NCBI GenBank assembly: GCA_035516965.1
Contig: DATIZR010000061.1
Location: 77,557 to 141,556, forward strand
Length of the DNA: 64,000 nt
DNA from: Nitrospirota bacterium
GTDB lineage: Bacteria; Nitrospirota; UBA9217
Direction of reading: 5' to 3'
This document shows positions 1-64,000 of the stretch, in pieces. The translations under genes were made by a program, and so were the position numbers. Each line of letters begins with the position of its first letter. Position 1 is the first letter of the stretch. Below the pieces are notes generated by a model. The model saw only the letters and a list, made by a program, of their open reading frames with translations, ran no database searches and was not told the DNA's origin.

Positions 1-238
1 CCGGGTTACCGGTCAGTGGCGCATTGAGAAGTAAAGGACTTAACCCCTAAAGCGGGTCAGGATCACAGCGGCGGGTCCGCTCCCGATTTTCACGGGATTC
101 CCTTGGCTTGAATGTCTCTCTCTATGTATAAGTGTTACATGTATACCACCGGTATCGGGCAAAGTCAATTTCATTTTCAGAGACTTATTTATATTGCTTC
201 AGGAAACAAAGAAACAAGATCCTGATCGCAAGGCATCT

Positions 239-877
239 TCAAACGATCCGGATGCCATCGATAAGCACGTACGTGTCGTGTTTGATATAGCGCGTTCCCG
301 TCACCGTCAGGTTCGCGTTGTTCTGGAGGTGCATGAGCGTCTGCCGGTCGAACCCCGCGCCGTAGACCTTCGCTACAAGGGGAGCAAAGAAATCCTGCCT
401 TTTTCTGAGTTTTGGGTCGCCCGAATACTTCATTTCGAGAAGCCGGAACCTGCCGCCAGGCTTCAACACGCGCGCAAATTCCGAGATCGCCCGGTCCTGC
501 AGTTCATGGGGCAGGACGCAGCAGAGAAAGAACGCGACGACCCAGTCGTAGGTGTTCGAAGGGACCGTCGCCATCTGCGAAGCGTCTTCCAGAACGAACT
601 TGACATTGCACGTTGCTTCGCTGCACCGCTTCGATGCTTTCTTCAGCATGGCGGAACTGAAATCCATTGCAGTCAGGTCCACGCCTGCTGGGTAGTATTT
701 CAGGTTGCGCCCGGTGCCGACGCCCGCTTCCAGTGCCTCTCCGTGAACATCTTTCAACAGCTCGGGTCGCCACTTCCGGTATTGGCGCTCCCAGGGGTAA
801 TCCAGGATATCGTAGAACCACGCAGTAACGGCATATCGCTTCTGATTTAACAGGTTCAACTCCTGCGTGCGGTCCAT
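239..877 (-). CDS. class I SAM-dependent methyltransferase (methyltransf_11-like)
   Basis: 212-aa ORF with glycine-rich SAM motif LEAGVGTGRN and motif II/III spacing. Start is 2 nt after the stop of the upstream candidate selenoprotein gene. Confidence 0.85.
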   Translation of the reverse strand: MDRTQELNLLNQKRYAVTAWFYDILDYPWERQYRKWRPELLKDVHGEALEAGVGTGRNLKYYPAGVDLTAMDFSSAMLKKASKRCSEATCNVKFVLEDASQMATVPSNTYDWVVAFFLCCVLPHELQDRAISEFARVLKPGGRFRLLEMKYSGDPKLRKRQDFFAPLVAKVYGAGFDRQTLMHLQNNANLTVTGTRYIKHDTYVLIDGIRIV

Positions 878-879
878 CG

Positions 880-1137
880 CTATCCTTCTTTCACGAGAGC
901 CGCCTTGAGCTGTTCGTAGGAGATCATTCCCCTTTTCACGATAAAACAGTCATTGACCTTTACCGAGGGACAGGGTGGCGCATCCTTTTCCGATGCATAT
1001 TCAGGGGCCGTTTTCTTGATCACGATAATTTCCGCGCCGAATTCCTGCTCCGCCCGACGGGCGGACTCGATGTGAGACAGTCACCACTTACCCATGGGAT
1101 CGTTCATGTACAGCGTGATGGTGCGTTTTTTTATCAT
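880..1137 (-). CDS. candidate selenoprotein: 85-aa thioredoxin/glutaredoxin-fold protein with in-frame TGA (Sec codon at 1081-1083, codon 19)
   Basis: ATG at 1137 with AGGAAA RBS; frame reads MIKKRTITLYMNDPMGKW-TGA-LSHIESARRAEQEFGAEIIVIKKTAPEYASEKDAPPCPSVKVNDCFIVKRGMISYEQLKAALVKEG to TAG at 880-882. The TGA sits where the first Cys of a Trx/Grx CxxC (W-C motif) would be. C-terminus resembles small Trx-fold proteins (P-x-V-x-V-N-D-x-x-V...eL). A 6-bp GC stem-loop (CCGCCC-GUC-GGGCGG, about 1050-1064) lies 16 nt downstream of the UGA, consistent with a bacterial SECIS. Sits between an Rdx/SelW gene and a methyltransferase in a tight operon. Confidence 0.45.
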
Positions 1138-1178
1138 CGTTTCCTGTCCGGGCAGAGAGGGAAGAGCGGCGGGCCCGT

Positions 1179-1415
1179 TCACTCGGGGCCCCGCCGCTTC
1201 CTGAGAATTTCGATGATCTCTTCCTTGGACGGGAAAACGCCCGAGACAGACTTTGAGAAGACTGTCTCTCCGTCCGCAATGACCGTGAATGCACCGCTCT
1301 CAGTCGAGTGGACCAAGACCGGCTTGACGCCGAACGCTTCCTGGATTGCCAGCGAGAAAGCGGCCGCAATGGGCCGGTAATTGCACGTCCCGCAGTATTC
1401 AATGGCTATCTGCAT
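1179..1415 (-). CDS. SelW/Rdx family redox protein (Cys form, CGTC motif)
   Basis: 78 aa, MQIAIEYCGTCNYRPIAA... typical Rdx/SelW/SelT N-terminus with CxxC (CxxU in selenoprotein versions); both codons verified as Cys (tgc). Confidence 0.8.
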   Translation of the reverse strand: MQIAIEYCGTCNYRPIAAAFSLAIQEAFGVKPVLVHSTESGAFTVIADGETVFSKSVSGVFPSKEEIIEILRKRRGPE

Positions 1416-1434
1416 GAACGGGAATCGGCAGCCG

Positions 1435-1620
1435 CTACATCTTCTTCAGCTCGGACCTCTTGATCTTGACGTGTTCTCCGTCCGCCATGACCACCCGGAC
1501 CGTTGTGGCCGAATGATATTCCTTTTCCATGCACTCGTATTCGGCGTTCTTCGTGAGGGATACTTCCTTGCCACTGATGGTTTGCACTTTCTTCGTGTCG
1601 CCAATGTACTGGACCTTCAT
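1435..1620 (-). CDS. hypothetical small protein (61 aa)
   Basis: ORF in same orientation between the RACo and Rdx genes; no recognizable family. Confidence 0.4.
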   Translation of the reverse strand: MKVQYIGDTKKVQTISGKEVSLTKNAEYECMEKEYHSATTVRVVMADGEHVKIKRSELKKM

Positions 1621-1677
1621 TCTGTGCCATCCTTTCCGCGGCCCGGCGTCAAGCGACGCTGCCGCGCGCAGAGAACG

Positions 1678-3621
1678 TTAGACATATTCCGGCGGCAAAA
1701 TTCCCTTCAGATGCGGAAATTTGTCGAACATGTGGGGGAACTGCATGGACTCTCCGAAGCGGTCGTTGAAATCCTCCTCGAGCGCAAGCTCGACGTACTC
1801 GACCTGCCGGGCGATCTCGTTCGCCTCGCGCCGCTTGTCCGTGTTCAAAAGCGCGATCCGGGCGCCGTCGCCCGCTGCGTTCCCTATGTACTCGACCTTT
1901 TTCAGATCGCAGTCAGGAAACATCCCGATGGACATCGCTGCGATCTTGTCGATATGGCTGCCGAAGGCGCCTGCCACGGCAAGGCGGTCAAAGGAGCTGA
2001 CGCCGAGTTTGCGCATCATGATCAGGCAGCCCGAATAGAGGGCTCCCTTTGCGAGCTGGATGGCGCGGACGTCCTTCTGGTTGACCACGATGTCCTGGTC
2101 GATAGCCGTCTCGTGCTTCCAGGCAACGACATACTCGGGTACGTTCTTCGCCCCCTGCCGAACCCGTGCGGACTTGATCTCCGCATTGAGGCGGCCGTTC
2201 TTTACGATGATCCCGGCCTTGAACATTTCGGCGATCACGTCAATGATTGCCGACCCGCAGATGCCCCGGGCCTGCATGTTCCGCTGTCCGTCGCTCCACT
2301 CGTTGCTGCCGATCACCTTGTACACGGGTTCATAGGTCTCTGGATCGATCTTGACCCGTTCGATCGCCCCGGGTGCTGCCCGCATCCCGAACTCGATCTG
2401 GGCCCCTTCAAGGGCCGGGCCCGTGGCGCAGGAACAGGAGATGAGCTTCTTCTTGTTGCCGAAGACCAGCTCGCCGTTCGTGCCGATGTCGATCAGGAGT
2501 GTCATCTTATCCCGCTTGTACGGCGTGTCAGCGATCAGGCATCCGACGTTATCGGCCCCTACGAAACCGGCTTCGATAGGCATGATGTGGATGTTTCCGC
2601 CGGGAAGGATATCGATGCCGAAGCGGTCGGCCTTGAGATCCACGGAATGATGCAGGGCGGGGGTGAAAGGCGCCACGCCCATGTACTCCGGGTTTATCCC
2701 GAGCAGGATATGGTGCATGGCCGTGTTTCCCACGAGGGTCATCTCGCTGATGTCCAAGTGCGAGATCCCCGCTTTGTGGGCCGCCTGCTTCACGATCGTA
2801 TTGAGCCCTTCGATGATCGTGGCCTGGAGCTCTTTGAGCCCGGTCTGTTCGTTCATCATGCAGTAGGTGATGCGCGACATGACGTCCTCGCCGTACCGCA
2901 CCTGCGGGTTCATCATCGATTCGGTCACCAGCACATTGCCGGTGTTGAGGTCGGTCAGATATCCGGCGACGGTCGTGGTGCCGATGTCCACGGCAAGACC
3001 GATATTGGTCGTCACTTCACCCGGCTCGACACGGATGATCTCGCTCTTGTTCCAGACCGTTACCGTCACCTTCCAGTCCCCCTTGCGGATCGCGTCGGGA
3101 AGGACCTGGAGCGCGCGGTAATCGATGGACAGCCCCTTGACCCGGTGAGTCTTGGAAAGCGCCTTTTCCAGCCGCTCGAAGTCGCCGAGGGGATCATCGA
3201 GGGATGGATGGGGCAGCTCCACGTAGTACTTCAACACCGCCGGTTTGAGTTTTATCTTGATGACGCCGGCGGCCTTGCTCACGACCTGTTTTCCCGTGCG
3301 GCTGGCTTCGGGAACGAAGACAAGCACATCGCCCAGGATCTTCGTGGAGCAGGCCAGGCGGATGTGTTCGTCCGAATCCTTCCGCTTGAGCACCTTGATC
3401 TCTTTTTCGTCGAGATCGCTCAGGTGCTTCATCGAGGACGTTATGTTCTCCTTCGGAAAGCTACCCTCCATGACCTTGACGCGGCACTTTCCGCAGACCA
3501 TATGCTCTCCGCAGACCGCCTCGATACCCACCCCCAGCCTTCTCGCGGCGTCGAGGATCGTAGTGCCTTCAGGTACCTTGCCGCGACGACCGGAAGGCTG
3601 AAAGATGATCGTATGATCCAT
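1678..3621 (-). CDS. corrinoid activation/regeneration protein (RACo-like; N-terminal 2Fe-2S ferredoxin + ASKHA/DUF4445 ATPase)
   Basis: 647 aa. N-term CGEHMVCGKCRV plant-type ferredoxin motif followed by a DUF4445 (acetate/sugar kinase fold) body. Strong RBS AGGAGAAGG. Canonical partner of corrinoid proteins. Confidence 0.85.
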   Translation of the reverse strand: MDHTIIFQPSGRRGKVPEGTTILDAARRLGVGIEAVCGEHMVCGKCRVKVMEGSFPKENITSSMKHLSDLDEKEIKVLKRKDSDEHIRLACSTKILGDVLVFVPEASRTGKQVVSKAAGVIKIKLKPAVLKYYVELPHPSLDDPLGDFERLEKALSKTHRVKGLSIDYRALQVLPDAIRKGDWKVTVTVWNKSEIIRVEPGEVTTNIGLAVDIGTTTVAGYLTDLNTGNVLVTESMMNPQVRYGEDVMSRITYCMMNEQTGLKELQATIIEGLNTIVKQAAHKAGISHLDISEMTLVGNTAMHHILLGINPEYMGVAPFTPALHHSVDLKADRFGIDILPGGNIHIMPIEAGFVGADNVGCLIADTPYKRDKMTLLIDIGTNGELVFGNKKKLISCSCATGPALEGAQIEFGMRAAPGAIERVKIDPETYEPVYKVIGSNEWSDGQRNMQARGICGSAIIDVIAEMFKAGIIVKNGRLNAEIKSARVRQGAKNVPEYVVAWKHETAIDQDIVVNQKDVRAIQLAKGALYSGCLIMMRKLGVSSFDRLAVAGAFGSHIDKIAAMSIGMFPDCDLKKVEYIGNAAGDGARIALLNTDKRREANEIARQVEYVELALEEDFNDRFGESMQFPHMFDKFPHLKGILPPEYV

Positions 3622-3671
3622 AGTGTTATTCCTTCTCCTTGCTTTAAATTGACCCGGCCCTTCATCTCGAA

Positions 3672-3709
3672 ACCAGCGGGGAGTACGGGTCGTCGGACTC
3701 CCCGCTGGT
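3672..3709 (-). other. perfect 13-bp inverted repeat (stem-loop) in the intercistronic region between the corrinoid protein and RACo genes
   Basis: accagcggggagt-N12-actccccgctggt; no U-tract follows on either strand, so it is not a classic intrinsic terminator. Likely an mRNA processing/stability or polarity element. Confidence 0.5.
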
Positions 3710-3742
3710 ACCGCAGTTCCTTGAATGAAGATTGCCGGCTGT

Positions 3743-4414
3743 CTAGGCTGCCTCGCCTTTTCGCAGCGTTTCGAGCATTTTCATGGCTTCGCGAAGAGCA
3801 TTGGGAGCATTGTCCGCCGTGATGTCCGCGCCGTATTCCTCCACGGTCTTCTCGGTGATCGGCGCGCCGCCGATCATGATCTTCACTTTCGGATTTTTCT
3901 CCTTGATCATCGGGATAAGCTTCTTGATGCCGACCATGGAGGTCGTCATCATGGCGGAAAGCATCACGATGTCGGAGTCGGTCTTGAGCTGCTCCTCGAC
4001 GAATTTCTGAAGCGGAACGTCACGTCCAAGGTCGTGCACGGTCCACCCCGATGATTCGAATATGGCCTTGATGAGGTTCTTCCCGAGATCGTGCACGTCG
4101 CCCTGCATCACGCCGAGCACGACCTGGCCGCGTTTTCCGCCGCTCGACACTTTAATATGCGGCTTCAGGACGTCGAGGGCGGCGTAGAGCGCCTTGGCGC
4201 AGAGCAGCGTCTCGGGGACGAAATACTCGTGGCTGTCGAACTTCTGGCTGACGACCTCCATGCCCCCTGCCAGACCCTCCATCGTCATCTTATAGGCATC
4301 GGCGCCCACCTTGACCGCCTCTTCCGCCGTTTTTCTGGCGTCTTCAACTTTGTAGTTGATGACCGCCTCCTGTAGTCTCTTGATCAGTTCCTGTTCCTTT
4401 TCCTTCGTCGCCAT
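3743..4414 (-). CDS. cobalamin-binding corrinoid protein (MtaC/MtbC/MttC-like, B12-binding domain)
   Basis: 223 aa; B12-binding DxHxxG motif (GDVHDLGKNL) and helical cap domain; RBS AGGAGG. Confidence 0.9.
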   Translation of the reverse strand: MATKEKEQELIKRLQEAVINYKVEDARKTAEEAVKVGADAYKMTMEGLAGGMEVVSQKFDSHEYFVPETLLCAKALYAALDVLKPHIKVSSGGKRGQVVLGVMQGDVHDLGKNLIKAIFESSGWTVHDLGRDVPLQKFVEEQLKTDSDIVMLSAMMTTSMVGIKKLIPMIKEKNPKVKIMIGGAPITEKTVEEYGADITADNAPNALREAMKMLETLRKGEAA

Positions 4415-4459
4415 GTATGGTAATCCTCCTTAAGTTATTGATAGTGCGCTCTTGCGTGG

Positions 4460-5524
4460 TTATTTATAGACGCCGTACTTCTTCGACGCTTCGACGATCC
4501 GCTTCGCGTTTCTGAGCGGGGCATTGGGGCCGAACTCGCATCCAGTCGCGAGGATGAATCCTCCGCCTTTGGCGAAGATCTCGATCTCTGCCTTGCACTC
4601 CTCCTCGATCTCCTCGGGCGTACCGAGGAATGCCACCGGTCCCGGCGGGATCCAGCCGATCGTCGTGATGCACTTGCCCCACTTGGCCTTGTGCTCTTCC
4701 CAGCTGTCCACATCGTCCGCAACATAGGCATGGGAGATCGCATGGGGTTTTCCGTATTTCGCGCTCAGGTCGAAGTAGATCCCGTTGCCGCAGTTGTGGA
4801 AGGCGAAGAGCGCGCCTGCCTTGTGCACGTAATCCGCGATCTTCCTGACGGACTCGCCCTCGAATTTTTCCCAGAGCGGCTTGCTCAGGATGCTTTGCGA
4901 TGCGTACAGGTGATCGTAGCATATGCAGTGAACTCCCGCTTCGAGCTGTGCCTTTGTGTACTCCAGCAGCATCTCGTCCACCACTTCGACGGCGGCCATG
5001 ACCTCGGCGGGGTGCTCCATGAGATCCATGAAGAATGCTTCCGGGCCGCGCATCATGCTGAGGACGCCGATGGAGCCGTAGACGAAGCCGACGATGGCAT
5101 GGGTCTTGCCGATCTCCTTCGAAAGGCCCGCGGCGAGATCGATCACGCCCTTGGTCCGCTGCGTCTTGCGCGGGTCGATGCGCTTGACCTTCGTGTACTC
5201 CTTGTAGCTGCTGATGAACGGCTTGTCGTAGTTCGGATGCGCCGTGCCCATCTCGGGGAAGTTGATCTCGCATCCTAATGCATGGGCCTCGACGGAAAGG
5301 TCCACCAAAAGGACCACACCGTCATGGCCGATCATATCGAGAGCGTCCACATGCCCCCTGACCATTGCGGGGATATCAGTGCACTGCGACCATTCCGCGT
5401 AGGTCAGCCCCGAGAACCGGTGGCTTGCGCCGCATACCAGCGGTGCAGCAGGGACCCGGTCCGCCTCCTTGAACTGCATTGCCGTCGCCACTCTTTCAAG
5501 ACCATTCATTCGATCTGTTGCCAT
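4460..5524 (-). CDS. uroporphyrinogen decarboxylase (URO-D) family methyltransferase (MtaA/MtbA/CmuA-like, methylcobamide methyltransferase)
   Basis: URO-D fold protein; start most likely ATG at 5524 (MATDRMNGLE) preceded by AAGGAGG, rather than the longest ORF start at 5554. Confidence 0.85.
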   Translation of the reverse strand: MATDRMNGLERVATAMQFKEADRVPAAPLVCGASHRFSGLTYAEWSQCTDIPAMVRGHVDALDMIGHDGVVLLVDLSVEAHALGCEINFPEMGTAHPNYDKPFISSYKEYTKVKRIDPRKTQRTKGVIDLAAGLSKEIGKTHAIVGFVYGSIGVLSMMRGPEAFFMDLMEHPAEVMAAVEVVDEMLLEYTKAQLEAGVHCICYDHLYASQSILSKPLWEKFEGESVRKIADYVHKAGALFAFHNCGNGIYFDLSAKYGKPHAISHAYVADDVDSWEEHKAKWGKCITTIGWIPPGPVAFLGTPEEIEEECKAEIEIFAKGGGFILATGCEFGPNAPLRNAKRIVEASKKYGVYK

Positions 5525-5582
5525 TGAGAACCTCCTTGCTTTCGGGATTAACAATACCGGTCACATCCAGCATGACCGAACC

Positions 5583-6275
5583 TTATTCGATCAGCACGAG
5601 CCCGCTCCAGACGACCTCATGTTTCGGTGGAATGTCGAAGGGAAGCCCCGCATTCTGGCTCGTTTTCACCACGTCGATGCCGACGCCTTCCATTGCCGGC
5701 CGCGCCTGGTAGGCCCGGCGGCAGCCCGCCCCAGGACCTGCACACGACGGGCAGAGCATGCAGTCGCCCCCGATCAGGCCCAGGGCATAATGAAATCCGA
5801 GGGCCATGGCCTGGGCCTCCACTTCATTCACCAGTTTGTGTAGCCTGACAGCTTGCAGCTTGACGTCATCCAGGTTCCTGCGCGCTTCATCCGGTTCGCC
5901 TCCTTTCTGCGCAGGATCGGTGTTGTGGGATTCCAGGAACTTGAGGACCACTTCCTTGTTGAAATCATCCATGGCCAGGGAGAGCGGCGCCTTGGTCTGA
6001 ACCAGAACTGCGGTCCGGTACTTGCTCAGCGCCGTCCTGAACTCATCCACCGTGGGCACATTGGGAGGACAGGTCAGCGTTCTGCCAAAATGGGGACAGC
6101 GCGGGATCTCGCACTTCATCCGCACCCGTTCGTCGACGACGATCTTGCGCGCCGAAAAGGCCTTTGCCTTCCAGGCGCCTTTGTCGAGGGCGAACTGCAC
6201 GACCTGAGCGATACGCTCCGGTACGCCGTTTTTCTTCTTCCCTGTCGCTTTTCGCGCTGTCCCTGCCGCTGTCAT
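5583..6275 (-). CDS. DUF2284 family predicted metal-binding protein
   Basis: Cys-rich motifs (CEIPRCPHFG, CMLCPSC); family commonly encoded next to corrinoid methyltransferase genes. Confidence 0.7.
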   Translation of the reverse strand: MTAAGTARKATGKKKNGVPERIAQVVQFALDKGAWKAKAFSARKIVVDERVRMKCEIPRCPHFGRTLTCPPNVPTVDEFRTALSKYRTAVLVQTKAPLSLAMDDFNKEVVLKFLESHNTDPAQKGGEPDEARRNLDDVKLQAVRLHKLVNEVEAQAMALGFHYALGLIGGDCMLCPSCAGPGAGCRRAYQARPAMEGVGIDVVKTSQNAGLPFDIPPKHEVVWSGLVLIE

Positions 6276-6277
6276 CA

Positions 6278-6511
6278 CTACTCCTTGCCGCCCATTGAGA
6301 TATAGAATTTGGGCTTATAGGTATCCACATTCACCATGTCCTGGTTCAGCACGACGCGCTTCTTCTTCCAGCAGGCCGGGCACATGTACCGCGACTTGAA
6401 GCCACGGTCGGGCCCTGTGTAGCGGAGCTCCATATGGGCCCTGCAAGCCTTCACCCCGCAATCCGCGCAGATGAAATCCGCCTTCCCCCCGCACTTGAAA
6501 CATTTTTCCAT
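6278..6511 (-). CDS. small zinc-ribbon protein (77 aa, 8 Cys in CxxC pairs)
   Basis: MEKCFKCGGKADFICADCGVKAC...CPAC; AGGAGG RBS; overlaps the downstream gene start. Confidence 0.55.
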   Translation of the reverse strand: MEKCFKCGGKADFICADCGVKACRAHMELRYTGPDRGFKSRYMCPACWKKKRVVLNQDMVNVDTYKPKFYISMGGKE

Positions 6512-6634
6512 GATTCATTCCTCCTATCCCCGGACAAGCCGGAACTAAAACTTGACACAGATAAAGTCCGATAAAAAATTACGAAAAATCATGATCCTTC
6601 ATAAGCAATCTGTGCAGATCAGTGTCAAAACCTT

Positions 6635-9340
6635 CTAAGTCGTCAGCCGCTTGTAGATCAACGGCAGCCGCACCGGCAGCGTTTCCACGTTTTCGATGAG
6701 GGTGTAGTTCGTTTCCCCGTACATGTACGGAAGGTAGTCGCGGCTCTTTTTGTCCACGGTGATGCAATACGAGAAGACCCCTTTTCTTTTGGCCTCCCAG
6801 AGGGAATGCCGCGTGTCCTCCACCGCATAATCGGCATCCCCGTAATCGATGTCATAGGGCCTGCCGTCTGACAGGAGGATCAGGAGCCGGATCCGCGAGT
6901 TCTGCCGGCTGAGCAGCCGTGTGGCGTGCCGGATGGCCGCTCCGAGCCGCGTCTGGGCCATGGGTTTGATATAGTCGAACCGCTGCCGGAACCGGGTGGG
7001 AGACTTCTCGTCGAAATCGCGGATCACATAAAAATCCATCTTGTCCCGGTAGTTCGACGAGAAGCCGTACACGGCCCATTGATCGCCGATGCTTTCCAGC
7101 GCTTCGGCCATCAGCACCAGCCCCTCGCGCTCGACGTCGATGATCGTCTTGCCCGAGGGCAGCTCGTCGCCCGTGGAATAGCTCATGTCCACCAGAAAGG
7201 CTACGGACACGTCGCGCAGGTTCTTTTCCCGCCTGATATAGACCCGGTCCGAGGGCGTGATGCCCGCGTGGCGCTCGACGACCGCTTCGATCATGGCGTC
7301 GAAGTCGATATCATCGCCCCGCTCCTCACGGAAGAACCTCTGGATGCGGTCGGGCCGCAGCATGCTGAAGTACCGGCGCAGCACGCTCACCAGGCCGTAC
7401 TGCTCCGCGACCGTTCGGTCGTAGTACGCGGTCGAACTTTCCGGCGTGTCCATCTCCCGCACGCGGACCCAGTCCTTCCGGTAATCCCCCATCTTCGAAT
7501 CCCACTCGTCGTAGTACACGGTCCTGCGGAACCGCTTCTCCGCCTCCATCTCGTCGAGCACGGCTTTGACCTGACCGAAGAGCTCCAGCAACCGGTCCAT
7601 GTCCTGCACCTGCCAGAGGAGTTCCTCGGATTCGATGACGGCTTCTTCCTCGATGCGCGTGAGCGCGGCGTTCACCAGTTCCGGCTCCACTGTTGATTTC
7701 CTGTCCGCGAACCGCTCGACGAATTCGATCGTCAGGCGCTTCATGCCCTGGCGGGCGTTCTCCACGAGCTCGTAATCGATCACGCCGCGATAGAACAGGC
7801 GGTTCCCCGCTTCCCGGTTCTCCGAGATCTCACAGGCATCCGTCCCGTCCAGCGATCGAAGAAGCTCCACGGTGAGCTCGAGCACTTCGCGGGAGGAGCA
7901 GCCCGGACGCAGCACGCGGACGAGTGAATCCCTGAGCAGCGCGCCCAATTTGTCCCCTGCACCCGGCGAGGCGTCGTAGCCCTTGACGTCCCGGAGGCCG
8001 AGCTGTTCGAAGATCGATCGCTCCGTCTTGCCCAGCGCCCGTTCCCGGGCAAGGTAGGCGTTCATGATCAGGTCCCGGTCCTTCCTGAGGCCCGGGTATG
8101 CACTCATCATCAGGAAATCCACCCGCTCATCTTCGAGAAATTCGAAGACGCGAAACGCCTGTCTGGGGTTCGGGAGGGCGCCAAGGCCGGCCCTCACCTC
8201 GGAAGCCGGGAGTTCGAAGGTCCCGTGCAGCAGATGGGCCATTTCGTGGGTCAGGATCCACTTGTACGTCGTAAAGTTCGTGTCCTCGTCGGGGAAGGCC
8301 TCGATCCGCGCCGGCAAAAAGATGCGTGCCCCGTCCGTGACGGAGAAAAACCGGCTCAAACCGGGCAGGTTCTTGTAAAAGACCGACGACGAGCGCAGCA
8401 TGATCTTCGCGCCTATCAGGGCTTCGGCATAGTCCCGCAGGACCGTATGGATGTCTTTCAGCTCCAGACCCTTGACGAGGCTCTCCATCGTCGTTCGGCT
8501 GGACCCGGTCTGGAGCGAGAAGAAGGATTGCCCCTTGTCCGCCTGACTGTCGACGTTCTCCAGGCCCCGGGATACCCACTGCTCGAGATCTTTCATGGTG
8601 AGCCTGCCCAGGATCTGCGGCGCCGACTTGAAGTACTGCAGGGCCAGGTCCGCCTTTTTCGCTTTTCCCGCTGATGCGCCGGTAGCGAGCAGGCTGTGGG
8701 CCGAGTAAGCGGCCTTGATGTTCGGTGCCTTGTCGATCAGCAGCAGGCCGAGAAGTGCCCAGCGGTCCAGGTCGCAGACGTCGATCTTTTTCATCACCTC
8801 GGGACTGGACCGGAAATATTCCCGGCCCGTTTTCCAGGATTTCTGCGTGATCTCCACGCCGCGCACTGCCCAGCGTTCGAACGCCTCATCGCCCACGCTG
8901 TCCAGCATCGAGGGGCTCGCCTCCAGATATTGCAGCGCCACGTCCTGGTCCTTGTCAGCCAGCGCAGCCGCGATCTTCGCCCATTCCAGGATCACCGCGT
9001 CAGGCCTTCCTTTGAGGCGCGGCAGCCCGCGGAAGAGACTTTCTACGACGCTCCACTTTGACTTGCCCATCAGGGTGAAAAGAGAAAGGAGTTCTGTTCG
9101 CACGGAAAGGCCTTCCACGGTCTGTAATGCCGCATCTCCTGAGGAGAGAAGCGACAGGGGCAGCGCCCTGTCCAGCGACTGGAACTGCCGGACTATGCCG
9201 AGGTAGCACTTCAGGCCCTCGTCATCGATGATCCCGCGCAGCCGGGAAACGGCCCCGTCCACGCGTTCCTTGCCGAGTTCCACGGCGATCGATGCCGCGA
9301 GCACGGCGATCTGCTCCTGTATGGTGTCTTCGGTTGTCAT
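6635..9340 (-). CDS. VWA domain protein of the CbbO/NorD family (partner of CbbQ-type MoxR ATPase)
   Basis: 901 aa; C-terminal von Willebrand A domain with MIDAS DMSYS; 4-nt overlap with the upstream cbbQ-like gene. Confidence 0.8.
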
Positions 9341-10170
9341 AGAACCGCCGATACGATCTCCTTCAGTGTTTTCTGGATCTCCTGATCGTCGGTGATAGGC
9401 TTGATCAGGGCAACCTCGCAGGCGCGTCTGGGTTCCACCCCGCGGGTGACCAGCACGCCGGCATAGATCAGCAGACGCGTGCTCACACCCTCGTCGAGCC
9501 CTCGGTCCTTGAGCCCGCGGAACTTTTCCGCGATCTTCCTGAGTTCGGATGCCGTCTTGTGATCGACCCCGCTCTCGTGCACCACGATCTCCTGCTCCAG
9601 GCTGGCGGACGGATAGTCGAATTCCAGCGTGATGAACCGCTGCTTGGTGCTCTGCTTCAGGTCTTTAAGCACGGTCTGATAACCGGGGTTATAGGAGATG
9701 GCCAGCATGAACGAGTCAGACGCCTCAAGGATCTGCCCTCGCTTTTCAAGGGGCAGCACCCGGCGGTCGTCCGTCAGGGGATGGATGACCACGGTGGTGT
9801 CCTTCCTTGCCTCGACGATCTCATCGAGGTAGCAGATGCCGCCGTGGCGGACCGCAAGGGTAAGGGGGCCGTCCTGCCAGCGCGTCGATCCGCCGTCGAG
9901 CAGGTATCTGCCCACCAGGTCGCTTGCGGTAAGGTCTTCGTGGCAGGCGATCGTGATGAGCGGCTGCCCGACCTTGTATGCCATGTAGGACAGGAACCGC
10001 GTCTTGCCGCAGCCCGTCGGTCCTTTCAGCATGAGCGGCAGCCGGTTCTCATAGGCGATCCGGAAAAGCTCCACCTCGTCCTGTATGGGCAGGTAGAAGG
10101 GCTCTTGGGTGATCTTGTAGTCCTGCATGCTCTTTTCCGTCGCATGTGTCGTCATCATTGATTCTTGCAT
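9337..10170 (-). CDS. CbbQ/NirQ/NorQ/GvpN family AAA+ (MoxR) ATPase
   Basis: Walker [25 protein letters not shown] motif, strong family-level match to CbbQ. Confidence 0.9.
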
Positions 10171-10189
10171 ATCCCCGCCTCCCCTTCGC

Positions 10190-10618
10190 TCACTGATTCT
10201 TCTCTTTCGCCTGATCCCGGTTCAGGCCGTACTGTACCTGGACCGCCTCGATCGCCTGTTCCGAAGCCTTCCTGATGGACTCTTCGGAAAGACCGTAAAT
10301 AACCGCATTCATCACCAGCCGGAAGCGCTTCGTTTTATTGCCGTCCCGCCCCGCGACCATGATCTCTCCGTTGCCGCCGACCGTATCGGCGTGAAGGAAC
10401 CCGGAGGAATGCTCTATGAACGCCTTTACGTGACTGACGTCCTTTGCTCCCGCTGCCTCGCACCCCGAGGCCGTCAGATGTACCGCGTCGCAGGCAAGGG
10501 ACCTGAGTTCTGCGGGATCGAGGCCCTCAGGGGATGAGAAGACCCTTTCCAGGCTGTGGCTGTTGATGTCCTGATGGGCCGGATTCTCAGGCTCGGCAAA
10601 TTGAACCTTGAGTTTCAT
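10190..10618 (-). CDS. hypothetical protein (142 aa)
   Basis: ORF translationally coupled (4-nt overlap) to the upstream CobW-like gene; no confident family call. Confidence 0.5.
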
Positions 10619-11232
10619 GTCGTCACCGTAGCGCTCTGGATCCGGCCGGCAAGAGATGACAACCCTTCTCCCGTGACGGTCGAGATCCGGACGACCTCAG
10701 CTCCCTGATTGATCTCGCGCACAGCTCGCGAAGCCGCTTCGAGCTCCTCTGCCGTCACCAGGTCGGATTTGCTCAGCCCGATGATGGTTGCGTCCTTTAT
10801 CTGGAGCGACACCAGGCGCTTGAGCGTATCGTAGGTCAGGAGCTTCGCGGCCCGGGACGTGTCGAACAGGACAATGGTGTGGCCCATCTCCACCGGGTTC
10901 TTCCGCGCCGACAAAAGCACGGTCTGGCGGATCGCGTCAGGGACGGCTATGCCCGTGGGCTCGATGATGACGACGTCGGGACGTACGTTAGCGGCGAGGG
11001 TCTCCAGGGTCTTCATGAGGTTTCCCGCTACCTGGCAGCAGATGCATCCGCCCCCGATGTCCTTGACCGTCAAACCGTATTCCTGCATGACCGCCCCGTC
11101 CACGGGCACAACACCCACATCATTCACCAGGATGGCGATTTTCGCCCCGCCTCCGGCCAGCTTTTTGCTCAGCGCGATGATGAGCGTTGTCTTCCCCGAG
11201 CCGAGATATCCGGCTATCAACACGATCTTCAT
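10615..11232 (-). CDS. CobW/HypB/UreG (G3E) family GTPase, probable metallochaperone
   Basis: P-loop GYLGSGKTT and the G3E metal-binding GGCICC motif. Confidence 0.85.
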   Translation of the reverse strand: MKIVLIAGYLGSGKTTLIIALSKKLAGGGAKIAILVNDVGVVPVDGAVMQEYGLTVKDIGGGCICCQVAGNLMKTLETLAANVRPDVVIIEPTGIAVPDAIRQTVLLSARKNPVEMGHTIVLFDTSRAAKLLTYDTLKRLVSLQIKDATIIGLSKSDLVTAEELEAASRAVREINQGAEVVRISTVTGEGLSSLAGRIQSATVTT

Positions 11233-11248
11233 GGTTCGGCAGCCGCCT

Positions 11249-12265
11249 CTACACCTTGGTCAAGGCCTTCATCAGGGCTTCCATGTTCTCCCGCGGCACT
11301 TCAGGCCAGAGATCGCAGCCGGGCCAGACCGCGTTCGCCCCACCCTTGAGGGAGTCGAGCGCCGCCGGGCCCACGTCCTTGGCCGCGCCCTTGTGGAGGA
11401 CCTTTATGGGATCGAAATTGCCGAGGATGAGGGCCCCGGCGCCGAGCTTCTGGCGCGTTTCAGCAATGCAGTTCTTTTGGTCAACGCTCACCGCGTCCGC
11501 TCCGCATTCGAACATATCCGTGATGATGGCATTCGTATCGCCACAGATGTGCAGGATGCTCGGTCGCGGCATTTCTGCCAGGATCCGGGTGAGATGGGGC
11601 TTGATCAGGCTCTTGAAGCTCCGCGGGCTCATCACATCCGAGGTTCCGCCCATTTCCCGAAGCGTAAAATAGTCAGCCCCGGCCTCCTGGTATACTTTGA
11701 AGACCTCCACGATGAAACCCGAGATCTTTTCCAGGAGTTTGGCCGTCTTTTCCGGTTCGAGAAAGGACTCCTCGAACAACACGTCGAGCTCTTTTATCTG
11801 GCCCGCAAGGGTAAAGGGGCCGAGGACATAGGTACCGATCGCAACGTCGTTCCCAAGCTCCCTTCTCAAGGCCTTGATGGCCTTGACCACCACGGGGATC
11901 CTCCCGGCGTTCCTGATGTCGGTGGGGATCTTGAGGTCGTCGGCGCTGGTAACGACTTTCTCCTTGACCGTGGGATAGAGGAGTCCTTCAACTTCATCAT
12001 AGAAGTTCATCTTCGATCCCAGCGCTTCAGCCTCCACGCCGAGGTCAAAGGGCACCACCGCGCATTCGAAGCCGAATTCCCGGTACATGCCGCCTGCCGC
12101 CCTGGCCATGAGCTCCGGGTCCCGGTGAACCTTTGAAAAAACTATTCCATTTTTGTCCAGGACCGGCTTGATGACATTCCCCATCCCGCTGAATATGGGC
12201 GGACGGTCAACCTTTTCTCCTTTGAGAAATTTCATAACCCGCTCTTTTGCCGTCAATGACGCCAT
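11249..12265 (-). CDS. uroporphyrinogen decarboxylase (URO-D) family methyltransferase (second paralog)
   Basis: 338 aa URO-D/MtaA-like fold; preceded by the conserved palindromic promoter module at 12373-12394. Confidence 0.85.
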   Translation of the reverse strand: MASLTAKERVMKFLKGEKVDRPPIFSGMGNVIKPVLDKNGIVFSKVHRDPELMARAAGGMYREFGFECAVVPFDLGVEAEALGSKMNFYDEVEGLLYPTVKEKVVTSADDLKIPTDIRNAGRIPVVVKAIKALRRELGNDVAIGTYVLGPFTLAGQIKELDVLFEESFLEPEKTAKLLEKISGFIVEVFKVYQEAGADYFTLREMGGTSDVMSPRSFKSLIKPHLTRILAEMPRPSILHICGDTNAIITDMFECGADAVSVDQKNCIAETRQKLGAGALILGNFDPIKVLHKGAAKDVGPAALDSLKGGANAVWPGCDLWPEVPRENMEALMKALTKV

Positions 12266-12372
12266 AACTTCTCCTTTCGCCTCTCGCGCCGATGCCCCGG
12301 TTGCTCCGCAAGCGTCGGCATTTGTTTTCTATTTTTTTTGATGTATGCATACTTCCATGATCGCCGTAAATC

Positions 12373-12394
12373 GTCAATCGGGGAAACCCTGATT
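12373..12394 (-). promoter_or_regulatory. 22-bp palindromic operator-like motif GTCAATCGGGGAAACCCTGATT overlapping a TTGAC -35 element, upstream of the URO-D methyltransferase gene
   Basis: Identical 22-mer also at 15177-15198 upstream of cooS. In gene orientation it reads AATCAGGGTTTCCCCGATTGAC-N17/18-AGTATG, i.e. a dyad centred about -43 (class II activator position) fused to a -35/-10-like pair. Confidence 0.5.
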
Positions 12395-12574
12395 CTCCAG
12401 AATAAAATACCTTAGCCATCCTATTTCGGCTCTCTCATCCGTGTAAGACTTCAGGATGACGAATACAAGGGTAACAGGATAAAAGTGATAGAATAAAATC
12501 GTACAAAAGTAACCTATCAATCGACAACACTCTGCGTTTTATAGAGATAACTCGCTCCTTCCGCTTTTGCCGAA

Positions 12575-13165
12575 TCACAGGTTCTTGATAAGGTCGAGAA
12601 AATGGTCAAGGGTAATGGACATCCGCTCCACAGGCAAGCCGGTAAACACGCTGAACCTTTGCACCTTTATCTCGTCGAGGGGGATAACGCCCGTATCAAA
12701 CACGAGAATCCGTTTGTAGTGTTCGAACATTGACCGGAAATTAAAATCAAAATCTTTTTTCCCCGCTTCGAACATCTTTTCCCAGTTATTGATCCACCCC
12801 GCGGAAAGAAAAAAACTGATTGCCTCGTTGTTGAGACGCGCTACCTCCTCCCGTCCCACAAAGGCCTCGAGACAGTTTCCTGCAGCCAGTTTCTTGGCCC
12901 CGTATCGTTCCAGAATATCCATGATGTCGGGGTGGCAATGTCCGTAAAGAACCTTCATGGTGACCCCCTCTGCCCGGTTTTTTTCCAATGCATCAACCAG
13001 GTTCGCCTTCAATCTGTCGAAGTTCACATGAAGGGCGGCATCAAGGAAGATGACCCGGTGCGGAAATTTATTTTCCCTGATCAAATATTCAATTTCTTCC
13101 TTGAATATTCCGCAGCTGATAAAGATGACGGGGTCCTTTTGCATGATTTCAACCTTTCTCCGCAC
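12575..13165 (-). CDS. DUF1638 domain protein
   Basis: 196 aa; family typically encoded next to corrinoid methyltransferase systems. Confidence 0.7.
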   Translation of the reverse strand: MRRKVEIMQKDPVIFISCGIFKEEIEYLIRENKFPHRVIFLDAALHVNFDRLKANLVDALEKNRAEGVTMKVLYGHCHPDIMDILERYGAKKLAAGNCLEAFVGREEVARLNNEAISFFLSAGWINNWEKMFEAGKKDFDFNFRSMFEHYKRILVFDTGVIPLDEIKVQRFSVFTGLPVERMSITLDHFLDLIKNL

Positions 13166-13194
13166 GGCAGGCTGAGCGTATCACTCAGGCGAGC

Positions 13195-15114
13195 CTATAC
13201 ATCAAAGGCGATCTCCCTCCGTTTTGCCAGGATATGTTCTTCGATCTCTTGAGCTGCCTTGACCGAATCGTCTTGCAGGAGCATTCTGCCGCCGGTAACA
13301 TCGACCATATCTTCGGTGAGGTATTTTTTCACGAGGGGACTGCCGCCGATCATCGGCTCAGGTGAAACATACGTCAGGAGTCCGTAAGCAAGGGCGGTAA
13401 AGATGTCGGCGATCGCCTTTTGCTCCATGTACTCGGGCACGGCCGCGGCTACGGGCAACTGGCTGGTGTCGCAGCCGATGGTCCAGGCGAGCGCCGCCAC
13501 GGTGTCAAGGATCTTACCCACGTCGGTGCAGGAGCCATAAGACACGATCGGAGGCACGTCGTATTTTTCACAGACCGACCTGAGTTTCCTGCCTGCTTTT
13601 TTTGCCATCTCTTTTGTCGACATACAGAGGTTCTGGTGCGTAGAGGAGCAGCATCCGGCCCCGATAACCATGATATCGCGCTTAATGAGTTCCAGCGTCA
13701 GCGTCTCTATCGAGCGGCCTCCCTGCTCATGCCGGGCGTTCGTGCATCCGGCGACGGCCACCGCGCCCTTGATGTTCCCCTTCTTCAGCTCATCGATGTA
13801 CGTGTTGATATTGTTCCCGAACATGGTGAGCACTGTCTCGGTCGTGTAGCCCGCGATGCACTGCGTTCCCTTCGCGCTCTTCGGGATATTGACGATTCTC
13901 TTTTTGTCCGCCTTCCTCGCTTTGAACTGTACCATGGCCGCATGGAGGATATGATCGGCCTGCTCGTCGGCTTGAGCGGGGTCGAAATCAACCGCATCCA
14001 CGCCGGGAAAGCGCACGACGGGGTCGGTGCTGATCAGCCTTGTTCCATATTTGTCAGCATAGTCCTTCAGAGTCGGCACGGAACAGTTCAGGTCCATGAG
14101 AAAGAGATCGATCAGCCCGGTGGCGATAAAGAGCTCTTCCTGTATCCAGTTCCCCAACTGCCCTCCGAAGATCTCCCGGTAATGGCCTTTACCCGAAACG
14201 TTCATGAGCTGCTGGCCCTCGCAGAGAGATCCGTAGAGTTTGATGCCCTTTGCCCCTGCATCCCGGGCGGCGGTCTGGAACGCTTTTCCTGCGGCTTTTT
14301 CCATGATGTGTCCGGCGAAGACCGGCTGGTGGCCGTTGGATACGATGTTCACCGTCTCCGGATCGAGACAGCCGACGTTCGACGAACCATTGACCAGTTC
14401 AGGCGTGCCGAGCAGAATATCCTGGATGACCGTGATCCCCCAGAGGCCGACGTATTCGTTTGCAAGACCGAGTCTCAATGCGCTCTGCATCAGATCGACA
14501 GGGTCATTGCTGACATTGGTCATGCACTTGGTGAGCGCGGTCAGGATCTCCGAACTCGGCCCGCCTGCGTAGAGGCCCTTTGCTTTCCAGAGTTCCCTTC
14601 TCTTGTCGACGGCAAAAAGGTCCATGAGCGTCATGGGCTCGTCACCCTGTTTGCCTATCTCGCGGAGGATGAAATCGGCGAACTGTGTCGCGAGCTCATG
14701 CACCGGCCGGGTGTGGTCCCAGCCAAGCCCCTGGCACATCCTCTGGAGTTTGCCTTCGTCCCTGAGCTTCAAGGGGGACTTCCCTTCGCCTATTGCCTTG
14801 AGCGTAGTAGCGAGATTGCGGCACTGGTAGGTGTTCGCAGCAGTGCCGATCGCCGCAAGTTTGAGCAGGTTGCGGGCGACAATGACATCGCCGCTTGCGC
14901 CGCACACTCCGAGCGGAGCCTTGCTCGTGATCCTGCAGGGGCCGTCGGAGCATAACTGGCAGCTGAGCCCTTTCTTGCAGGTGCCGCATTGGGGTTGCTG
15001 GGATTCGAACCGCTCGAAGACGGTGCTCATGCCCTGACTGACAGCGGCCTGATGCAGTTCGTGGCTTTGCTTGTCCTGATGACTTTTCTTCACAACGGTG
15101 ATTTTCGTCTGCAT
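13195..15114 (-). CDS. cooS: anaerobic Ni-dependent carbon monoxide dehydrogenase catalytic subunit CooS
   Basis: 639 aa; N-terminal QPQCGTCKKGLSCQLCSDGPCRI (B/D-cluster Cys pattern of Ni-CODH); size and conserved Cys/His positions fit CooS rather than the shorter hybrid-cluster protein. Confidence 0.85.
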   Translation of the reverse strand: MQTKITVVKKSHQDKQSHELHQAAVSQGMSTVFERFESQQPQCGTCKKGLSCQLCSDGPCRITSKAPLGVCGASGDVIVARNLLKLAAIGTAANTYQCRNLATTLKAIGEGKSPLKLRDEGKLQRMCQGLGWDHTRPVHELATQFADFILREIGKQGDEPMTLMDLFAVDKRRELWKAKGLYAGGPSSEILTALTKCMTNVSNDPVDLMQSALRLGLANEYVGLWGITVIQDILLGTPELVNGSSNVGCLDPETVNIVSNGHQPVFAGHIMEKAAGKAFQTAARDAGAKGIKLYGSLCEGQQLMNVSGKGHYREIFGGQLGNWIQEELFIATGLIDLFLMDLNCSVPTLKDYADKYGTRLISTDPVVRFPGVDAVDFDPAQADEQADHILHAAMVQFKARKADKKRIVNIPKSAKGTQCIAGYTTETVLTMFGNNINTYIDELKKGNIKGAVAVAGCTNARHEQGGRSIETLTLELIKRDIMVIGAGCCSSTHQNLCMSTKEMAKKAGRKLRSVCEKYDVPPIVSYGSCTDVGKILDTVAALAWTIGCDTSQLPVAAAVPEYMEQKAIADIFTALAYGLLTYVSPEPMIGGSPLVKKYLTEDMVDVTGGRMLLQDDSVKAAQEIEEHILAKRREIAFDV

Positions 15115-15176
15115 GGTCTCCCCTTTCCCGCATACCCCTGTTTGTTGTATTCATACTGGCACGAGGCCGCAACCGG

Positions 15177-15198
15177 GTCAATCGGGGAAACCCTGATT
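15177..15198 (-). promoter_or_regulatory. second copy of the 22-bp palindromic motif plus TTGAC/AGTATG promoter-like elements, 62 nt upstream of cooS
   Basis: Exact 22/22 identity to 12373-12394, with conserved spacing to a downstream AGTATG. Confidence 0.5.
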
Positions 15199-15431
15199 TA
15201 GCCCCATGAAATGCCTGATACAGGCGCGAAACTCCTGCTGCAGGACCCGTGAACGACGCTGCGCCGTGTTCAGCTGATCGCCAGGGCCGGGGCAGTCGGC
15301 AAAAATGGTTCTGTGCTTTATTGCAGGGCCTTCCGGAGGATGAGGCGTACGTCAATGAGGGGGCATCGTTACAAGGGTCGACAGAAAAAGGGCTGGTGCA
15401 GGGCGGAGGTCGTTTTCCTGTTCATGAGTGA

Positions 15432-16079
15432 TCAAAGGGATGTTAATCCCTCGCGGATCGCGTATTTCGTCAATTCAGCGACGGTATGGATATTGAGCTT
15501 TTCCATGACTTTCATCCGGTGCGTTTCGATGGTCTTGATGCTCAGGTGCAGCTGAAAAGCTATTTCCTTGGAGGTCTTTCCTTCAGCCATGAGCTGGAGC
15601 ACCTCCCGCTCCCGGTCGGTTAAATGGGAGAAAACGCTCGGTTCTGATTTCGATGAGTTTCGCACGAAATGGTCCACGACCACTCCTGAGATGCAGGGGC
15701 TGAGATAGGTCTGGTTCTTCAGCACCGTCTTGATGGCGGCGAGCAGTTCGTCGACCGCGCATTGCTTGAGAAGGTAGGCCGTTGCCCCCGCCTTGAGCAT
15801 TTCCGATACGAAATGCCGGTCGGAATGCATGGAGAGCGCGATCACTTTGACACCGGGACGGTCTGCGACGATCTGGCGGGTGGCTTCGATGCCGTTCATG
15901 TCGGGCATGGCAATGTCCATGACGACGACGTCGGGCGACAATTTCTTCGCAAGGCGGACTGCTTCCCTGCCGTCCTCGGCTTCGCCGACCACCGCGAGCT
16001 CCGCATTCTGTTCGAGCACCATGCGCAGACCCCCGCGCATCATGACGTGATCGTCTGCGAGAAGTACCTTGATTTTCAT
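15432..16079 (-). CDS. LuxR/NarL-family response regulator (REC + HTH_LuxR)
   Basis: Receiver motifs LLADDH, VVVMDIAMP, KVIALS; C-terminal LuxR HTH (LTDREREVLQLMAEGKTSKEIA). Confidence 0.9.
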   Translation of the reverse strand: MKIKVLLADDHVMMRGGLRMVLEQNAELAVVGEAEDGREAVRLAKKLSPDVVVMDIAMPDMNGIEATRQIVADRPGVKVIALSMHSDRHFVSEMLKAGATAYLLKQCAVDELLAAIKTVLKNQTYLSPCISGVVVDHFVRNSSKSEPSVFSHLTDREREVLQLMAEGKTSKEIAFQLHLSIKTIETHRMKVMEKLNIHTVAELTKYAIREGLTSL

Positions 16080-18436
16080 TCCCTGACAGCCTCCGCGTTT
16101 TCTTCCCGGTCGAGGGGCGAGGTCACCGTCACCCGAGTGCCCCGGCCGGGCCCGGTATCGATCGAGAGGGAGCCCCCGAGGTACTTCAACCGCTCCCGTA
16201 TGCTGAAGAACCCGAAGGTCAGGTCCGTGTCGATCTTCGAAGCATCGAACCCGATGCCGTCGTCTTCGACGACGATTTTTATGGCGCCGGCCTCCCGGCT
16301 TATGCCGACATTCACTTGGTGCGCCTGGGAGTGCTTCACAATGTTCATGAACAGCTCACGCACGGTCTGGAACAGAAGAATGCTGACATCTCTCTTCAAC
16401 GGCTTGGGGCTGCCGTCATTTTCACAGTAGAATAGAATGTAATGCTGTTTCTGCATCTGCTCCGCGAGCCATTCAATCGTCGCTTCAATGCCAATATCAT
16501 ACAGCAGCGGCGGACTCAGCTCGAAGGACAATGATTTCGTGTAACTGATCGATTGATCGATGAGTTCTACGATGCCGCCGACGGCCTCCTCGTGGGCGTT
16601 CCCGGACAGCGTATTTCTGAGGACCCCGAGCTTGATCCTGGTCAGGGCGAGCATTTGTCCGATATTGTCGTGAAGGTCCATGGCAATTCGCCTTCTTTCC
16701 TTCTCTTCGGCGAGCAGCAGCTCCGAGGCCAGGAGCCTCAGCTGCTCCTGGTAGGCGTGGAACTGCTCTTCGGTCTTCTTCCGCTCGGTAATGTCACGCT
16801 GGACCGAGACAAAGTGGGTTACCTTTCCCCGTTCGTCCCGCAGGGGGGTGATCTGCCACTCCATATTGAACTGCGTGCCGTCTTTCCGTGTGGCCACCGT
16901 CTCGATATAAAAGGCCTTGCTCTGGGATGTGCCTGTCTCCAGTTTATTCCACTGGGTGCTGTCGGTGAGCGGCCCCTGGAGAAGCGAAAGCTTGCCGGTC
17001 ACTTCCTCCGCCGCATATCCCGTCATCTTGGTAAAAGCCGGATTCACGAAGACAACTCGCGACGCGGAGCGCACGGGGGTTGCTGTTGTGATGACGACCG
17101 CGTCTCCCGCCTGCTGGATCGCCGATTCGGTCAGGCGCAGCTTCTCTTCGGCCTTTTTCCGCTCCGTGATGTTATTGAAGAAGGCGAGCGTGGCGGGCCT
17201 TCCCATCCACGTGATCAGGACCGAGTTGATCTCCAGCCATTTGGTATTCCCTTCGCCGTCCAGAACCCGGCAGGAATAATAGGGAGAAACGCTGTCCCCC
17301 TTGATCCTCTTCAGGTGCCGCTCCATCACCATCTCCCGGTCGTCGGGATGAATGAAATCGGTAAAGGGACGAGAGGTCAGTTCTTCCTTCGAATGTCCCC
17401 AGATCTTTACCGCCTTGGGGTTCACGTACCGGAAGAAATTATCCTGCGTGATCAAAATGCCCTCGTTCGCATACTCGACCACGAGCCGGTATTTCTCCTC
17501 TGATTTCCGGAGGCTCTGCTCCATCCATTTGCGCTCGGCGATTTCCTGCTGCAGCTCCTCGTTCGCGATGCTGAGCCGGGCGGTGCCGATCGTCACCCGC
17601 TCTTCCAGGTCGCTGCTCCACTTTTTTAAAAGCTCTTCGTGGTGTTTCTGCACGGTCACGTCGTTGCCGACGCAGAGGACCTCGGTCATGGTTCCGGAAT
17701 CATCGAAGAGTGCCGTGTTCGCCCAGGAAATCCAGGCGGTCTCGCCGTTCTTCCGGATATGTTCGAATTCAGCGCTTGCGTACAGCCCGGGAGCGGCCGC
17801 GATATCGTGCAGCATGGTCTCCATGTCGGGCCCGGGGTTTTCCGTTCTTTGCATGACGGTCCCCACGATGCTCTTCCCGACGAGCTCCTGCTCGCCGTAC
17901 CCGAAAAATCTCTGTGCAAAAGGATTGATGAAGGTGATGACGCCCTTGCCGTCCATCCGCAGGATGATGCTGTTGGCGCTTTCGACGAGGTGCTTATATT
18001 TGGCTTCGCTCTCCCTGAGCGCCTTCCGTGTCTGCTTCTCGTTCGTGATATCCTCTACCGTGCAGATCATGCCGTCGTACGACCCGTTCTTGATATTCGG
18101 GATCAGCCATCCCGACTGGTATGTCTGTTTTCCCGCCAAGGTGCGGATGGAAACCCCGGGATAATACACAGGCCGCAGCGTTGCCTGCGCCTCATCGTAG
18201 TAGGGCTTGAACTCCTGCGTTGCGTGCTCCGCGTTTTGCGGGAAGACCCTTGACCCGATCAGCTTCTGCTGCGTCACTCCGGCGATCATCTCCATTGCCT
18301 TGTTCGCGTAGTAGATGACGTCGTTCTTGTCCGCCACCCAGACGCCGGATGTGATCCCATCCATGATGCTCTCATACAGATGCTTGCTGATTTTGTCCCT
18401 TTTTCGCGGCCCTGCTTCTTTTACCAGTGGTCTCAT
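16076..18436 (-). CDS. multi-PAS sensor histidine kinase (HisKA_3/NarL-type kinase core)
   Basis: 786 aa; several PAS/PAC repeats followed by an HisKA_3 H-box (RRRIAMDLHDNIGQ) and an HATPase_c; 4-nt overlap with the cognate LuxR regulator. Confidence 0.85.
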   Translation of the reverse strand: MRPLVKEAGPRKRDKISKHLYESIMDGITSGVWVADKNDVIYYANKAMEMIAGVTQQKLIGSRVFPQNAEHATQEFKPYYDEAQATLRPVYYPGVSIRTLAGKQTYQSGWLIPNIKNGSYDGMICTVEDITNEKQTRKALRESEAKYKHLVESANSIILRMDGKGVITFINPFAQRFFGYGEQELVGKSIVGTVMQRTENPGPDMETMLHDIAAAPGLYASAEFEHIRKNGETAWISWANTALFDDSGTMTEVLCVGNDVTVQKHHEELLKKWSSDLEERVTIGTARLSIANEELQQEIAERKWMEQSLRKSEEKYRLVVEYANEGILITQDNFFRYVNPKAVKIWGHSKEELTSRPFTDFIHPDDREMVMERHLKRIKGDSVSPYYSCRVLDGEGNTKWLEINSVLITWMGRPATLAFFNNITERKKAEEKLRLTESAIQQAGDAVVITTATPVRSASRVVFVNPAFTKMTGYAAEEVTGKLSLLQGPLTDSTQWNKLETGTSQSKAFYIETVATRKDGTQFNMEWQITPLRDERGKVTHFVSVQRDITERKKTEEQFHAYQEQLRLLASELLLAEEKERRRIAMDLHDNIGQMLALTRIKLGVLRNTLSGNAHEEAVGGIVELIDQSISYTKSLSFELSPPLLYDIGIEATIEWLAEQMQKQHYILFYCENDGSPKPLKRDVSILLFQTVRELFMNIVKHSQAHQVNVGISREAGAIKIVVEDDGIGFDASKIDTDLTFGFFSIRERLKYLGGSLSIDTGPGRGTRVTVTSPLDREENAEAVRE

Positions 18437-18559
18437 TTTCCCTTCTCACTGAACCCGGTCTCGGTAATGGTGTGCACCTGCGCTCTACCAACGGCCAAAA
18501 TTCGTACCCGCCTGGCCGCTTCGAAGGTCGCTCCCGATGAACAGGAACGACAAATTACG

Positions 18560-18802
18560 TCACGCCCTGCTTCCCCTTTTCCCTGCCACGGCGGCAACAA
18601 TTTTCGAAAAAACAGGGAAACGACCCGCTGCGTGCGTGGGAAAAATCAGGTCATCATTGACCGTAACCTCGAAAGCGCCTCTATCAGAAGAGTGGATAAG
18701 CACGGGTTTGATGCCATTTTCCGCCTCGATCACCCTGGCAAGGCTGGCAGCGATCGGCCGGTAATTGCAGGTCCCGCAGCAGGTGATGGAAATCTGTCTC
18801 AT
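18560..18802 (-). CDS. SelW/Rdx family redox protein, second paralog (Cys form)
   Basis: 80 aa, MRQISITCCGTCNYRPIAA..., about 60% identical to the 1179-1415 product. Confidence 0.8.
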   Translation of the reverse strand: MRQISITCCGTCNYRPIAASLARVIEAENGIKPVLIHSSDRGAFEVTVNDDLIFPTHAAGRFPVFSKIVAAVAGKRGSRA

Positions 18803-19034
18803 GGTTTACGTTAACACTGCGCATGTTGCCTGTCAAGACAGCTTTCTGCCCCCCGATGAGAGCACTTATATCCTGCAGGGAAATGGGTAACGGGGAAGAC
18901 TGAGGGGTACTGATCAAATCAGGAGGGAGAACCCTGATCACGAGGGGATACCTGGATGACCACGGTTTACGAAAACAGGGTCTTTTCCCGGTGCTGAGCC
19001 GTGTGTTCGCGAAACGAACCTGTGGTTCCCTGGT

Positions 19035-19817
19035 TTATTTATCCCTGCAGAGCTGCAGTTCCAAAAACTGGACAGACCTCATGAAATCCAGGGACTTGAG
19101 GCGCTTTCCTATAATATGGAGGAGATGTAACGAAAAGGCCCGGTCGAGTTCCTGCATGATTCCCGGCGAAGGCTTGAGCCGGCAGACCTTGTCCATGTCC
19201 ATCCGGAGCGCCTGGTAGTAGAAACCGACCGCTCCCGGTGTGATCCGTACCTGCTCGTCCCCGGAAGACACCACGCAGTCCGGACAGAAGACCCCGCCCT
19301 TCATGACCTCGAAGATCATCTCGCTCTTCGGCTGCGTCCCGCACGAAAGGCAGTAGTCCAGCTTCGGCTGGTACCCGAGGAGGGACAGGAACTTGATCTC
19401 GAAGATCCTGAGCAGAAAGGCCGGGTCCTCCCCCCCGTCGAGCAAATGGAGGATGTGCGAGAGGAGCAGGAAGGCCGCTGCGTTGCGCTCGCCCAGGGGG
19501 GACATCTCGCGCACCATCTCGAGCATCACGGCGCCGGCTGCGGCGCGGCCCAGGTCCGAACCGATCAACGAATGCTGCTCGATGATGTCCGAGGACTCGA
19601 TCCGGAGCAGTTCCTGGTGCTCCCGTTCGTAGAGATGGAGCCGGCAGTAGGTAAAAGCCTCGAGCGCCGCGCCGAAGCGCTTGAAGGACTTACGGGCGTT
19701 CTTGGCCACGCCCTTCAGCATGCCCCGGTCGAGCGAGAAGAAGGCGACGAGCTTGTCCGCCTCTCCCAGGTTCATGCTGCTGATGACGATGGCTTCGGTC
19801 TTGGATTTCATGGGCAT
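19035..19817 (-). CDS. recO: DNA repair protein RecO
   Basis: N-terminal OB-fold (EAIVISSMNLGEADKLVAFFS) and C-terminal Cys4 zinc motif (CLSCG...CPDC). Confidence 0.85.
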   Translation of the reverse strand: MPMKSKTEAIVISSMNLGEADKLVAFFSLDRGMLKGVAKNARKSFKRFGAALEAFTYCRLHLYEREHQELLRIESSDIIEQHSLIGSDLGRAAAGAVMLEMVREMSPLGERNAAAFLLLSHILHLLDGGEDPAFLLRIFEIKFLSLLGYQPKLDYCLSCGTQPKSEMIFEVMKGGVFCPDCVVSSGDEQVRITPGAVGFYYQALRMDMDKVCRLKPSPGIMQELDRAFSLHLLHIIGKRLKSLDFMRSVQFLELQLCRDK

Positions 19818-19987
19818 GGGATCACTTGGCAGCCGCGGGCTTCAGCCAGCTCCGGAACCGGCTCACTGCTAAAAACGAGATTGTATTATACACGGTTGGA
19901 AGGAGAGAGAAAAGAAGGAATGCGCGGAAGAAACAGCAATCTGCACGAGAGAATACAATTCCGCGGCAGCGGTTAAGCTCGGACGAG

Positions 19988-20827
19988 CTACAGGCTGATC
20001 TCCATCCCCGCTTCCACGCCATAGCACTGCAGTGATGCGCTTTCCTTGCGGGCAATGCCGCGGCAATCGTCCACGATGCGGTCCAGCTCAACGTCGGTCC
20101 GGTCCTGGTTGTGATGGATCAGCCCGAACTGTTTTGCCCCGGCCTCCATTGCCAGGCGCAGGGCGTCCGTGTAGAGGGAATGGCCCCACCCCCTCGTGAT
20201 CGTGTACTGGTCCGGGGTGTACTCGGCGTCATGCATCACGATGTCGGCTCCCCGGGCGAAGCGGACGTAGTCCTGGTACTCGCCTCCGCCGGAATGGCGC
20301 AGGGTCAGCTCGTTGTCGGTCAGGAACACGAAGCTCTTGTCGTCCTCGGTGAACTTGTACCCGAGCCCCTGGTTGGGATGGCTCAACTGCATGGGCGTCA
20401 CGAGCACAGGACCGATCGTGAAGGGCTCTTCGCACAGGGTATGCGGCACGATGACCGACTGCAGCTGGCTGAAGTCGACCGGGAAGTAGGGGGCTGCCAT
20501 GGACTGGGAAAGGACCTTCTCGATGGACTGCTGCGTGTAGGTGCACCCGTAGAGCTTGATGGTCGTTTTATTGCTGTAGATGGGCTTGAAGAAGGGAAAC
20601 CCGATCAGGTGGTCCCAGTGGGCGTGGGTGAAGAGGATGTTGAGCGTCGACTCGCCGGACGCGATCAGCTTGTTCCCGAGCTTTCTGATACCGGTCCCCG
20701 CGTCGATGATGATGACGTCGTTGTCCCTGCTCCTGATCTCGATGCAGGTCGTGTCGCCGCCGTACTTCGTGTACTCCTTTCCCGAGACAGGGATGGAGCC
20801 CCTGGCTCCCCAGCAGGTGATCCTCAT
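19988..20827 (-). CDS. MBL-fold metallo-hydrolase
   Basis: HxHxDH motif (THAHWDHLIG) and downstream metal-binding His/Asp residues. Confidence 0.85.
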   Translation of the reverse strand: MRITCWGARGSIPVSGKEYTKYGGDTTCIEIRSRDNDVIIIDAGTGIRKLGNKLIASGESTLNILFTHAHWDHLIGFPFFKPIYSNKTTIKLYGCTYTQQSIEKVLSQSMAAPYFPVDFSQLQSVIVPHTLCEEPFTIGPVLVTPMQLSHPNQGLGYKFTEDDKSFVFLTDNELTLRHSGGGEYQDYVRFARGADIVMHDAEYTPDQYTITRGWGHSLYTDALRLAMEAGAKQFGLIHHNQDRTDVELDRIVDDCRGIARKESASLQCYGVEAGMEISL

Positions 20828-20862
20828 TCAGCGACCTCCGGACTCTGTGGCAATGGCCAGAC

Positions 20863-21465
20863 TTATGCTCGCTGTTTCCTTCGATGGTTCCATACGTACA
20901 CCGCGATGATCGCAGCGCTCAGGGCGATTGCGCCGAACAGCGCCTGGTGCGAATACTTCATGATCAGCTCCCGCTCGGCGCCGATGAAGTAGCCTATGGA
21001 GGTCAGGATCGTGACCCAGAGGCCCGCTCCGAGCAGCGTATAGAGAGAGAACTTGACGTGATTCATGCCCGCGAGGCCCGCGGGAAGCGAGATGAGGTGC
21101 CGCACCACGGGAAGCAGTCTTCCGATGAAGGTCGATACCTCGCCGTGGTCCGCGAAGAACCGCTCGACCTTCGCGAACTTCTCCTCGGTGATCCAGACGT
21201 ACTTGCCGTACTTCAGGAGCAGCGGCCTGCCGAGGTAATGGGCCGCGAAGTAGTTCGCGTAGGCGCCCACGAGGCTTCCCAGGGTCCCGCAGAAGATCGC
21301 GACGAACAGGTGCATCTGCCCCTGCTGGGCAAGGTACCCTGCCGGAGGCATGACCAGCTCGCTCGGGATCGGGATGACCGAGCTTTCCATGACCATGAGC
21401 AGGAAGATGCCGGGATACCCGAGCGCCCCGATGGTCAGGACCAGCCAGTTGATCAGTTCGTGCAT
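20863..21465 (-). CDS. DedA/SNARE-associated family membrane protein
   Basis: 200 aa polytopic membrane protein with the DedA signature region (GYPGIFLLMVMESSVIPIPSE). Confidence 0.85.
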   Translation of the reverse strand: MHELINWLVLTIGALGYPGIFLLMVMESSVIPIPSELVMPPAGYLAQQGQMHLFVAIFCGTLGSLVGAYANYFAAHYLGRPLLLKYGKYVWITEEKFAKVERFFADHGEVSTFIGRLLPVVRHLISLPAGLAGMNHVKFSLYTLLGAGLWVTILTSIGYFIGAERELIMKYSHQALFGAIALSAAIIAVYVWNHRRKQRA

Positions 21466-21539
21466 CGTAAAAGCTCCTTTTAACCGGAGATGAACACGGA
21501 TAAAGATGAAGCATGAACTTCCGCATCAGTCCGAATCAT

Positions 21540-21745
21540 TTCCTAACCCGGACAAGCCAGATCAAAACCAGAAGCTAAAGGCGTCTCTCGCGGAGCACGC
21601 GGAGGACGCAGAGTTTAAAACCAAAACCAGAAAGTCTCTCATGGCGAATTATTTTTTTATTTTCTCTGCGAGCTCTGCGCCTCTGCGAGATATCTTCTTG
21701 CCGCTTTGTAAAGAATTTGATTTGTTAGTTACCAACTATTTATTC
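21540..21745 (+). repeat. copy A of a roughly 195-205-bp AT-richer repeat element (inverted partner at 50072-50263)
   Basis: About 90% identity to the reverse complement of 50072-50263 over about 190 bp, differing mainly by two 9-bp tandem-unit indels (cgcggag / ctctgcg repeats). Contains an internal inverted repeat cgcagag...ctctgcg. Lies between dedA and era. Confidence 0.6.
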
Positions 21746-21817
21746 TAGCTGAAAGACTGAACCCGTACGAAATTATTGCCTTTGCCCGCCGCATCCTCCG
21801 CGCCTGCGGGTATCCGC

Positions 21818-22717
21818 CTACTCTTCCGTCACGAGCCCCAGGTTCTTGAGCATATGCTCGTCCTCGCGCCAGGCCTTCTTTACCTTCACCCAGAGCTGGA
21901 GGAAGATCTTCGCTCCGAGCAGTTTCTCGGCGTCCAGCCGGGCGAGCGTGCCGATCTTCTTCAGCATGGCCCCGCCCCTGCCGATCAGGATCCCCTTCTG
22001 CGATTCCCGCTCCACGTAGATGACGGCCGTGATCCGCGTGATCTCCGCCTCCTCTTTCATTTCCTCGATTACGACAGCTGTCGAATAGGGTATCTCATCC
22101 TTCGTGAGCTCGAAGATCTTCTCGCGGATAAGCTCGGACACGATGAACCGCTCGGGCTGGTCCGTGAGCTGGTCGTCGGGGAAGTACTTCGGACCCTCGG
22201 GGAGCCGCGCAAGGACCGACGGGATCAGCCCGCCGAGGTCGCTCCGGAGCGCCGAGACCGGGATGATCTCGGCAAAACCATACAGCCTGCTGTACTCCTG
22301 CATCAGGGGCAGGAGGCGCTCCTTCTCGACGAGGTCGATCTTGTTGATCAGCAGGTAGACCGGGGTTTTCACGTTCTTCAGGGTTTCGATGATGTACCGG
22401 TCCCCTCCGCCCGGCTTTTCCGTCGCCTCCGCGAGCATCAGGATCACGTCCACCTCGTTGTACGTGGCGAGCGCGGTCTTGACCATGACCTCGTTCATCC
22501 TGTGCATGGGCTTGTGGATGCCCGGCGTGTCCATGAAGACCATCTGCGCATTGCGCTCGTTCACGATCCCGAGTATGCGGTTCCGGGTGGTCTGCGGTTT
22601 GTCCGAGATGATGGCGATCTTCTCGCCCAGGAGCGCGTTCAGGAGCGTGGACTTGCCCACGTTCGGCCTGCCCACGATCGAGATGAAGCCGGACCTGAAT
22701 TTCTGCCCTTTGGTCAT
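21818..22717 (-). CDS. era: GTPase Era
   Basis: G1 GRPNVGKST, G-domain motifs, C-terminal KH domain. Start at MTKGQKF; the longer TTG-initiated extension is unlikely. Confidence 0.9.
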   Translation of the reverse strand: MTKGQKFRSGFISIVGRPNVGKSTLLNALLGEKIAIISDKPQTTRNRILGIVNERNAQMVFMDTPGIHKPMHRMNEVMVKTALATYNEVDVILMLAEATEKPGGGDRYIIETLKNVKTPVYLLINKIDLVEKERLLPLMQEYSRLYGFAEIIPVSALRSDLGGLIPSVLARLPEGPKYFPDDQLTDQPERFIVSELIREKIFELTKDEIPYSTAVVIEEMKEEAEITRITAVIYVERESQKGILIGRGGAMLKKIGTLARLDAEKLLGAKIFLQLWVKVKKAWREDEHMLKNLGLVTEE

Positions 22718-22801
22718 GCCGGCTAGAATACCCGAAAACACCGGCTCACGCAACAGAAAAGCCGGGAAACGCGACGAGAGAAGGTGGGAGGAACGTGACA
22801 A

Positions 22802-23269
22802 TCAGCGGGCGGCACAGTAGCCTTGAGGGTGCTTTGCGAAGTAGGCCTTCAGTTTGTCGAGGACCTGCGCCTTTTCCTGCTCCGTGAGCGGCGCATATCC
22901 CCGTCCGTACTTCCAACCATAGGCCCAGCGATACCACGCGGGAAATGCCGGATTACCGCCCGCCCGGACGCCGTCATACATCAGGTCCGCCAGAACCTTG
23001 CTGTGGGTGCGCTCGTACACGCACTCGCGCAGTTCCCGGTCGGCGTTCAGGCGCTCGTCCTCGGTGCCGCCCTGCCAGTAGGCCTTGTCGTGGCGGAAGC
23101 AGCACTCGCACCACAGCGTCCGGTCCTGGAGATTCCCGTCCGGGAACAGCGAGCAGCCGTCGCTCGTGAAGCCGCTGATGTCCGCGGCATGATAGGTCGC
23201 GCAGCCTGCGGCGAGGATTGACAGGCAGAGAAGCAGGAGTATTGTTCCTGACAATGATCGTCCCTGCAT
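22802..23269 (-). CDS. putative lipoprotein with prokaryotic phospholipase A2-like motif
   Basis: Signal peptide plus lipobox (LSILAAGC); motif CECCFRHDKAYW resembles the PLA2 His-Asp catalytic block (CxRHDxxY). Start chosen at MQGRSLSG to avoid overlap with the upstream hydrolase gene. Confidence 0.5.
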   Translation of the reverse strand: MQGRSLSGTILLLLCLSILAAGCATYHAADISGFTSDGCSLFPDGNLQDRTLWCECCFRHDKAYWQGGTEDERLNADRELRECVYERTHSKVLADLMYDGVRAGGNPAFPAWYRWAYGWKYGRGYAPLTEQEKAQVLDKLKAYFAKHPQGYCAAR

Positions 23270-23304
23270 TCTTCTGCCGTTGATGGAAAATTCCGGAAAC
23301 AATG

Positions 23305-24108
23305 TCACCCCGTCCCCACGCTCTTCACCGCCGCAACAAACTCCTCGGCCCTCTCCACCTGCGGCATGTGGCCCGCGCCTTCTATCGGTATGAATGCCGG
23401 GTTGTTGAGCCATTTTCGTATGAGTTCGCGCTGATTCACAGATACGAGCCGGTCTCCGGTGCCCCAGATCACGGTTGTGGGGACCTTCGGCACGCTCTGC
23501 GGACGAGGCTGGTTCATGGCCGTATCGAACACGATCCGGCTGTGCTTGTCCTCGTATCCGCGTATCCGCTCGATAAAACCCGGCGGCAGGGCCGCTGGAC
23601 TCGGAAAAGCCCTGGCGAACGCCTTGTTCGAGTACACCATGTTGCGCATAAGGCTACGGAAAGGCTTTTCGATCATCGGGACACTGATGAGCTTTTTCAG
23701 GAAGGTCGGAACATAGGGAAGATGACCGCCGTTCACGATCACCAGATGTCTGGTGCAATCGGGGAACGTTGCTGCAAACTCGATGGCGTGCGCTACACCA
23801 AAGGAATTTCCGATCACAAGGACCCGATCGGCTCCAAGGCTCTCCACCAGGCTTTTCATCATACGAGCGCTTTCAGCAAGGGTCGGGATTGGCAGGGGGT
23901 CCGACTGAGCAAAGCCCGGCATGTCCGGCGCGATGATGGTGAAGGATCGGCTCAGGTCCTTCCAGACTGCTGACCAGCTCATCTCCGCATCGCCCCAGGC
24001 AGAGTGAAACAGCAGGAGCGCCGGGCCTGTCCCGCCAACCCAGACATGAACACTCCGTCCCAAGACCGTCAGGTCTTTCGGCTGTGGTATATTGTTTGAG
24101 GCAGTCAT
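23305..24108 (-). CDS. alpha/beta-fold hydrolase
   Basis: GNSFG nucleophile elbow (GxSxG), downstream His; start at MTASNN (24108) preferred over the long N-terminal extension. Confidence 0.8.
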   Translation of the reverse strand: MTASNNIPQPKDLTVLGRSVHVWVGGTGPALLLFHSAWGDAEMSWSAVWKDLSRSFTIIAPDMPGFAQSDPLPIPTLAESARMMKSLVESLGADRVLVIGNSFGVAHAIEFAATFPDCTRHLVIVNGGHLPYVPTFLKKLISVPMIEKPFRSLMRNMVYSNKAFARAFPSPAALPPGFIERIRGYEDKHSRIVFDTAMNQPRPQSVPKVPTTVIWGTGDRLVSVNQRELIRKWLNNPAFIPIEGAGHMPQVERAEEFVAAVKSVGTG

Positions 24109-24640
24109 AAGGCTCGTTGGCAAAGAGTTTCGCCGAATCTCGCGGCGGTTTTGATAAAGCCCCTGGTGAACCCGCCTTCGCTCAGAAAACGTTCTCCCAG
24201 TTGTCCTAGCCGTTGGTCTAGCAGATAGTTGGTCTGATGAATCAGGCAAACGGGCGTGTTCACCGCGATCTCAGGTCCCTGCCCTTTCTATATAAGTCCT
24301 ATAGGTCATAGACGACCTATCACTCGCCTACGCGAGCCTTCTTAACTGCCTGCGCTTGCAGGTTGTCCTGGTCCAAAGGTCGTGCCCGCGCTGGCGAAGA
24401 TGATAATTACTTAGCGCACCGAGAATATCACAGCCACCAAGAAAAATAAAGTGCCCTGATGGCTTTATAGGATCAGAATCCCCGAAGGTTCCTGCCTGCT
24501 TCGACATCTTCTTATCTCGACAGCGTTACTTCCCAGGAAGTCCAGAAAGCGAGATTCTTCGCTGTTCTCAGTCAGAATGACAGCCCATTCGCTGTCTGTA
24601 TCAAAGGCTACTCCTTTTGTCTTATTTTACAGACACCCGT

Positions 24641-24668
24641 CTTGACATCTCAGGCCTTTGAGATATAT
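24641..24668 (+). promoter_or_regulatory. candidate sigma70 promoter for the CHRD gene (TTGACA-N16-TATATT)
   Basis: -35 TTGACA at 24641-24646, -10 TATATT at 24663-24668, about 50 nt upstream of a GAAGGAGG RBS and the ATG at 24718. Confidence 0.4.
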
Positions 24669-24717
24669 TTGAAAGTGAAAGGGAATAATTGAACCAACAA
24701 CGAAGGAGGCCAAACAT

Positions 24718-25191
24718 ATGAAAACGGTAAAAGGAGTAGTATTCGTTTTGTTCGCAATCCTTCTGACCACATCGCTGGGAATGGCGGCAGGAGCCGGTCA
24801 TTTCAAGGCCAAACTCAGCGGCTCGGAAGAGACCCCCGCTGTCATGACTAAGACAACGGGCGAGGCGATATTCAAACTGAGCAAGAACGGCAAGGAGCTG
24901 ACGTACGAACTCAAGGTAAAGGAAGGCGAGAACGTCACCGCTGCGCACATCCATGCCGGCAAGAAGGGCGAGGAAGGACCGCCGGTAGTCCCGCTCTTCG
25001 GCGGTAAGAAAAAGGAAGGAATGTTCTCCGGCGTACTGGCGAAAGGGACCATAACGGATAAGAACCTTGTCGGTCCGCTGGCCGGGAAAACGATCGAAGA
25101 CCTGGTGAAGATGATTAAAGAAGGAGGCGCCTATGTGAACGTTCATACGCCGGCGCATCCGGGCGGAGAAATACGCGGCCAGATCGAGTAG
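24718..25191 (+). CDS. secreted CHRD domain protein
   Basis: Signal peptide plus CHRD signature (AAHIHAGKKGEEGPPVV ... YVNVHTPAHPGGEIRGQI). Confidence 0.85.
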   Translation: MKTVKGVVFVLFAILLTTSLGMAAGAGHFKAKLSGSEETPAVMTKTTGEAIFKLSKNGKELTYELKVKEGENVTAAHIHAGKKGEEGPPVVPLFGGKKKEGMFSGVLAKGTITDKNLVGPLAGKTIEDLVKMIKEGGAYVNVHTPAHPGGEIRGQIE

Positions 25192-25225
25192 CAGAACGTA
25201 CGCAGGCGTAAATCGGGAAGATTAC

Positions 25226-25263
25226 AAAGCGTAGCCGGGCAGAAGTCCGGCTACGCTTTTTTA
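25226..25263 (+). terminator. rho-independent terminator after the CHRD gene
   Basis: aaagcgtagccgg-gcagaagt-ccggctacgc followed by TTTTTT. Confidence 0.7.
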
Positions 25264-25355
25264 TGCGTTGTGATGGGGCAGAATCCCCGCCACCACCAGC
25301 GCGCGGTACTTTCCATTTGACAATTCACCGCGCTTATCGGTATTATCACACTACA

Positions 25356-26354
25356 ATGACCCCGGAAAAGATCGACAGCAGCGCCCTCCGCGACAAGATC
25401 CTGAAGCTCAAGAAAGACCTGAACGCCATCATCCTCGCCCATAATTACCAGCGGCCCGAGGTGCAGGACATTGCCGACATCACCGGAGATTCCCTTGAGC
25501 TGTCGCGCGCGGCGGCGAAGACCGGTTATGACGTGATCGTGTTCTGCGGCGTCCATTTCATGGCCGAGAGCGCCTCGATCCTGTCCCCGGACAAGACCGT
25601 GCTGCTCCCGGAGATCGGCGCGGGCTGCCCCATGGCCGACATGGTCACCGTCGAGGGTCCGCGCAAGACGCGGCGTCAGCATTACACCGACGTGCTGGGG
25701 ATAACCTTTGCGTTCGCCGACGACTTCACGCTGCTGGACATGAAGAAGAAATACCCGGGCGTACCGATCGTGGCCTACGTCAATACCTCGGCCGCGGTAA
25801 AGGCCGAGAGCGATATCTGCTGCACCTCGTCGAACGTGGTCAAGGTCGTGGAGTCGCTCAAAGAGGACACGATCATCTGCATCCCGGACCGGAACCTCTC
25901 CGCCTATGCGGCGAAGAGGACGAAAAAGAAGATCATCTCCTGGGACGGGTTCTGCAATGTCCACATGGCCCACCTCAATGTGGATGACGTGAGAGAGTCA
26001 AAGGCGAAGCATCCCGACGCGCTGCTGATCGTGCATCCCGAATGCCCTCCCGAGGTCCAGGACATGGCCGACCACATCACGAGCACCTCGGGCATGCTTC
26101 GGTATTGCCGGGAGTCGAACCACAAAGAATTCATCATCGGCACCGAGGAGGGCATCCTCCACCGCCTCAGGAAGGAAAGTCCCGGCAAGAAGTTCTATGT
26201 GCTGAACAACGAGATGGTCTGCCCGAACATGAAGCGGACCAGGCTCGAGAGCGTGGCCGCGGCCATGGAAAAGATTCAGTACGTGATCAAGGTGCCCGAA
26301 GACATCCGCGTCAAAGCCAAGCGGGCGCTGGACCGGATGCTGGAGATCACGTAA
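25356..26354 (+). CDS. nadA: quinolinate synthase NadA
   Basis: NadA fold and motifs ([34 protein letters not shown], Cys ligands for the 4Fe-4S cluster). Start at MTPEKID just after the terminator. Confidence 0.9.
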
Positions 26355-26439
26355 AAAGGTTGGGGTGCAGTGTTCATTCCGGAACTACTGCACTCCGAAC
26401 TACGAACTCTTGACCCCGAACAAGGCACTCCGAGCTCAC

Positions 26440-27570
26440 ATGCAAATCGCAATCCTTATACTGCTCACCCTCGTCCTGCTCGTCCTGATCTGGTTCGTTC
26501 TCCAGTCCCGGAACAAGGCCGTCGATCCCGCCGTCTCGCTGCTCCAGCAGGAAGTCGAGTCCCTTCGAGGGCAATTGACCGAGTCCATGCAGAGAGGCCA
26601 GGAAAGCGTCAACCTGCAGCTCGGCGTGATCACGAGCCAGGTGAACAACCAGCTCGGCCAGGTGACGACCCAGGTGAACAACCAGTTGGGCCAGGTCACC
26701 ACGCAGCTCCAGAAATCCACGGGAGACCTGAACGCGCGGCTGGACAACGCGGCGAGGGTCGTTCAGGAAGTGAGCAAGAGCCTGGGGGGGTTGAACGAGG
26801 CCACGAAAAAGGTGTTCGACGTCGGCAAGGACATCGCAAGCCTGCAGGAGATCCTGAGGTCCCCGAAGCTGCGCGGAGGGCTCGGCGAGCTGTTTCTCGG
26901 CGACCTGCTGGCCCAGATCTTCCCCCCCGCCTACTATTCGCTGCAGCACAGGTTCAGGAGCGGAGAGGCCGTGGACGCGGTCATCAGGCTCGGCGACAAC
27001 CTGGTGCCCGTGGACGCCAAGTTCCCGCTGGAGAACTTCAGGCGCGTCGTAGAAACGGGTGAGGACGAGCAAAAGGCCGCGAAGAGAAAGTTCATAGCCG
27101 ACGTAAAGAAGCACATCGACGCCATTGCGGGCAAGTACATCCTGCCCGATGAGGGCACCTTCGATTTTGCGCTCATGTACATCCCGGCAGAGAACGTATA
27201 CTACGAACTGATCATCAAGGACGAGGCCGTGGACACGGAAAAGGCGCTGATCAACTACGCCTTCACGAAGCGCGTGATCCCCGTGTCTCCGAACAGCTTC
27301 TACGCCTATCTCCAGACGATCCTTTTGGGCCTCAAGGGCCTGCACATCGAGGAGCAGGCCCAGGATATCCTGAAGAACCTTGCCAGGCTTTCGGGCGATT
27401 TCAGAAAATTCCAGGAAGAGTTCGAACTGGTGGGGAAACACCTGTCAAATACGAAGGCGCGATATGATGAAGCGGACAAGCGGCTCGAAAGGTTCGGCGA
27501 CCGGCTTCAGGCATTGAGCGGAGCCGAAGCGACCCCCGTTGTGGAGGAAATAAGAAAACTGCCGCTCTAA
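26440..27570 (+). CDS. rmuC: DNA recombination protein RmuC
   Basis: N-terminal TM helix, long coiled-coil and conserved RmuC C-terminal domain (MYIPAENVYYE, VSPNSFYAYLQ). Confidence 0.85.
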   Translation: MQIAILILLTLVLLVLIWFVLQSRNKAVDPAVSLLQQEVESLRGQLTESMQRGQESVNLQLGVITSQVNNQLGQVTTQVNNQLGQVTTQLQKSTGDLNARLDNAARVVQEVSKSLGGLNEATKKVFDVGKDIASLQEILRSPKLRGGLGELFLGDLLAQIFPPAYYSLQHRFRSGEAVDAVIRLGDNLVPVDAKFPLENFRRVVETGEDEQKAAKRKFIADVKKHIDAIAGKYILPDEGTFDFALMYIPAENVYYELIIKDEAVDTEKALINYAFTKRVIPVSPNSFYAYLQTILLGLKGLHIEEQAQDILKNLARLSGDFRKFQEEFELVGKHLSNTKARYDEADKRLERFGDRLQALSGAEATPVVEEIRKLPL

Positions 27571-27755
27571 CGCCAGCGGCAGCCCGTCCCCGCCGCGGTC
27601 CTGCTCACATCCACGCGGTCTTGCAGCGCTGCATCCATTCGGATTGCTTCACTCCCCCGCTGTGCATGCCTCTGCTGGAATCCCTTTCTCTTCGCCGTCT
27701 TTCCCGAAAGCCGATTGAGCATCATGGCCGGGACGTCCGCCAGCCGCGCTCTGCA

Positions 27756-29576
27756 TCAAATCTCCACGCGTGTCACGACGCCGTGCAGTTTGTTGTACGG
27801 CAGCTTGTAGAACTGCACGATGTTCGGGGTCAGGCGCTTGATGAACGAGAAGATACCCCAGATGATATTGCTCGGCTGGATGTCCTCGACCCCGTAGAAG
27901 ATCGTCTTCTCGTGGATCCCGGCCTCGCGCAGGATCTCCTCGACGTCAGGCACTTCCATGTATCCCATCTGGATCTCGAAGGAGCGCAGCCCCGGGGCCA
28001 GGTCATCCTTGAAATACCCCGTGACGCCAAAGGGGTCCTCGCGCTTCAGGATCGACACGATAATGTTGTCCTCGTAGATGATGTTGTTCTTGAACATGGT
28101 GTGCACGATGTAGGGGGGGATTTCCGCCGCAGTGCGGGAGAAATACAGCGCCGTTCCGCCGATTTTGCTCGCCTGTTGGTAGATCTGCCCGTAGCTCAGC
28201 AGGAACACATCGATCGGCAGGGGCTGGAGCGCGATGTACAGTTTGCGCTGTCCCCGGCGGTAGAGCATGATGATCGAGAACGGAATGGCTGCGATGATGA
28301 GCGACCAATAGCCGCCGTGCGGTATCTTGTAGGTATTTGACAGGAGAAAGAGAAAGGAGACAAGGGTCACGAAGACCGATACCGCCGCGCGGACGTATCT
28401 TTTCCTGAGCGAAAAGATCCAGGTCATGAATATGCCCGTCAGCGTCATCGTGCCGGTCACGGCAAGCCCGTAGGCAGCCGCGAGACTGCTCGACTCTCTG
28501 AATTCCTTGATGATGTAGAGGACGGCCAGGAGGAGGAACCAGTTCACGAAACCGATGTAGATCTGGGAATGCCGTTCCTCCGACGTGTAGTCGACCTTGA
28601 ACATGGGCATGATCCTCGTCGTGATGCCCTGGTAGACGATCGAGAACATGCCGCTGATCATCGCCTGAGAGGCGATGACCGTGGCGATGATGGAGAGCAC
28701 CAGGAACGGAACGTACAGGAACTGCGCCTGATGGTAAACCATTTCAAACAGGACGTTCCTGGCTCCGGGATGTTCGACAAGAAAAGCACCCTGACCGAGG
28801 TAATTGAACACGAGGGCCACGAACACAAAACGCCATGCCCGCACGATCGGCTCGCGTCCGAGGTGGCCCATGTCCGCATAGAGGGCCTCTCCGCCCGTTG
28901 CGCAGAGAATGACCTCGGATAGAACGAAGAATCCCGTGAGGCCGTGTTCGATGAGGAACCGCACCGCGTAGTAAGGATTGATCGCCTTGCACACCGAGGG
29001 GACATGGAGGATCGAGAGGAGGCCTGAGATCGTGAGGGAAAGGAACCACGCGATCATCAACGGACCGAACGCTCCTGCAACCCGCTCGGTCCCCCTCTTC
29101 TGGAATGAGAACAGGAGGACCGCGATGGCCCCGGCGATCACGATGAGGGATTGCTGACTCATTCCCTCGAATCCCTTGATCAGGAGTATGCCTTCCACCG
29201 CGGAAAGAATGCTGATGGCGGGCGTAATGACGCCGTCGCCGATGATGAGGGAAATGCCGATGAAGGACAGCAGCGTGACGAGCGCGACCTGCCGGCTCGA
29301 TTTCAGGAGCGGGACCAGCAGTTCCCGCAGGACGATCGTCCCGCCCTCGCCCCGCCTGCCCAGGCTCATGGCAAGCCAGGCATACTGCACCGTGACAAGG
29401 AGGATCAGCGTCCAGACGATCAGCGACAGGACGCCGATGACGTTGCGTTCCGTTCTGACGATGGTGGGAAGCAGAAAGATGACGGTGAGGGTGTAGATGG
29501 GGCTCGTGCCGATATCGCCGAACACGAGGCCGAGGGAACGTACAATTCCTTTGACCGGAGAGGTTTTATCGGGCAT
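27756..29576 (-). CDS. kup: KUP/HAK/KT family potassium transporter
   Basis: 606 aa with Kup motifs (GDIGTSPIYT, GGEALYADMGH); start at MPDKTSP. Confidence 0.9.
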   Translation of the reverse strand: MPDKTSPVKGIVRSLGLVFGDIGTSPIYTLTVIFLLPTIVRTERNVIGVLSLIVWTLILLVTVQYAWLAMSLGRRGEGGTIVLRELLVPLLKSSRQVALVTLLSFIGISLIIGDGVITPAISILSAVEGILLIKGFEGMSQQSLIVIAGAIAVLLFSFQKRGTERVAGAFGPLMIAWFLSLTISGLLSILHVPSVCKAINPYYAVRFLIEHGLTGFFVLSEVILCATGGEALYADMGHLGREPIVRAWRFVFVALVFNYLGQGAFLVEHPGARNVLFEMVYHQAQFLYVPFLVLSIIATVIASQAMISGMFSIVYQGITTRIMPMFKVDYTSEERHSQIYIGFVNWFLLLAVLYIIKEFRESSSLAAAYGLAVTGTMTLTGIFMTWIFSLRKRYVRAAVSVFVTLVSFLFLLSNTYKIPHGGYWSLIIAAIPFSIIMLYRRGQRKLYIALQPLPIDVFLLSYGQIYQQASKIGGTALYFSRTAAEIPPYIVHTMFKNNIIYEDNIIVSILKREDPFGVTGYFKDDLAPGLRSFEIQMGYMEVPDVEEILREAGIHEKTIFYGVEDIQPSNIIWGIFSFIKRLTPNIVQFYKLPYNKLHGVVTRVEI

Positions 29577-29659
29577 CTGAGGGGGAGCTGTTGAGAAGAG
29601 ACAATGAGAGTTCCCGCCTGCGTTGCGGACAGCGTGGTCGTGCGACCAGCACCATTGAA

Positions 29660-29712
29660 AGGGATGCAATAAAGAACACGGATCGGGTCGTTACGCCGCA
29701 ATCCGTGTTCTC
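29660..29712 (-). terminator. probable intrinsic terminator downstream of tatA
   Basis: 10-bp perfect stem (GAACACGGAU...AUCCGUGUUC) followed by UUUAUU on the minus-strand transcript. Confidence 0.55.
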
Positions 29713-29747
29713 TGTCACCGCTCCGGGCGCCGAAGAGGACGCCCAAA

Positions 29748-29942
29748 CTATGCCTTTTTTTCTTCGCTCTTCTGCTCCGCCATGGGTGTCGCCTGAGTCT
29801 CGTCCCTCATGGCCTTCTTAAAGGACTTGATGCTTTTACCGAGACCCTCTCCCAGTTCGGGAAGCTTGCCGGGACCGAAAATGATAAGAACGATCACCAG
29901 GATCAGGATCAGGTGCATCGGCTGGAAAAGACCTTCAAACAT
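29748..29942 (-). CDS. tatA: twin-arginine translocase subunit TatA/E
   Basis: 64 aa, N-terminal TM helix plus [10 protein letters not shown] hinge and amphipathic helix. Confidence 0.85.
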
Positions 29943-29971
29943 GGTTCATCCCTCCCTATCGGAATGGGTTC

Positions 29972-30000
29972 ATTATACGCACGGTCCCCCGTACTGTCAA
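29972..30000 (-). promoter_or_regulatory. near-consensus sigma70 promoter for tatA (TTGACA-N17-TATAAT)
   Basis: On the minus strand: TTGACAgtacgggggaccgtgcgTATAAT, then AGGGAGGG RBS and the ATG at 29942. Confidence 0.5.
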
Positions 30001-30957
30001 CAGGAATTCAGGCGCCCATGCCCTCCCGGCGCGTTTCCTGCGACACGGCGCTCCCCGCCAGCTCATAATTGCCGTTCATGAACTTCTGCGCGAATGCCCT
30101 ACATCGCGGTCGTCCTTCAGTACGGCGTCGAGCTGACGGGTATATCGTGGGCAGAGGGAAGATGAGGACGAGCGCATGGATCAGATCGTGCCGATATCGC
30201 CGAACATCGAACAGGGATTTTAAGGGTACCTTTGAATGGGGAGGCGTTGTCAGGCATAAAAAAATGCGTAACGGGCGGTTCGCGGAGTGTCGCTGCGATC
30301 AAGATTAATACGGTTGCCGGGACAAGACAGGGTAGAACAGCAAAGGTTCAAGCCAAAATAGACATATTCTCCAGCTGGCAGAATAGTGCTGCCGGTTTGA
30401 GAGGGGGGTTCTCCTCACCCTGAAAAGAACCTTGACTCCGGCATATGTCCGCCGTATAATTCGGGGCATGAAGGGAACGAAGAGAATAGTCATTGGCATT
30501 ATAGCAATACTCTTCATCCTCGCAATCATTCCTGCTTTTTACCCGGGTGAGGATGATGCCCTTGGCCGGGACTGTCCTTTTTGCAGGGCCTATGGTCAGC
30601 TGTTTACCGCAACAATAAACACCTTCAATGAATTCGGCTTTCATCTCTGCTGGATCATAACTTCCCCGTCCGTCGAAGATTCGTGCAATTTGCCGAAAGC
30701 ACTCCCCTCATCCGCAGTAAGTCGCGCTCCTCCTGCATAGTGACCCCTTGATTTCCCGATTCATGTACTCACGATAGACAGTGCCGTCAACAACCGACTT
30801 TTTTGCGAACCCGCTACGCAAAATTGCGGGGCGAGCATCATGGCTGCTACCCGCGTGTGGTCCCGCGTCGAGCGATTGCGTTTCCCCCATTAATAATAGG
30901 GTTGTCCTGTTGCAGCATTGTCGTCGGCCTTTGCTTTCCATGCATGGGGGTGAACCT

Positions 30958-31593
30958 ATGCCGACCATTCAGGCTGAAGCTTACAATAACGAAATCTTTC
31001 ATTGTGCGCGTTGCAGGTGTCGTTATCGGGCGAGGGTCGCCACCTGGGTAGACGTTTCCCGGTCGCCGCAGGTAAAGGCCCTCATGCAGCGATGGGAATT
31101 CAACACGATCACCTGCCCTCGCTGCGGACACCGGCAGTTTTCAGGCACCTTTTTTTTCTATGAAGACTTTTTGGAGGGGATGCTCGTCGCCGTTTTCCCC
31201 GATGTCCCCGCCGATCCAGGGTTCCAGGAAGAACAAATCAAACAAGTGTACGGCTACTATCCTACACTCGATTTTTTCTACGACATGACCCAGCTGTGGT
31301 TCCTGATTTATCTGCAGGAGCACTATAAGAATAACAAGCCGCAGAGTACGGCATCGGAAATCGGCCGGGGGAAACAGCAGCTTCAGACATTCCTTCGGTT
31401 CGTCAAAAGGGACCCGCTGATGCTTACGCTCCGCAAGACGCTGACGGAGACGGTTTCCGGGAACAAAACAAGCGACGACCTCCAGAACATAATATGGCGC
31501 GCTCTTGCCAAGATAGAAGGGGTATCTCCCGGACGTCGCGGCCTAGGTGACGCCGCCGTGCGGATGAGCCGGCGGCCGGCCACGTCTGCATAG
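30958..31593 (+). CDS. CpXC domain protein
   Basis: Two zinc-ribbon halves (HCARCRCRY ... TCPRCGH) typical of the CpXC family; start at MPTIQ with a GGGGG RBS. Confidence 0.6.
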   Translation: MPTIQAEAYNNEIFHCARCRCRYRARVATWVDVSRSPQVKALMQRWEFNTITCPRCGHRQFSGTFFFYEDFLEGMLVAVFPDVPADPGFQEEQIKQVYGYYPTLDFFYDMTQLWFLIYLQEHYKNNKPQSTASEIGRGKQQLQTFLRFVKRDPLMLTLRKTLTETVSGNKTSDDLQNIIWRALAKIEGVSPGRRGLGDAAVRMSRRPATSA

Positions 31594-31738
31594 ATCGAAG
31601 CGGTCTCGGGATATGTTGCTCCTCTCCGATGCCGCGATTGCCGCACCCTTACCGGATGCCGGAAACCGGAGCCCCTCGGCGCGCTTCTCTTTGCTGTCAT
31701 GACCGGTGGGTAGCCGGTACAGTTTAGGAGGGAATTTT

Positions 31739-32764
31739 ATGCACCTTATGCGCCTGAAGAAGTACCCTGTGCTACTTATCGTGGCTCTTACATTTGCCAT
31801 CACGTACCTGCACTATTCCGCCGCGGTGGCAGTCCAGACCCTTCACAATATCTACCGAGAATTGTACTATATTCCTGTGCTTCTGGCCGCTCTCGCGTAT
31901 GGCCTGCGAGGGGCCCTCTTGTCTTACCTCCTGGTCTTTGCTCTCTATCTTCCCTACGTTATCATGACATGGCCCGGCTCGGCCCTGAACGAGACGAACC
32001 GTTTACTGCCGCTCCTTTTGCAAGGACTGTTCGCCATGATAGCGGGATATCTGGTCGATCGTGAAAGAAAACAGAGAGCGCAGTTGGAACAAGAACGGTA
32101 TCTCGCGGACATCGGACGGATCACGACGGTCATCGTGCATGATCTCAAGAACCCGCTCGTCGCAATAGCCGGGTTTGCCCGACGCATCAGGGAAGGCAAG
32201 GGAAGGACTGAGAACGCGGCAACGGTGATCATGGAAGCTACCGAGCAGATGGAGAATATCGTGACCAGCGTACTTGATTTTTCCAAACCAGTATACCTGG
32301 ATTTCAAAAGGCTCGATATAAGAGACCTCGTTCAACGCGCCGGCGACTCGTGCAGAATGAGGGGCGATCAGAGGTCGGTGGCCCTTTCAATTGACCTGCC
32401 GTCCCTTCCTGTGAACGGATGGGCCGACACTTGTCAACTGGAACGAGCACTCGTCAATCTTATTCTCAACGGTATTGACGCATCGGAGAGGGGGCAGAGC
32501 GTTTCGATCAGCATGACGGCGCATGGCCATGAACTCACCATCAGGATTGCTGATCAGGGTTCGGGCATGACCACGGAAACCCTCGAGCATATCTTCGTCC
32601 CCTTTTATACAAAGAAGCCCGACGGGACGGGCCTCGGTATGCCCATCGCAAAGAAGATCGTCGAAGCCCACGGCGGAAAAATCCACGTCAGCAGCACGCC
32701 AGCGCACGGGACCGTGGTGGCGGTAGAATTGCCACTTGAGGGAAGAGACAAGGTGATTGAATAA
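31739..32764 (+). CDS. membrane sensor histidine kinase (HisKA + HATPase_c)
   Basis: 4 predicted TM helices, H-box VIVHDLKNPL, N/G1/G2 boxes. Confidence 0.85.
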   Translation: MHLMRLKKYPVLLIVALTFAITYLHYSAAVAVQTLHNIYRELYYIPVLLAALAYGLRGALLSYLLVFALYLPYVIMTWPGSALNETNRLLPLLLQGLFAMIAGYLVDRERKQRAQLEQERYLADIGRITTVIVHDLKNPLVAIAGFARRIREGKGRTENAATVIMEATEQMENIVTSVLDFSKPVYLDFKRLDIRDLVQRAGDSCRMRGDQRSVALSIDLPSLPVNGWADTCQLERALVNLILNGIDASERGQSVSISMTAHGHELTIRIADQGSGMTTETLEHIFVPFYTKKPDGTGLGMPIAKKIVEAHGGKIHVSSTPAHGTVVAVELPLEGRDKVIE

Positions 32765-32995
32765 AAACGGAGCAGACGAAGTTATTGAACCTGCGACAGA
32801 TGGACCACGATCCATCGGCCGGCTTGAAGAGGAACTCGCTTACGCACTCGACTTCGCAGGATCAGCCGCGCGAAGGGATGGCATTTTTAACAGAACGTTT
32901 CATCAAAAGAACAGTTTTTTCGGTGGCCCGTGCAGGTTTCGTCAGGTATTGAGTTTGCTGATCCAAAGCCGGAAAAACCAAGATCGGGGGCAGCA

Positions 32996-33307
32996 ATGAC
33001 CGCAGGAAATAACGACAGAAAGAATGTATCGAAACACATCTTGCCGGCGTCCTCAAACCTCCTGGGGCTATGTTTTTTGATCCTTTCGCTGAAAAAGCTC
33101 TGGAAGGGGAACGGCGTGGGGCGGATTATTGACAAGATGGACGGCGTAGTGATCCTGATTTTTCTTACCGCCAGTTTGCTGTCATATGCATCAATGAGGG
33201 CGACCCGGCATGGAGATCGGTACGAAAAAACTGCCGACATCTTCTTCCTGGCCGGCTTGCTTCTGTTGTCTCTCATTGCGATCGTCACGGCTTTTGAACT
33301 GACCTAG
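32996..33307 (+). CDS. hypothetical small membrane protein
   Basis: 103 aa with 3 hydrophobic helices; no family assignment. Confidence 0.4.
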   Translation: MTAGNNDRKNVSKHILPASSNLLGLCFLILSLKKLWKGNGVGRIIDKMDGVVILIFLTASLLSYASMRATRHGDRYEKTADIFFLAGLLLLSLIAIVTAFELT

Positions 33308-33375
33308 CAGAGGCCCCCCTCCCGCTGCTGCCGATACGATTTCGGGAACAAGACAGACTGATGCAGTACCTTCCT

Positions 33376-34431
33376 TCACCGGGATTGACGGTCCACCTCG
33401 TCATAGATGAGCGTTGTGATATCACGGATGACGGCTACCAGTTTATCGGCATCTTCCCCGCGGGCCATCACCCCCATGAGATAAGGCCGGCTCGGTTGAT
33501 AGACGATCCCGAACGCATGGAGCTGCGTCAAGCGTCCATCACTGTCTGCGCTGCCCGGGCCTTCATCGATCATTCTCCTGCCGAACTTGAACGCGCAATC
33601 GACGTTGGAGGGGATGCCTGCGACCATCCCGCTCTTGAACACCGACCGGGAGAGAGTGTGCAGCGCTTTTTCCGACGTCTCCTTGTTCAGATACGAGGCA
33701 CGGTACAGAACACGGTAGAACGATGCATAGGCGCTGAAAGGCACCGGGGAGTCTTTTTTCCCCGGATCGTAGTTCACGTAGATATCCTTGAATATCCTGT
33801 CCAGGTAGCCCGGGGACAGATTGGCCGCGAGCAACGCGTGGGCATCTGCGTCGTCATGGACGATCATCCTGAAGATCAGGTCATCAACAGTATAGGACTT
33901 TCCCGCCTCGAGCGGCTGGTAGGAACTCTCGACAGGCCGTTCTTCTCTGACGATGTTCCCTGTGTAGGCGACCCTTCTCTTCAGAACGAGAGGATCCGAC
34001 TCCGACCATTTGAAGTAGGCGATCATCAAGGGCAGCTTCAACAGGCTTTCGGAGGAGAAGGTTTCGTTTTCCCGGATGCCGAAGTGGTGGCCGCCGTTCA
34101 GGTCGCGGAAATACACCGACAGGGCTGACGCGTCATGTGCCCGCAATTTGCTTTCAATAAGCGCGGCAACCTTATACCGGAACGGCTTGAGGTCCCCGCG
34201 GGCCTGCACCCGGTCCGGGTTCTTGCGTCCCGATAAGGGGTGTACGAACCTGAATTCTCCGGGCCTGTCCGTCGCAACTTCGTCACTCTCGTCGCTGCTG
34301 TTCTCGTATATGCCGCCGAGAATCCCGGTGGCCCTGCCGATAAACGCACCGGATGAAAATGCCGCCAGCAGGAGGACGGCCATGAGAGACCGCCTGATGG
34401 TTACACTTTTTTTCCGTTCCTGGTCAGACAT
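33376..34431 (-). CDS. serine hydrolase, class A beta-lactamase/PBP-like
   Basis: N-terminal signal/TM, SxxK (SLLK) and downstream conserved blocks; distant family-level call. Confidence 0.65.
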   Translation of the reverse strand: MSDQERKKSVTIRRSLMAVLLLAAFSSGAFIGRATGILGGIYENSSDESDEVATDRPGEFRFVHPLSGRKNPDRVQARGDLKPFRYKVAALIESKLRAHDASALSVYFRDLNGGHHFGIRENETFSSESLLKLPLMIAYFKWSESDPLVLKRRVAYTGNIVREERPVESSYQPLEAGKSYTVDDLIFRMIVHDDADAHALLAANLSPGYLDRIFKDIYVNYDPGKKDSPVPFSAYASFYRVLYRASYLNKETSEKALHTLSRSVFKSGMVAGIPSNVDCAFKFGRRMIDEGPGSADSDGRLTQLHAFGIVYQPSRPYLMGVMARGEDADKLVAVIRDITTLIYDEVDRQSR

Positions 34432-34457
34432 TTCTTCTCAGGCCGGTTCCGCGAAGG

Positions 34458-37004
34458 TCAGAAGTCATAGACCCCGTCCAGAAAATCACGGGCATAACGA
34501 TCAACGGCGGCATCATCATACAGCACAGCATCCAGCTGCCGGGTATAGGAAAAAAGCCTTCCCATCTGGTCCAGCAGCCCCTCCGCGTCCGCCTGTGGCA
34601 CATTCGCGAGCCGGGCTACGATCAGGTCCCCTTTGGTCTTGATGTTGAACCCATACGCTCCCAGAATTGCGGCGAGAAGCTGCAGCCGCCTCGATCGCTT
34701 GGTCATGTCCGTGGCTCCTCCGGCGAACCTGAAATAAATATGGTTATTTCTGGTGTTTTCGCTGCAATAGCAGTCGAGGATGATGAAGTGGTAGCCGAAT
34801 TTAAGGCTGATGTTCGCATACTCCCGCGAAATGACGGCCATGTTCGCCTCCACCCGTCCGCCAGTCTCGGTCGTAATGTCCGGCACCCGCAGCATGCTCG
34901 CCATGAAATCGTTGACCTTGAGCGGCACCGCATCGGAGCGCCAGAGCCCCGGCCTGGTCATGCCGGTGATGATCGCGCGCAACGGAAGAGACGTGACCTG
35001 CTCCGCGGCGACCTGCTTCTTCCCTTGCGGATTGTCCAGACCGCCGCCGATATCGATCAGCAGAATATCCGCCGGTATTGGCAGGTCCAGTTTCACGGCT
35101 CCCGCCTTGACCCCGCGTTCCGCGCCTTCGATCAGCGCGGCTACCGCTTTCTCATGGATGAACCGCAGGATGTCGTGCATCGTCCTGCAGGCCCTGGGCG
35201 TAAACTCGTCGCGGAGGGGATCAACAAGATTCAGTGGCGCGATATAACGGAGGAGGTACCGCTTCTTGCGGAACTCGAGGAGTTCTTCCAGTCTCACGCT
35301 GTCATCCTGCGCCCGTTCCAGCACCGGTTTGGCCAGACCCTGGTACAGCGTTGCGCCATCGCCGTCCACCTGGACCGTGATCTCCTGCCCCTGGCTCAGC
35401 ACCTGGGTCGCATTCCCGGCGTTGACGACCGTCGGTATCTTGAACTCCCGGCACAGGGTTGCCATGTGACTCGTGGGCGTTCCGCTGTCGGTGATGATCG
35501 CGGACACGCCGGTCATCACTCGGACAAAATGAGACGAATCGTGGCGGGCAACCAGGACGGCCCCCCGGGGGATGGCATCCAATTCACTGTCCTGCTTGAG
35601 AATGAAAACGCGGCCTGCAGCCGCGCCTTTGTACACGGCAAGACCGCGGTTGCGCAGAACGATGCGCGCGGCGGGCGGGCCGGGAACCGCGTCCGCTGGG
35701 CGAGCCGTCTCGTGGGACAGCCTGAGCGGACGCGACTGAAGAATATAGGGTTCCCCACGGCTGTCAAGGGCCCACTCGATGTCCTGCGGGCCCTTGAAGT
35801 GTTGTTCGACCCGGAGAGCGAGGCTGGCCAGTTCCGTGACCTGCGTGCGGGACAGGCTCGGCCGGCTGCGCTTGTCCTCCGGCGTTGCAACCGACGTAAC
35901 GCCCTCGTTCCCCATTACGACCATCGTGTCCTTGGCGCCCGTTCTTTCCTCGATCAATTCCGGGGGGTCGCCCTTTTTCACCCTGAAAAGATCAGCGTCC
36001 GTCTCTCCTTCAACGATCGCGGTGCCCAGACCCCAGGCTGCGTTGATGACCATGGTTCCAGGATCTCCCTGGGGATCTGACGTGTACACAACACCGCTTG
36101 TCAAGGCAGGCACCATCGCCACGCAGGCCACGGCCATTTTCATGCTCCGGATGTCATGGCCCATCCTGCGTCGATACGCCGCAGCCTTCTCCGAGAAGAG
36201 ACTGGCCACCACCTCCCGGTAGGCCTTGTCCACGGCGGCCGTCTCCAAGGGAACGTTCAGGACCGTCTCGAACTGTCCCGCAAAGGAGAATTCGCCATCC
36301 TCCTCAACGGCGCTGCTCCGAACGGCCAGTGTGCAGCCGGCGCCGCAGCGCGACTTGATTTTTCTGACGGCCTTCTCGAGGGCGCGGCTGAGCTCCGGGG
36401 GCAGGGCCCCTTTCCGGACCCGCTCCTGCACTTCGGGAAGGGAAGGCTCAGCGGCAAAACCTTCGTCCTGAGATGGGTCGAATATGCCGTTCTGGCGCAT
36501 GAACGCGTCGAAGGCGCGGGTCGTCACCGCGAAAGCGTCCGGGACATGCAAGTGGAGGGCATTTTTAATCTCGGCGAGGTTGTTGTTCTTGCCGCCCAGG
36601 GCGGCCGACATGTCGCCGCTCACCTGTTCGTAGAAAAGAACGAGTGCATCCGGCATGGGGACCGTCTCGTCGATAACACGCCGTATGTGCGCGTCTATTT
36701 CCATGAACCGTTGCCGAAGCCGGGGATACCGGCCCCGCGTGAGCGTGTCGAAGCCATTGACCGATTCTTGCACAGCCGCGGACAGTTCGCCGTAGGAACG
36801 CCTGACATACTGGATGTCGAAGAGATAGTCCCCTCCCAGCGTATCGCCCATTTCGGTGATCACTTCGAGCGATCGGTTGTTCCGGTCGAGGACCTCGCGG
36901 AAGTCATGAAACAGCCGGCCGAACTCATCCTGACTGCGACCGCGGGGGCCGGCAAAACGGAACAGCGATTTTAATTGTGAGGTCAGTCGGTGCATTGCCA
37001 TCAT
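34458..37004 (-). CDS. PEP-utilizing enzyme family protein (pyruvate,water dikinase/PEP synthase-like) with atypical C-terminal domain
   Basis: 848 aa: N-terminal ATP-grasp-like PPDK_N domain, central phospho-His swivel domain (GTPTSHMATLCREFKIPTVVN), C-terminal about 300 aa without the obvious PEP-binding TIM-barrel signature. Confidence 0.75.
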   Translation of the reverse strand: MMAMHRLTSQLKSLFRFAGPRGRSQDEFGRLFHDFREVLDRNNRSLEVITEMGDTLGGDYLFDIQYVRRSYGELSAAVQESVNGFDTLTRGRYPRLRQRFMEIDAHIRRVIDETVPMPDALVLFYEQVSGDMSAALGGKNNNLAEIKNALHLHVPDAFAVTTRAFDAFMRQNGIFDPSQDEGFAAEPSLPEVQERVRKGALPPELSRALEKAVRKIKSRCGAGCTLAVRSSAVEEDGEFSFAGQFETVLNVPLETAAVDKAYREVVASLFSEKAAAYRRRMGHDIRSMKMAVACVAMVPALTSGVVYTSDPQGDPGTMVINAAWGLGTAIVEGETDADLFRVKKGDPPELIEERTGAKDTMVVMGNEGVTSVATPEDKRSRPSLSRTQVTELASLALRVEQHFKGPQDIEWALDSRGEPYILQSRPLRLSHETARPADAVPGPPAARIVLRNRGLAVYKGAAAGRVFILKQDSELDAIPRGAVLVARHDSSHFVRVMTGVSAIITDSGTPTSHMATLCREFKIPTVVNAGNATQVLSQGQEITVQVDGDGATLYQGLAKPVLERAQDDSVRLEELLEFRKKRYLLRYIAPLNLVDPLRDEFTPRACRTMHDILRFIHEKAVAALIEGAERGVKAGAVKLDLPIPADILLIDIGGGLDNPQGKKQVAAEQVTSLPLRAIITGMTRPGLWRSDAVPLKVNDFMASMLRVPDITTETGGRVEANMAVISREYANISLKFGYHFIILDCYCSENTRNNHIYFRFAGGATDMTKRSRRLQLLAAILGAYGFNIKTKGDLIVARLANVPQADAEGLLDQMGRLFSYTRQLDAVLYDDAAVDRYARDFLDGVYDF

Positions 37005-37125
37005 AGCTCAAAATAATAAGTGGGCCGCCTGCAAACGGATGGACGCGGACCGGTGCCATGGCCAATGCCGCGCCGAGATGCCTTCGGGACAGTCTTTCGA
37101 CTTCATCCGCGTCCGGATACAAGGC

Positions 37126-37497
37126 TCAGGCCTGCTTTTCCAGTGCCCGCTTGATCGACGCTTTCAATTCCTTGATCTTGACCGGTTTCGGGAAAAAATC
37201 ATGCACTTCCCGTCGCAGCGCTTCGATGGCGGCGTCGAGGTTGGCGAAAGCGGTGATCATGATGACCTGGGTAGCGGGGTAGCGGTCCTTGACCGTCTTC
37301 AGCACCTCCATGCCGTCGATCCCTTTCATTTTATAGTCGGTCACCACGACGTCGAATTTCTCGTCCTGCAGCCGCTTGAGCGCCGGCTCGGCGTTCAAGA
37401 AGGTTTCGACCACGTAGCCGTCCTGCTCGAGCGACAATCTTGCCATGTCTCCCACGATTTTTTCGTCATCAATGACCATGATTCTGCTCTTCGCCAT
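37126..37497 (-). CDS. single-domain response regulator (CheY-like receiver)
   Basis: MAKSRIMVIDDE..., D-D-D-T-K receiver residues; strong RBS AGGAGAGGAG. Confidence 0.85.
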   Translation of the reverse strand: MAKSRIMVIDDEKIVGDMARLSLEQDGYVVETFLNAEPALKRLQDEKFDVVVTDYKMKGIDGMEVLKTVKDRYPATQVIMITAFANLDAAIEALRREVHDFFPKPVKIKELKASIKRALEKQA

Positions 37498-37587
37498 GTA
37501 TGTCTCCTCTCCTGTTTGGTCAGCCAAACGTGCAATCCCGGCAGAGCGGGTTCGCCGGGACCTTACTGATGCCAATGCTGGTCTCTT

Positions 37588-39060
37588 TTACTTTTGCCTC
37601 ACCCCTGAGGCCGCGGAGTAACCGGAGGGGGCCTCTTCACCCTTCTCGACATACTGCGGCAGTTCCACGGTAAAGGTAGTTCCGACCCCCACCTTGCTCT
37701 CCACTCGGATTTCGCCCTGATGATTTTTGATGATGCCATAACTGACCGAGAGACCGAGCCCCGTTCCAGCGTCGCCCTTGGTGCTGAAAAAGGGGTCGAA
37801 GATGTGGGGCAGGAACTCGGGGGGTATCCCCCTGCCTGTGTCCATCACGGTCACCTCCGTGGACGCGCGGCTCTTTCCCGGCCTCGACGAAATGACGATC
37901 CTGCCGCCCGGGGACGTCGCCTGGACGGCGTTCGTGACGAGATTGACGAGGACTTGCTGTATCTGGTGCTCATCGACGAAAACATGCGGCAACCCGTCGC
38001 CGAGGCGGATGCTTGTCTCGATATTGGAGACATCTATCATGTTCTGGACCAGCGTCAGCGTCTTCTGGATCACGACATTGATGTCGGCCTCCCGCGGGTT
38101 CGCGTCCTTGGGCTTGGAAAAGTCGAGCAGGTTTTTTACGATCTGCCGGATCCTATCAGTTTCCGCCTCCACCTTCTGCATCAAATCGATCCGGTCCTCT
38201 TCCCCCAGATTTTCGTACACCTCCGCGTAGGTCTGGGCGATCATGGAAATGTTGTTCAGCGGATTGGTCAGTTCGTGCGCCACGCCTGCCGTCAGGATGC
38301 CGAGGGACGCAAGCTTCTTGGACTGGATGATCTCTTCCTCGCGATGGGCCAGTTCCTCGGACATGGAATTGATGGCCGTGATGACCGCGCCGAGCTCGTC
38401 TCGGGTACGGAAGCCCTCTATCTTGTGGAAGTTGCCCTCAGAGATGGACTTCGTCATCGTTTCGATCGCCCTGAGCGATCGCACGATCTTCTTTGAGATG
38501 AAATGGCTGATAAAAAGGGCCGAAGCAAGGATGGCCCAGAAGGAAAAGATCAGGATGTTCTTCGAACTCAGGATGATCTCGTTTACGCGCCGCCGCTCCA
38601 GCTGGGTGATGGAATCGGAGTATTCCTTCAGTTTGCGCCCTGCCGACCGAATCTTCGCCTCCAGATAGGGGTCCGGAAGGTTCTTGCTCGGCGCTTCGCC
38701 GATAGTATCGGAATAGGCCTTGAGCAGGGTCTGGAGTTTTTCCAGGTCAGTCTCCCCGATTGCCGGAATGATGTCTTTCTTCGCTGCTTCGAGGGTTTCC
38801 TGGGTAGCAGAGATCTTTTCCCGTATCTCCCCCAGCGCCATCCGATCGCGGTAGAGAAAGTAGTTCTTTTCCGACAGCCTCATGGTGAGAAAGGACGCGT
38901 TCAGATCGTCGGCGATCTCCACGAACCGGAGCTTCGTGAGGACGAGCGTCATGTTCTGGAAGGCGAAGAAGCCGATCAGAATGATGAACGCCGCGTTGAT
39001 ACTGTTGGAAATAATGAGTTTTTTCTCGATCTTCATGCTTCGAGTATTATACTCTATCAC
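37588..39060 (-). CDS. sensor histidine kinase (TM sensor domain with EKNYFLY motif, HAMP, HisKA, HATPase_c)
   Basis: H-box GVAHELTNPLNNI, N/G boxes; N-terminal sensor paralogous to the kinases at 51734 and 60578. Confidence 0.85.
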   Translation of the reverse strand: MIEYNTRSMKIEKKLIISNSINAAFIILIGFFAFQNMTLVLTKLRFVEIADDLNASFLTMRLSEKNYFLYRDRMALGEIREKISATQETLEAAKKDIIPAIGETDLEKLQTLLKAYSDTIGEAPSKNLPDPYLEAKIRSAGRKLKEYSDSITQLERRRVNEIILSSKNILIFSFWAILASALFISHFISKKIVRSLRAIETMTKSISEGNFHKIEGFRTRDELGAVITAINSMSEELAHREEEIIQSKKLASLGILTAGVAHELTNPLNNISMIAQTYAEVYENLGEEDRIDLMQKVEAETDRIRQIVKNLLDFSKPKDANPREADINVVIQKTLTLVQNMIDVSNIETSIRLGDGLPHVFVDEHQIQQVLVNLVTNAVQATSPGGRIVISSRPGKSRASTEVTVMDTGRGIPPEFLPHIFDPFFSTKGDAGTGLGLSVSYGIIKNHQGEIRVESKVGVGTTFTVELPQYVEKGEEAPSGYSAASGVRQK

Positions 39061-39232
39061 CGTTTTTTTGGGAACCTGTTAATTTGCCGCGGCGTGGCGC
39101 CGTGTCAGGAAGGCCCCAGCCCTTTCTTCTGCTCCACCGTTCTTCGTCACTTCAGGGATCAACCGGGATTTGCGTCGTAAAGCCCGCGGGAAGGAGGTAC
39201 GGGGACGCCCGACAGTTCAAGCGGATAGGCGC

Positions 39233-39796
39233 TCAGGTTCCTGTGCTTCTCTGGTGTTCGGAAGGAAGATCGGCAATGTACATGGTCTCCGTAAGGGACA
39301 GGTCTATCTGGTAACCTAATTCCTGGTTCGCCCGTCTGATGAAACGAATTATTTCCCTGATATCTGCCGACTCCCCGAAGAATATTTTGCGAATTCCTTT
39401 CTGAGCGTTGATCAGGAGGTTGTACCGCCCACGGAAGACCCCGATCAAAAGCCACAGACCGACCCCGACCATGAGCCAGATGACGAGAGGCGCGATGGGG
39501 ATTCCCAGCGTAAGAGATCTTATTTTGACGAGATAAACACCGCCTTCTGCCATGATGAATGCCGCGATGACAAGGACAAGGCCGGTCACCACCAGGACGA
39601 AACCCGAAAGAAACCGCAGAAACGGGTGTCGTGATTTTGAATCGTGGCGCAGTTGGACCCCCCGGATCTCCTCTTTTGGCACGGTGACCAGGATCTTGTC
39701 CCCTTCCACTTGACTGATACCTGATGGCGAAATTTGTACCGTTGAGCATCTCATGCGAGTATGATAAAAACTCCGAATAAAATAAATTAAGAGCAC
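39233..39796 (-). CDS. hypothetical membrane protein
   Basis: Several hydrophobic helices; start uncertain. Confidence 0.4.
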   Translation of the reverse strand: MLLIYFIRSFYHTRMRCSTVQISPSGISQVEGDKILVTVPKEEIRGVQLRHDSKSRHPFLRFLSGFVLVVTGLVLVIAAFIMAEGGVYLVKIRSLTLGIPIAPLVIWLMVGVGLWLLIGVFRGRYNLLINAQKGIRKIFFGESADIREIIRFIRRANQELGYQIDLSLTETMYIADLPSEHQRSTGT

Positions 39797-39863
39797 GCCT
39801 CAGAGAAGTCCCGCCCCCGGAATTTTCGGCCGGGGGGCGGGATTCAGGAGCCGGCAATCACAA

Positions 39864-41399
39864 TCAAACTTCCGCGAATTCCTTGGCTGCTTCCGCGGCT
39901 TCCGCGTCCACCTTGGTTTCCTTCTTGGCAGTTGAAAGAACCGCGGCGACCACGTTCAGCACCAGGAGGACGCCCATCACCACGATAAAGCCCCGCATGA
40001 AGGCGTGGTCCTTCATTTCGACGGGGATGCTGCCATTGCTGAAAATATGCTGAACAGCACCATACCCCTTATCAGCCAGGTATTTATGCTCCAGTTTGGT
40101 GAAGATCAAGCCTGAAATATCAACACCGAAGATCAGCCCGAGGGACCGCATCATGTTCAAGACACCGCCAGCAAGGCCCAGTTTTTCCCTGGGAGCGGCG
40201 CCCATGATCGCGCTGTTGTTGGGAGGTGTGAACATGCCCATCCCGACGCCCAGGAGCACTAATTCACCGATCAATAAGATAAAATGTGAGCGAACTCCCA
40301 GGAACAACAGGGCAAAACAAGCGAGTGCAGACACCATCATGCCCGAGGCCGTCATGATCCTCGAACCGTATTTGTCGGAGATATGGCCCGAAAACGGCGC
40401 AACGAGCGCCATGGCGAGTGGAATAGGCATAAGAAGGGTGCTCGTCAAGACCGGGCTGTAATTAAGCACTTTTTCGAGATAGAACGGCATCAGGAAGAGG
40501 ACGGCAAACAGAACGTAATACGACATCATGCCGGTCAGATTGCCGATCAGGAATGTGCTGTTCTTGAACAATTTCAGATCGATGAGCGGATGCGCAACCC
40601 GCAGTTCCGTCAGCACGAACAGGCCGAGCAGGACACAGGCGTGTATGAAGTAGACAATGATGGTGTACGAACCCCATCCCAGGCTTACTACTTCGTTGAA
40701 TCCCAGCACGAGAAATGCGAGGCCCGACGCGAAGAATATCGTTCCGAGATAATCGATTGACTCTTTTTTCTCGGCTTTTTCATTGGGCGGCAGAACAAAC
40801 AGGGCGGCGACCGTGCCAAGGATGCCGATCGGAATATTGATGTAGAACACGGAACGCCAACCGATCGTGGAGATCAGCACGCCTCCCACGAAAGGACCAA
40901 CGGCCATGGCAATCGCCTGTACGGCTCCCTGAATGCCGATTGCCTTGCCCCGCTCAGTCCCCGGAAAAGCCTGAGTGATCAACGCGACGGAATTCGCCTG
41001 CAAAAGCCCGGCGCCGATTGCCTGGAGGACACGAGCGGCAATAAGGAATATGGCAGATGTAGCCATTCCGCAGAACAGCGACCCTACGGTAAAGACGACA
41101 AATCCCGCATTATACAGCCTCGATCTGCCGAACATGTCGGCGAGCCTTCCGAAAAAGGGAAGGAAGATAGTCAGAGTGAGCATGTACGACATTGCCACCC
41201 ATTCGATGAGGGACATGGAAACATTGAACTCGCTTTTCAGGGTCGGCATGGCAACGTTGACAATGCTGACGTCCAGTGCGGACATCGTCGCGCCGATCAG
41301 AACATTAATCAGAATGAACCACTTCCAGGTAGGCCTGGCGGAGAAAATCGGATGGGGAAACTGCTTAAGACTCTTAATGGAAAACATGGTAAATGCCAT
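39864..41399 (-). CDS. MFS transporter, DHA2 (EmrB/QacA, 14-TMS) family
   Basis: 511 aa, 14 predicted TM segments, MFS motif A (GRLADMFGRSR). Confidence 0.9.
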   Translation of the reverse strand: MAFTMFSIKSLKQFPHPIFSARPTWKWFILINVLIGATMSALDVSIVNVAMPTLKSEFNVSMSLIEWVAMSYMLTLTIFLPFFGRLADMFGRSRLYNAGFVVFTVGSLFCGMATSAIFLIAARVLQAIGAGLLQANSVALITQAFPGTERGKAIGIQGAVQAIAMAVGPFVGGVLISTIGWRSVFYINIPIGILGTVAALFVLPPNEKAEKKESIDYLGTIFFASGLAFLVLGFNEVVSLGWGSYTIIVYFIHACVLLGLFVLTELRVAHPLIDLKLFKNSTFLIGNLTGMMSYYVLFAVLFLMPFYLEKVLNYSPVLTSTLLMPIPLAMALVAPFSGHISDKYGSRIMTASGMMVSALACFALLFLGVRSHFILLIGELVLLGVGMGMFTPPNNSAIMGAAPREKLGLAGGVLNMMRSLGLIFGVDISGLIFTKLEHKYLADKGYGAVQHIFSNGSIPVEMKDHAFMRGFIVVMGVLLVLNVVAAVLSTAKKETKVDAEAAEAAKEFAEV

Positions 41400-41814
41400 C
41401 TCCTTTCACGTTGTGCACATAATAATCCATACATCCGGACAGAGAAGAGGAGATGCCTTCGCCGGGCGCCCTTGCAAAAAGCCGATACACGCTTTTCGGT
41501 TTGGGGGTCCGGTTCATACGCGGAACCAGGAAGATCCCCGGCTTGAGCCGATAGAAAACGCTTGTATGAGTGTCCTTATTTATTGCAACCGGGGGGAGCG
41601 GATCCGTTCGATCCAACCCGCGGTATTTCGTATCCGTGTCCGGATCAGACTCCCCGCGTATGCTCACCATGCTGCCGTAAAAGGAAAAGTCGATGGTGAT
41701 ATGGCGGTCGTCCTTTGCTTCGAGCATGGCCGGCGCCGGTTTGGCGCTGACAAGCTGAAGCAGGCTGAACAACAGCATGAGCAGCGTCGTTCCGAGGAAA
41801 CGCGTACTGCCCAT
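41374..41814 (-). CDS. secreted hypothetical protein (short paralog of the 46481-47269 product)
   Basis: Signal peptide; shares the HITIDFSFYGSMVSIRGESDP block with the longer paralog but lacks its C-terminal half; possibly truncated. Confidence 0.45.
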   Translation of the reverse strand: MGSTRFLGTTLLMLLFSLLQLVSAKPAPAMLEAKDDRHITIDFSFYGSMVSIRGESDPDTDTKYRGLDRTDPLPPVAINKDTHTSVFYRLKPGIFLVPRMNRTPKPKSVYRLFARAPGEGISSSLSGCMDYYVHNVKGDGIYHVFH

Positions 41815-41928
41815 TAGTCTGGCATATCGAGCATAATGTATGAAATGTAAGAATGAATGGATATACATTAGTGTTCCCCCACCTGTGAAAACGCCGATTC
41901 CGATACCGCCGGCACACTCGTGCGCCGG

Positions 41929-43170
41929 TCACTCGGGATAGGCAATCCCCCTGGGAATCTCTGCCTGTTCCTTCCTGACGGGCCAGTACCACAGCATCCC
42001 GTCCACGAGCATCAGGACACCGGCCGCCATGAGCCAGAGATTGAACGATGTGAGCAGGCCGAAGCCGAAATAGCTGATGATACCGATGCCGATGCTCAGG
42101 AACGATATCCCCGTCCTGATGAAGGCAAGCCCGGTCCTTGCCCGGGCGTAAATGGTCCGGTAGCAGGCCGCGATCGTCCGCTGGGCCGCCAGAACATTCC
42201 GCTCGCGCGCGAACATGGTGCGCGTCTTGGAGGAAGGCGTCGGATTGAGATAGGTACTGTGTTCGGCAAGGTAGTCTCCCATCCGCGCAAGCATCGTTCC
42301 CTGCGTTTCCCGGCTGATGCCGGTGTCCTCCATAAAATGATAATTCTCCAGGAACTGGATCGTCGCAGCCGTGACCTCGACGAGCGTCTGGTGCCCGGGC
42401 GGTGTAAGACGGGATTTCCGGACGTTCAAATAGATCGGCAACCCGTAAAAGGAGATCGCAACACCGAGGATGAGCACGGAGAAATACAGGACGGGGTTAT
42501 AGGCGATGTCTTTCGATCTCAAGAGCATGTTCGAGATCGCGATCGTGCCAAGGCCCCACCTAAGGAAGGCGAGGCCGGTCCGGGCTTTTGCCAGGTCGGT
42601 CCGGTAGCAGGCCATCCTCGTGCGCCACTGGGCCATCGTGTTCCGCCAGGAGGCAAGGCCCGTCCGCTCGGTGCCGATCAGAAGCCCCACCTTCGCATGA
42701 AGAAAATCCTGAATGTACCATTGGATATCGGAATCAAGGGTTACCCTGAATTCGTACCGGTCCGCCTTGATGTACTTTTTCACGTCCTTCCGCATCGCGG
42801 GACTTTCGGGATTTCTCGCGGCGATTACCACGGTCCCCGATCTCTCTTTCATCACCGGCATCCACTGGTACGATGAAAGGGAGTCCTGGCTGACGGCGGA
42901 GAGCAATTCCGGAGGAATGGGCAGGCGCTCGTCGTATTCAATGGACTTGCAGCGATAGTATGCCGCGAGCGCATCGAGCAGGTGCCTCTTGGTCACGCCA
43001 AACTCCCGGAGCAGTACCCTTTCGAGATCGACTCCCCTGGCCTGAGCCATGCTGACCGCTTCTTCAAGCTCCGTCCGGTTCAGAATCCCCCGGTCCACGA
43101 GAAGGGAAAACTCCGACTCCTGCCGGATCACGGCGTTCGCGAATTCGTCATTTACGAGATCATTCGTCAT
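41929..43170 (-). CDS. MshEN/T2SSE_N-like (c-di-GMP-binding type) N-terminal domain fused to 2 DUF202 (YidH-like) membrane modules
   Basis: N-terminal about 140 aa resembles the GspE/MshE N-terminal domain (LLREFGVTKRHLLDALAAYY..., IKADRYEFRVTLDSDIQ); followed by two repeats of RTxxAxxRTxLAxxRTGLAF plus TM helices characteristic of DUF202. Confidence 0.6.
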   Translation of the reverse strand: MTNDLVNDEFANAVIRQESEFSLLVDRGILNRTELEEAVSMAQARGVDLERVLLREFGVTKRHLLDALAAYYRCKSIEYDERLPIPPELLSAVSQDSLSSYQWMPVMKERSGTVVIAARNPESPAMRKDVKKYIKADRYEFRVTLDSDIQWYIQDFLHAKVGLLIGTERTGLASWRNTMAQWRTRMACYRTDLAKARTGLAFLRWGLGTIAISNMLLRSKDIAYNPVLYFSVLILGVAISFYGLPIYLNVRKSRLTPPGHQTLVEVTAATIQFLENYHFMEDTGISRETQGTMLARMGDYLAEHSTYLNPTPSSKTRTMFARERNVLAAQRTIAACYRTIYARARTGLAFIRTGISFLSIGIGIISYFGFGLLTSFNLWLMAAGVLMLVDGMLWYWPVRKEQAEIPRGIAYPE

Positions 43171-44815
43171 AGTGATTAAAAATAATCGTCCTCCAGGAAA
43201 AGGCCGGCTTGCCGTAATCGGGAACGGTTATCTCCATGTCTCCGTAACAATAGGGGAATTGTTTCCTCATGCGTTCGGCGGGCAGAATCCAGCGATATCC
43301 GTCAGCGATGAGCACAAGACCGACGACGATGAGCAGCGTGTTAAAGATCGTCCAGCCCGGGGAAGCCGTGCCGAAATAGGCCATAAGGCCCGCGCCCACG
43401 GAAGTGATGCTCATGCCTGTCCTGACGTAGGCCAGACCCGTCCGCGCGACTGCCATGACGGTGCGGAGTCTGGCCATGACGCCCCGGCGGTCGGCGAGCA
43501 CCGTGCGTTCGAGGGCGACTCCTGTCGTGGCCCAGATGCCGGGCAGCTGGGTTGCCGTGACCGGCGGCCCGTTCCTGTCTTTCTTCGAACCCGAGCGTTT
43601 GTGACCGGGAGGAAACGTCAGGTCCCAGATGGTATCCTTATCGAGCACGTTGAGAACGGACCGGTATCCTTCGATCCCCGCCATTCTGCCGCCGAAATAC
43701 CAGTGGAGACCCTCCGCGGACATTAGGACACCGGCGATGACGAGGGAAACGTCGAAGACCGTCCACCCGCTTGTTTGAAATTGCCTCATCAACCCGATGC
43801 CAAGACCGGTGAAGGCAATGCCGGTCCTGGTAAATGCCAGTCCCGTTCTTGCCTTGGCAAGCTTTGTACGGTGGCCGGCCAGCGAGGTCCGCTCCTCCGC
43901 CATGTCGGTCCGGTCGCTTGCCAGATATCTCCGTCTCATGACCGGTGACAGGTTCTCCCAGTCGGCCCGGAGCTCCGTCGCTCCCTGCATCTCTCCCGTG
44001 CGGCTGAAAAGAGCGTGTCCGCTGCTCAAATCGTCACGCAGAACGCGGGAGCCCCAACTCGCCGGCGTGCGGGTCGCGTCGATCGGCTTGCCGGCGATCC
44101 CTCTCGAGGGCAGATACCATTTGATCCCGTCATAAACCATGACGATCCCGGCGACCAGGAGCGGTGTTTCCAATATAACGTACCAGTTAGCGCCGAGCAT
44201 ACGCAAGAAAAGGAGGGCGATGACGATGAAGGCGACGCCGGTCCTGATAAAAGCCAGACCGGTTCTGCCCTTCGCGAACAGCGTACGGTAATGCGCATAT
44301 GTCGACCGCCGGTAGGCGAAGAGGGTCCGTACGCGCGCAAGCGGCGTCCGTCCGCCCGAGATGCTGAAATTGGGGTTCACGTCGAAATTGTGCTCGATAA
44401 TGCGGATGAGGTCGGCTGCCAGGGCGACCCGGAAATCGATCCGATCGACACCCAGCGTCTTCTTGATGTCCTCCGCCACCTCCGGATCTTCGGGGCGGCA
44501 GGCGACGACCTCGGCCCGGTTCTCTCGAACGGAAAGGGGGAACCAGAGCGCCTTCTTTTGATGCTCAAGGTCGAGTCGCAGGACGACAAAATAGGACGCG
44601 ACAACGCTTTCATCGTATTCCACGAAGGGAAGGCCGTAATACTCGGAGAGGCAGAAGAGGACCTCGTGTTTAGGCACACCCTTCCGGACCAGCAGCTCTT
44701 CCACAGAGACGCCCGCTTCGCTCGCCTCCCGGTGCAGAGTCTCAAGCTCGGCAGCGCCAAGGAAGCCGCGCATCACCAGGCGATTGAATTTTGTCATTAT
44801 CATAGTCACTTTCAC
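43160..44815 (-). CDS. MshEN/T2SSE_N-like N-terminal domain fused to 3 DUF202 membrane modules (tandem paralog)
   Basis: Same architecture as the downstream gene: T2SSE_N-like domain then three RTxLAxxRTxLA + TM repeats. Confidence 0.6.
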   Translation of the reverse strand: MKVTMIMTKFNRLVMRGFLGAAELETLHREASEAGVSVEELLVRKGVPKHEVLFCLSEYYGLPFVEYDESVVASYFVVLRLDLEHQKKALWFPLSVRENRAEVVACRPEDPEVAEDIKKTLGVDRIDFRVALAADLIRIIEHNFDVNPNFSISGGRTPLARVRTLFAYRRSTYAHYRTLFAKGRTGLAFIRTGVAFIVIALLFLRMLGANWYVILETPLLVAGIVMVYDGIKWYLPSRGIAGKPIDATRTPASWGSRVLRDDLSSGHALFSRTGEMQGATELRADWENLSPVMRRRYLASDRTDMAEERTSLAGHRTKLAKARTGLAFTRTGIAFTGLGIGLMRQFQTSGWTVFDVSLVIAGVLMSAEGLHWYFGGRMAGIEGYRSVLNVLDKDTIWDLTFPPGHKRSGSKKDRNGPPVTATQLPGIWATTGVALERTVLADRRGVMARLRTVMAVARTGLAYVRTGMSITSVGAGLMAYFGTASPGWTIFNTLLIVVGLVLIADGYRWILPAERMRKQFPYCYGDMEITVPDYGKPAFSWRTIIFNHYDE

Positions 44816-45136
44816 GAGGCGAAAAACATCCAGAAAGATCGAGTTTGCGGGACCGGGTCCAGGGATTCAACAGTGGAGGAAGCATGACCTTCGTGCTTCT
44901 TCGGGAAGATGAGGGCGGGGTCTCTGCTGAGATCTTTCGAACAAACTTCAGAAGCGGCACGGCTCGTGCTCATCCCGAGCGGGGAACTCGCAATGCACTT
45001 TCTTGCCGGCCCGTTTCCGTCTTCGTGTTTAGCACCTTCTTTTCTTTATATCAATGCTCTCGCCGTACTGCATGCAGGGCAGAGCTGCGCTACGGGAACC
45101 CGACTCGCAGCCTCTGCTGCGGATAGCCACGGCCTC

Positions 45137-45559
45137 CTACACTCCCACGACAAACACGGGGCAGGGAGCGCGGTCAATCACCTTCTCGACGACATGGTCG
45201 CCGAAGAGCCGGCTGAAGAGCCCCTTCTTCTTTTTCGAACCCATGATGATGAGGTCGCACCTTTCCTCTTCGGCCACCTCAACGATGCGCTGCGGTACGT
45301 CGCCCTGCTCCAGGCGGGTCTTGATGAGCGCGCCCTCCCGCTCGGCGATGCTCTTGATCTGCCTGGCGGCCTCCGAACCGCCGTCATCAAGCACGTCTTG
45401 CAGGTTCTTGATGCCGGTCAGGTTGAGGTCGCCGTCAAAGGGCTGGACGACCTTGACCACGGTGATCCAGGTCTTTTCGTCCCGGGCGAGCCTAATCCCC
45501 TGTTCGAGGACCTGCTTGTGTCCGTTCAATGCGATCAGGACCTTCCGATAACCTTTCAT
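45137..45559 (-). CDS. universal stress protein (single Usp domain)
   Basis: 140 aa UspA fold, C-terminal G-x2-G-x9-G(S/T) ATP-binding motif (IMGSKKKKGLFSRLFGDHV). Confidence 0.85.
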   Translation of the reverse strand: MKGYRKVLIALNGHKQVLEQGIRLARDEKTWITVVKVVQPFDGDLNLTGIKNLQDVLDDGGSEAARQIKSIAEREGALIKTRLEQGDVPQRIVEVAEEERCDLIIMGSKKKKGLFSRLFGDHVVEKVIDRAPCPVFVVGV

Positions 45560-45615
45560 CTCTTCAGCTCCTTAATCCGACAGCGTGCACGCTTGCAGGC
45601 TTGTCAGTTTGTGTC

Positions 45616-46479
45616 TTACTTCACGATCAGGATCGGGCACGATGCATGGGCGATCGTGCGGTCCGCGGTGCTTCCCATGATCGCCTTGTTCACGCCGCGC
45701 CAGCCGTGGGTCCCCATGACGATGAGGTCGCTCTTCAGCCGTTCGGCCATCTCGACGATCTTGTCTCCCGCGTGCCCTTCCTGGACGACTGCCTTGATCG
45801 GGACGCCGATGTCGGCTGCCAGCTTTTTCGCGACCGACGCGATCTTCTCGGCCTCCTGATACAGGCTCTTGCTGATCGACTCGGTCTTGAAGAAGTCCAT
45901 CATCTCCTCGTACCGCGGGATGACGTACAGGACGGATACCTCGCCACCATCCTCCTTTGCGAGTTCGCCGGCCCGGATCAGCGCTTTCCTGCTCGAAGCC
46001 GACCCGTCAAAAGGCACCAGCAGGGAGGAGTACGTTCCCGAGCACCGGGTGCAGTCCTTTTTCACGACCAGCACGTCGCAGGAGGCGTTCAGGATGATCT
46101 GGGAAGTCACGCTGCCCATCAGAAGCCGTCTGAGCCCCTTCCTTCCGTAGGTGCCGAGCGCGATGAGGTCGGCGTTCTTTCCCCGCGCCGTTTCCAGGAT
46201 CACCTCGGGCGGCTCGCCCTGGCAGACGTAGGACTCGACGCTCCCGTTCAGACCGAATTCGTCCTGCAGGTTCTTCTTCGCGGTCATGCAGACCTGCGTG
46301 CCGAATGCGAACCGCTTGTCCACCTGCTCGGGAAGGATAGCGAACTCCTCCTGATCGAAATAGACCGCGTGGACCAGGCAGAGCTTTCCGCCGTGCTGCT
46401 TCACCCGGAGCGAAGCCTCTTTCAGCGCCGCTTTACTCGATGCTGATTCATCATATCCGACGACAATCGAGCTATACAT
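45616..46479 (-). CDS. tandem universal stress protein (2 Usp domains)
   Basis: 287 aa with two Usp repeats (…LIALGTYGRKGLRRLLMGSV…, …LIVMGTHGWRGVNKAIMGST…). Confidence 0.85.
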   Translation of the reverse strand: MYSSIVVGYDESASSKAALKEASLRVKQHGGKLCLVHAVYFDQEEFAILPEQVDKRFAFGTQVCMTAKKNLQDEFGLNGSVESYVCQGEPPEVILETARGKNADLIALGTYGRKGLRRLLMGSVTSQIILNASCDVLVVKKDCTRCSGTYSSLLVPFDGSASSRKALIRAGELAKEDGGEVSVLYVIPRYEEMMDFFKTESISKSLYQEAEKIASVAKKLAADIGVPIKAVVQEGHAGDKIVEMAERLKSDLIVMGTHGWRGVNKAIMGSTADRTIAHASCPILIVK

Positions 46480-46480
46480 A

Positions 46481-47269
46481 TCAGTGAGAGCCTCCGCCCT
46501 TTCTGAAGATCATGCCGACACCGAAACCCGCCGTCAGCGCGATCCCGATCGAAAGGAAGCCATAGACGGCGCCGCTGTCCTTGGCCATGTTCGCCAGCAT
46601 TTTGACCGTGCCCACCTGCTCCACATTGACCTTCGACTCCGCCTGCTCCACCACGCTGCCGTTCTTCACGGCATAGACCGTGACGAGGTAATCGCCGGGC
46701 GCCGCCTGATAGGGCCAGTCCGTCAGGATGTAGTACTCCTGCCTGCCGGCAGCCGTTGTCTTGGTCGTGATCCCGCCGAACGCGGAGGTATAGACCTTGG
46801 AGTCCTCCTTGAACTTGACGAATTCATCGAACCACTTGGCCTTCTCTTCTTCATTGGTGACCGGGGTCACCTCCACATGTTTTTCGAGCGCGGGATAACC
46901 GATGACATGTTTTTCCTGCTCTTCCTTGCTGAGCATATCGTCGAGCTTCCTGGTGCTGTACACGGCGTAAAAATTAGGCGTCTGCTCGAACTTGAGCTGC
47001 CCCACGTTCATCCACAGTACCCCGGCGACCTTGCCCTTCTGCTTCAGGACCTGATGGCCTTCGGGGGAGGTCATCTTGATGACCAGGTCGACATTGGGGT
47101 CCGACTCGCCCCGTACGCTCACCGTGCTGCCGTGATAGAAGAAGTCGATCGTGATGTGGTCATGGTTCGCCTTTGCCGTAAGCATGGCGAAAGCGTCATG
47201 GGTAATGCCGAGTTGCAGCATACAGATTGCAAATAAAGCTGCTATGATAAATTTGAAATTCGGTTTCAT
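46481..47269 (-). CDS. secreted/membrane-anchored hypothetical protein (signal peptide, C-terminal TM helix)
   Basis: 262 aa; translationally coupled (ATG/TAA 1-nt overlap) to the upstream TSUP permease gene; paralog of 41374-41814. Confidence 0.55.
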   Translation of the reverse strand: MKPNFKFIIAALFAICMLQLGITHDAFAMLTAKANHDHITIDFFYHGSTVSVRGESDPNVDLVIKMTSPEGHQVLKQKGKVAGVLWMNVGQLKFEQTPNFYAVYSTRKLDDMLSKEEQEKHVIGYPALEKHVEVTPVTNEEEKAKWFDEFVKFKEDSKVYTSAFGGITTKTTAAGRQEYYILTDWPYQAAPGDYLVTVYAVKNGSVVEQAESKVNVEQVGTVKMLANMAKDSGAVYGFLSIGIALTAGFGVGMIFRKGGGSH

Positions 47270-48237
47270 TAGTGTCCCCCTGCCTGTGAAAGTAGTAACG
47301 AAGGTGCAAGCGTTAGTTCAAACACGATCTTGACGGTCACGGCGAGCACGATCCCCGCCAGGAGGATCTTGAGCTGCTCGGCTTTCAGCTTCCTGCCGAA
47401 GACGGCGCCGACCTGCGCGCCGACCGTGGAGCCCAGGAGCAGGAGCACGGCGAGGACGAAGTCCACGCTGTGGTTCGTATAGGCCTGAAGGAAGGTGACC
47501 TCGATGCAGGTGAACAGGATCTGGAACAGGCTCGTTCCGACCACGACGTGCATCGGCATCCGGAGGATGTAGACCATGATCGGCACCATCAGGAACCCGC
47601 CGCCCACCCCCATGATCGCGGCGAGCACGCCCACGAAACCGCCCAGGACGATCGGGACGAGGATCGAATGGGTGATGCCAGATTTTTCAAAGCGTGTCTG
47701 AAAGGGCAGGGACTTGAGGAACCTGCCCACGGCGGACTCGGTCTCTTCCTTCTCATCCGCTGCAGCGGTATCCTTTTTCTTTTTCATGCTCTGCAGGCTT
47801 TCGATGAACATGTACACGCCCACGATGCCGAGCATGAACACGTATGTCATCTTGATGACGAAATCGGCGTTGCCCATGGCGTGGAGCAGCTTGATCGCCT
47901 GCACGCCGACGATCCCTCCGGCGAAGCCGCCCACCAGGAGGTACAATCCCATTTTGAAGTCCACGTTGCCGACCTTCCAATGCGCGTACGTGCCGGACGT
48001 CGAGGCCGCCACGATCTGGTTCGAATCGGTCGCCGCCGCCACCGTCGAAGGAATACCGAACATGATGAGGAGCGGCGTCATGAGGAATCCGCCGCCCACG
48101 CCGAATAGGCCGGAAAGCAGGCCCACAGCGAGCCCGAGCCCGACAGGGATCAGGATATTGATGCTGGTCAGTGCCACAGGTAGGTACAGGTACATTTGTC
48201 TTACTCCTTTTCGCAGGTTAAATTTATCTCTCAGCAA
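47269..48237 (-). CDS. TSUP family permease (TauE/SafE, DUF81)
   Basis: Two 4-TM repeats with a hydrophilic linker, typical DUF81 GxxxGxxGxGGG motifs. Confidence 0.85.
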   Translation of the reverse strand: MLRDKFNLRKGVRQMYLYLPVALTSINILIPVGLGLAVGLLSGLFGVGGGFLMTPLLIMFGIPSTVAAATDSNQIVAASTSGTYAHWKVGNVDFKMGLYLLVGGFAGGIVGVQAIKLLHAMGNADFVIKMTYVFMLGIVGVYMFIESLQSMKKKKDTAAADEKEETESAVGRFLKSLPFQTRFEKSGITHSILVPIVLGGFVGVLAAIMGVGGGFLMVPIMVYILRMPMHVVVGTSLFQILFTCIEVTFLQAYTNHSVDFVLAVLLLLGSTVGAQVGAVFGRKLKAEQLKILLAGIVLAVTVKIVFELTLAPSLLLSQAGGH

Positions 48238-48379
48238 CCGAAATCACCGAGGGTTCAGAGAACTGCTCCCTCGTGAAAGATGAACATCTTCCTCGGTGTG
48301 CTCTGTGTCCTCTGCGGTAAATCCTTCTTCACGTTCCTCTGGATGCCCTTGTGAAGATCCCGGTCCCGGATTTTCCGTA

Positions 48380-48874
48380 TTACACCAATGCCGCCTGGCG
48401 GGTCATGGTGACGATCGGCCGCGAGGCGGTCCTGACCAGCCTGTTCAGGTCCTTCGCGGTGACGTTCCCCGACTCGGTGATCAGCGGGCTCAGCACAACC
48501 TTATCGATCCCCGCATGGCTCTTCAGATAAGTCCGGATACCAGATACCGCGTCCAGGTCCGTGTCCTGGACCTTCACGGTAATCCCCTCCTGAGCGCATG
48601 TCACCACGAGCTTTTCGACCAGTTTCCTCGACCGCTCGGTCGCCTCAGGAGCAGGGCCGGCCATGATCTGACGCGCCGTATCATGCTCGCCGGCCTCGGC
48701 GAAGGTGACAGCCGTCATAAGCGTCTCGAACTTGTCGATTAGGTTCCTCTTCTTCTGGACAAGCAGGAGCGTGATGTCCTCATACATCGCCTTTGCGAGT
48801 TCGACGGCGTAGGACACCCCCTCTTCGAGATTCTCATCACGGTAGGTCACGAACAGCAACTGTCTCTTTCCCAT
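48380..48874 (-). CDS. Usp-like protein with inserted helical segment (FAEAGEHDTARQIM motif)
   Basis: Usp-like beta-strands at both ends; internal segment shared with 57469-57960 and with the small ORF 58014-58178. Confidence 0.6.
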   Translation of the reverse strand: MGKRQLLFVTYRDENLEEGVSYAVELAKAMYEDITLLLVQKKRNLIDKFETLMTAVTFAEAGEHDTARQIMAGPAPEATERSRKLVEKLVVTCAQEGITVKVQDTDLDAVSGIRTYLKSHAGIDKVVLSPLITESGNVTAKDLNRLVRTASRPIVTMTRQAALV

Positions 48875-49418
48875 GTGTCCAACCTCCTTTACCAGCGCAT
48901 TTCTGTATTATATGTTAGCAATAGCGATGCCAACGCATAACATACTGTATTTATGAACTATTTAATATTTTATGGAATTTGTTCCGTTTCAGAATTGAAC
49001 GCACGTGAACACTGATGGAGAAAACAGGATAGGATAGAAGCAGGGAAAGATGGTCAGAGTCCTTTATTAACGGGGCTGAAATGCTTTATGTCCGATATTT
49101 TGCCTCCCCTAAAGCGGCTTTCAGAGAATTATTTGATGTGTTTAAATATGGAACAGCGCTGCATTGATTATTCTCAAGAGATCCTTGCTTCGCTCCCAAC
49201 GATCCTTTCCATACCTCAGAGGGAGTTGTACGCGGTTACAAAGGACTGATTTTTCAATCGTGAATTACGAGGAGAAAGTTTCAGAGGCTCGGAACGGGGA
49301 AGGTGAAATATCAGCGTGGCTAATTTACCGGAGGATGCTATCCTGAACTAGCATTTTTATCTCAGGGAACTGTCCCGGATGGCTGACTCGGAAAATCTCG
49401 TGCTGCAAGACCATTCGT

Positions 49419-49949
49419 TCATGCGGCGCCGACGATCTTTTCATACTCTGCTATGACCTCGTCTTTCTGGTTCCTGATTTCCGCAGAGAATATGAAAAAC
49501 TTCGATTTTCTTCCGAGCAGCCTGACGTCAGCGAACAGGGTATCGCCAGGGCCGGCGTTCTTCTTATATCGTACGACCTTCTGGACAACATAGGGATCAC
49601 GGTCCAGCCCTTTCACCGACATCGGGATCAGTGCCGCGGCTACAAGACAGGCAAATTCATCCTGGGCATACCCCGGGTAGGTTGGAGCCCCCGGGAAATG
49701 GCCCTCAAGGTCGGGGTCGTCAATACTGATCCCCTTGACGCCTGTCATGAGATTCGGCGAACTGGAACAATACAGAGCACCGTCGATCTTTCTGAGTGCC
49801 GCTCCGCGGTGGGGCAGGATGGTCTCGAGGCTTTCCCTGTTGAAACAAAGGAACGGAGATTCCCTCGCTTTGCTCAATACTCCCGTCACTGCAACCCTTT
49901 TAGACCGGGGTGCCGGATCTAAGCGATGAAGATTCTGACTTGCCAGCAT
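49419..49949 (-). CDS. FabZ/FabA-like hotdog-fold dehydratase
   Basis: ILPHR...GHFPGAP...P(G) motif typical of beta-hydroxyacyl-ACP dehydratases; exact start uncertain. Confidence 0.65.
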   Translation of the reverse strand: MLASQNLHRLDPAPRSKRVAVTGVLSKARESPFLCFNRESLETILPHRGAALRKIDGALYCSSSPNLMTGVKGISIDDPDLEGHFPGAPTYPGYAQDEFACLVAAALIPMSVKGLDRDPYVVQKVVRYKKNAGPGDTLFADVRLLGRKSKFFIFSAEIRNQKDEVIAEYEKIVGAA

Positions 49950-50071
49950 AAGGTAAGTATAATCAGCGGGTTGGTTTTGTCAAGCATTCTGCGGGTTTTA
50001 TCTTTCGCATCAAGAGATGTATGCTGAGCGTATGAATGCTGGGCGGGATGAGTTTTACAGCGGGGCTGTTA

Positions 50072-50263
50072 TGTATCATTAGTAAGTAACAAATCGAATT
50101 CTTTACAAAACGGCAAGAAAATTTCTCGCAGAGGCGCAGAGAAAATAAAAAATAATTCGCCATGAAAGACTTTCGGGTTTTGGTTTTAAACTCTGCGTGC
50201 TCCGCGAGAGACGCCTTTAGCTTCTGGTTTTGATCCGGCTTGTCCGGGTTAGGATTATAACTT
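50072..50263 (-). repeat. copy B (inverted) of the roughly 195-bp repeat element also at 21540-21745
   Basis: Reverse complement aligns to 21540-21745 with about 90% identity; lies between the FabZ-like gene and the sigma54 regulator gene. Confidence 0.6.
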
Positions 50264-50265
50264 CG

Positions 50266-51615
50266 TCAGCTGTCCTGGTCGCCGTTTTCATCCTTCAATA
50301 TCCTCCACAGGCTCGTCCTCGAAATGCCGAGCACCTCCGCCGCCCGGGATCTGTTGCCGCCGAACAGTTCAACGACCTTCCCGGCATATTCCCTGTTCAG
50401 TTCATCGATGGTCTTGATCTTGTCAGGCTCGATCGTTTCGATCTGGAACATCTTGATCGTCTGGGGCAGGCTCTCGGGAGTGATCAGCGTCCCCTTTTCG
50501 AGGATGATGGCGCGCTCGATGATGTTCTCGAGCTCGCGGACGTTCCCCGGGAAGCTGTAGTGCAGCAGCACCTGCATCGCCTCTTTCGTGAACCCTGCGA
50601 TCTTCCTGCGCGACCGCGGCAGGTGCTTCTCGAGGAAATAAGTGCAGAGCGGGACGATGTCGTCGCGCCGGTCCCGGAGGGGCGGCGTGAATATTTCCAT
50701 GATGTTCAGCCGGTAATAGAGATCCTCGCGAAACCTGCCCTCCGCGATGACCGTACGCACGTTCTGGTTCGTGGCGGCGATGAAGCGCACGTCGACCCTG
50801 ATCGGCCGCGTTCCGCCCACGCGGTAGAACTCCCCCTCTTCGATCACCTTGAGCAGTTTGGCCTGGAGATTCGGGGCCAACTCGGCGATTTCGTCGAGGA
50901 ACAGTGTCCCCGTGTCGGCTATCTCCACCAGCCCCTGCTTGGTCTTGACCGCGCCGGTGAAGGCGCCCTTCTCGTGCCCGAAGAGTTCGCTCGCGAGCAG
51001 TTCCTCGGTCAGGGTCGCGCAGTTGATGGACAGGAAAGGCATGCCCTGGCGCCGGCTCGTAAAGTGGATGATCTTGGCGAGGAGGCTCTTGCCGACGCCG
51101 GTCTCGCCCGTCAGGAGCACGTTGCAGTCGGAGTCCTTCATGCCTTCGATCACGGACAGGATGTTGTTCATGGGTTCGCTCTTGGCGATGATCGATACCT
51201 TCTTATCCTGGTCCGCGTACGCCTTGAGCGCGACGTTCTCCTTCCTGAGCGCACGCTGGTCGAGGATCTTCCTGACCTTGAGCAGCAGCTCATCCAGATT
51301 GAAGGGCTTGGTGACGTAATCGTAGGCGCCCTTTTTCATGGCGTCGACCACGGAGCCGATGCTGCCGAAGCCGGTGATGATGATCACCTCGGATTCGATC
51401 TGCCGCTCCCGGATCCGCTCGAGCAGCTCGATCCCCGTCATACCCGGCATCTTGATGTCGGCTATCAGAAGATCAAAATGGTCCTTTTCGATCCTCTGCA
51501 GCGCGTCCGCGCCGTTCTGCGTGCCAATTGCCTGGTAGCCCTCCTTCTGGAGCGCGTTCAGCAGGTGCTTCAGAGTGATGTCTTCGTCTTCCGCGATCAA
51601 TATCTTGAATGCCAT
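50266..51615 (-). CDS. sigma54-dependent response regulator (NtrC family: REC + AAA+ sigma54 activator + Fis HTH)
   Basis: Receiver, GAFTGA (GHEKGAFTGA) and ESELFGHEKG motifs, C-terminal HTH. Start at MAFKILIAEDE with GGAAGGA RBS. Confidence 0.9.
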   Translation of the reverse strand: MAFKILIAEDEDITLKHLLNALQKEGYQAIGTQNGADALQRIEKDHFDLLIADIKMPGMTGIELLERIRERQIESEVIIITGFGSIGSVVDAMKKGAYDYVTKPFNLDELLLKVRKILDQRALRKENVALKAYADQDKKVSIIAKSEPMNNILSVIEGMKDSDCNVLLTGETGVGKSLLAKIIHFTSRRQGMPFLSINCATLTEELLASELFGHEKGAFTGAVKTKQGLVEIADTGTLFLDEIAELAPNLQAKLLKVIEEGEFYRVGGTRPIRVDVRFIAATNQNVRTVIAEGRFREDLYYRLNIMEIFTPPLRDRRDDIVPLCTYFLEKHLPRSRRKIAGFTKEAMQVLLHYSFPGNVRELENIIERAIILEKGTLITPESLPQTIKMFQIETIEPDKIKTIDELNREYAGKVVELFGGNRSRAAEVLGISRTSLWRILKDENGDQDS

Positions 51616-51733
51616 AACGAAAATTCCTTCCGGAGTGGGACGCGGATGAACACGGTTTTCACCGATACGTCCGGCAAAGCGTCTTTCCCGTTCCCTCCGC
51701 AACGATCAGCTCTAGCCACGTCCCGATCCCTGT

Positions 51734-53311
51734 TTATATCTTTTCCGCCGGCAGCGTGATCGTGAACGTTGTCCCCTTCCCCTCTTCGCTCTCCACGACG
51801 ATATCGCCGTAATGCTTCTTAACGATATTATAGACGATGGCAAGTCCAAGACCGGTGCCCTTGTCCTTGGTCGTGAAAAAGGGTTCGAAGATCTTGTCCG
51901 CGGATTCCCGGGCGATACCGCTGCCGGTATCGCTGACCCGCAACACCACGGTTTCACCGGATTTTTCCACCCACGCTGCAAGCTCGCCCTGCCCCTGCAT
52001 GGCGTCGACGGCGTTCAGAAAAAGATTCGTGAATACCTGCTCCAACTGGACCGGGTCGGCCGACACCACGATCTGCGGCGGCTGGGCCTCCAGCGAGAAC
52101 CGTATTCTGGCGAGATCGCGGCTGCTGCCGATATGCCGGAAGGCGTCCCTGATCAGCCCCGTCAGCTCTACCTCGCGGAACTGGGGCTCCCTGCCGCGCG
52201 CGAACTCGAGGAGGTCTCCAACGATCCGCTTCACCCGCTCCGTCTGTCCCACGATATCGACAACCGCCTCCTTCAGTTCGCCGGAGCTGGCATCACCGGC
52301 CTCCTTCTGCAGGATCTGAGCGGAGAGATAGATGTTGTTCAGGGGGTTGTTGAGCTCATGCGCGATGCCCGACGCGAGCGTGCCGATGGCGGCGAGCTTC
52401 CTGGTCTGCATGAGCTCCCTGTTCTTGCGATCGAGCTCGGTCTCGCGCTGCGCAAGCTGATCCTCCATGTCATTGAACTTCCCGATCAGCACACCCACCT
52501 CATCATGCTCCGTGCGGGGGGAACCGGGTTCCGTCAAGTGAGGATAGGATCCCCGCCCGGTCCTCTCCACGACGCTGATCAGGAGCCTCAGCCTCCTCAC
52601 GACATTCGTGCTGATGAAAAACAGCATGCCTATGCCGACAATGAAGAACACGGGAAAGAAGATCAGGATAGCGACTTGCGAGACGCGGATCACGGTCTCG
52701 GTCTTTTCCCGCGCGATCTTATCCAGGTCCTTTGAGATGACCAGGATGTCCTCCCCGGTCTTCCGGAGCGCCATTATCTCGGCATCGAGCTCTTGGAGGC
52801 CGGTGACCAGCGCGTGACCCCGGGGAAGCGAAAAAATCTTTTCAAGGAAACCGGCGGCCCGCGACGGCTGCTCAAGGAACGTGGATTCCACGAGGGCGAG
52901 AAACCGGGCATCGCTCCGATTCGCCGCTCTCGTACCGGCAAAGAGATCGGTGAGACGTTTTGCCGATCCTTCGATGGTATTGAAGTGCCGCTCATATTCG
53001 CCGATGCTGCTCCGCAGGGACAGCTTGTCCGCCTGGTCGATCTCCGGGTTCTGCATCAGCAGGACTTTCAATTCGGCCAGGTACGCCCGGACCGCCGCGG
53101 ACTCCTCGTCGGCCTGCCGCGGGCTGTACAGGAAATAATTCTTTTCGTGCCGTCTGAGCTGAAGCGACTTGCGGCTGATCGTATCCGTGATCTCGAGATA
53201 CCGGATCTCGCGCTTGATCTCGGTGAAGCTCAAATATTCGAATGCCGCGAGGATAGCGATGATGGCAGAGCTGGTAAGAAAGCTGATTGCGATCTTTTTC
53301 TTGAGCGACAT
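51734..53311 (-). CDS. sensor histidine kinase (EKNYFLY-type sensor, HAMP, HisKA, HATPase_c), partner of the sigma54 regulator
   Basis: H-box GIAHELNNPLNNI, N/G1/G2 boxes; HK-RR operon arrangement. Confidence 0.85.
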   Translation of the reverse strand: MSLKKKIAISFLTSSAIIAILAAFEYLSFTEIKREIRYLEITDTISRKSLQLRRHEKNYFLYSPRQADEESAAVRAYLAELKVLLMQNPEIDQADKLSLRSSIGEYERHFNTIEGSAKRLTDLFAGTRAANRSDARFLALVESTFLEQPSRAAGFLEKIFSLPRGHALVTGLQELDAEIMALRKTGEDILVISKDLDKIAREKTETVIRVSQVAILIFFPVFFIVGIGMLFFISTNVVRRLRLLISVVERTGRGSYPHLTEPGSPRTEHDEVGVLIGKFNDMEDQLAQRETELDRKNRELMQTRKLAAIGTLASGIAHELNNPLNNIYLSAQILQKEAGDASSGELKEAVVDIVGQTERVKRIVGDLLEFARGREPQFREVELTGLIRDAFRHIGSSRDLARIRFSLEAQPPQIVVSADPVQLEQVFTNLFLNAVDAMQGQGELAAWVEKSGETVVLRVSDTGSGIARESADKIFEPFFTTKDKGTGLGLAIVYNIVKKHYGDIVVESEEGKGTTFTITLPAEKI

Positions 53312-53666
53312 GGCCCACAGTACCACAAGAAAAGACCCAAGCGCAAGTCAGAAAAATCCTGATAGATGCATCCTTGAGCCGACTTTGCACGGAACATCAC
53401 GGCCTAGGAGTAAAGGCCTGCGGCGCGATCGAACGACCCGCTCTCCGCCCAAGTAATGCCTTCTGTGCCCGATCATTACAGAAGGACAGATCTGCCCGCC
53501 CGTCGGAACCTATGGGAGGCGCTGTCAGTTAAATTACCAAACTCTGGTGTTTTAACATGGTCCAAATCAGGACAGTGTCTGATAACCACACAATAAATAA
53601 AGAATCATAAGAAGGCACGCATTTTGCTGCTAATTATGGTGATACCAGAAATTATATGGAGGCGGC

Positions 53667-54929
53667 ATGAAAGACAGACGCCAAGTCGTTCTTCTCTCCC
53701 TCGCAGCCGTCTTTTTCCTCTGGACCGTCCAATCCGCCGTTGATGCCTTCATATTTCATAAGAGTGGATTTCTGAGCCTGCTGCTTTTTGACGTTTCCCT
53801 GCACACGGTATATTCCCGCGTGCTCATGCTGGCGGGTCTCGCTGTGTACGGCATCGTGATCACCGAGATCCGAGACATGACTGAGCGCAGTCGGACGGAA
53901 GAGGAATCGCGAATGCATCACGAGCAGATGGAGAAAAAAATACTGGAACGGACCGAGGAATTGCATGCCATCAATGAGCTCCTGCAGAAGGAGATCCAGG
54001 ATCGGACGCGGACCGAGGAGGAACTCTGCCGCTCGGAAACTTTTCTGGACACCATCTTCGACAGTTTCCACGACCCTTTCTGCATTGTGGACAGGGAGTA
54101 CCGCATCGTCAAATTCAATGGTGCCTATGCGCGGACCAAGGACAAACAGCCCCAGGAGCTTTTAGGGAAGACGTGCTATGAAGTGCTGTACAAAAAAAGC
54201 GGCACCTGCGAAGAATGCGTGGTTCAGAAGACATTCCTGTCCGCGAACCCTTGCGTCAAAGAGAAGATGGTCGCCGCACCGGGCATGACGGACGCGTGGA
54301 TCGAGATCTGCACCTATCCGATATTCGACCGCGACGGGCGGGTATCGCATGTCATCCAATATTCCCGGGACATCACGGAACGAAAAAGGGCGGAGGAAGA
54401 GAAGAGACTGCTGATCGTGAACCTGAACCGCCTGTCGACGACTGACAGCCTGACTGGCCTCCTGAACCGCCGGGCGCTCAGCGATGCCCTCCAATCCGAG
54501 ATCGAACGTGCGCAGCGGTACGGTAATGATCTGTCCCTGATCCTCTGCGATATCGACAGGTTCAAGAAGATCAACGACACGCACGGCCATGCCACGGGCG
54601 ATGGAGCGCTCCAGGCAGTTGCGGCTTCACTGAAACGGTGGCTCCGGAAGACGGACATCCTGGGACGTTACGGGGGAGACGAGTTCATGATCATCCTGCC
54701 CGAGACCGCACCTGCAGGCGCCAGGCAGATTGCGGAGAAGATCCGCTCCGCTGCCGCTGAGATCGCGCTGAACGCGTCAGGGAAATCGCTCGGCATATCG
54801 CTCAGCATCGGCGTCGCCAGCTGCTGCACGGCCGTCGATACGATGGACAGCCTCGTAAAGCTCGCCGATGCAGCTCTGTACAAATCCAAACACCGGGGAA
54901 GAAACAGGGTGTCCTCAGCGAGGGCATAG
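53667..54929 (+). CDS. membrane-anchored PAS-GGDEF diguanylate cyclase
   Basis: 2 TM helices, PAS domain, GGDEF domain with intact RYGGDEF active site and RxxD I-site-like motif. Confidence 0.85.
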   Translation: MKDRRQVVLLSLAAVFFLWTVQSAVDAFIFHKSGFLSLLLFDVSLHTVYSRVLMLAGLAVYGIVITEIRDMTERSRTEEESRMHHEQMEKKILERTEELHAINELLQKEIQDRTRTEEELCRSETFLDTIFDSFHDPFCIVDREYRIVKFNGAYARTKDKQPQELLGKTCYEVLYKKSGTCEECVVQKTFLSANPCVKEKMVAAPGMTDAWIEICTYPIFDRDGRVSHVIQYSRDITERKRAEEEKRLLIVNLNRLSTTDSLTGLLNRRALSDALQSEIERAQRYGNDLSLILCDIDRFKKINDTHGHATGDGALQAVAASLKRWLRKTDILGRYGGDEFMIILPETAPAGARQIAEKIRSAAAEIALNASGKSLGISLSIGVASCCTAVDTMDSLVKLADAALYKSKHRGRNRVSSARA

Positions 54930-55203
54930 CAACACGATATCCCCAACCGCGGCTCCCGGTTGGTCGGCCTCCGGACCATCCTTACTGTCATTTCTCCGAA
55001 TCCTATCATTCCCTGGGCGCCGTTCGTGATCCTCATGACCGTCAGGGTCAGGCTCATGAAGAGCCGATGAGAATGCCGGGCGCGCTCTCTTGCTTGCCGG
55101 GTGCTGTCCTCGGCCGGCGTACCGCAAGCAGCCCCGGGTGCAGGCCGCCAAAAAAGGCTGAAGGGAATGACCCTTCAGCCTCGTGCATTTGCCGGCTGCT
55201 CCT

Positions 55204-56058
55204 TCAGGACTTGACGACGAGCACCGGGCAGGTCGCATAGCCGATCACCTTTTCCGCCACGCTTCCCATCAAAAGACGTCTCAGCCCCGTGCGGCCGTGG
55301 GAGCCGATGACGATCATATCGGCCTTCTGCTCCTGGGCCAGGTTGTTCACCGCCTGGTGGGCCTCGGCCTCGCCCACGAAAGTTTCGGCCCTGACACCGG
55401 CGGCCTCGGACTGGCTCTTTACCTCGGCCACGAACCCCTTCGCCTTCCTGATCAGGTCCTCGACCGCCTGCGGAGCCTCCGCATAAAATTCGGTGGGAAC
55501 ATCCACGACGGAGAGGACCTTCAGCTCACCGCCGTAGGATTGAGCGAACGCTATGGCCCGCTTCGCGGCAAGGTCGCTGTACTTCGACCCGTCCGTGGCC
55601 ATAACGATGGTCTTCCAGCCGACCTTCGTCCCGTTCGGCACGACCAGCACGTCCCGCTGAGAATGGCCGATGACGCGGGCCGTCACCCGCCCGACGAGCA
55701 TGCGCTCGACGGGACGGAGGCCGCGTCTTCCCATGATGATCAGGTCGCAGTTCTCGGCATCGGCCAGGTCCACGATCCGCTCGTGGGCATCGCCCTCCTC
55801 GCAGACCGTTTTGATCAGCGCCCGCTCCTGCTCGGCGAATTTCCGTGCGTCACGCAGGGCATCCTCACAGGGCTTTCTCAGGGCGGCCCTGATGTCCTTG
55901 ACGCCAATGGTCTCGATCTCGCCGTCGTAGGGAGGCACCACGGACGTGACGGTTATCCAGCACTTCTCATCAACAGCAAACCGGAACGCCTGCAGAAGCG
56001 CGTTCCGGCTTGATTCAGAACCATCGACAGCAACAAGGATCTTTTTATATTTCCCCAT
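55204..56058 (-). CDS. tandem universal stress protein (2 Usp domains)
   Basis: MGKYKKILVAVDGSE... and second repeat WKTIVMATDGSK...; start at 56058 overlaps the upstream TSUP gene by 14 nt. Confidence 0.85.
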   Translation of the reverse strand: MGKYKKILVAVDGSESSRNALLQAFRFAVDEKCWITVTSVVPPYDGEIETIGVKDIRAALRKPCEDALRDARKFAEQERALIKTVCEEGDAHERIVDLADAENCDLIIMGRRGLRPVERMLVGRVTARVIGHSQRDVLVVPNGTKVGWKTIVMATDGSKYSDLAAKRAIAFAQSYGGELKVLSVVDVPTEFYAEAPQAVEDLIRKAKGFVAEVKSQSEAAGVRAETFVGEAEAHQAVNNLAQEQKADMIVIGSHGRTGLRRLLMGSVAEKVIGYATCPVLVVKS

Positions 56059-57127
56059 GCTCCAGGGCCCCCGCAGCATGCTGCAGTTTCTCGGCCTGTT
56101 TGCCCTGCCACATCGCACGAAGGACGATGAAGGCGCCGAGCAGCAATGCGAAGATCATTATAGCAAAGCTGGTCGTCTTCAGCAACTTGACCGTGGCGTC
56201 GCCGAGCTTGGAGATCAGCCCGAGCTGGGAGAGATAGACCGGTACCATCAAACCGCGGCTGAAGAGCACGATCACCATGATCAAGCCCATCACGACCTTG
56301 ATCATGAAGGGCTTCACATAGGTCGTCCCGATGGCGCCGAGCTGGATGCCGAAAAGCGAGCCGGCCAGGATGATCATGGCGAGACGGATGTCGACGAGGC
56401 CGTGGAGGGCGTACTTGAAGGAGCCGCCGAGGCCCATCACGAAGGCGATCACGAGCTCCGTGGCCGAAGCCATCAGGCTCGGCGCGCCCAGCACATAGAT
56501 CATGGACGGGACGCCGATGAACCCGCCGACCGCGATGGTCGCCGCCAGCATGCCCGTCGCAAAACCGAGGGGGATCGTGAACAGGACCGAAACGCGGGCA
56601 TTGATGCTCTTGAAATAGACCATGGTTCCGGGGATGTTGATGGACTGCACCCACCGGGCGAGCCTGCCCGCCTTCTCTTCCGCATGGGTGTTGCCGGACT
56701 TGTAGGTCTTCCAGGCGTCGCGGAGGACGAACCCGCCGACCGTCGCGAGGATCACGACGAAGGCAACGCTGACGTAAAGGTTCGACCCGGCATCGCCGAA
56801 GGAGGCCTTGATCTTTTCCTGGATGCTTGCTCCATAGAGCACGCCCGCTTCGGCCGAGATGCCGAGAACGATGCCCAGCTTCACATCGACCTGGCCGTAC
56901 TTGGCCCTCTTGATCGCGCCCACGAGGGCCTTGGGGAACTTATGGCACATGTTGCTCGCCACGGCGACGAGCCCGGGGACCCCCAGGCTCATCATGCCCG
57001 GCGTCAGAACGAAGGCGCCGCCGGAACCAATGAATCCGCTGACGAGGCCGCCCACAAAGCCGACCCCGAACAGGTAGAGGAGCGTAATGGTGTCGAGATT
57101 GATGAAATTGGCAGTGATGTCATGCAT
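56045..57127 (-). CDS. TSUP family permease (TauE/SafE, DUF81), second paralog
   Basis: 360 aa, two DUF81 4-TM repeats. Confidence 0.85.
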   Translation of the reverse strand: MHDITANFINLDTITLLYLFGVGFVGGLVSGFIGSGGAFVLTPGMMSLGVPGLVAVASNMCHKFPKALVGAIKRAKYGQVDVKLGIVLGISAEAGVLYGASIQEKIKASFGDAGSNLYVSVAFVVILATVGGFVLRDAWKTYKSGNTHAEEKAGRLARWVQSINIPGTMVYFKSINARVSVLFTIPLGFATGMLAATIAVGGFIGVPSMIYVLGAPSLMASATELVIAFVMGLGGSFKYALHGLVDIRLAMIILAGSLFGIQLGAIGTTYVKPFMIKVVMGLIMVIVLFSRGLMVPVYLSQLGLISKLGDATVKLLKTTSFAIMIFALLLGAFIVLRAMWQGKQAEKLQHAAGALEHGEI

Positions 57128-57128
57128 C

Positions 57129-57380
57129 TTACTTTACCTCCTTTTTCTTCCTGGCGGCCTCGACCCCCAGAACGGTCCAAAAATGCCCGGTGAACGTGCC
57201 GTGAACAAATGAGAATAAGAACGCCGTGACGATCGGCAGCAGGGCGTACATGCCTCCCTTGCCGAACATGCTGTTCACCACATCCTGATTCCGCAGGAGA
57301 GCCGCGTAGAGCGCCAGGGAGATTACTCCCAGGACGATCATTGCGGTCACCGGCTTCTTTTTGCTACTGCTTGTTGCCAT
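57129..57380 (-). CDS. small membrane protein (2 TM), coupled to the TSUP gene
   Basis: MATSSSKKKPVTAMIVLGVISLALYAALL...; stop 1 nt from the TSUP start. Confidence 0.4.
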   Translation of the reverse strand: MATSSSKKKPVTAMIVLGVISLALYAALLRNQDVVNSMFGKGGMYALLPIVTAFLFSFVHGTFTGHFWTVLGVEAARKKKEVK

Positions 57381-57468
57381 GATGATTCCTCCTTGAATGA
57401 TTTTAACGAACCAATCGTGCCCTTCCACGACGTTGCTATAGTTACACCTCAGTAATGTATATTTCTGC

Positions 57469-57960
57469 TCACGCCCTTGCCCCGTCCATCACCACCACGA
57501 GCGGGCATTTCAGCTTCTGCCACAGTTCGGAGAGCATCGTGTCCTTCTTGTTGCAGTCCTCGTCCAGGCTGCTGGGCGACTCGACCACGGCGAAGAGGAT
57601 CTCTTTTTCCCGGTTCGTATAATCGATGACCGCCTTCTTGAGGCACCCCGATCTGCGGATCACCCGGTACGTAATGCCCTCGTCCGCCAATTCACGCTGC
57701 AGTGCCTCGAGCCCGGGATCGGCCAGCGCCGTGGTGGACGAGACGTAGAGGAGATCGATGGCCGCGCCGATCCGCTTCGACGAGTTGACGGCATACTTTA
57801 CGGTTTTTCCATCGATCCGTCCCTGCCTGAGCGCAAGGAGCACCCGACGGCCTTCCCTCATAAAGGACTCGGCCGCCTCGCGCTCCCCCTCTTCTGCAAA
57901 GGAAACCGCCGCAAGGGCGCTTTCCATTTTTTTCATCATTTTGTTCAGCTTGTTTTCCAT
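57469..57960 (-). CDS. Usp-like protein with N-terminal FAEEGE helical segment
   Basis: Distant Usp fold (…LLYVSS…, CPLVVVMD); N-terminal AAVSFAEEGEREAAESFMREG is paralogous to segments in 48380-48874 and 58014-58178. Confidence 0.5.
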   Translation of the reverse strand: MENKLNKMMKKMESALAAVSFAEEGEREAAESFMREGRRVLLALRQGRIDGKTVKYAVNSSKRIGAAIDLLYVSSTTALADPGLEALQRELADEGITYRVIRRSGCLKKAVIDYTNREKEILFAVVESPSSLDEDCNKKDTMLSELWQKLKCPLVVVMDGARA

Positions 57961-58013
57961 GCGATTCCCCGCATTTTCTGATCCGGCTTTTCAGGGCCTG
58001 AACCGCTCCCGGC

Positions 58014-58178
58014 TCAGTCGGCGCGAACTTCCTTTCTCGCCGCCGGTCTCTGGGTCGGACGATCGCTCTTCCGAACGCGCCCCTCATTCATGATCTGCCG
58101 TGCCGTTTCGAATTCACCAGCTTCCGCATAGCTCGCTGCAACCATCGCTGTCTCGAATTTCTTGAGTAAGGTTTTCAT
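58014..58178 (-). CDS. unannotated small ORF (54 aa) carrying the standalone AEAGE-ARQIM motif
   Basis: Not in the ORF track (under 60 aa). ATG at 58178 preceded by a very strong RBS AAAGGAGGTAAGGAG. Product MKTLLKKFETAMVAASYAEAGEFETARQIMNEGRVRKSDRPTQRPAARKEVRAD shares the A-x-(S/T)-(F/Y)-AEAGE-x3-ARQIM-x-(E/A)-G block with two Usp-like proteins in the window. Confidence 0.4.
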   Translation of the reverse strand: MKTLLKKFETAMVAASYAEAGEFETARQIMNEGRVRKSDRPTQRPAARKEVRAD

Positions 58179-58435
58179 GGCTCCTTACCTCCTTTCGGTT
58201 ATTTACTAATGTATATTTCAACATACATGCCAGAACGGGGAAATGTTATAAGCAATTGATTTAGAATTGTTTTTAAAATTTCTACACTGGGCAAATGCGA
58301 TACAAGACGTTAAATTTTGCAATGCTATTTCCTGCTACAGGCATTACACATTGAATTTAAAAAGAAATTTTATATGTTGCATGAAATCGTCGGACGTTGT
58401 AAAATGCAACTCAAATCTACCATCCGCTGCCGACC

Positions 58436-60466
<2,031 letters not shown>

Positions 60467-60577
60467 AAGAGAGGCAATCCTGCAAAGTTGTCTTCTGAGG
60501 GTAGCCAACGGGGGCCGCCCCTACAAAGGTATCCGCGGTATCCGCGTTCGACCGTGTTTATCCGTGGTTAAAAAGCG

Positions 60578-62131
60578 ATGATCATGTTCAACTACCGCCC
60601 CAGCATACGTCAGAAAATCACCCTCGGCTACTTTGCGATCGTGGCCATGATCATCGCCCTGTCGCTCTTCACCTTCTTCGAACTGCGGTTCATCGAACGG
60701 AAGATCATCTTCGGGGAGGCCATATCGGAGTTCTTCGATACCACGCTCGAGATCAGGCGGTTCGAAAAGAACTACTTCCTCTACGAACAGGCGACGGATT
60801 ATCTCGAAAACACGAAGTATGTGGTCAAGGCGCTGGAGCTGCTCGAAAACAACTCGACCGGATTCGCGGCCCTGTCCTCGTCATCCCAGATCGAAACGCT
60901 CCGGGACCGGCTGGTCACCTACCGCCTCCTCGTTGACCAGTACGCCGCGATCAATAAACGGAAGCGACAGAGCAGAATGGTCGAAAACACGGCAAACAAG
61001 ACCATGCTGGAGGGGAAGATCCGGGTCGCCGGCAAGGACATCACGACCATAGCCGAGGATATCTCGAAGACCGAGCGCAAGAGCCTCCAGATGCTGCTCA
61101 AATCGTCCCAGCGCATCCTGGTCCTCTCCATCGTGCTGCTCTCCCTCGCCGTCATCGCCATCGGCCAGGTCTTCTCCCAAGTCGTCGTGAAACCGCTCAA
61201 GCTCATCGAGAAGAACATGGAGGTGATCGCCGACGGTCGGTTCGAGAAGATCCAGATCGAGTCCCGCGACCGGGAGATCGCTTCGCTGACAAATGCCTTC
61301 AACAAGATGCTCCGGGAACTGGAGCTCCGGCAGCGGCATCTCGTCCAGTCCGAAAAGCTCGCCTCCCTGGGCACGCTGCTCTCCGGCGTGGCCCACGAGT
61401 TGAATAACCCGCTGTCGAACATATCTTCGTCGAACCAGATCCTGATCGAGGAACTGAAAGAGGCGCAGGAAAAACCGGAGAGCGGCGGGTTGCCCCTGGA
61501 CCCCGCCTTTGCCAACGAGCTCCTGACGCAGATCAACGAACAGACGGACCGGGCCAGGAACATCGTCCGCTCGCTGCTCGAGTTCTCGCGGGACAAGGAC
61601 TTCAAGAAGCAGAGCCTGCCGGTCCGGGCCCTCTTCGACGAGACCCTGCGGTTCGTGAAAGGCCAGATCCCGGCGAACACGGCGATCAGGATCGAAGTCC
61701 CCGACGATGTGGCGATCACCGCGGACAAGCAGCGCATCCAGCAGGCGTTCCTGAACCTCATCAAGAACGCGCTCGATGCCGTTGCCGATCAGGGGGGCGG
61801 GACCGTGTCGATCACCGCACACCGCCACAGCGCCATCGACAAGGCCGGCGACGACGACACGGGCATCTACAACTATCTCAAGTACCGCGGCAAGTGCACG
61901 CTCGAGCAGGACACCGTCGACATCGAGATAAGGGACACCGGCCCCGGCATCCCGGTCGAGGCGATCCCGAAGATCTTCGACCCCTTTTTCACGACCAAGG
62001 ATGTGGGAAAGGGTTCGGGTCTCGGGCTGTTCATCGTCCATGAGATCATCGAAGAGCACGACGGCTGCATCGCCGTGGACAGCGGGCCGGGCGAGGGAAC
62101 GACGTTCCTGATGCGTCTGCCGGTGAAGTAA
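60578..62131 (+). CDS. sensor histidine kinase (EKNYFLY-type sensor, HAMP, HisKA, HATPase_c)
   Basis: H-box GVAHELNNPLSNI; N/G boxes; third paralog of this kinase type in the window. Confidence 0.85.
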   Translation: MIMFNYRPSIRQKITLGYFAIVAMIIALSLFTFFELRFIERKIIFGEAISEFFDTTLEIRRFEKNYFLYEQATDYLENTKYVVKALELLENNSTGFAALSSSSQIETLRDRLVTYRLLVDQYAAINKRKRQSRMVENTANKTMLEGKIRVAGKDITTIAEDISKTERKSLQMLLKSSQRILVLSIVLLSLAVIAIGQVFSQVVVKPLKLIEKNMEVIADGRFEKIQIESRDREIASLTNAFNKMLRELELRQRHLVQSEKLASLGTLLSGVAHELNNPLSNISSSNQILIEELKEAQEKPESGGLPLDPAFANELLTQINEQTDRARNIVRSLLEFSRDKDFKKQSLPVRALFDETLRFVKGQIPANTAIRIEVPDDVAITADKQRIQQAFLNLIKNALDAVADQGGGTVSITAHRHSAIDKAGDDDTGIYNYLKYRGKCTLEQDTVDIEIRDTGPGIPVEAIPKIFDPFFTTKDVGKGSGLGLFIVHEIIEEHDGCIAVDSGPGEGTTFLMRLPVK

Positions 62132-62181
62132 CGATAGGGTCAGGGTGCAGAGCGGGTGAAGGGATCGAAGGAGCTGAAGAC

Positions 62182-63543
62182 GTGAACAACAACACGAAAC
62201 TACTCATCATCGACGACGAGCGCGTGGCGCTCAGGAACCTCGAACACGTCATGAAAAAAGAGGGCTACGACGTGACCGGCACCCAGAGCGGCGCGAACGC
62301 CCTGAAGCTGCTCGAGGGCCAGCACTTCGACGTGGTCCTCACGGACCTGCGGATGGAGAAAGTCGACGGCATGGAGATCCTGAAGCGCTGCCGCGAGCTC
62401 TACCCCGACACGGAAGTGATCATGATCACCGGCTTTGCGACGCTGGAGTCCGGCGTCGACGCCATGAAGCACGGGGCCTTCTATTACATCGCCAAGCCCT
62501 TCAAGCTCGACGAGGTCCGCAAGGTCGTGAAGGAGGCGGTCGAGAAGGTCTCGCTCAAGAAGGAGAACGAACACCTCCGGGAGCAGCTCGAGCACTACCG
62601 GGGCAGGGTCAAGATCATCACCCAGGACCCGGCCATGCAGCGCCTGCTCGACACTGCTCGCCAGATCGGCCCTACGGACTGCAACGTGCTGATCTCGGGC
62701 GAGAGCGGGACGGGCAAGGAACTGTTCGCCCGGTATCTCCACGTCAGCAGCAAGCGCGCCGAAGGCCCCTTCTTCGCCATCAACTGCGGCGCCTTCAACG
62801 AGGAGCTCCTGACGAGCGAGCTCTTCGGCCACGAGAAGGGCTCATTCACCGGGGCGAACGCGTTCAAGAAGGGCCTGATCGAAATGGCCACGGGAGGGAC
62901 GCTCTTCCTCGACGAGATCACCGAGATGCCTGCGTCCATGCAGGTGAAGCTCCTGCGCGTGATCCAGGAGCGCGAGATGATCCGCGTGGGAGGAACGGAA
63001 CAGATCAAGGTGGACGTGCGCCTCGTGGCCGCGACGAACAGGAACATCCAGGACGCGATCAAGGAAGGCGCCTTCCGGCAGGACCTGTACTTCCGCCTGA
63101 ACGTGGTGACCCTGCACATACCGCCGCTGTCTGAACGCAAGGACGATATTCCCCTCCTCTCCTACTACTTCCTGAAGAAATACGCGGTCATCATGAAGAA
63201 GGACGTGAACGACATCTCCCAGGACGTGATCGGCCTCCTCCTGGGGTACGATTTCCCGGGGAACGTGCGGGAGCTCGAGAACATCATCGAACGCGGCGTG
63301 GCCCTTGCCACGGGGAATGCCATCGAGCTCGCTCACCTGCCCGAGGACCTGCGGGAACTGAACATCAGGACCTTCCGCAAGAAGGAGGGCAAGATCCCCT
63401 CGCTGGAAGAGCAGGAGACGGCCTACATCAAGTGGGTGCTGAACGAGGTCGGCGGGAACAAGACGCTGGCATCCCAGATCCTGGGCATCGACCGCGTGTC
63501 GCTCTGGAGAAAGCTCAAGAAGTACGGGCTGGAGCCGGAATAA
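62182..63543 (+). CDS. sigma54-dependent response regulator (NtrC family)
   Basis: Receiver + AAA+ (GESGTGKE, GHEKGSFTGA GAFTGA-type) + C-terminal HTH. Confidence 0.9.
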   Translation: MNNNTKLLIIDDERVALRNLEHVMKKEGYDVTGTQSGANALKLLEGQHFDVVLTDLRMEKVDGMEILKRCRELYPDTEVIMITGFATLESGVDAMKHGAFYYIAKPFKLDEVRKVVKEAVEKVSLKKENEHLREQLEHYRGRVKIITQDPAMQRLLDTARQIGPTDCNVLISGESGTGKELFARYLHVSSKRAEGPFFAINCGAFNEELLTSELFGHEKGSFTGANAFKKGLIEMATGGTLFLDEITEMPASMQVKLLRVIQEREMIRVGGTEQIKVDVRLVAATNRNIQDAIKEGAFRQDLYFRLNVVTLHIPPLSERKDDIPLLSYYFLKKYAVIMKKDVNDISQDVIGLLLGYDFPGNVRELENIIERGVALATGNAIELAHLPEDLRELNIRTFRKKEGKIPSLEEQETAYIKWVLNEVGGNKTLASQILGIDRVSLWRKLKKYGLEPE

Positions 63544-63625
63544 GGGCCGGAAAAAGTCGTTGATTTTCCCCCGGACCAATGGTATCGTGCTTCTGCCTTC
63601 GGGAATGAAGGCGGGAATTGACAGG

Positions 63626-63814
63626 ATGATGAAAGCAAAGTCGCCGGCATTCGATAAAATACTGCTGTTCCTTGTTATCCCGCTGGCCGTGGTGCTGGGG
63701 CTCAAGTACCTGAAGCAGTATGTTTACCTGTCCTTTACCCTGCTGTCATTGAAATTTGTCTGGGTCATCCTTATCGTACTGGCCTTTCTGACGCTGATCA
63801 AGAAACGGACGTAA
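63626..63814 (+). CDS. hypothetical small membrane protein
   Basis: 2 predicted TM helices; start uncertain. Confidence 0.3.
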
Positions 63815-63852
63815 ACCTTGGCGTCCGGATCGAAGAACCAAAGGAGGATTTC

Positions 63853-64000
63853 ATGGGAAGAGGTCTGTTCCAACCGATGCATCTGCTGCTCATTCTGGTC
63901 ATCGTCCTGATCATTTTCGGCCCCGGCAGGCTGCCGGAGATCGGCGCGGGGCTCGGGAAGAGCATACGCGGATTCAAGAAGGCCATGTCCGAGAAGGACG
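63853..64000 (+). CDS. tatA: twin-arginine translocase subunit TatA/E (second copy, 3' truncated by window end)
   Basis: [49 protein letters not shown]; about 80% identical to the 29748-29942 product. Confidence 0.75.

What the first reader, a model, noticed from the sequence alone, without database searches (positions are those of the whole stretch)
41929..44815. Tandem paralogs fusing an MshEN-like (c-di-GMP-binding T2SSE_N) domain to multiple DUF202 membrane modules
Both proteins begin with a domain resembling the N-terminal domain of GspE/MshE ATPases, which in MshE is a high-affinity c-di-GMP receptor. There is no ATPase domain; instead 2 or 3 repeats of the DUF202/YidH module (RTxLAxxRTxLA motif plus TM helices) follow. 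A PAS-GGDEF cyclase is encoded 9 kb away. I do not recognise this architecture as characterised. It could be a membrane-embedded c-di-GMP effector, possibly gating a channel or interacting with the adjacent TSUP/USP modules.
Basis: partly seen in the sequence, partly recalled or inferred. Interest (0 to 1): 0.65.

Follow-up and report, generated by a model that had tools for sequence, protein, structure and literature searches.

The report
Paired arginine-ladder DUF202 membrane proteins

Summary
Two overlapping minus-strand genes, pA (43160-44815, 551 aa, probable start 44803) and pB (41929-43170, 413 aa), encode paralogs (32% identity). Each has an MshEN/GSPII-fold N-domain, no ATPase, and three (pA) or two (pB) DUF202 modules.

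The c-di-GMP interpretation is not supported. The arginine and essential glycine of both half-motifs are replaced by S/T and a conserved Phe (motif I) and D/S and a conserved Glu (motif II). None of 240 relatives matches the relaxed published motif. None reaches the curated NCBIfam cut-off. A GGDEF gene is nearby in only 1 of 22 related loci.

The distinctive feature is different. Each module starts with 5-6 exact R-T-x-L-A-x-x heptads (Arg invariant) that form one continuous helix with TM1. The last three Arg match Pfam DUF202 positions 1, 8 and 15, which are K24 and R31 (positions 1 and 8) in yeast Vtc1, the pore-lining residues of the VTC channel.

The pA-then-pB pair is conserved in every complete locus examined, down to 33-37% identity. 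It is often clustered with a HAMP histidine kinase, a PEP-synthase-like phosphotransferase, TauE/Alph_Pro_TM and USP genes.

Best reading, inferred and of low-to-moderate confidence: a heteromeric Arg-lined conduit or binding track for an anionic ligand. This is a new variant of known domain families.

The parts
43160..44815 (-). pA: upstream paralog (551 aa from GTG 44815; probable true start ATG at 44803, 547 aa). GSPII-fold N-domain plus three DUF202 modules plus a conserved C-terminal tail.
   Evidence: ORF; Pfam; start inferred from homologues and P0001; AF2 model pLDDT 78, pTM 0.70.
44375..44794 (-). pA N-domain (residues ~8-147): complete GSPII/MshEN fold, with the c-di-GMP motif degenerate (T8-K9-F10 and S37-V38-E39 in place of the two RLG triplets).
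   Evidence: Foldseek: PilF GSPII-A is the top hit; MshE 5htl_B has TM-score 0.72 normalised to the target. HMMER alignment to PilF GSPII-B. Relaxed motif regex gives 0 hits. No NF053729 hit.
44096..44350 (-). pA module A1 (residues 156-240): six R-T heptads (R156, 163, 170, 177, 184, 191) continuous with TM1, then TM2.
   Evidence: DUF202 27.3 bits, with profile positions 1/8/15 = R177/184/191. Helices 152-203 and 209-236 in P0001 numbering.
43643..43933 (-). pA module A2 (residues 295-391): six heptads (R295 to R330), then TM1 and TM2.
   Evidence: DUF202 35.2 bits, with R316/323/330 at profile positions 1/8/15. Helices.
43259..43507 (-). pA module A3 (residues 437-519): five heptads (R437 to R465), then TM1 and TM2. 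This is the module that pB lacks.
   Evidence: DUF202 37.1 bits, with R451/458/465 at profile positions 1/8/15.
41929..43170 (-). pB: downstream paralog (413 aa). Its start codon lies inside the last codons of pA (11-nt overlap). GSPII-fold N-domain plus two DUF202 modules.
   Evidence: Identical to P0121, labelled as from a Nitrospirota MAG. AF2 model pLDDT 72, pTM 0.48.
42691..43116 (-). pB N-domain (residues ~19-160): complete GSPII/MshEN fold, with S19-E20-F21 and D48-L49-E50 in place of the two RLG triplets and A42 in place of the Gln of motif I.
   Evidence: Foldseek: top hits are PilF GSPII-A (a non-binder), GSPII-B, X. citri PilB-N in complex with PilZ, MshE and XpsE-N. HMMER alignment. 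NF053729 22.3 bits, below the cut-off of 38.
42415..42666 (-). pB module B1 (residues 169-252): six heptads (R169 to R204), then TM1 and TM2.
   Evidence: DUF202 19.4 bits when scanned alone, below the gathering score of 23.4, but collinear with the other modules.
41959..42222 (-). pB module B2 (residues 317-404): six heptads (R317 to R352), then TM1 and TM2.
   Evidence: DUF202 24.5 bits, with R338/345/352 at profile positions 1/8/15.
37588..39060 (-). HAMP-HisKA-HATPase sensor histidine kinase. A conserved downstream neighbour of the pair, directly adjacent to or overlapping pB in many loci.
   Evidence: Pfam. Synteny in 12 of 15 genome loci and in L016, where it overlaps pB.
34458..37004 (-). 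PEP-synthase-like phosphotransferase (848 aa). It has the ATP-grasp (PPDK_N) and phospho-His swivel domains only, with unassigned N-terminal (1-117) and C-terminal (570-848) regions. It is co-conserved with RT-heptad DUF202 proteins.
   Evidence: Linked to three different DUF202 architectures.
45137..48874 (-). Upstream syntenic block on the same strand: 164-aa ORF (48380-48874), TauE/TSUP (47269-48237), Alph_Pro_TM (46481-47269), tandem-USP (45616-46479), USP (45137-45559).
   Evidence: Pfam. Conserved order in most of the 15 genome loci. TauE and Alph_Pro_TM also lie near the pair in L013 and L016, and near a single-hairpin DUF202 gene.

Best explanation
pA and pB are subunits of one inner-membrane complex. 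Each has a cytoplasmic GSPII-fold domain that has lost the c-di-GMP site and most likely serves as a protein-interaction or regulatory cap. The N-domains of XpsE/EpsE and of Xanthomonas PilB act that way with their partner proteins. Each domain is tethered to DUF202 hairpins. In every hairpin, a helix of about 50 residues starts in the cytoplasm as an Arg-Thr-x-Leu-Ala-x-x ladder and continues as a weakly hydrophobic TM1 rich in small residues. A strongly hydrophobic TM2 faces the lipid. I infer that the five ladder helices (three from pA, two from pB) pack with their conserved L-R-A-T faces inwards, as the five TM1 helices of the yeast VTC channel do. This would give a strongly cationic funnel and pore, or binding track, for an anionic and probably phosphate-rich ligand. 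The complex is genetically tied to a two-component system and to a PEP-synthase-like ATP-dependent phosphotransferase, and probably works with them. Shown here: the domain content, the heptad ladder and its invariance, the loss of the c-di-GMP motif, the conserved pairing and overlap of the two genes, the synteny, and the register with DUF202 profile positions 1, 8 and 15. Inferred: heteromer formation, inward-facing arginines, pore or anion handling, and any coupling to the phosphotransferase.
For: Pairing: pA lies immediately upstream of pB in all 14 complete genome loci, and a pA fragment sits upstream of pB in the truncated L007. The pair is also kept in L016 (37% identity, labelled Desulfobulbus MAG), L017-19 (33% identity, unrelated neighbourhood) and L021-22. 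Start and stop overlap in every locus where ORFs were traced (8-14 nt on the annotated starts, longer on the longest ORFs). Ladder: Arg occupies heptad position a in 100% of 29 heptads across about 41 sequences. Thr occupies b in 79%, Leu/Met/Phe occupy d, and Ala/Ser/Gly occupy e in 99%. These four positions lie on one helical face. The stalks hold 41 Arg/Lys against 7 Asp/Glu. AF2 models show heptads and TM1 as single helices of 48-57 residues. TM1 is less hydrophobic than TM2 in 4 of 5 modules. Homology: four of the five modules pass the Pfam DUF202 cut-off on their own. Their last three Arg sit at profile positions 1, 8 and 15. These positions are K24/R31/N38 in Vtc1 and R13/R20/R27 in YidH. 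hhalign against YidH gives probability 92.8% in the same register. K24 and R31 line the VTC polyphosphate pore, R31 lies at its constriction, and mutating them abolishes vacuolar polyphosphate (PMC9911596). Context: RT-heptad DUF202 proteins of three architectures lie next to the same PEP-synthase-like enzyme: the MshEN pair, a 16-heptad single hairpin, and DUF202-REC. They often also lie next to TauE/Alph_Pro_TM and HAMP-HK/REC.
Against: There is no experimental or structural evidence for any bacterial DUF202 protein. The module profile does not find VTC chains in the PDB. Direct hhalign to Vtc1 is weak, with probability 7%, so the VTC link is transitive through Pfam. The modules have two TM helices, not three. 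A natural variant seen in six samples has 2+2 modules, so five is not an invariant number. Foldseek found no significant solved match for the membrane part. The distant L017 branch lacks the kinase and phosphotransferase neighbours. The ligand is unknown.
Confidence: 0.35

Rival explanations
1. Membrane-embedded c-di-GMP effector: the N-domains bind c-di-GMP as MshE does and gate the DUF202 part.
For: The N-domains have the full MshEN/GSPII fold. The hydrophobic scaffold of the 53-residue motif is partly kept: NF053729 gives weak sub-threshold matches in 20 of 41 pB-type proteins. A PAS-GGDEF gene lies 8.9 kb away.
Against: Arg at position 1 and Gly at position 3 of both half-motifs, and the Gln of motif I, are replaced. 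Phe and Glu at the Gly positions are conserved across the family. Equivalent or milder changes abolish binding in MshE, in PilF GSPII-A and in XpsE. None of 240 relatives matches the relaxed motif. None reaches the NF053729 cut-off. GGDEF linkage is seen in 1 of 22 loci. The best structural match is the non-binding GSPII-A.
Confidence: 0.06
2. Accessory sensor or scaffold of the neighbouring two-component system: the pair conducts nothing. It forms a membrane complex whose Arg-rich stalks and GSPII domains bind the HAMP kinase, response regulators or the phosphotransferase and modulate them, in the way other accessory membrane proteins control their kinases.
For: The HAMP kinase gene follows or overlaps pB in many loci, including the 37%-identity branch. 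Related single-hairpin DUF202 proteins carry a fused REC domain. GSPII domains that lack the c-di-GMP site are known protein-binding modules, for example X. citri PilB-N with PilZ among the fold hits.
Against: It does not explain an invariant ladder of about 29 arginines on one helical face, or its homology to pore-lining residues. The L017-19 branch keeps the pair without any adjacent kinase.
Confidence: 0.25
3. A component of a type II secretion or type IV pilus system, as some database names suggest ('type II secretion protein').
For: The N-domain is homologous to those of GspE, PilB and MshE. One source gives that name.
Against: There is no ATPase domain. No T2SS or T4P genes occur in the window neighbourhood or in any related locus examined. 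The name is transferred from the N-domain alone.
Confidence: 0.02

Closest known systems
Yeast VTC complex transmembrane domain (Vtc1/Vtc3/Vtc4; Pfam DUF202), the polyphosphate channel
   Same: Same Pfam family. The basic residues at profile positions 1 and 8 (Vtc1 K24 and R31, pore-lining, spaced i and i+7) align with Arg in all five modules. Five DUF202 units are encoded by the pA and pB pair, and five make the VTC pore. The locus is genetically associated with an ATP-using phosphotransfer enzyme.
   Different: There are two TM helices per unit, not three. The Arg ladder is extended to 5-6 heptads reaching about 35-40 residues into the cytoplasm. The units are concatenated in two polypeptides. 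There is no SPX or TTM polymerase domain. Direct sequence similarity to Vtc1 is weak. One lineage has 2+2 units.
E. coli YidH and other bacterial single-domain DUF202 proteins
   Same: Clear homology: hhalign probability 92.8%, with R13/R20/R27 of YidH in register with the last three ladder Arg. They are inner-membrane proteins of unknown function.
   Different: YidH is a 115-aa protein with three TM helices, a single module and only three heptad Arg. It has no cytoplasmic domain.
MshE N-domain (MshEN) and PilF GSPII-B and GSPII-C: c-di-GMP receptors
   Same: Same two-subdomain fold, with TM-scores of 0.6-0.72 normalised to the target. The hydrophobic helix-bundle scaffold is retained.
   Different: The ligand-contacting Arg, Gly and Gln of the 24-residue motifs are absent. 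No ATPase follows the domain.
Non-binding GSPII domains: PilF GSPII-A, XpsE/EpsE N1, X. citri PilB-N
   Same: PilF GSPII-A is the best structural match. All have a degenerate c-di-GMP motif. By precedent they have protein-interaction or structural roles.
   Different: Those domains sit on secretion or pilus ATPases. Here the domain is fused to membrane hairpins, and its partner is unknown.
Long-heptad single-hairpin DUF202 proteins (for example P0303, P0310, P0360), uncharacterised
   Same: Same RTxLAxx ladder and the same 'ARTxLAFIRTG' entry into a two-TM hairpin. Same neighbourhood: PEP-synthase-like enzyme, TauE/Alph_Pro_TM, HAMP-HK/REC.
   Different: One hairpin preceded by 12-16 heptads. 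No GSPII domain. Some carry a C-terminal REC domain.

Membership tests
MshEN / GSPII (T2SSE_N) domain fold | Match to Pfam PF05157 above the gathering score | tested here: met
   pB 42.4 bits and pA 38.5 bits against a cut-off of 23.1. The model covers only the C-terminal alpha/beta subdomain.
MshEN / GSPII (T2SSE_N) domain fold | Two-subdomain fold: N-terminal four-helix bundle plus alpha/beta subdomain | tested here: met
   Foldseek aligns 135-148 columns of the AF2 models to MshE, PilF GSPII-A and GSPII-B, XpsE-N and X. citri PilB-N, with probability 1.00 and TM-scores of 0.56-0.72 normalised to the target.
c-di-GMP-binding MshEN receptors | Two copies of RLGxx(L/V/I)(L/V/I)xxG(L/V/I)(L/V/I)xxxxLxxxLxxQ, or the authors' relaxed version | tested here: not met
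   No relaxed-motif hit in pA, pB or 240 homologues. RLG is replaced by SEF and DLE in pB and by TKF and SVE in pA.
c-di-GMP-binding MshEN receptors | Score at or above the curated cut-off of NCBIfam NF053729 (c-di-GMP_motif) | tested here: not met
   pB 22.3 bits against a cut-off of 38; pA has no hit. The best family member has E = 3.1e-6, about 27 bits by extrapolation.
c-di-GMP-binding MshEN receptors | Measured binding of c-di-GMP | not testable with these tools
   Needs ITC or DRaCALA on purified N-domains.
GspE/PilB/MshE secretion ATPases | C-terminal T2SSE ATPase domain with Walker motifs | tested here: not met
   No T2SSE hit in Pfam. TIGR02538 matches only model positions 5-138.
DUF202 (PF02656; YidH / VTC membrane domain) | Match to PF02656 above the gathering score | tested here: met
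   Whole proteins score 61.1 bits (pA) and 26.5 bits (pB) against 23.4. Single modules score 27.3, 35.2, 37.1 and 24.5 bits; B1 scores 19.4, below the cut-off. hhalign to YidH gives probability 92.8%.
DUF202 (PF02656; YidH / VTC membrane domain) | Basic residues at profile positions 1 and 8 (Vtc1 K24 and R31), at the start of TM1 | tested here: met
   Arg at positions 1, 8 and 15 in all five modules, invariant across the family.
VTC-type polyphosphate channel | Three TM helices per unit | tested here: not met
   AF2 models and hydropathy show two TM helices per module.
VTC-type polyphosphate channel | Pentameric assembly with TM1 lining a pore | not testable with these tools
The 3+2 module count fits, but a 2+2 variant exists.
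VTC-type polyphosphate channel | Coupled polyphosphate polymerase (TTM domain) and SPX regulation | tested here: not met
   No TTM or SPX domain in pA, pB or the neighbours. The only associated phosphotransfer enzyme is PEP-synthase-like.

The most novel reading that the evidence does not exclude
The RT-heptad DUF202 proteins are the membrane half of a bacterial counterpart of the VTC principle. The other half would be the co-conserved PEP-synthase-like enzyme, which has an ATP-grasp and a phospho-His swivel domain plus a private C-terminal domain in place of the PEP/pyruvate barrel. In this reading, an ATP-driven phosphotransferase makes or loads a phosphate-rich polyanion (polyphosphate or another phospho-polymer). 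It then hands the product to an Arg-lined DUF202 pore assembled from pA and pB, under the control of a two-component system.
Probability: 0.07. Interest if true: 0.9.

Novelty: new variant of a known kind. Interest (0 to 1): 0.5.

Why it matters
Bacterial DUF202/YidH proteins are widespread and have no known function. The only mechanistic information for the family comes from the eukaryotic VTC polyphosphate channel. This locus shows a bacterial lineage in which the pore-lining basic motif of that family has been amplified into an invariant arginine ladder of about 40 residues. The ladder is repeated five times across two translationally coupled paralogs, and the locus is tied genetically to a phosphotransferase and a two-component system. 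That gives a concrete and testable handle on what DUF202 does in bacteria: co-purification, Arg-ladder mutants, and anion or polyphosphate binding and flux. The locus is also a clear negative example for c-di-GMP receptor prediction. A Pfam 'MshEN' hit covers only the non-binding subdomain and should not be read as evidence of c-di-GMP binding.

Tried and rejected
- **Linked pA-pB construct for AF2:** intended to test a five-hairpin assembly.
- **Module profile against PDB sequences:** no VTC hit. Direct hhalign to Vtc1 is weak. I therefore treat the VTC relation as family-level only.
- **P0300 as a Rosetta-stone fusion:** it joins a pA N-terminus to the C-terminal domain of the PEP-synthase-like enzyme. 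I rejected it as evidence. It is a single 4.7-kb contig from one sample, and the usual gene order makes an in-frame deletion or an assembly collapse equally likely.
- **Strict 'five modules' rule:** contradicted by a 2+2 variant seen in six samples.
- **GGDEF linkage:** not conserved.
- **Promoter upstream of pA:** no sigma-54-like site lies in the 322-bp gap upstream of pA, and the sigma-70 and terminator scans give counts at or below chance.
- **Literature:** no paper links MshEN with DUF202, and none assigns a function to bacterial DUF202. The apparent hits in a Bacteroidetes iron paper were 'DUF2023'. YidH was a candidate D-alanine exporter in one screen but showed no export activity.
- **Regex control:** the nearest non-family MshEN proteins also mostly lack the motif (1 of 38 hit), so they are a poor positive control. 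The curated NF053729 model and the published mutagenesis carry the argument instead.
Full report
**What is there**

On the minus strand, ORF pA (43160..44815, 551 aa from a GTG) is followed by ORF pB (41929..43170, 413 aa). Homologues begin at 'M-x-x-x-K-F', and the identical database protein is 547 aa. The real pA start is therefore most likely the ATG at 44803. The pB start codon lies inside the last codons of pA (ATGACGAATGA, an 11-nt overlap), which is the usual arrangement for translational coupling. The two proteins are collinear paralogs: 32% identity over about 390 residues, E = 2e-49. pA carries one extra C-terminal module.

**Domain content**

- Pfam finds MshEN (PF05157) and DUF202 (PF02656) above their cut-offs in both proteins, with 3 DUF202 stretches in pA and 2 in pB. 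There is no ATPase domain.
- AF2 models built on family alignments have mean pLDDT 78 and pTM 0.70 for pA, and pLDDT 72 and pTM 0.48 for pB.
- Foldseek aligns the whole N-domain (135-148 columns) to PilF GSPII-A and GSPII-B, MshE, XpsE-N and Xanthomonas PilB-N. Probability is 1.00 and the target-normalised TM-scores are 0.56-0.72.

**The c-di-GMP reading fails**

HMMER alignments to PilF GSPII-A and GSPII-B put these residues at the RLG positions:

| Protein | Motif I | Motif II | Gln of motif I |
|---|---|---|---|
| pB | S19-E20-F21 | D48-L49-E50 | A42 |
| pA | T8-K9-F10 | S37-V38-E39 | A31 |

Across 15 genome loci, the Phe (motif I) and Glu (motif II) at the glycine positions are conserved.

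Published mutagenesis sets the benchmark:
- G11L and G40I abolish binding in MshE.
- XpsE lost binding through changes that include G11V, R38G and G40L.
- In PilF GSPII-A, restoring binding required the motif II Arg. Reverting it to Ser gave complete loss, and Gly to Ala cost 10-30-fold (PMC12002112).

The proteins here deviate more than any of these non-binders.

Further tests agree:
- The authors' relaxed motif matches none of 120 pA-type and 120 pB-type homologues, and none of 82 family representatives.
- The curated NCBIfam model of the 53-residue motif (NF053729, cut-off 38 bits) gives 22.3 bits for pB and nothing for pA. The best member of either family alignment has E = 3.1e-6, about 27 bits.
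- The PAS-GGDEF gene 8.9 kb away is real, but a GGDEF domain is found near the pair in only 1 of 22 related loci.

I rate canonical c-di-GMP binding as unlikely. Binding of another ligand or of a protein partner is not excluded.

**The arginine ladder**

Each DUF202 module begins with 5-6 exact heptads, R-T-x-(L/M/F)-(A/S/G)-x-x. The arginines are pA R156-R191, R295-R330 and R437-R465, and pB R169-R204 and R317-R352.

- Across about 41 sequences per paralog, position a is Arg in 100% of 29 heptads. Position b is Thr in 79%, d is Leu/Met/Phe, and e is Ala/Ser/Gly in 99%. Positions c, f and g vary.
- Positions d, a, e and b fall within about 160 degrees of a helical wheel. This follows from helix geometry. 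One face is therefore conserved along about 40 residues.
- A run of 5 or more heptad-spaced Arg occurs in about 0.2% of shuffles. pA has three such runs and pB has two.
- The five stalks hold 41 Arg/Lys against 7 Asp/Glu.
- In both AF2 models, the heptads and TM1 form one continuous helix of 48-57 residues, followed by a TM2 helix. There is no third TM helix.
- TM1 is less hydrophobic than TM2 and richer in small residues in four of the five modules. This fits an interior-facing TM1 and a lipid-facing TM2.

**Relation to DUF202 and VTC**

Scanned singly, the modules score 27.3, 35.2, 37.1, 19.4 and 24.5 bits against PF02656, whose cut-off is 23.4. The start of each match places the last three ladder arginines at profile positions 1, 8 and 15.

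They score 63.9 and 69.8 bits, and my Vtc1 numbering reproduces the K24 and R31 of the paper. In Vtc1, profile positions 1, 8 and 15 are K24, R31 and N38. In YidH they are R13, R20 and R27. hhalign of the module profile against YidH gives probability 92.8% in the same register.

In the VTC cryo-EM structure, five DUF202 units form the channel. TM1 lines the pore, K24 and R31 of Vtc1 face it, R31 helps form the 1.5-Angstrom constriction, and mutating these residues abolishes vacuolar polyphosphate (PMC9911596).

Caveats:
- The module profile does not find VTC chains in PDB sequences.
- Direct hhalign to Vtc1 is weak (probability 7%), although in the same register.

The relation to VTC is therefore at the level of the Pfam family.

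**Distribution and context**

- The family is narrow. An exhaustive search of 1.84 billion 50%-identity representatives with pB gave 435 hits at E <= 1e-3 and 46 at E <= 1e-30.
- Full-length members fall into types of about 400 aa with 2 modules and 490-570 aa with 3 modules.
- Named sources are almost all Nitrospirota MAGs (Ca. Sulfobium, Nitrospiraceae). The window's pB is identical to a protein from a Nitrospirota MAG. One branch at 37% identity is labelled Desulfobulbus.
- Annotations are generic: 'DUF202 domain-containing protein', 'type II secretion protein', 'YidH'. The architecture is not in the published table of MshEN architectures.
- pA lies directly upstream of pB in every complete locus examined. 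This covers 14 genome loci (a pA fragment also sits upstream of pB in the truncated L007), the 37% branch L016, the 33% branch L017-19 in an unrelated neighbourhood, and L021-22.

The wider block in the window is: 164-aa ORF, TauE, Alph_Pro_TM, tandem-USP, USP, pA, pB, (MFS), (187-aa membrane protein), HAMP histidine kinase, PEP-synthase-like enzyme. Most Nitrospirota loci share this block. In L016 the kinase overlaps pB. TauE, Alph_Pro_TM, the PEP-synthase-like gene and a REC gene lie alongside on the other strand.

**A wider system**

The representative search also found single-hairpin DUF202 proteins with 12-16 consecutive RTxLAxx heptads. Some carry a C-terminal REC domain. Their contexts repeat the same partners:
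- The DUF202-REC gene is directly followed by a PPDK_N/PEP-utilizer gene of 854-864 aa in L020 and L024/25. Kup and USP genes are adjacent in L020.
- A 16-heptad protein sits with the same enzyme, a REC gene, Alph_Pro_TM, TauE and a HAMP kinase.

The window's enzyme (34458..37004) matches PEP synthase only across the ATP-grasp and phospho-His swivel domains (residues 118-568). It scores 303 bits against an equivalog cut-off of 598. It lacks the PEP/pyruvate barrel, and its C-terminal 280 residues have no Pfam match. That C-terminal domain occurs in only 222 database proteins. All of them are this enzyme type, from the same lineages.

**Interpretation**

I consider it well supported (about 0.8) that pA and pB act together as a heteromer. 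I consider it well supported (about 0.9) that they are not canonical c-di-GMP receptors.

The mechanism I favour, with a confidence of 0.35, is that the ladder helices bundle with their conserved L-R-A-T faces inwards. That would form a cationic cytoplasmic funnel continuous with a TM1-lined pore or binding track for an anionic, probably phosphate-rich ligand. The degenerate GSPII domains would act as regulatory or protein-binding caps.

The 3+2 = 5 module count mirrors the VTC pentamer. A natural 2+2 variant seen in six samples shows that the number is not fixed.

The main rival (0.25) is a non-conducting accessory or scaffold complex for the adjacent two-component system. The most novel reading not excluded (about 0.07) is a bacterial counterpart of VTC, in which the PEP-synthase-like enzyme supplies a phospho-polymer to the DUF202 pore.

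**Verdict**

The c-di-GMP interpretation is not supported. This is an uncharacterised, lineage-restricted variant of known domain families, with an unusual invariant arginine ladder and a conserved gene partnership. It is worth experimental follow-up. Interest: 0.5.

Noticed in passing
window 41374-41868 (-): The 164-aa ORF between pB and the MFS gene has no Pfam hit. Its residues 29-79 are 52% identical (E = 2e-12) to the N-terminus of the Alph_Pro_TM protein at 46481-47269. It looks like a remnant of a duplication or rearrangement that brought the MFS gene here. L003 has a similar fragment.
   Followed up: partly
window 34458-37004 (-): This 848-aa PEP-synthase-like protein has ATP-grasp and phospho-His swivel domains but no PEP/pyruvate barrel. 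Its N-terminal 117 and C-terminal 280 residues are unassigned. The C-terminal domain occurs in only 222 database proteins from the same lineages, and the gene is co-conserved with RT-heptad DUF202 genes of three architectures.
   Followed up: partly
proteins P0302, P0303, P0310, P0312, P0360, P0376; loci L020, L024-L026: These are uncharacterised single-hairpin DUF202 proteins with 12-16 consecutive RTxLAxx heptads (up to about 110 residues). Some have a C-terminal receiver domain. They lie next to the same PEP-synthase-like gene, or next to a Cytidylate_kin2 gene.
   Followed up: partly
locus L023, 3015-4103 (protein P0300): This 362-aa protein joins a pA-type N-domain and first heptad stalk to the last ~150 residues of the PEP-synthase-like enzyme. 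It is on one 4.7-kb contig from one sample. It may be an in-frame deletion, an assembly artefact or a true fusion.
   Followed up: partly
loci L021 and L022 (protein P0264): A natural variant in which the pA-type protein has lost one hairpin, apparently by recombination between the repeated ARTGLAF-RTG motifs. This gives a 2+2 pair and is seen in six samples.
   Followed up: partly
window 48918-48932 (-) and 53613-53627 (+): There are sigma-54-like -24/-12 elements with one mismatch each. TGGCAT-N5-TTGC lies about 45 nt upstream of the 164-aa ORF that heads the syntenic block. AGGCAC-N5-TTGC lies about 40 nt upstream of the PAS-GGDEF gene. The window-wide count of such matches is not above chance.
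   Followed up: no
window 39233-39796 (-) and 48380-48874 (-): Two small proteins (a 187-aa membrane protein and a 164-aa protein) have no Pfam or NCBIfam match. Both are conserved in the synteny of most related loci.
   Followed up: no
locus L004 (JBLMWN010000002.1): This 8-kb contig is labelled Betaproteobacteria, yet it carries the pair at 77-80% identity with the same Nitrospirota synteny. It is probably a mis-binned contig.
   Followed up: no
window 27756-29669 (-); locus L020: A Kup-type K+ transporter and USP genes recur beside the DUF202-REC and PEP-synthase-like pair in an unrelated genome. This may point to a link with ionic or osmotic stress.
   Followed up: no
window 50230-51759 (+) and 55183-57193 (+): Long ORFs of 509, 276 and 415 aa have no Pfam match. 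The greedy ORF picking used here may have chosen the wrong strand, and I did not examine them further.
   Followed up: no
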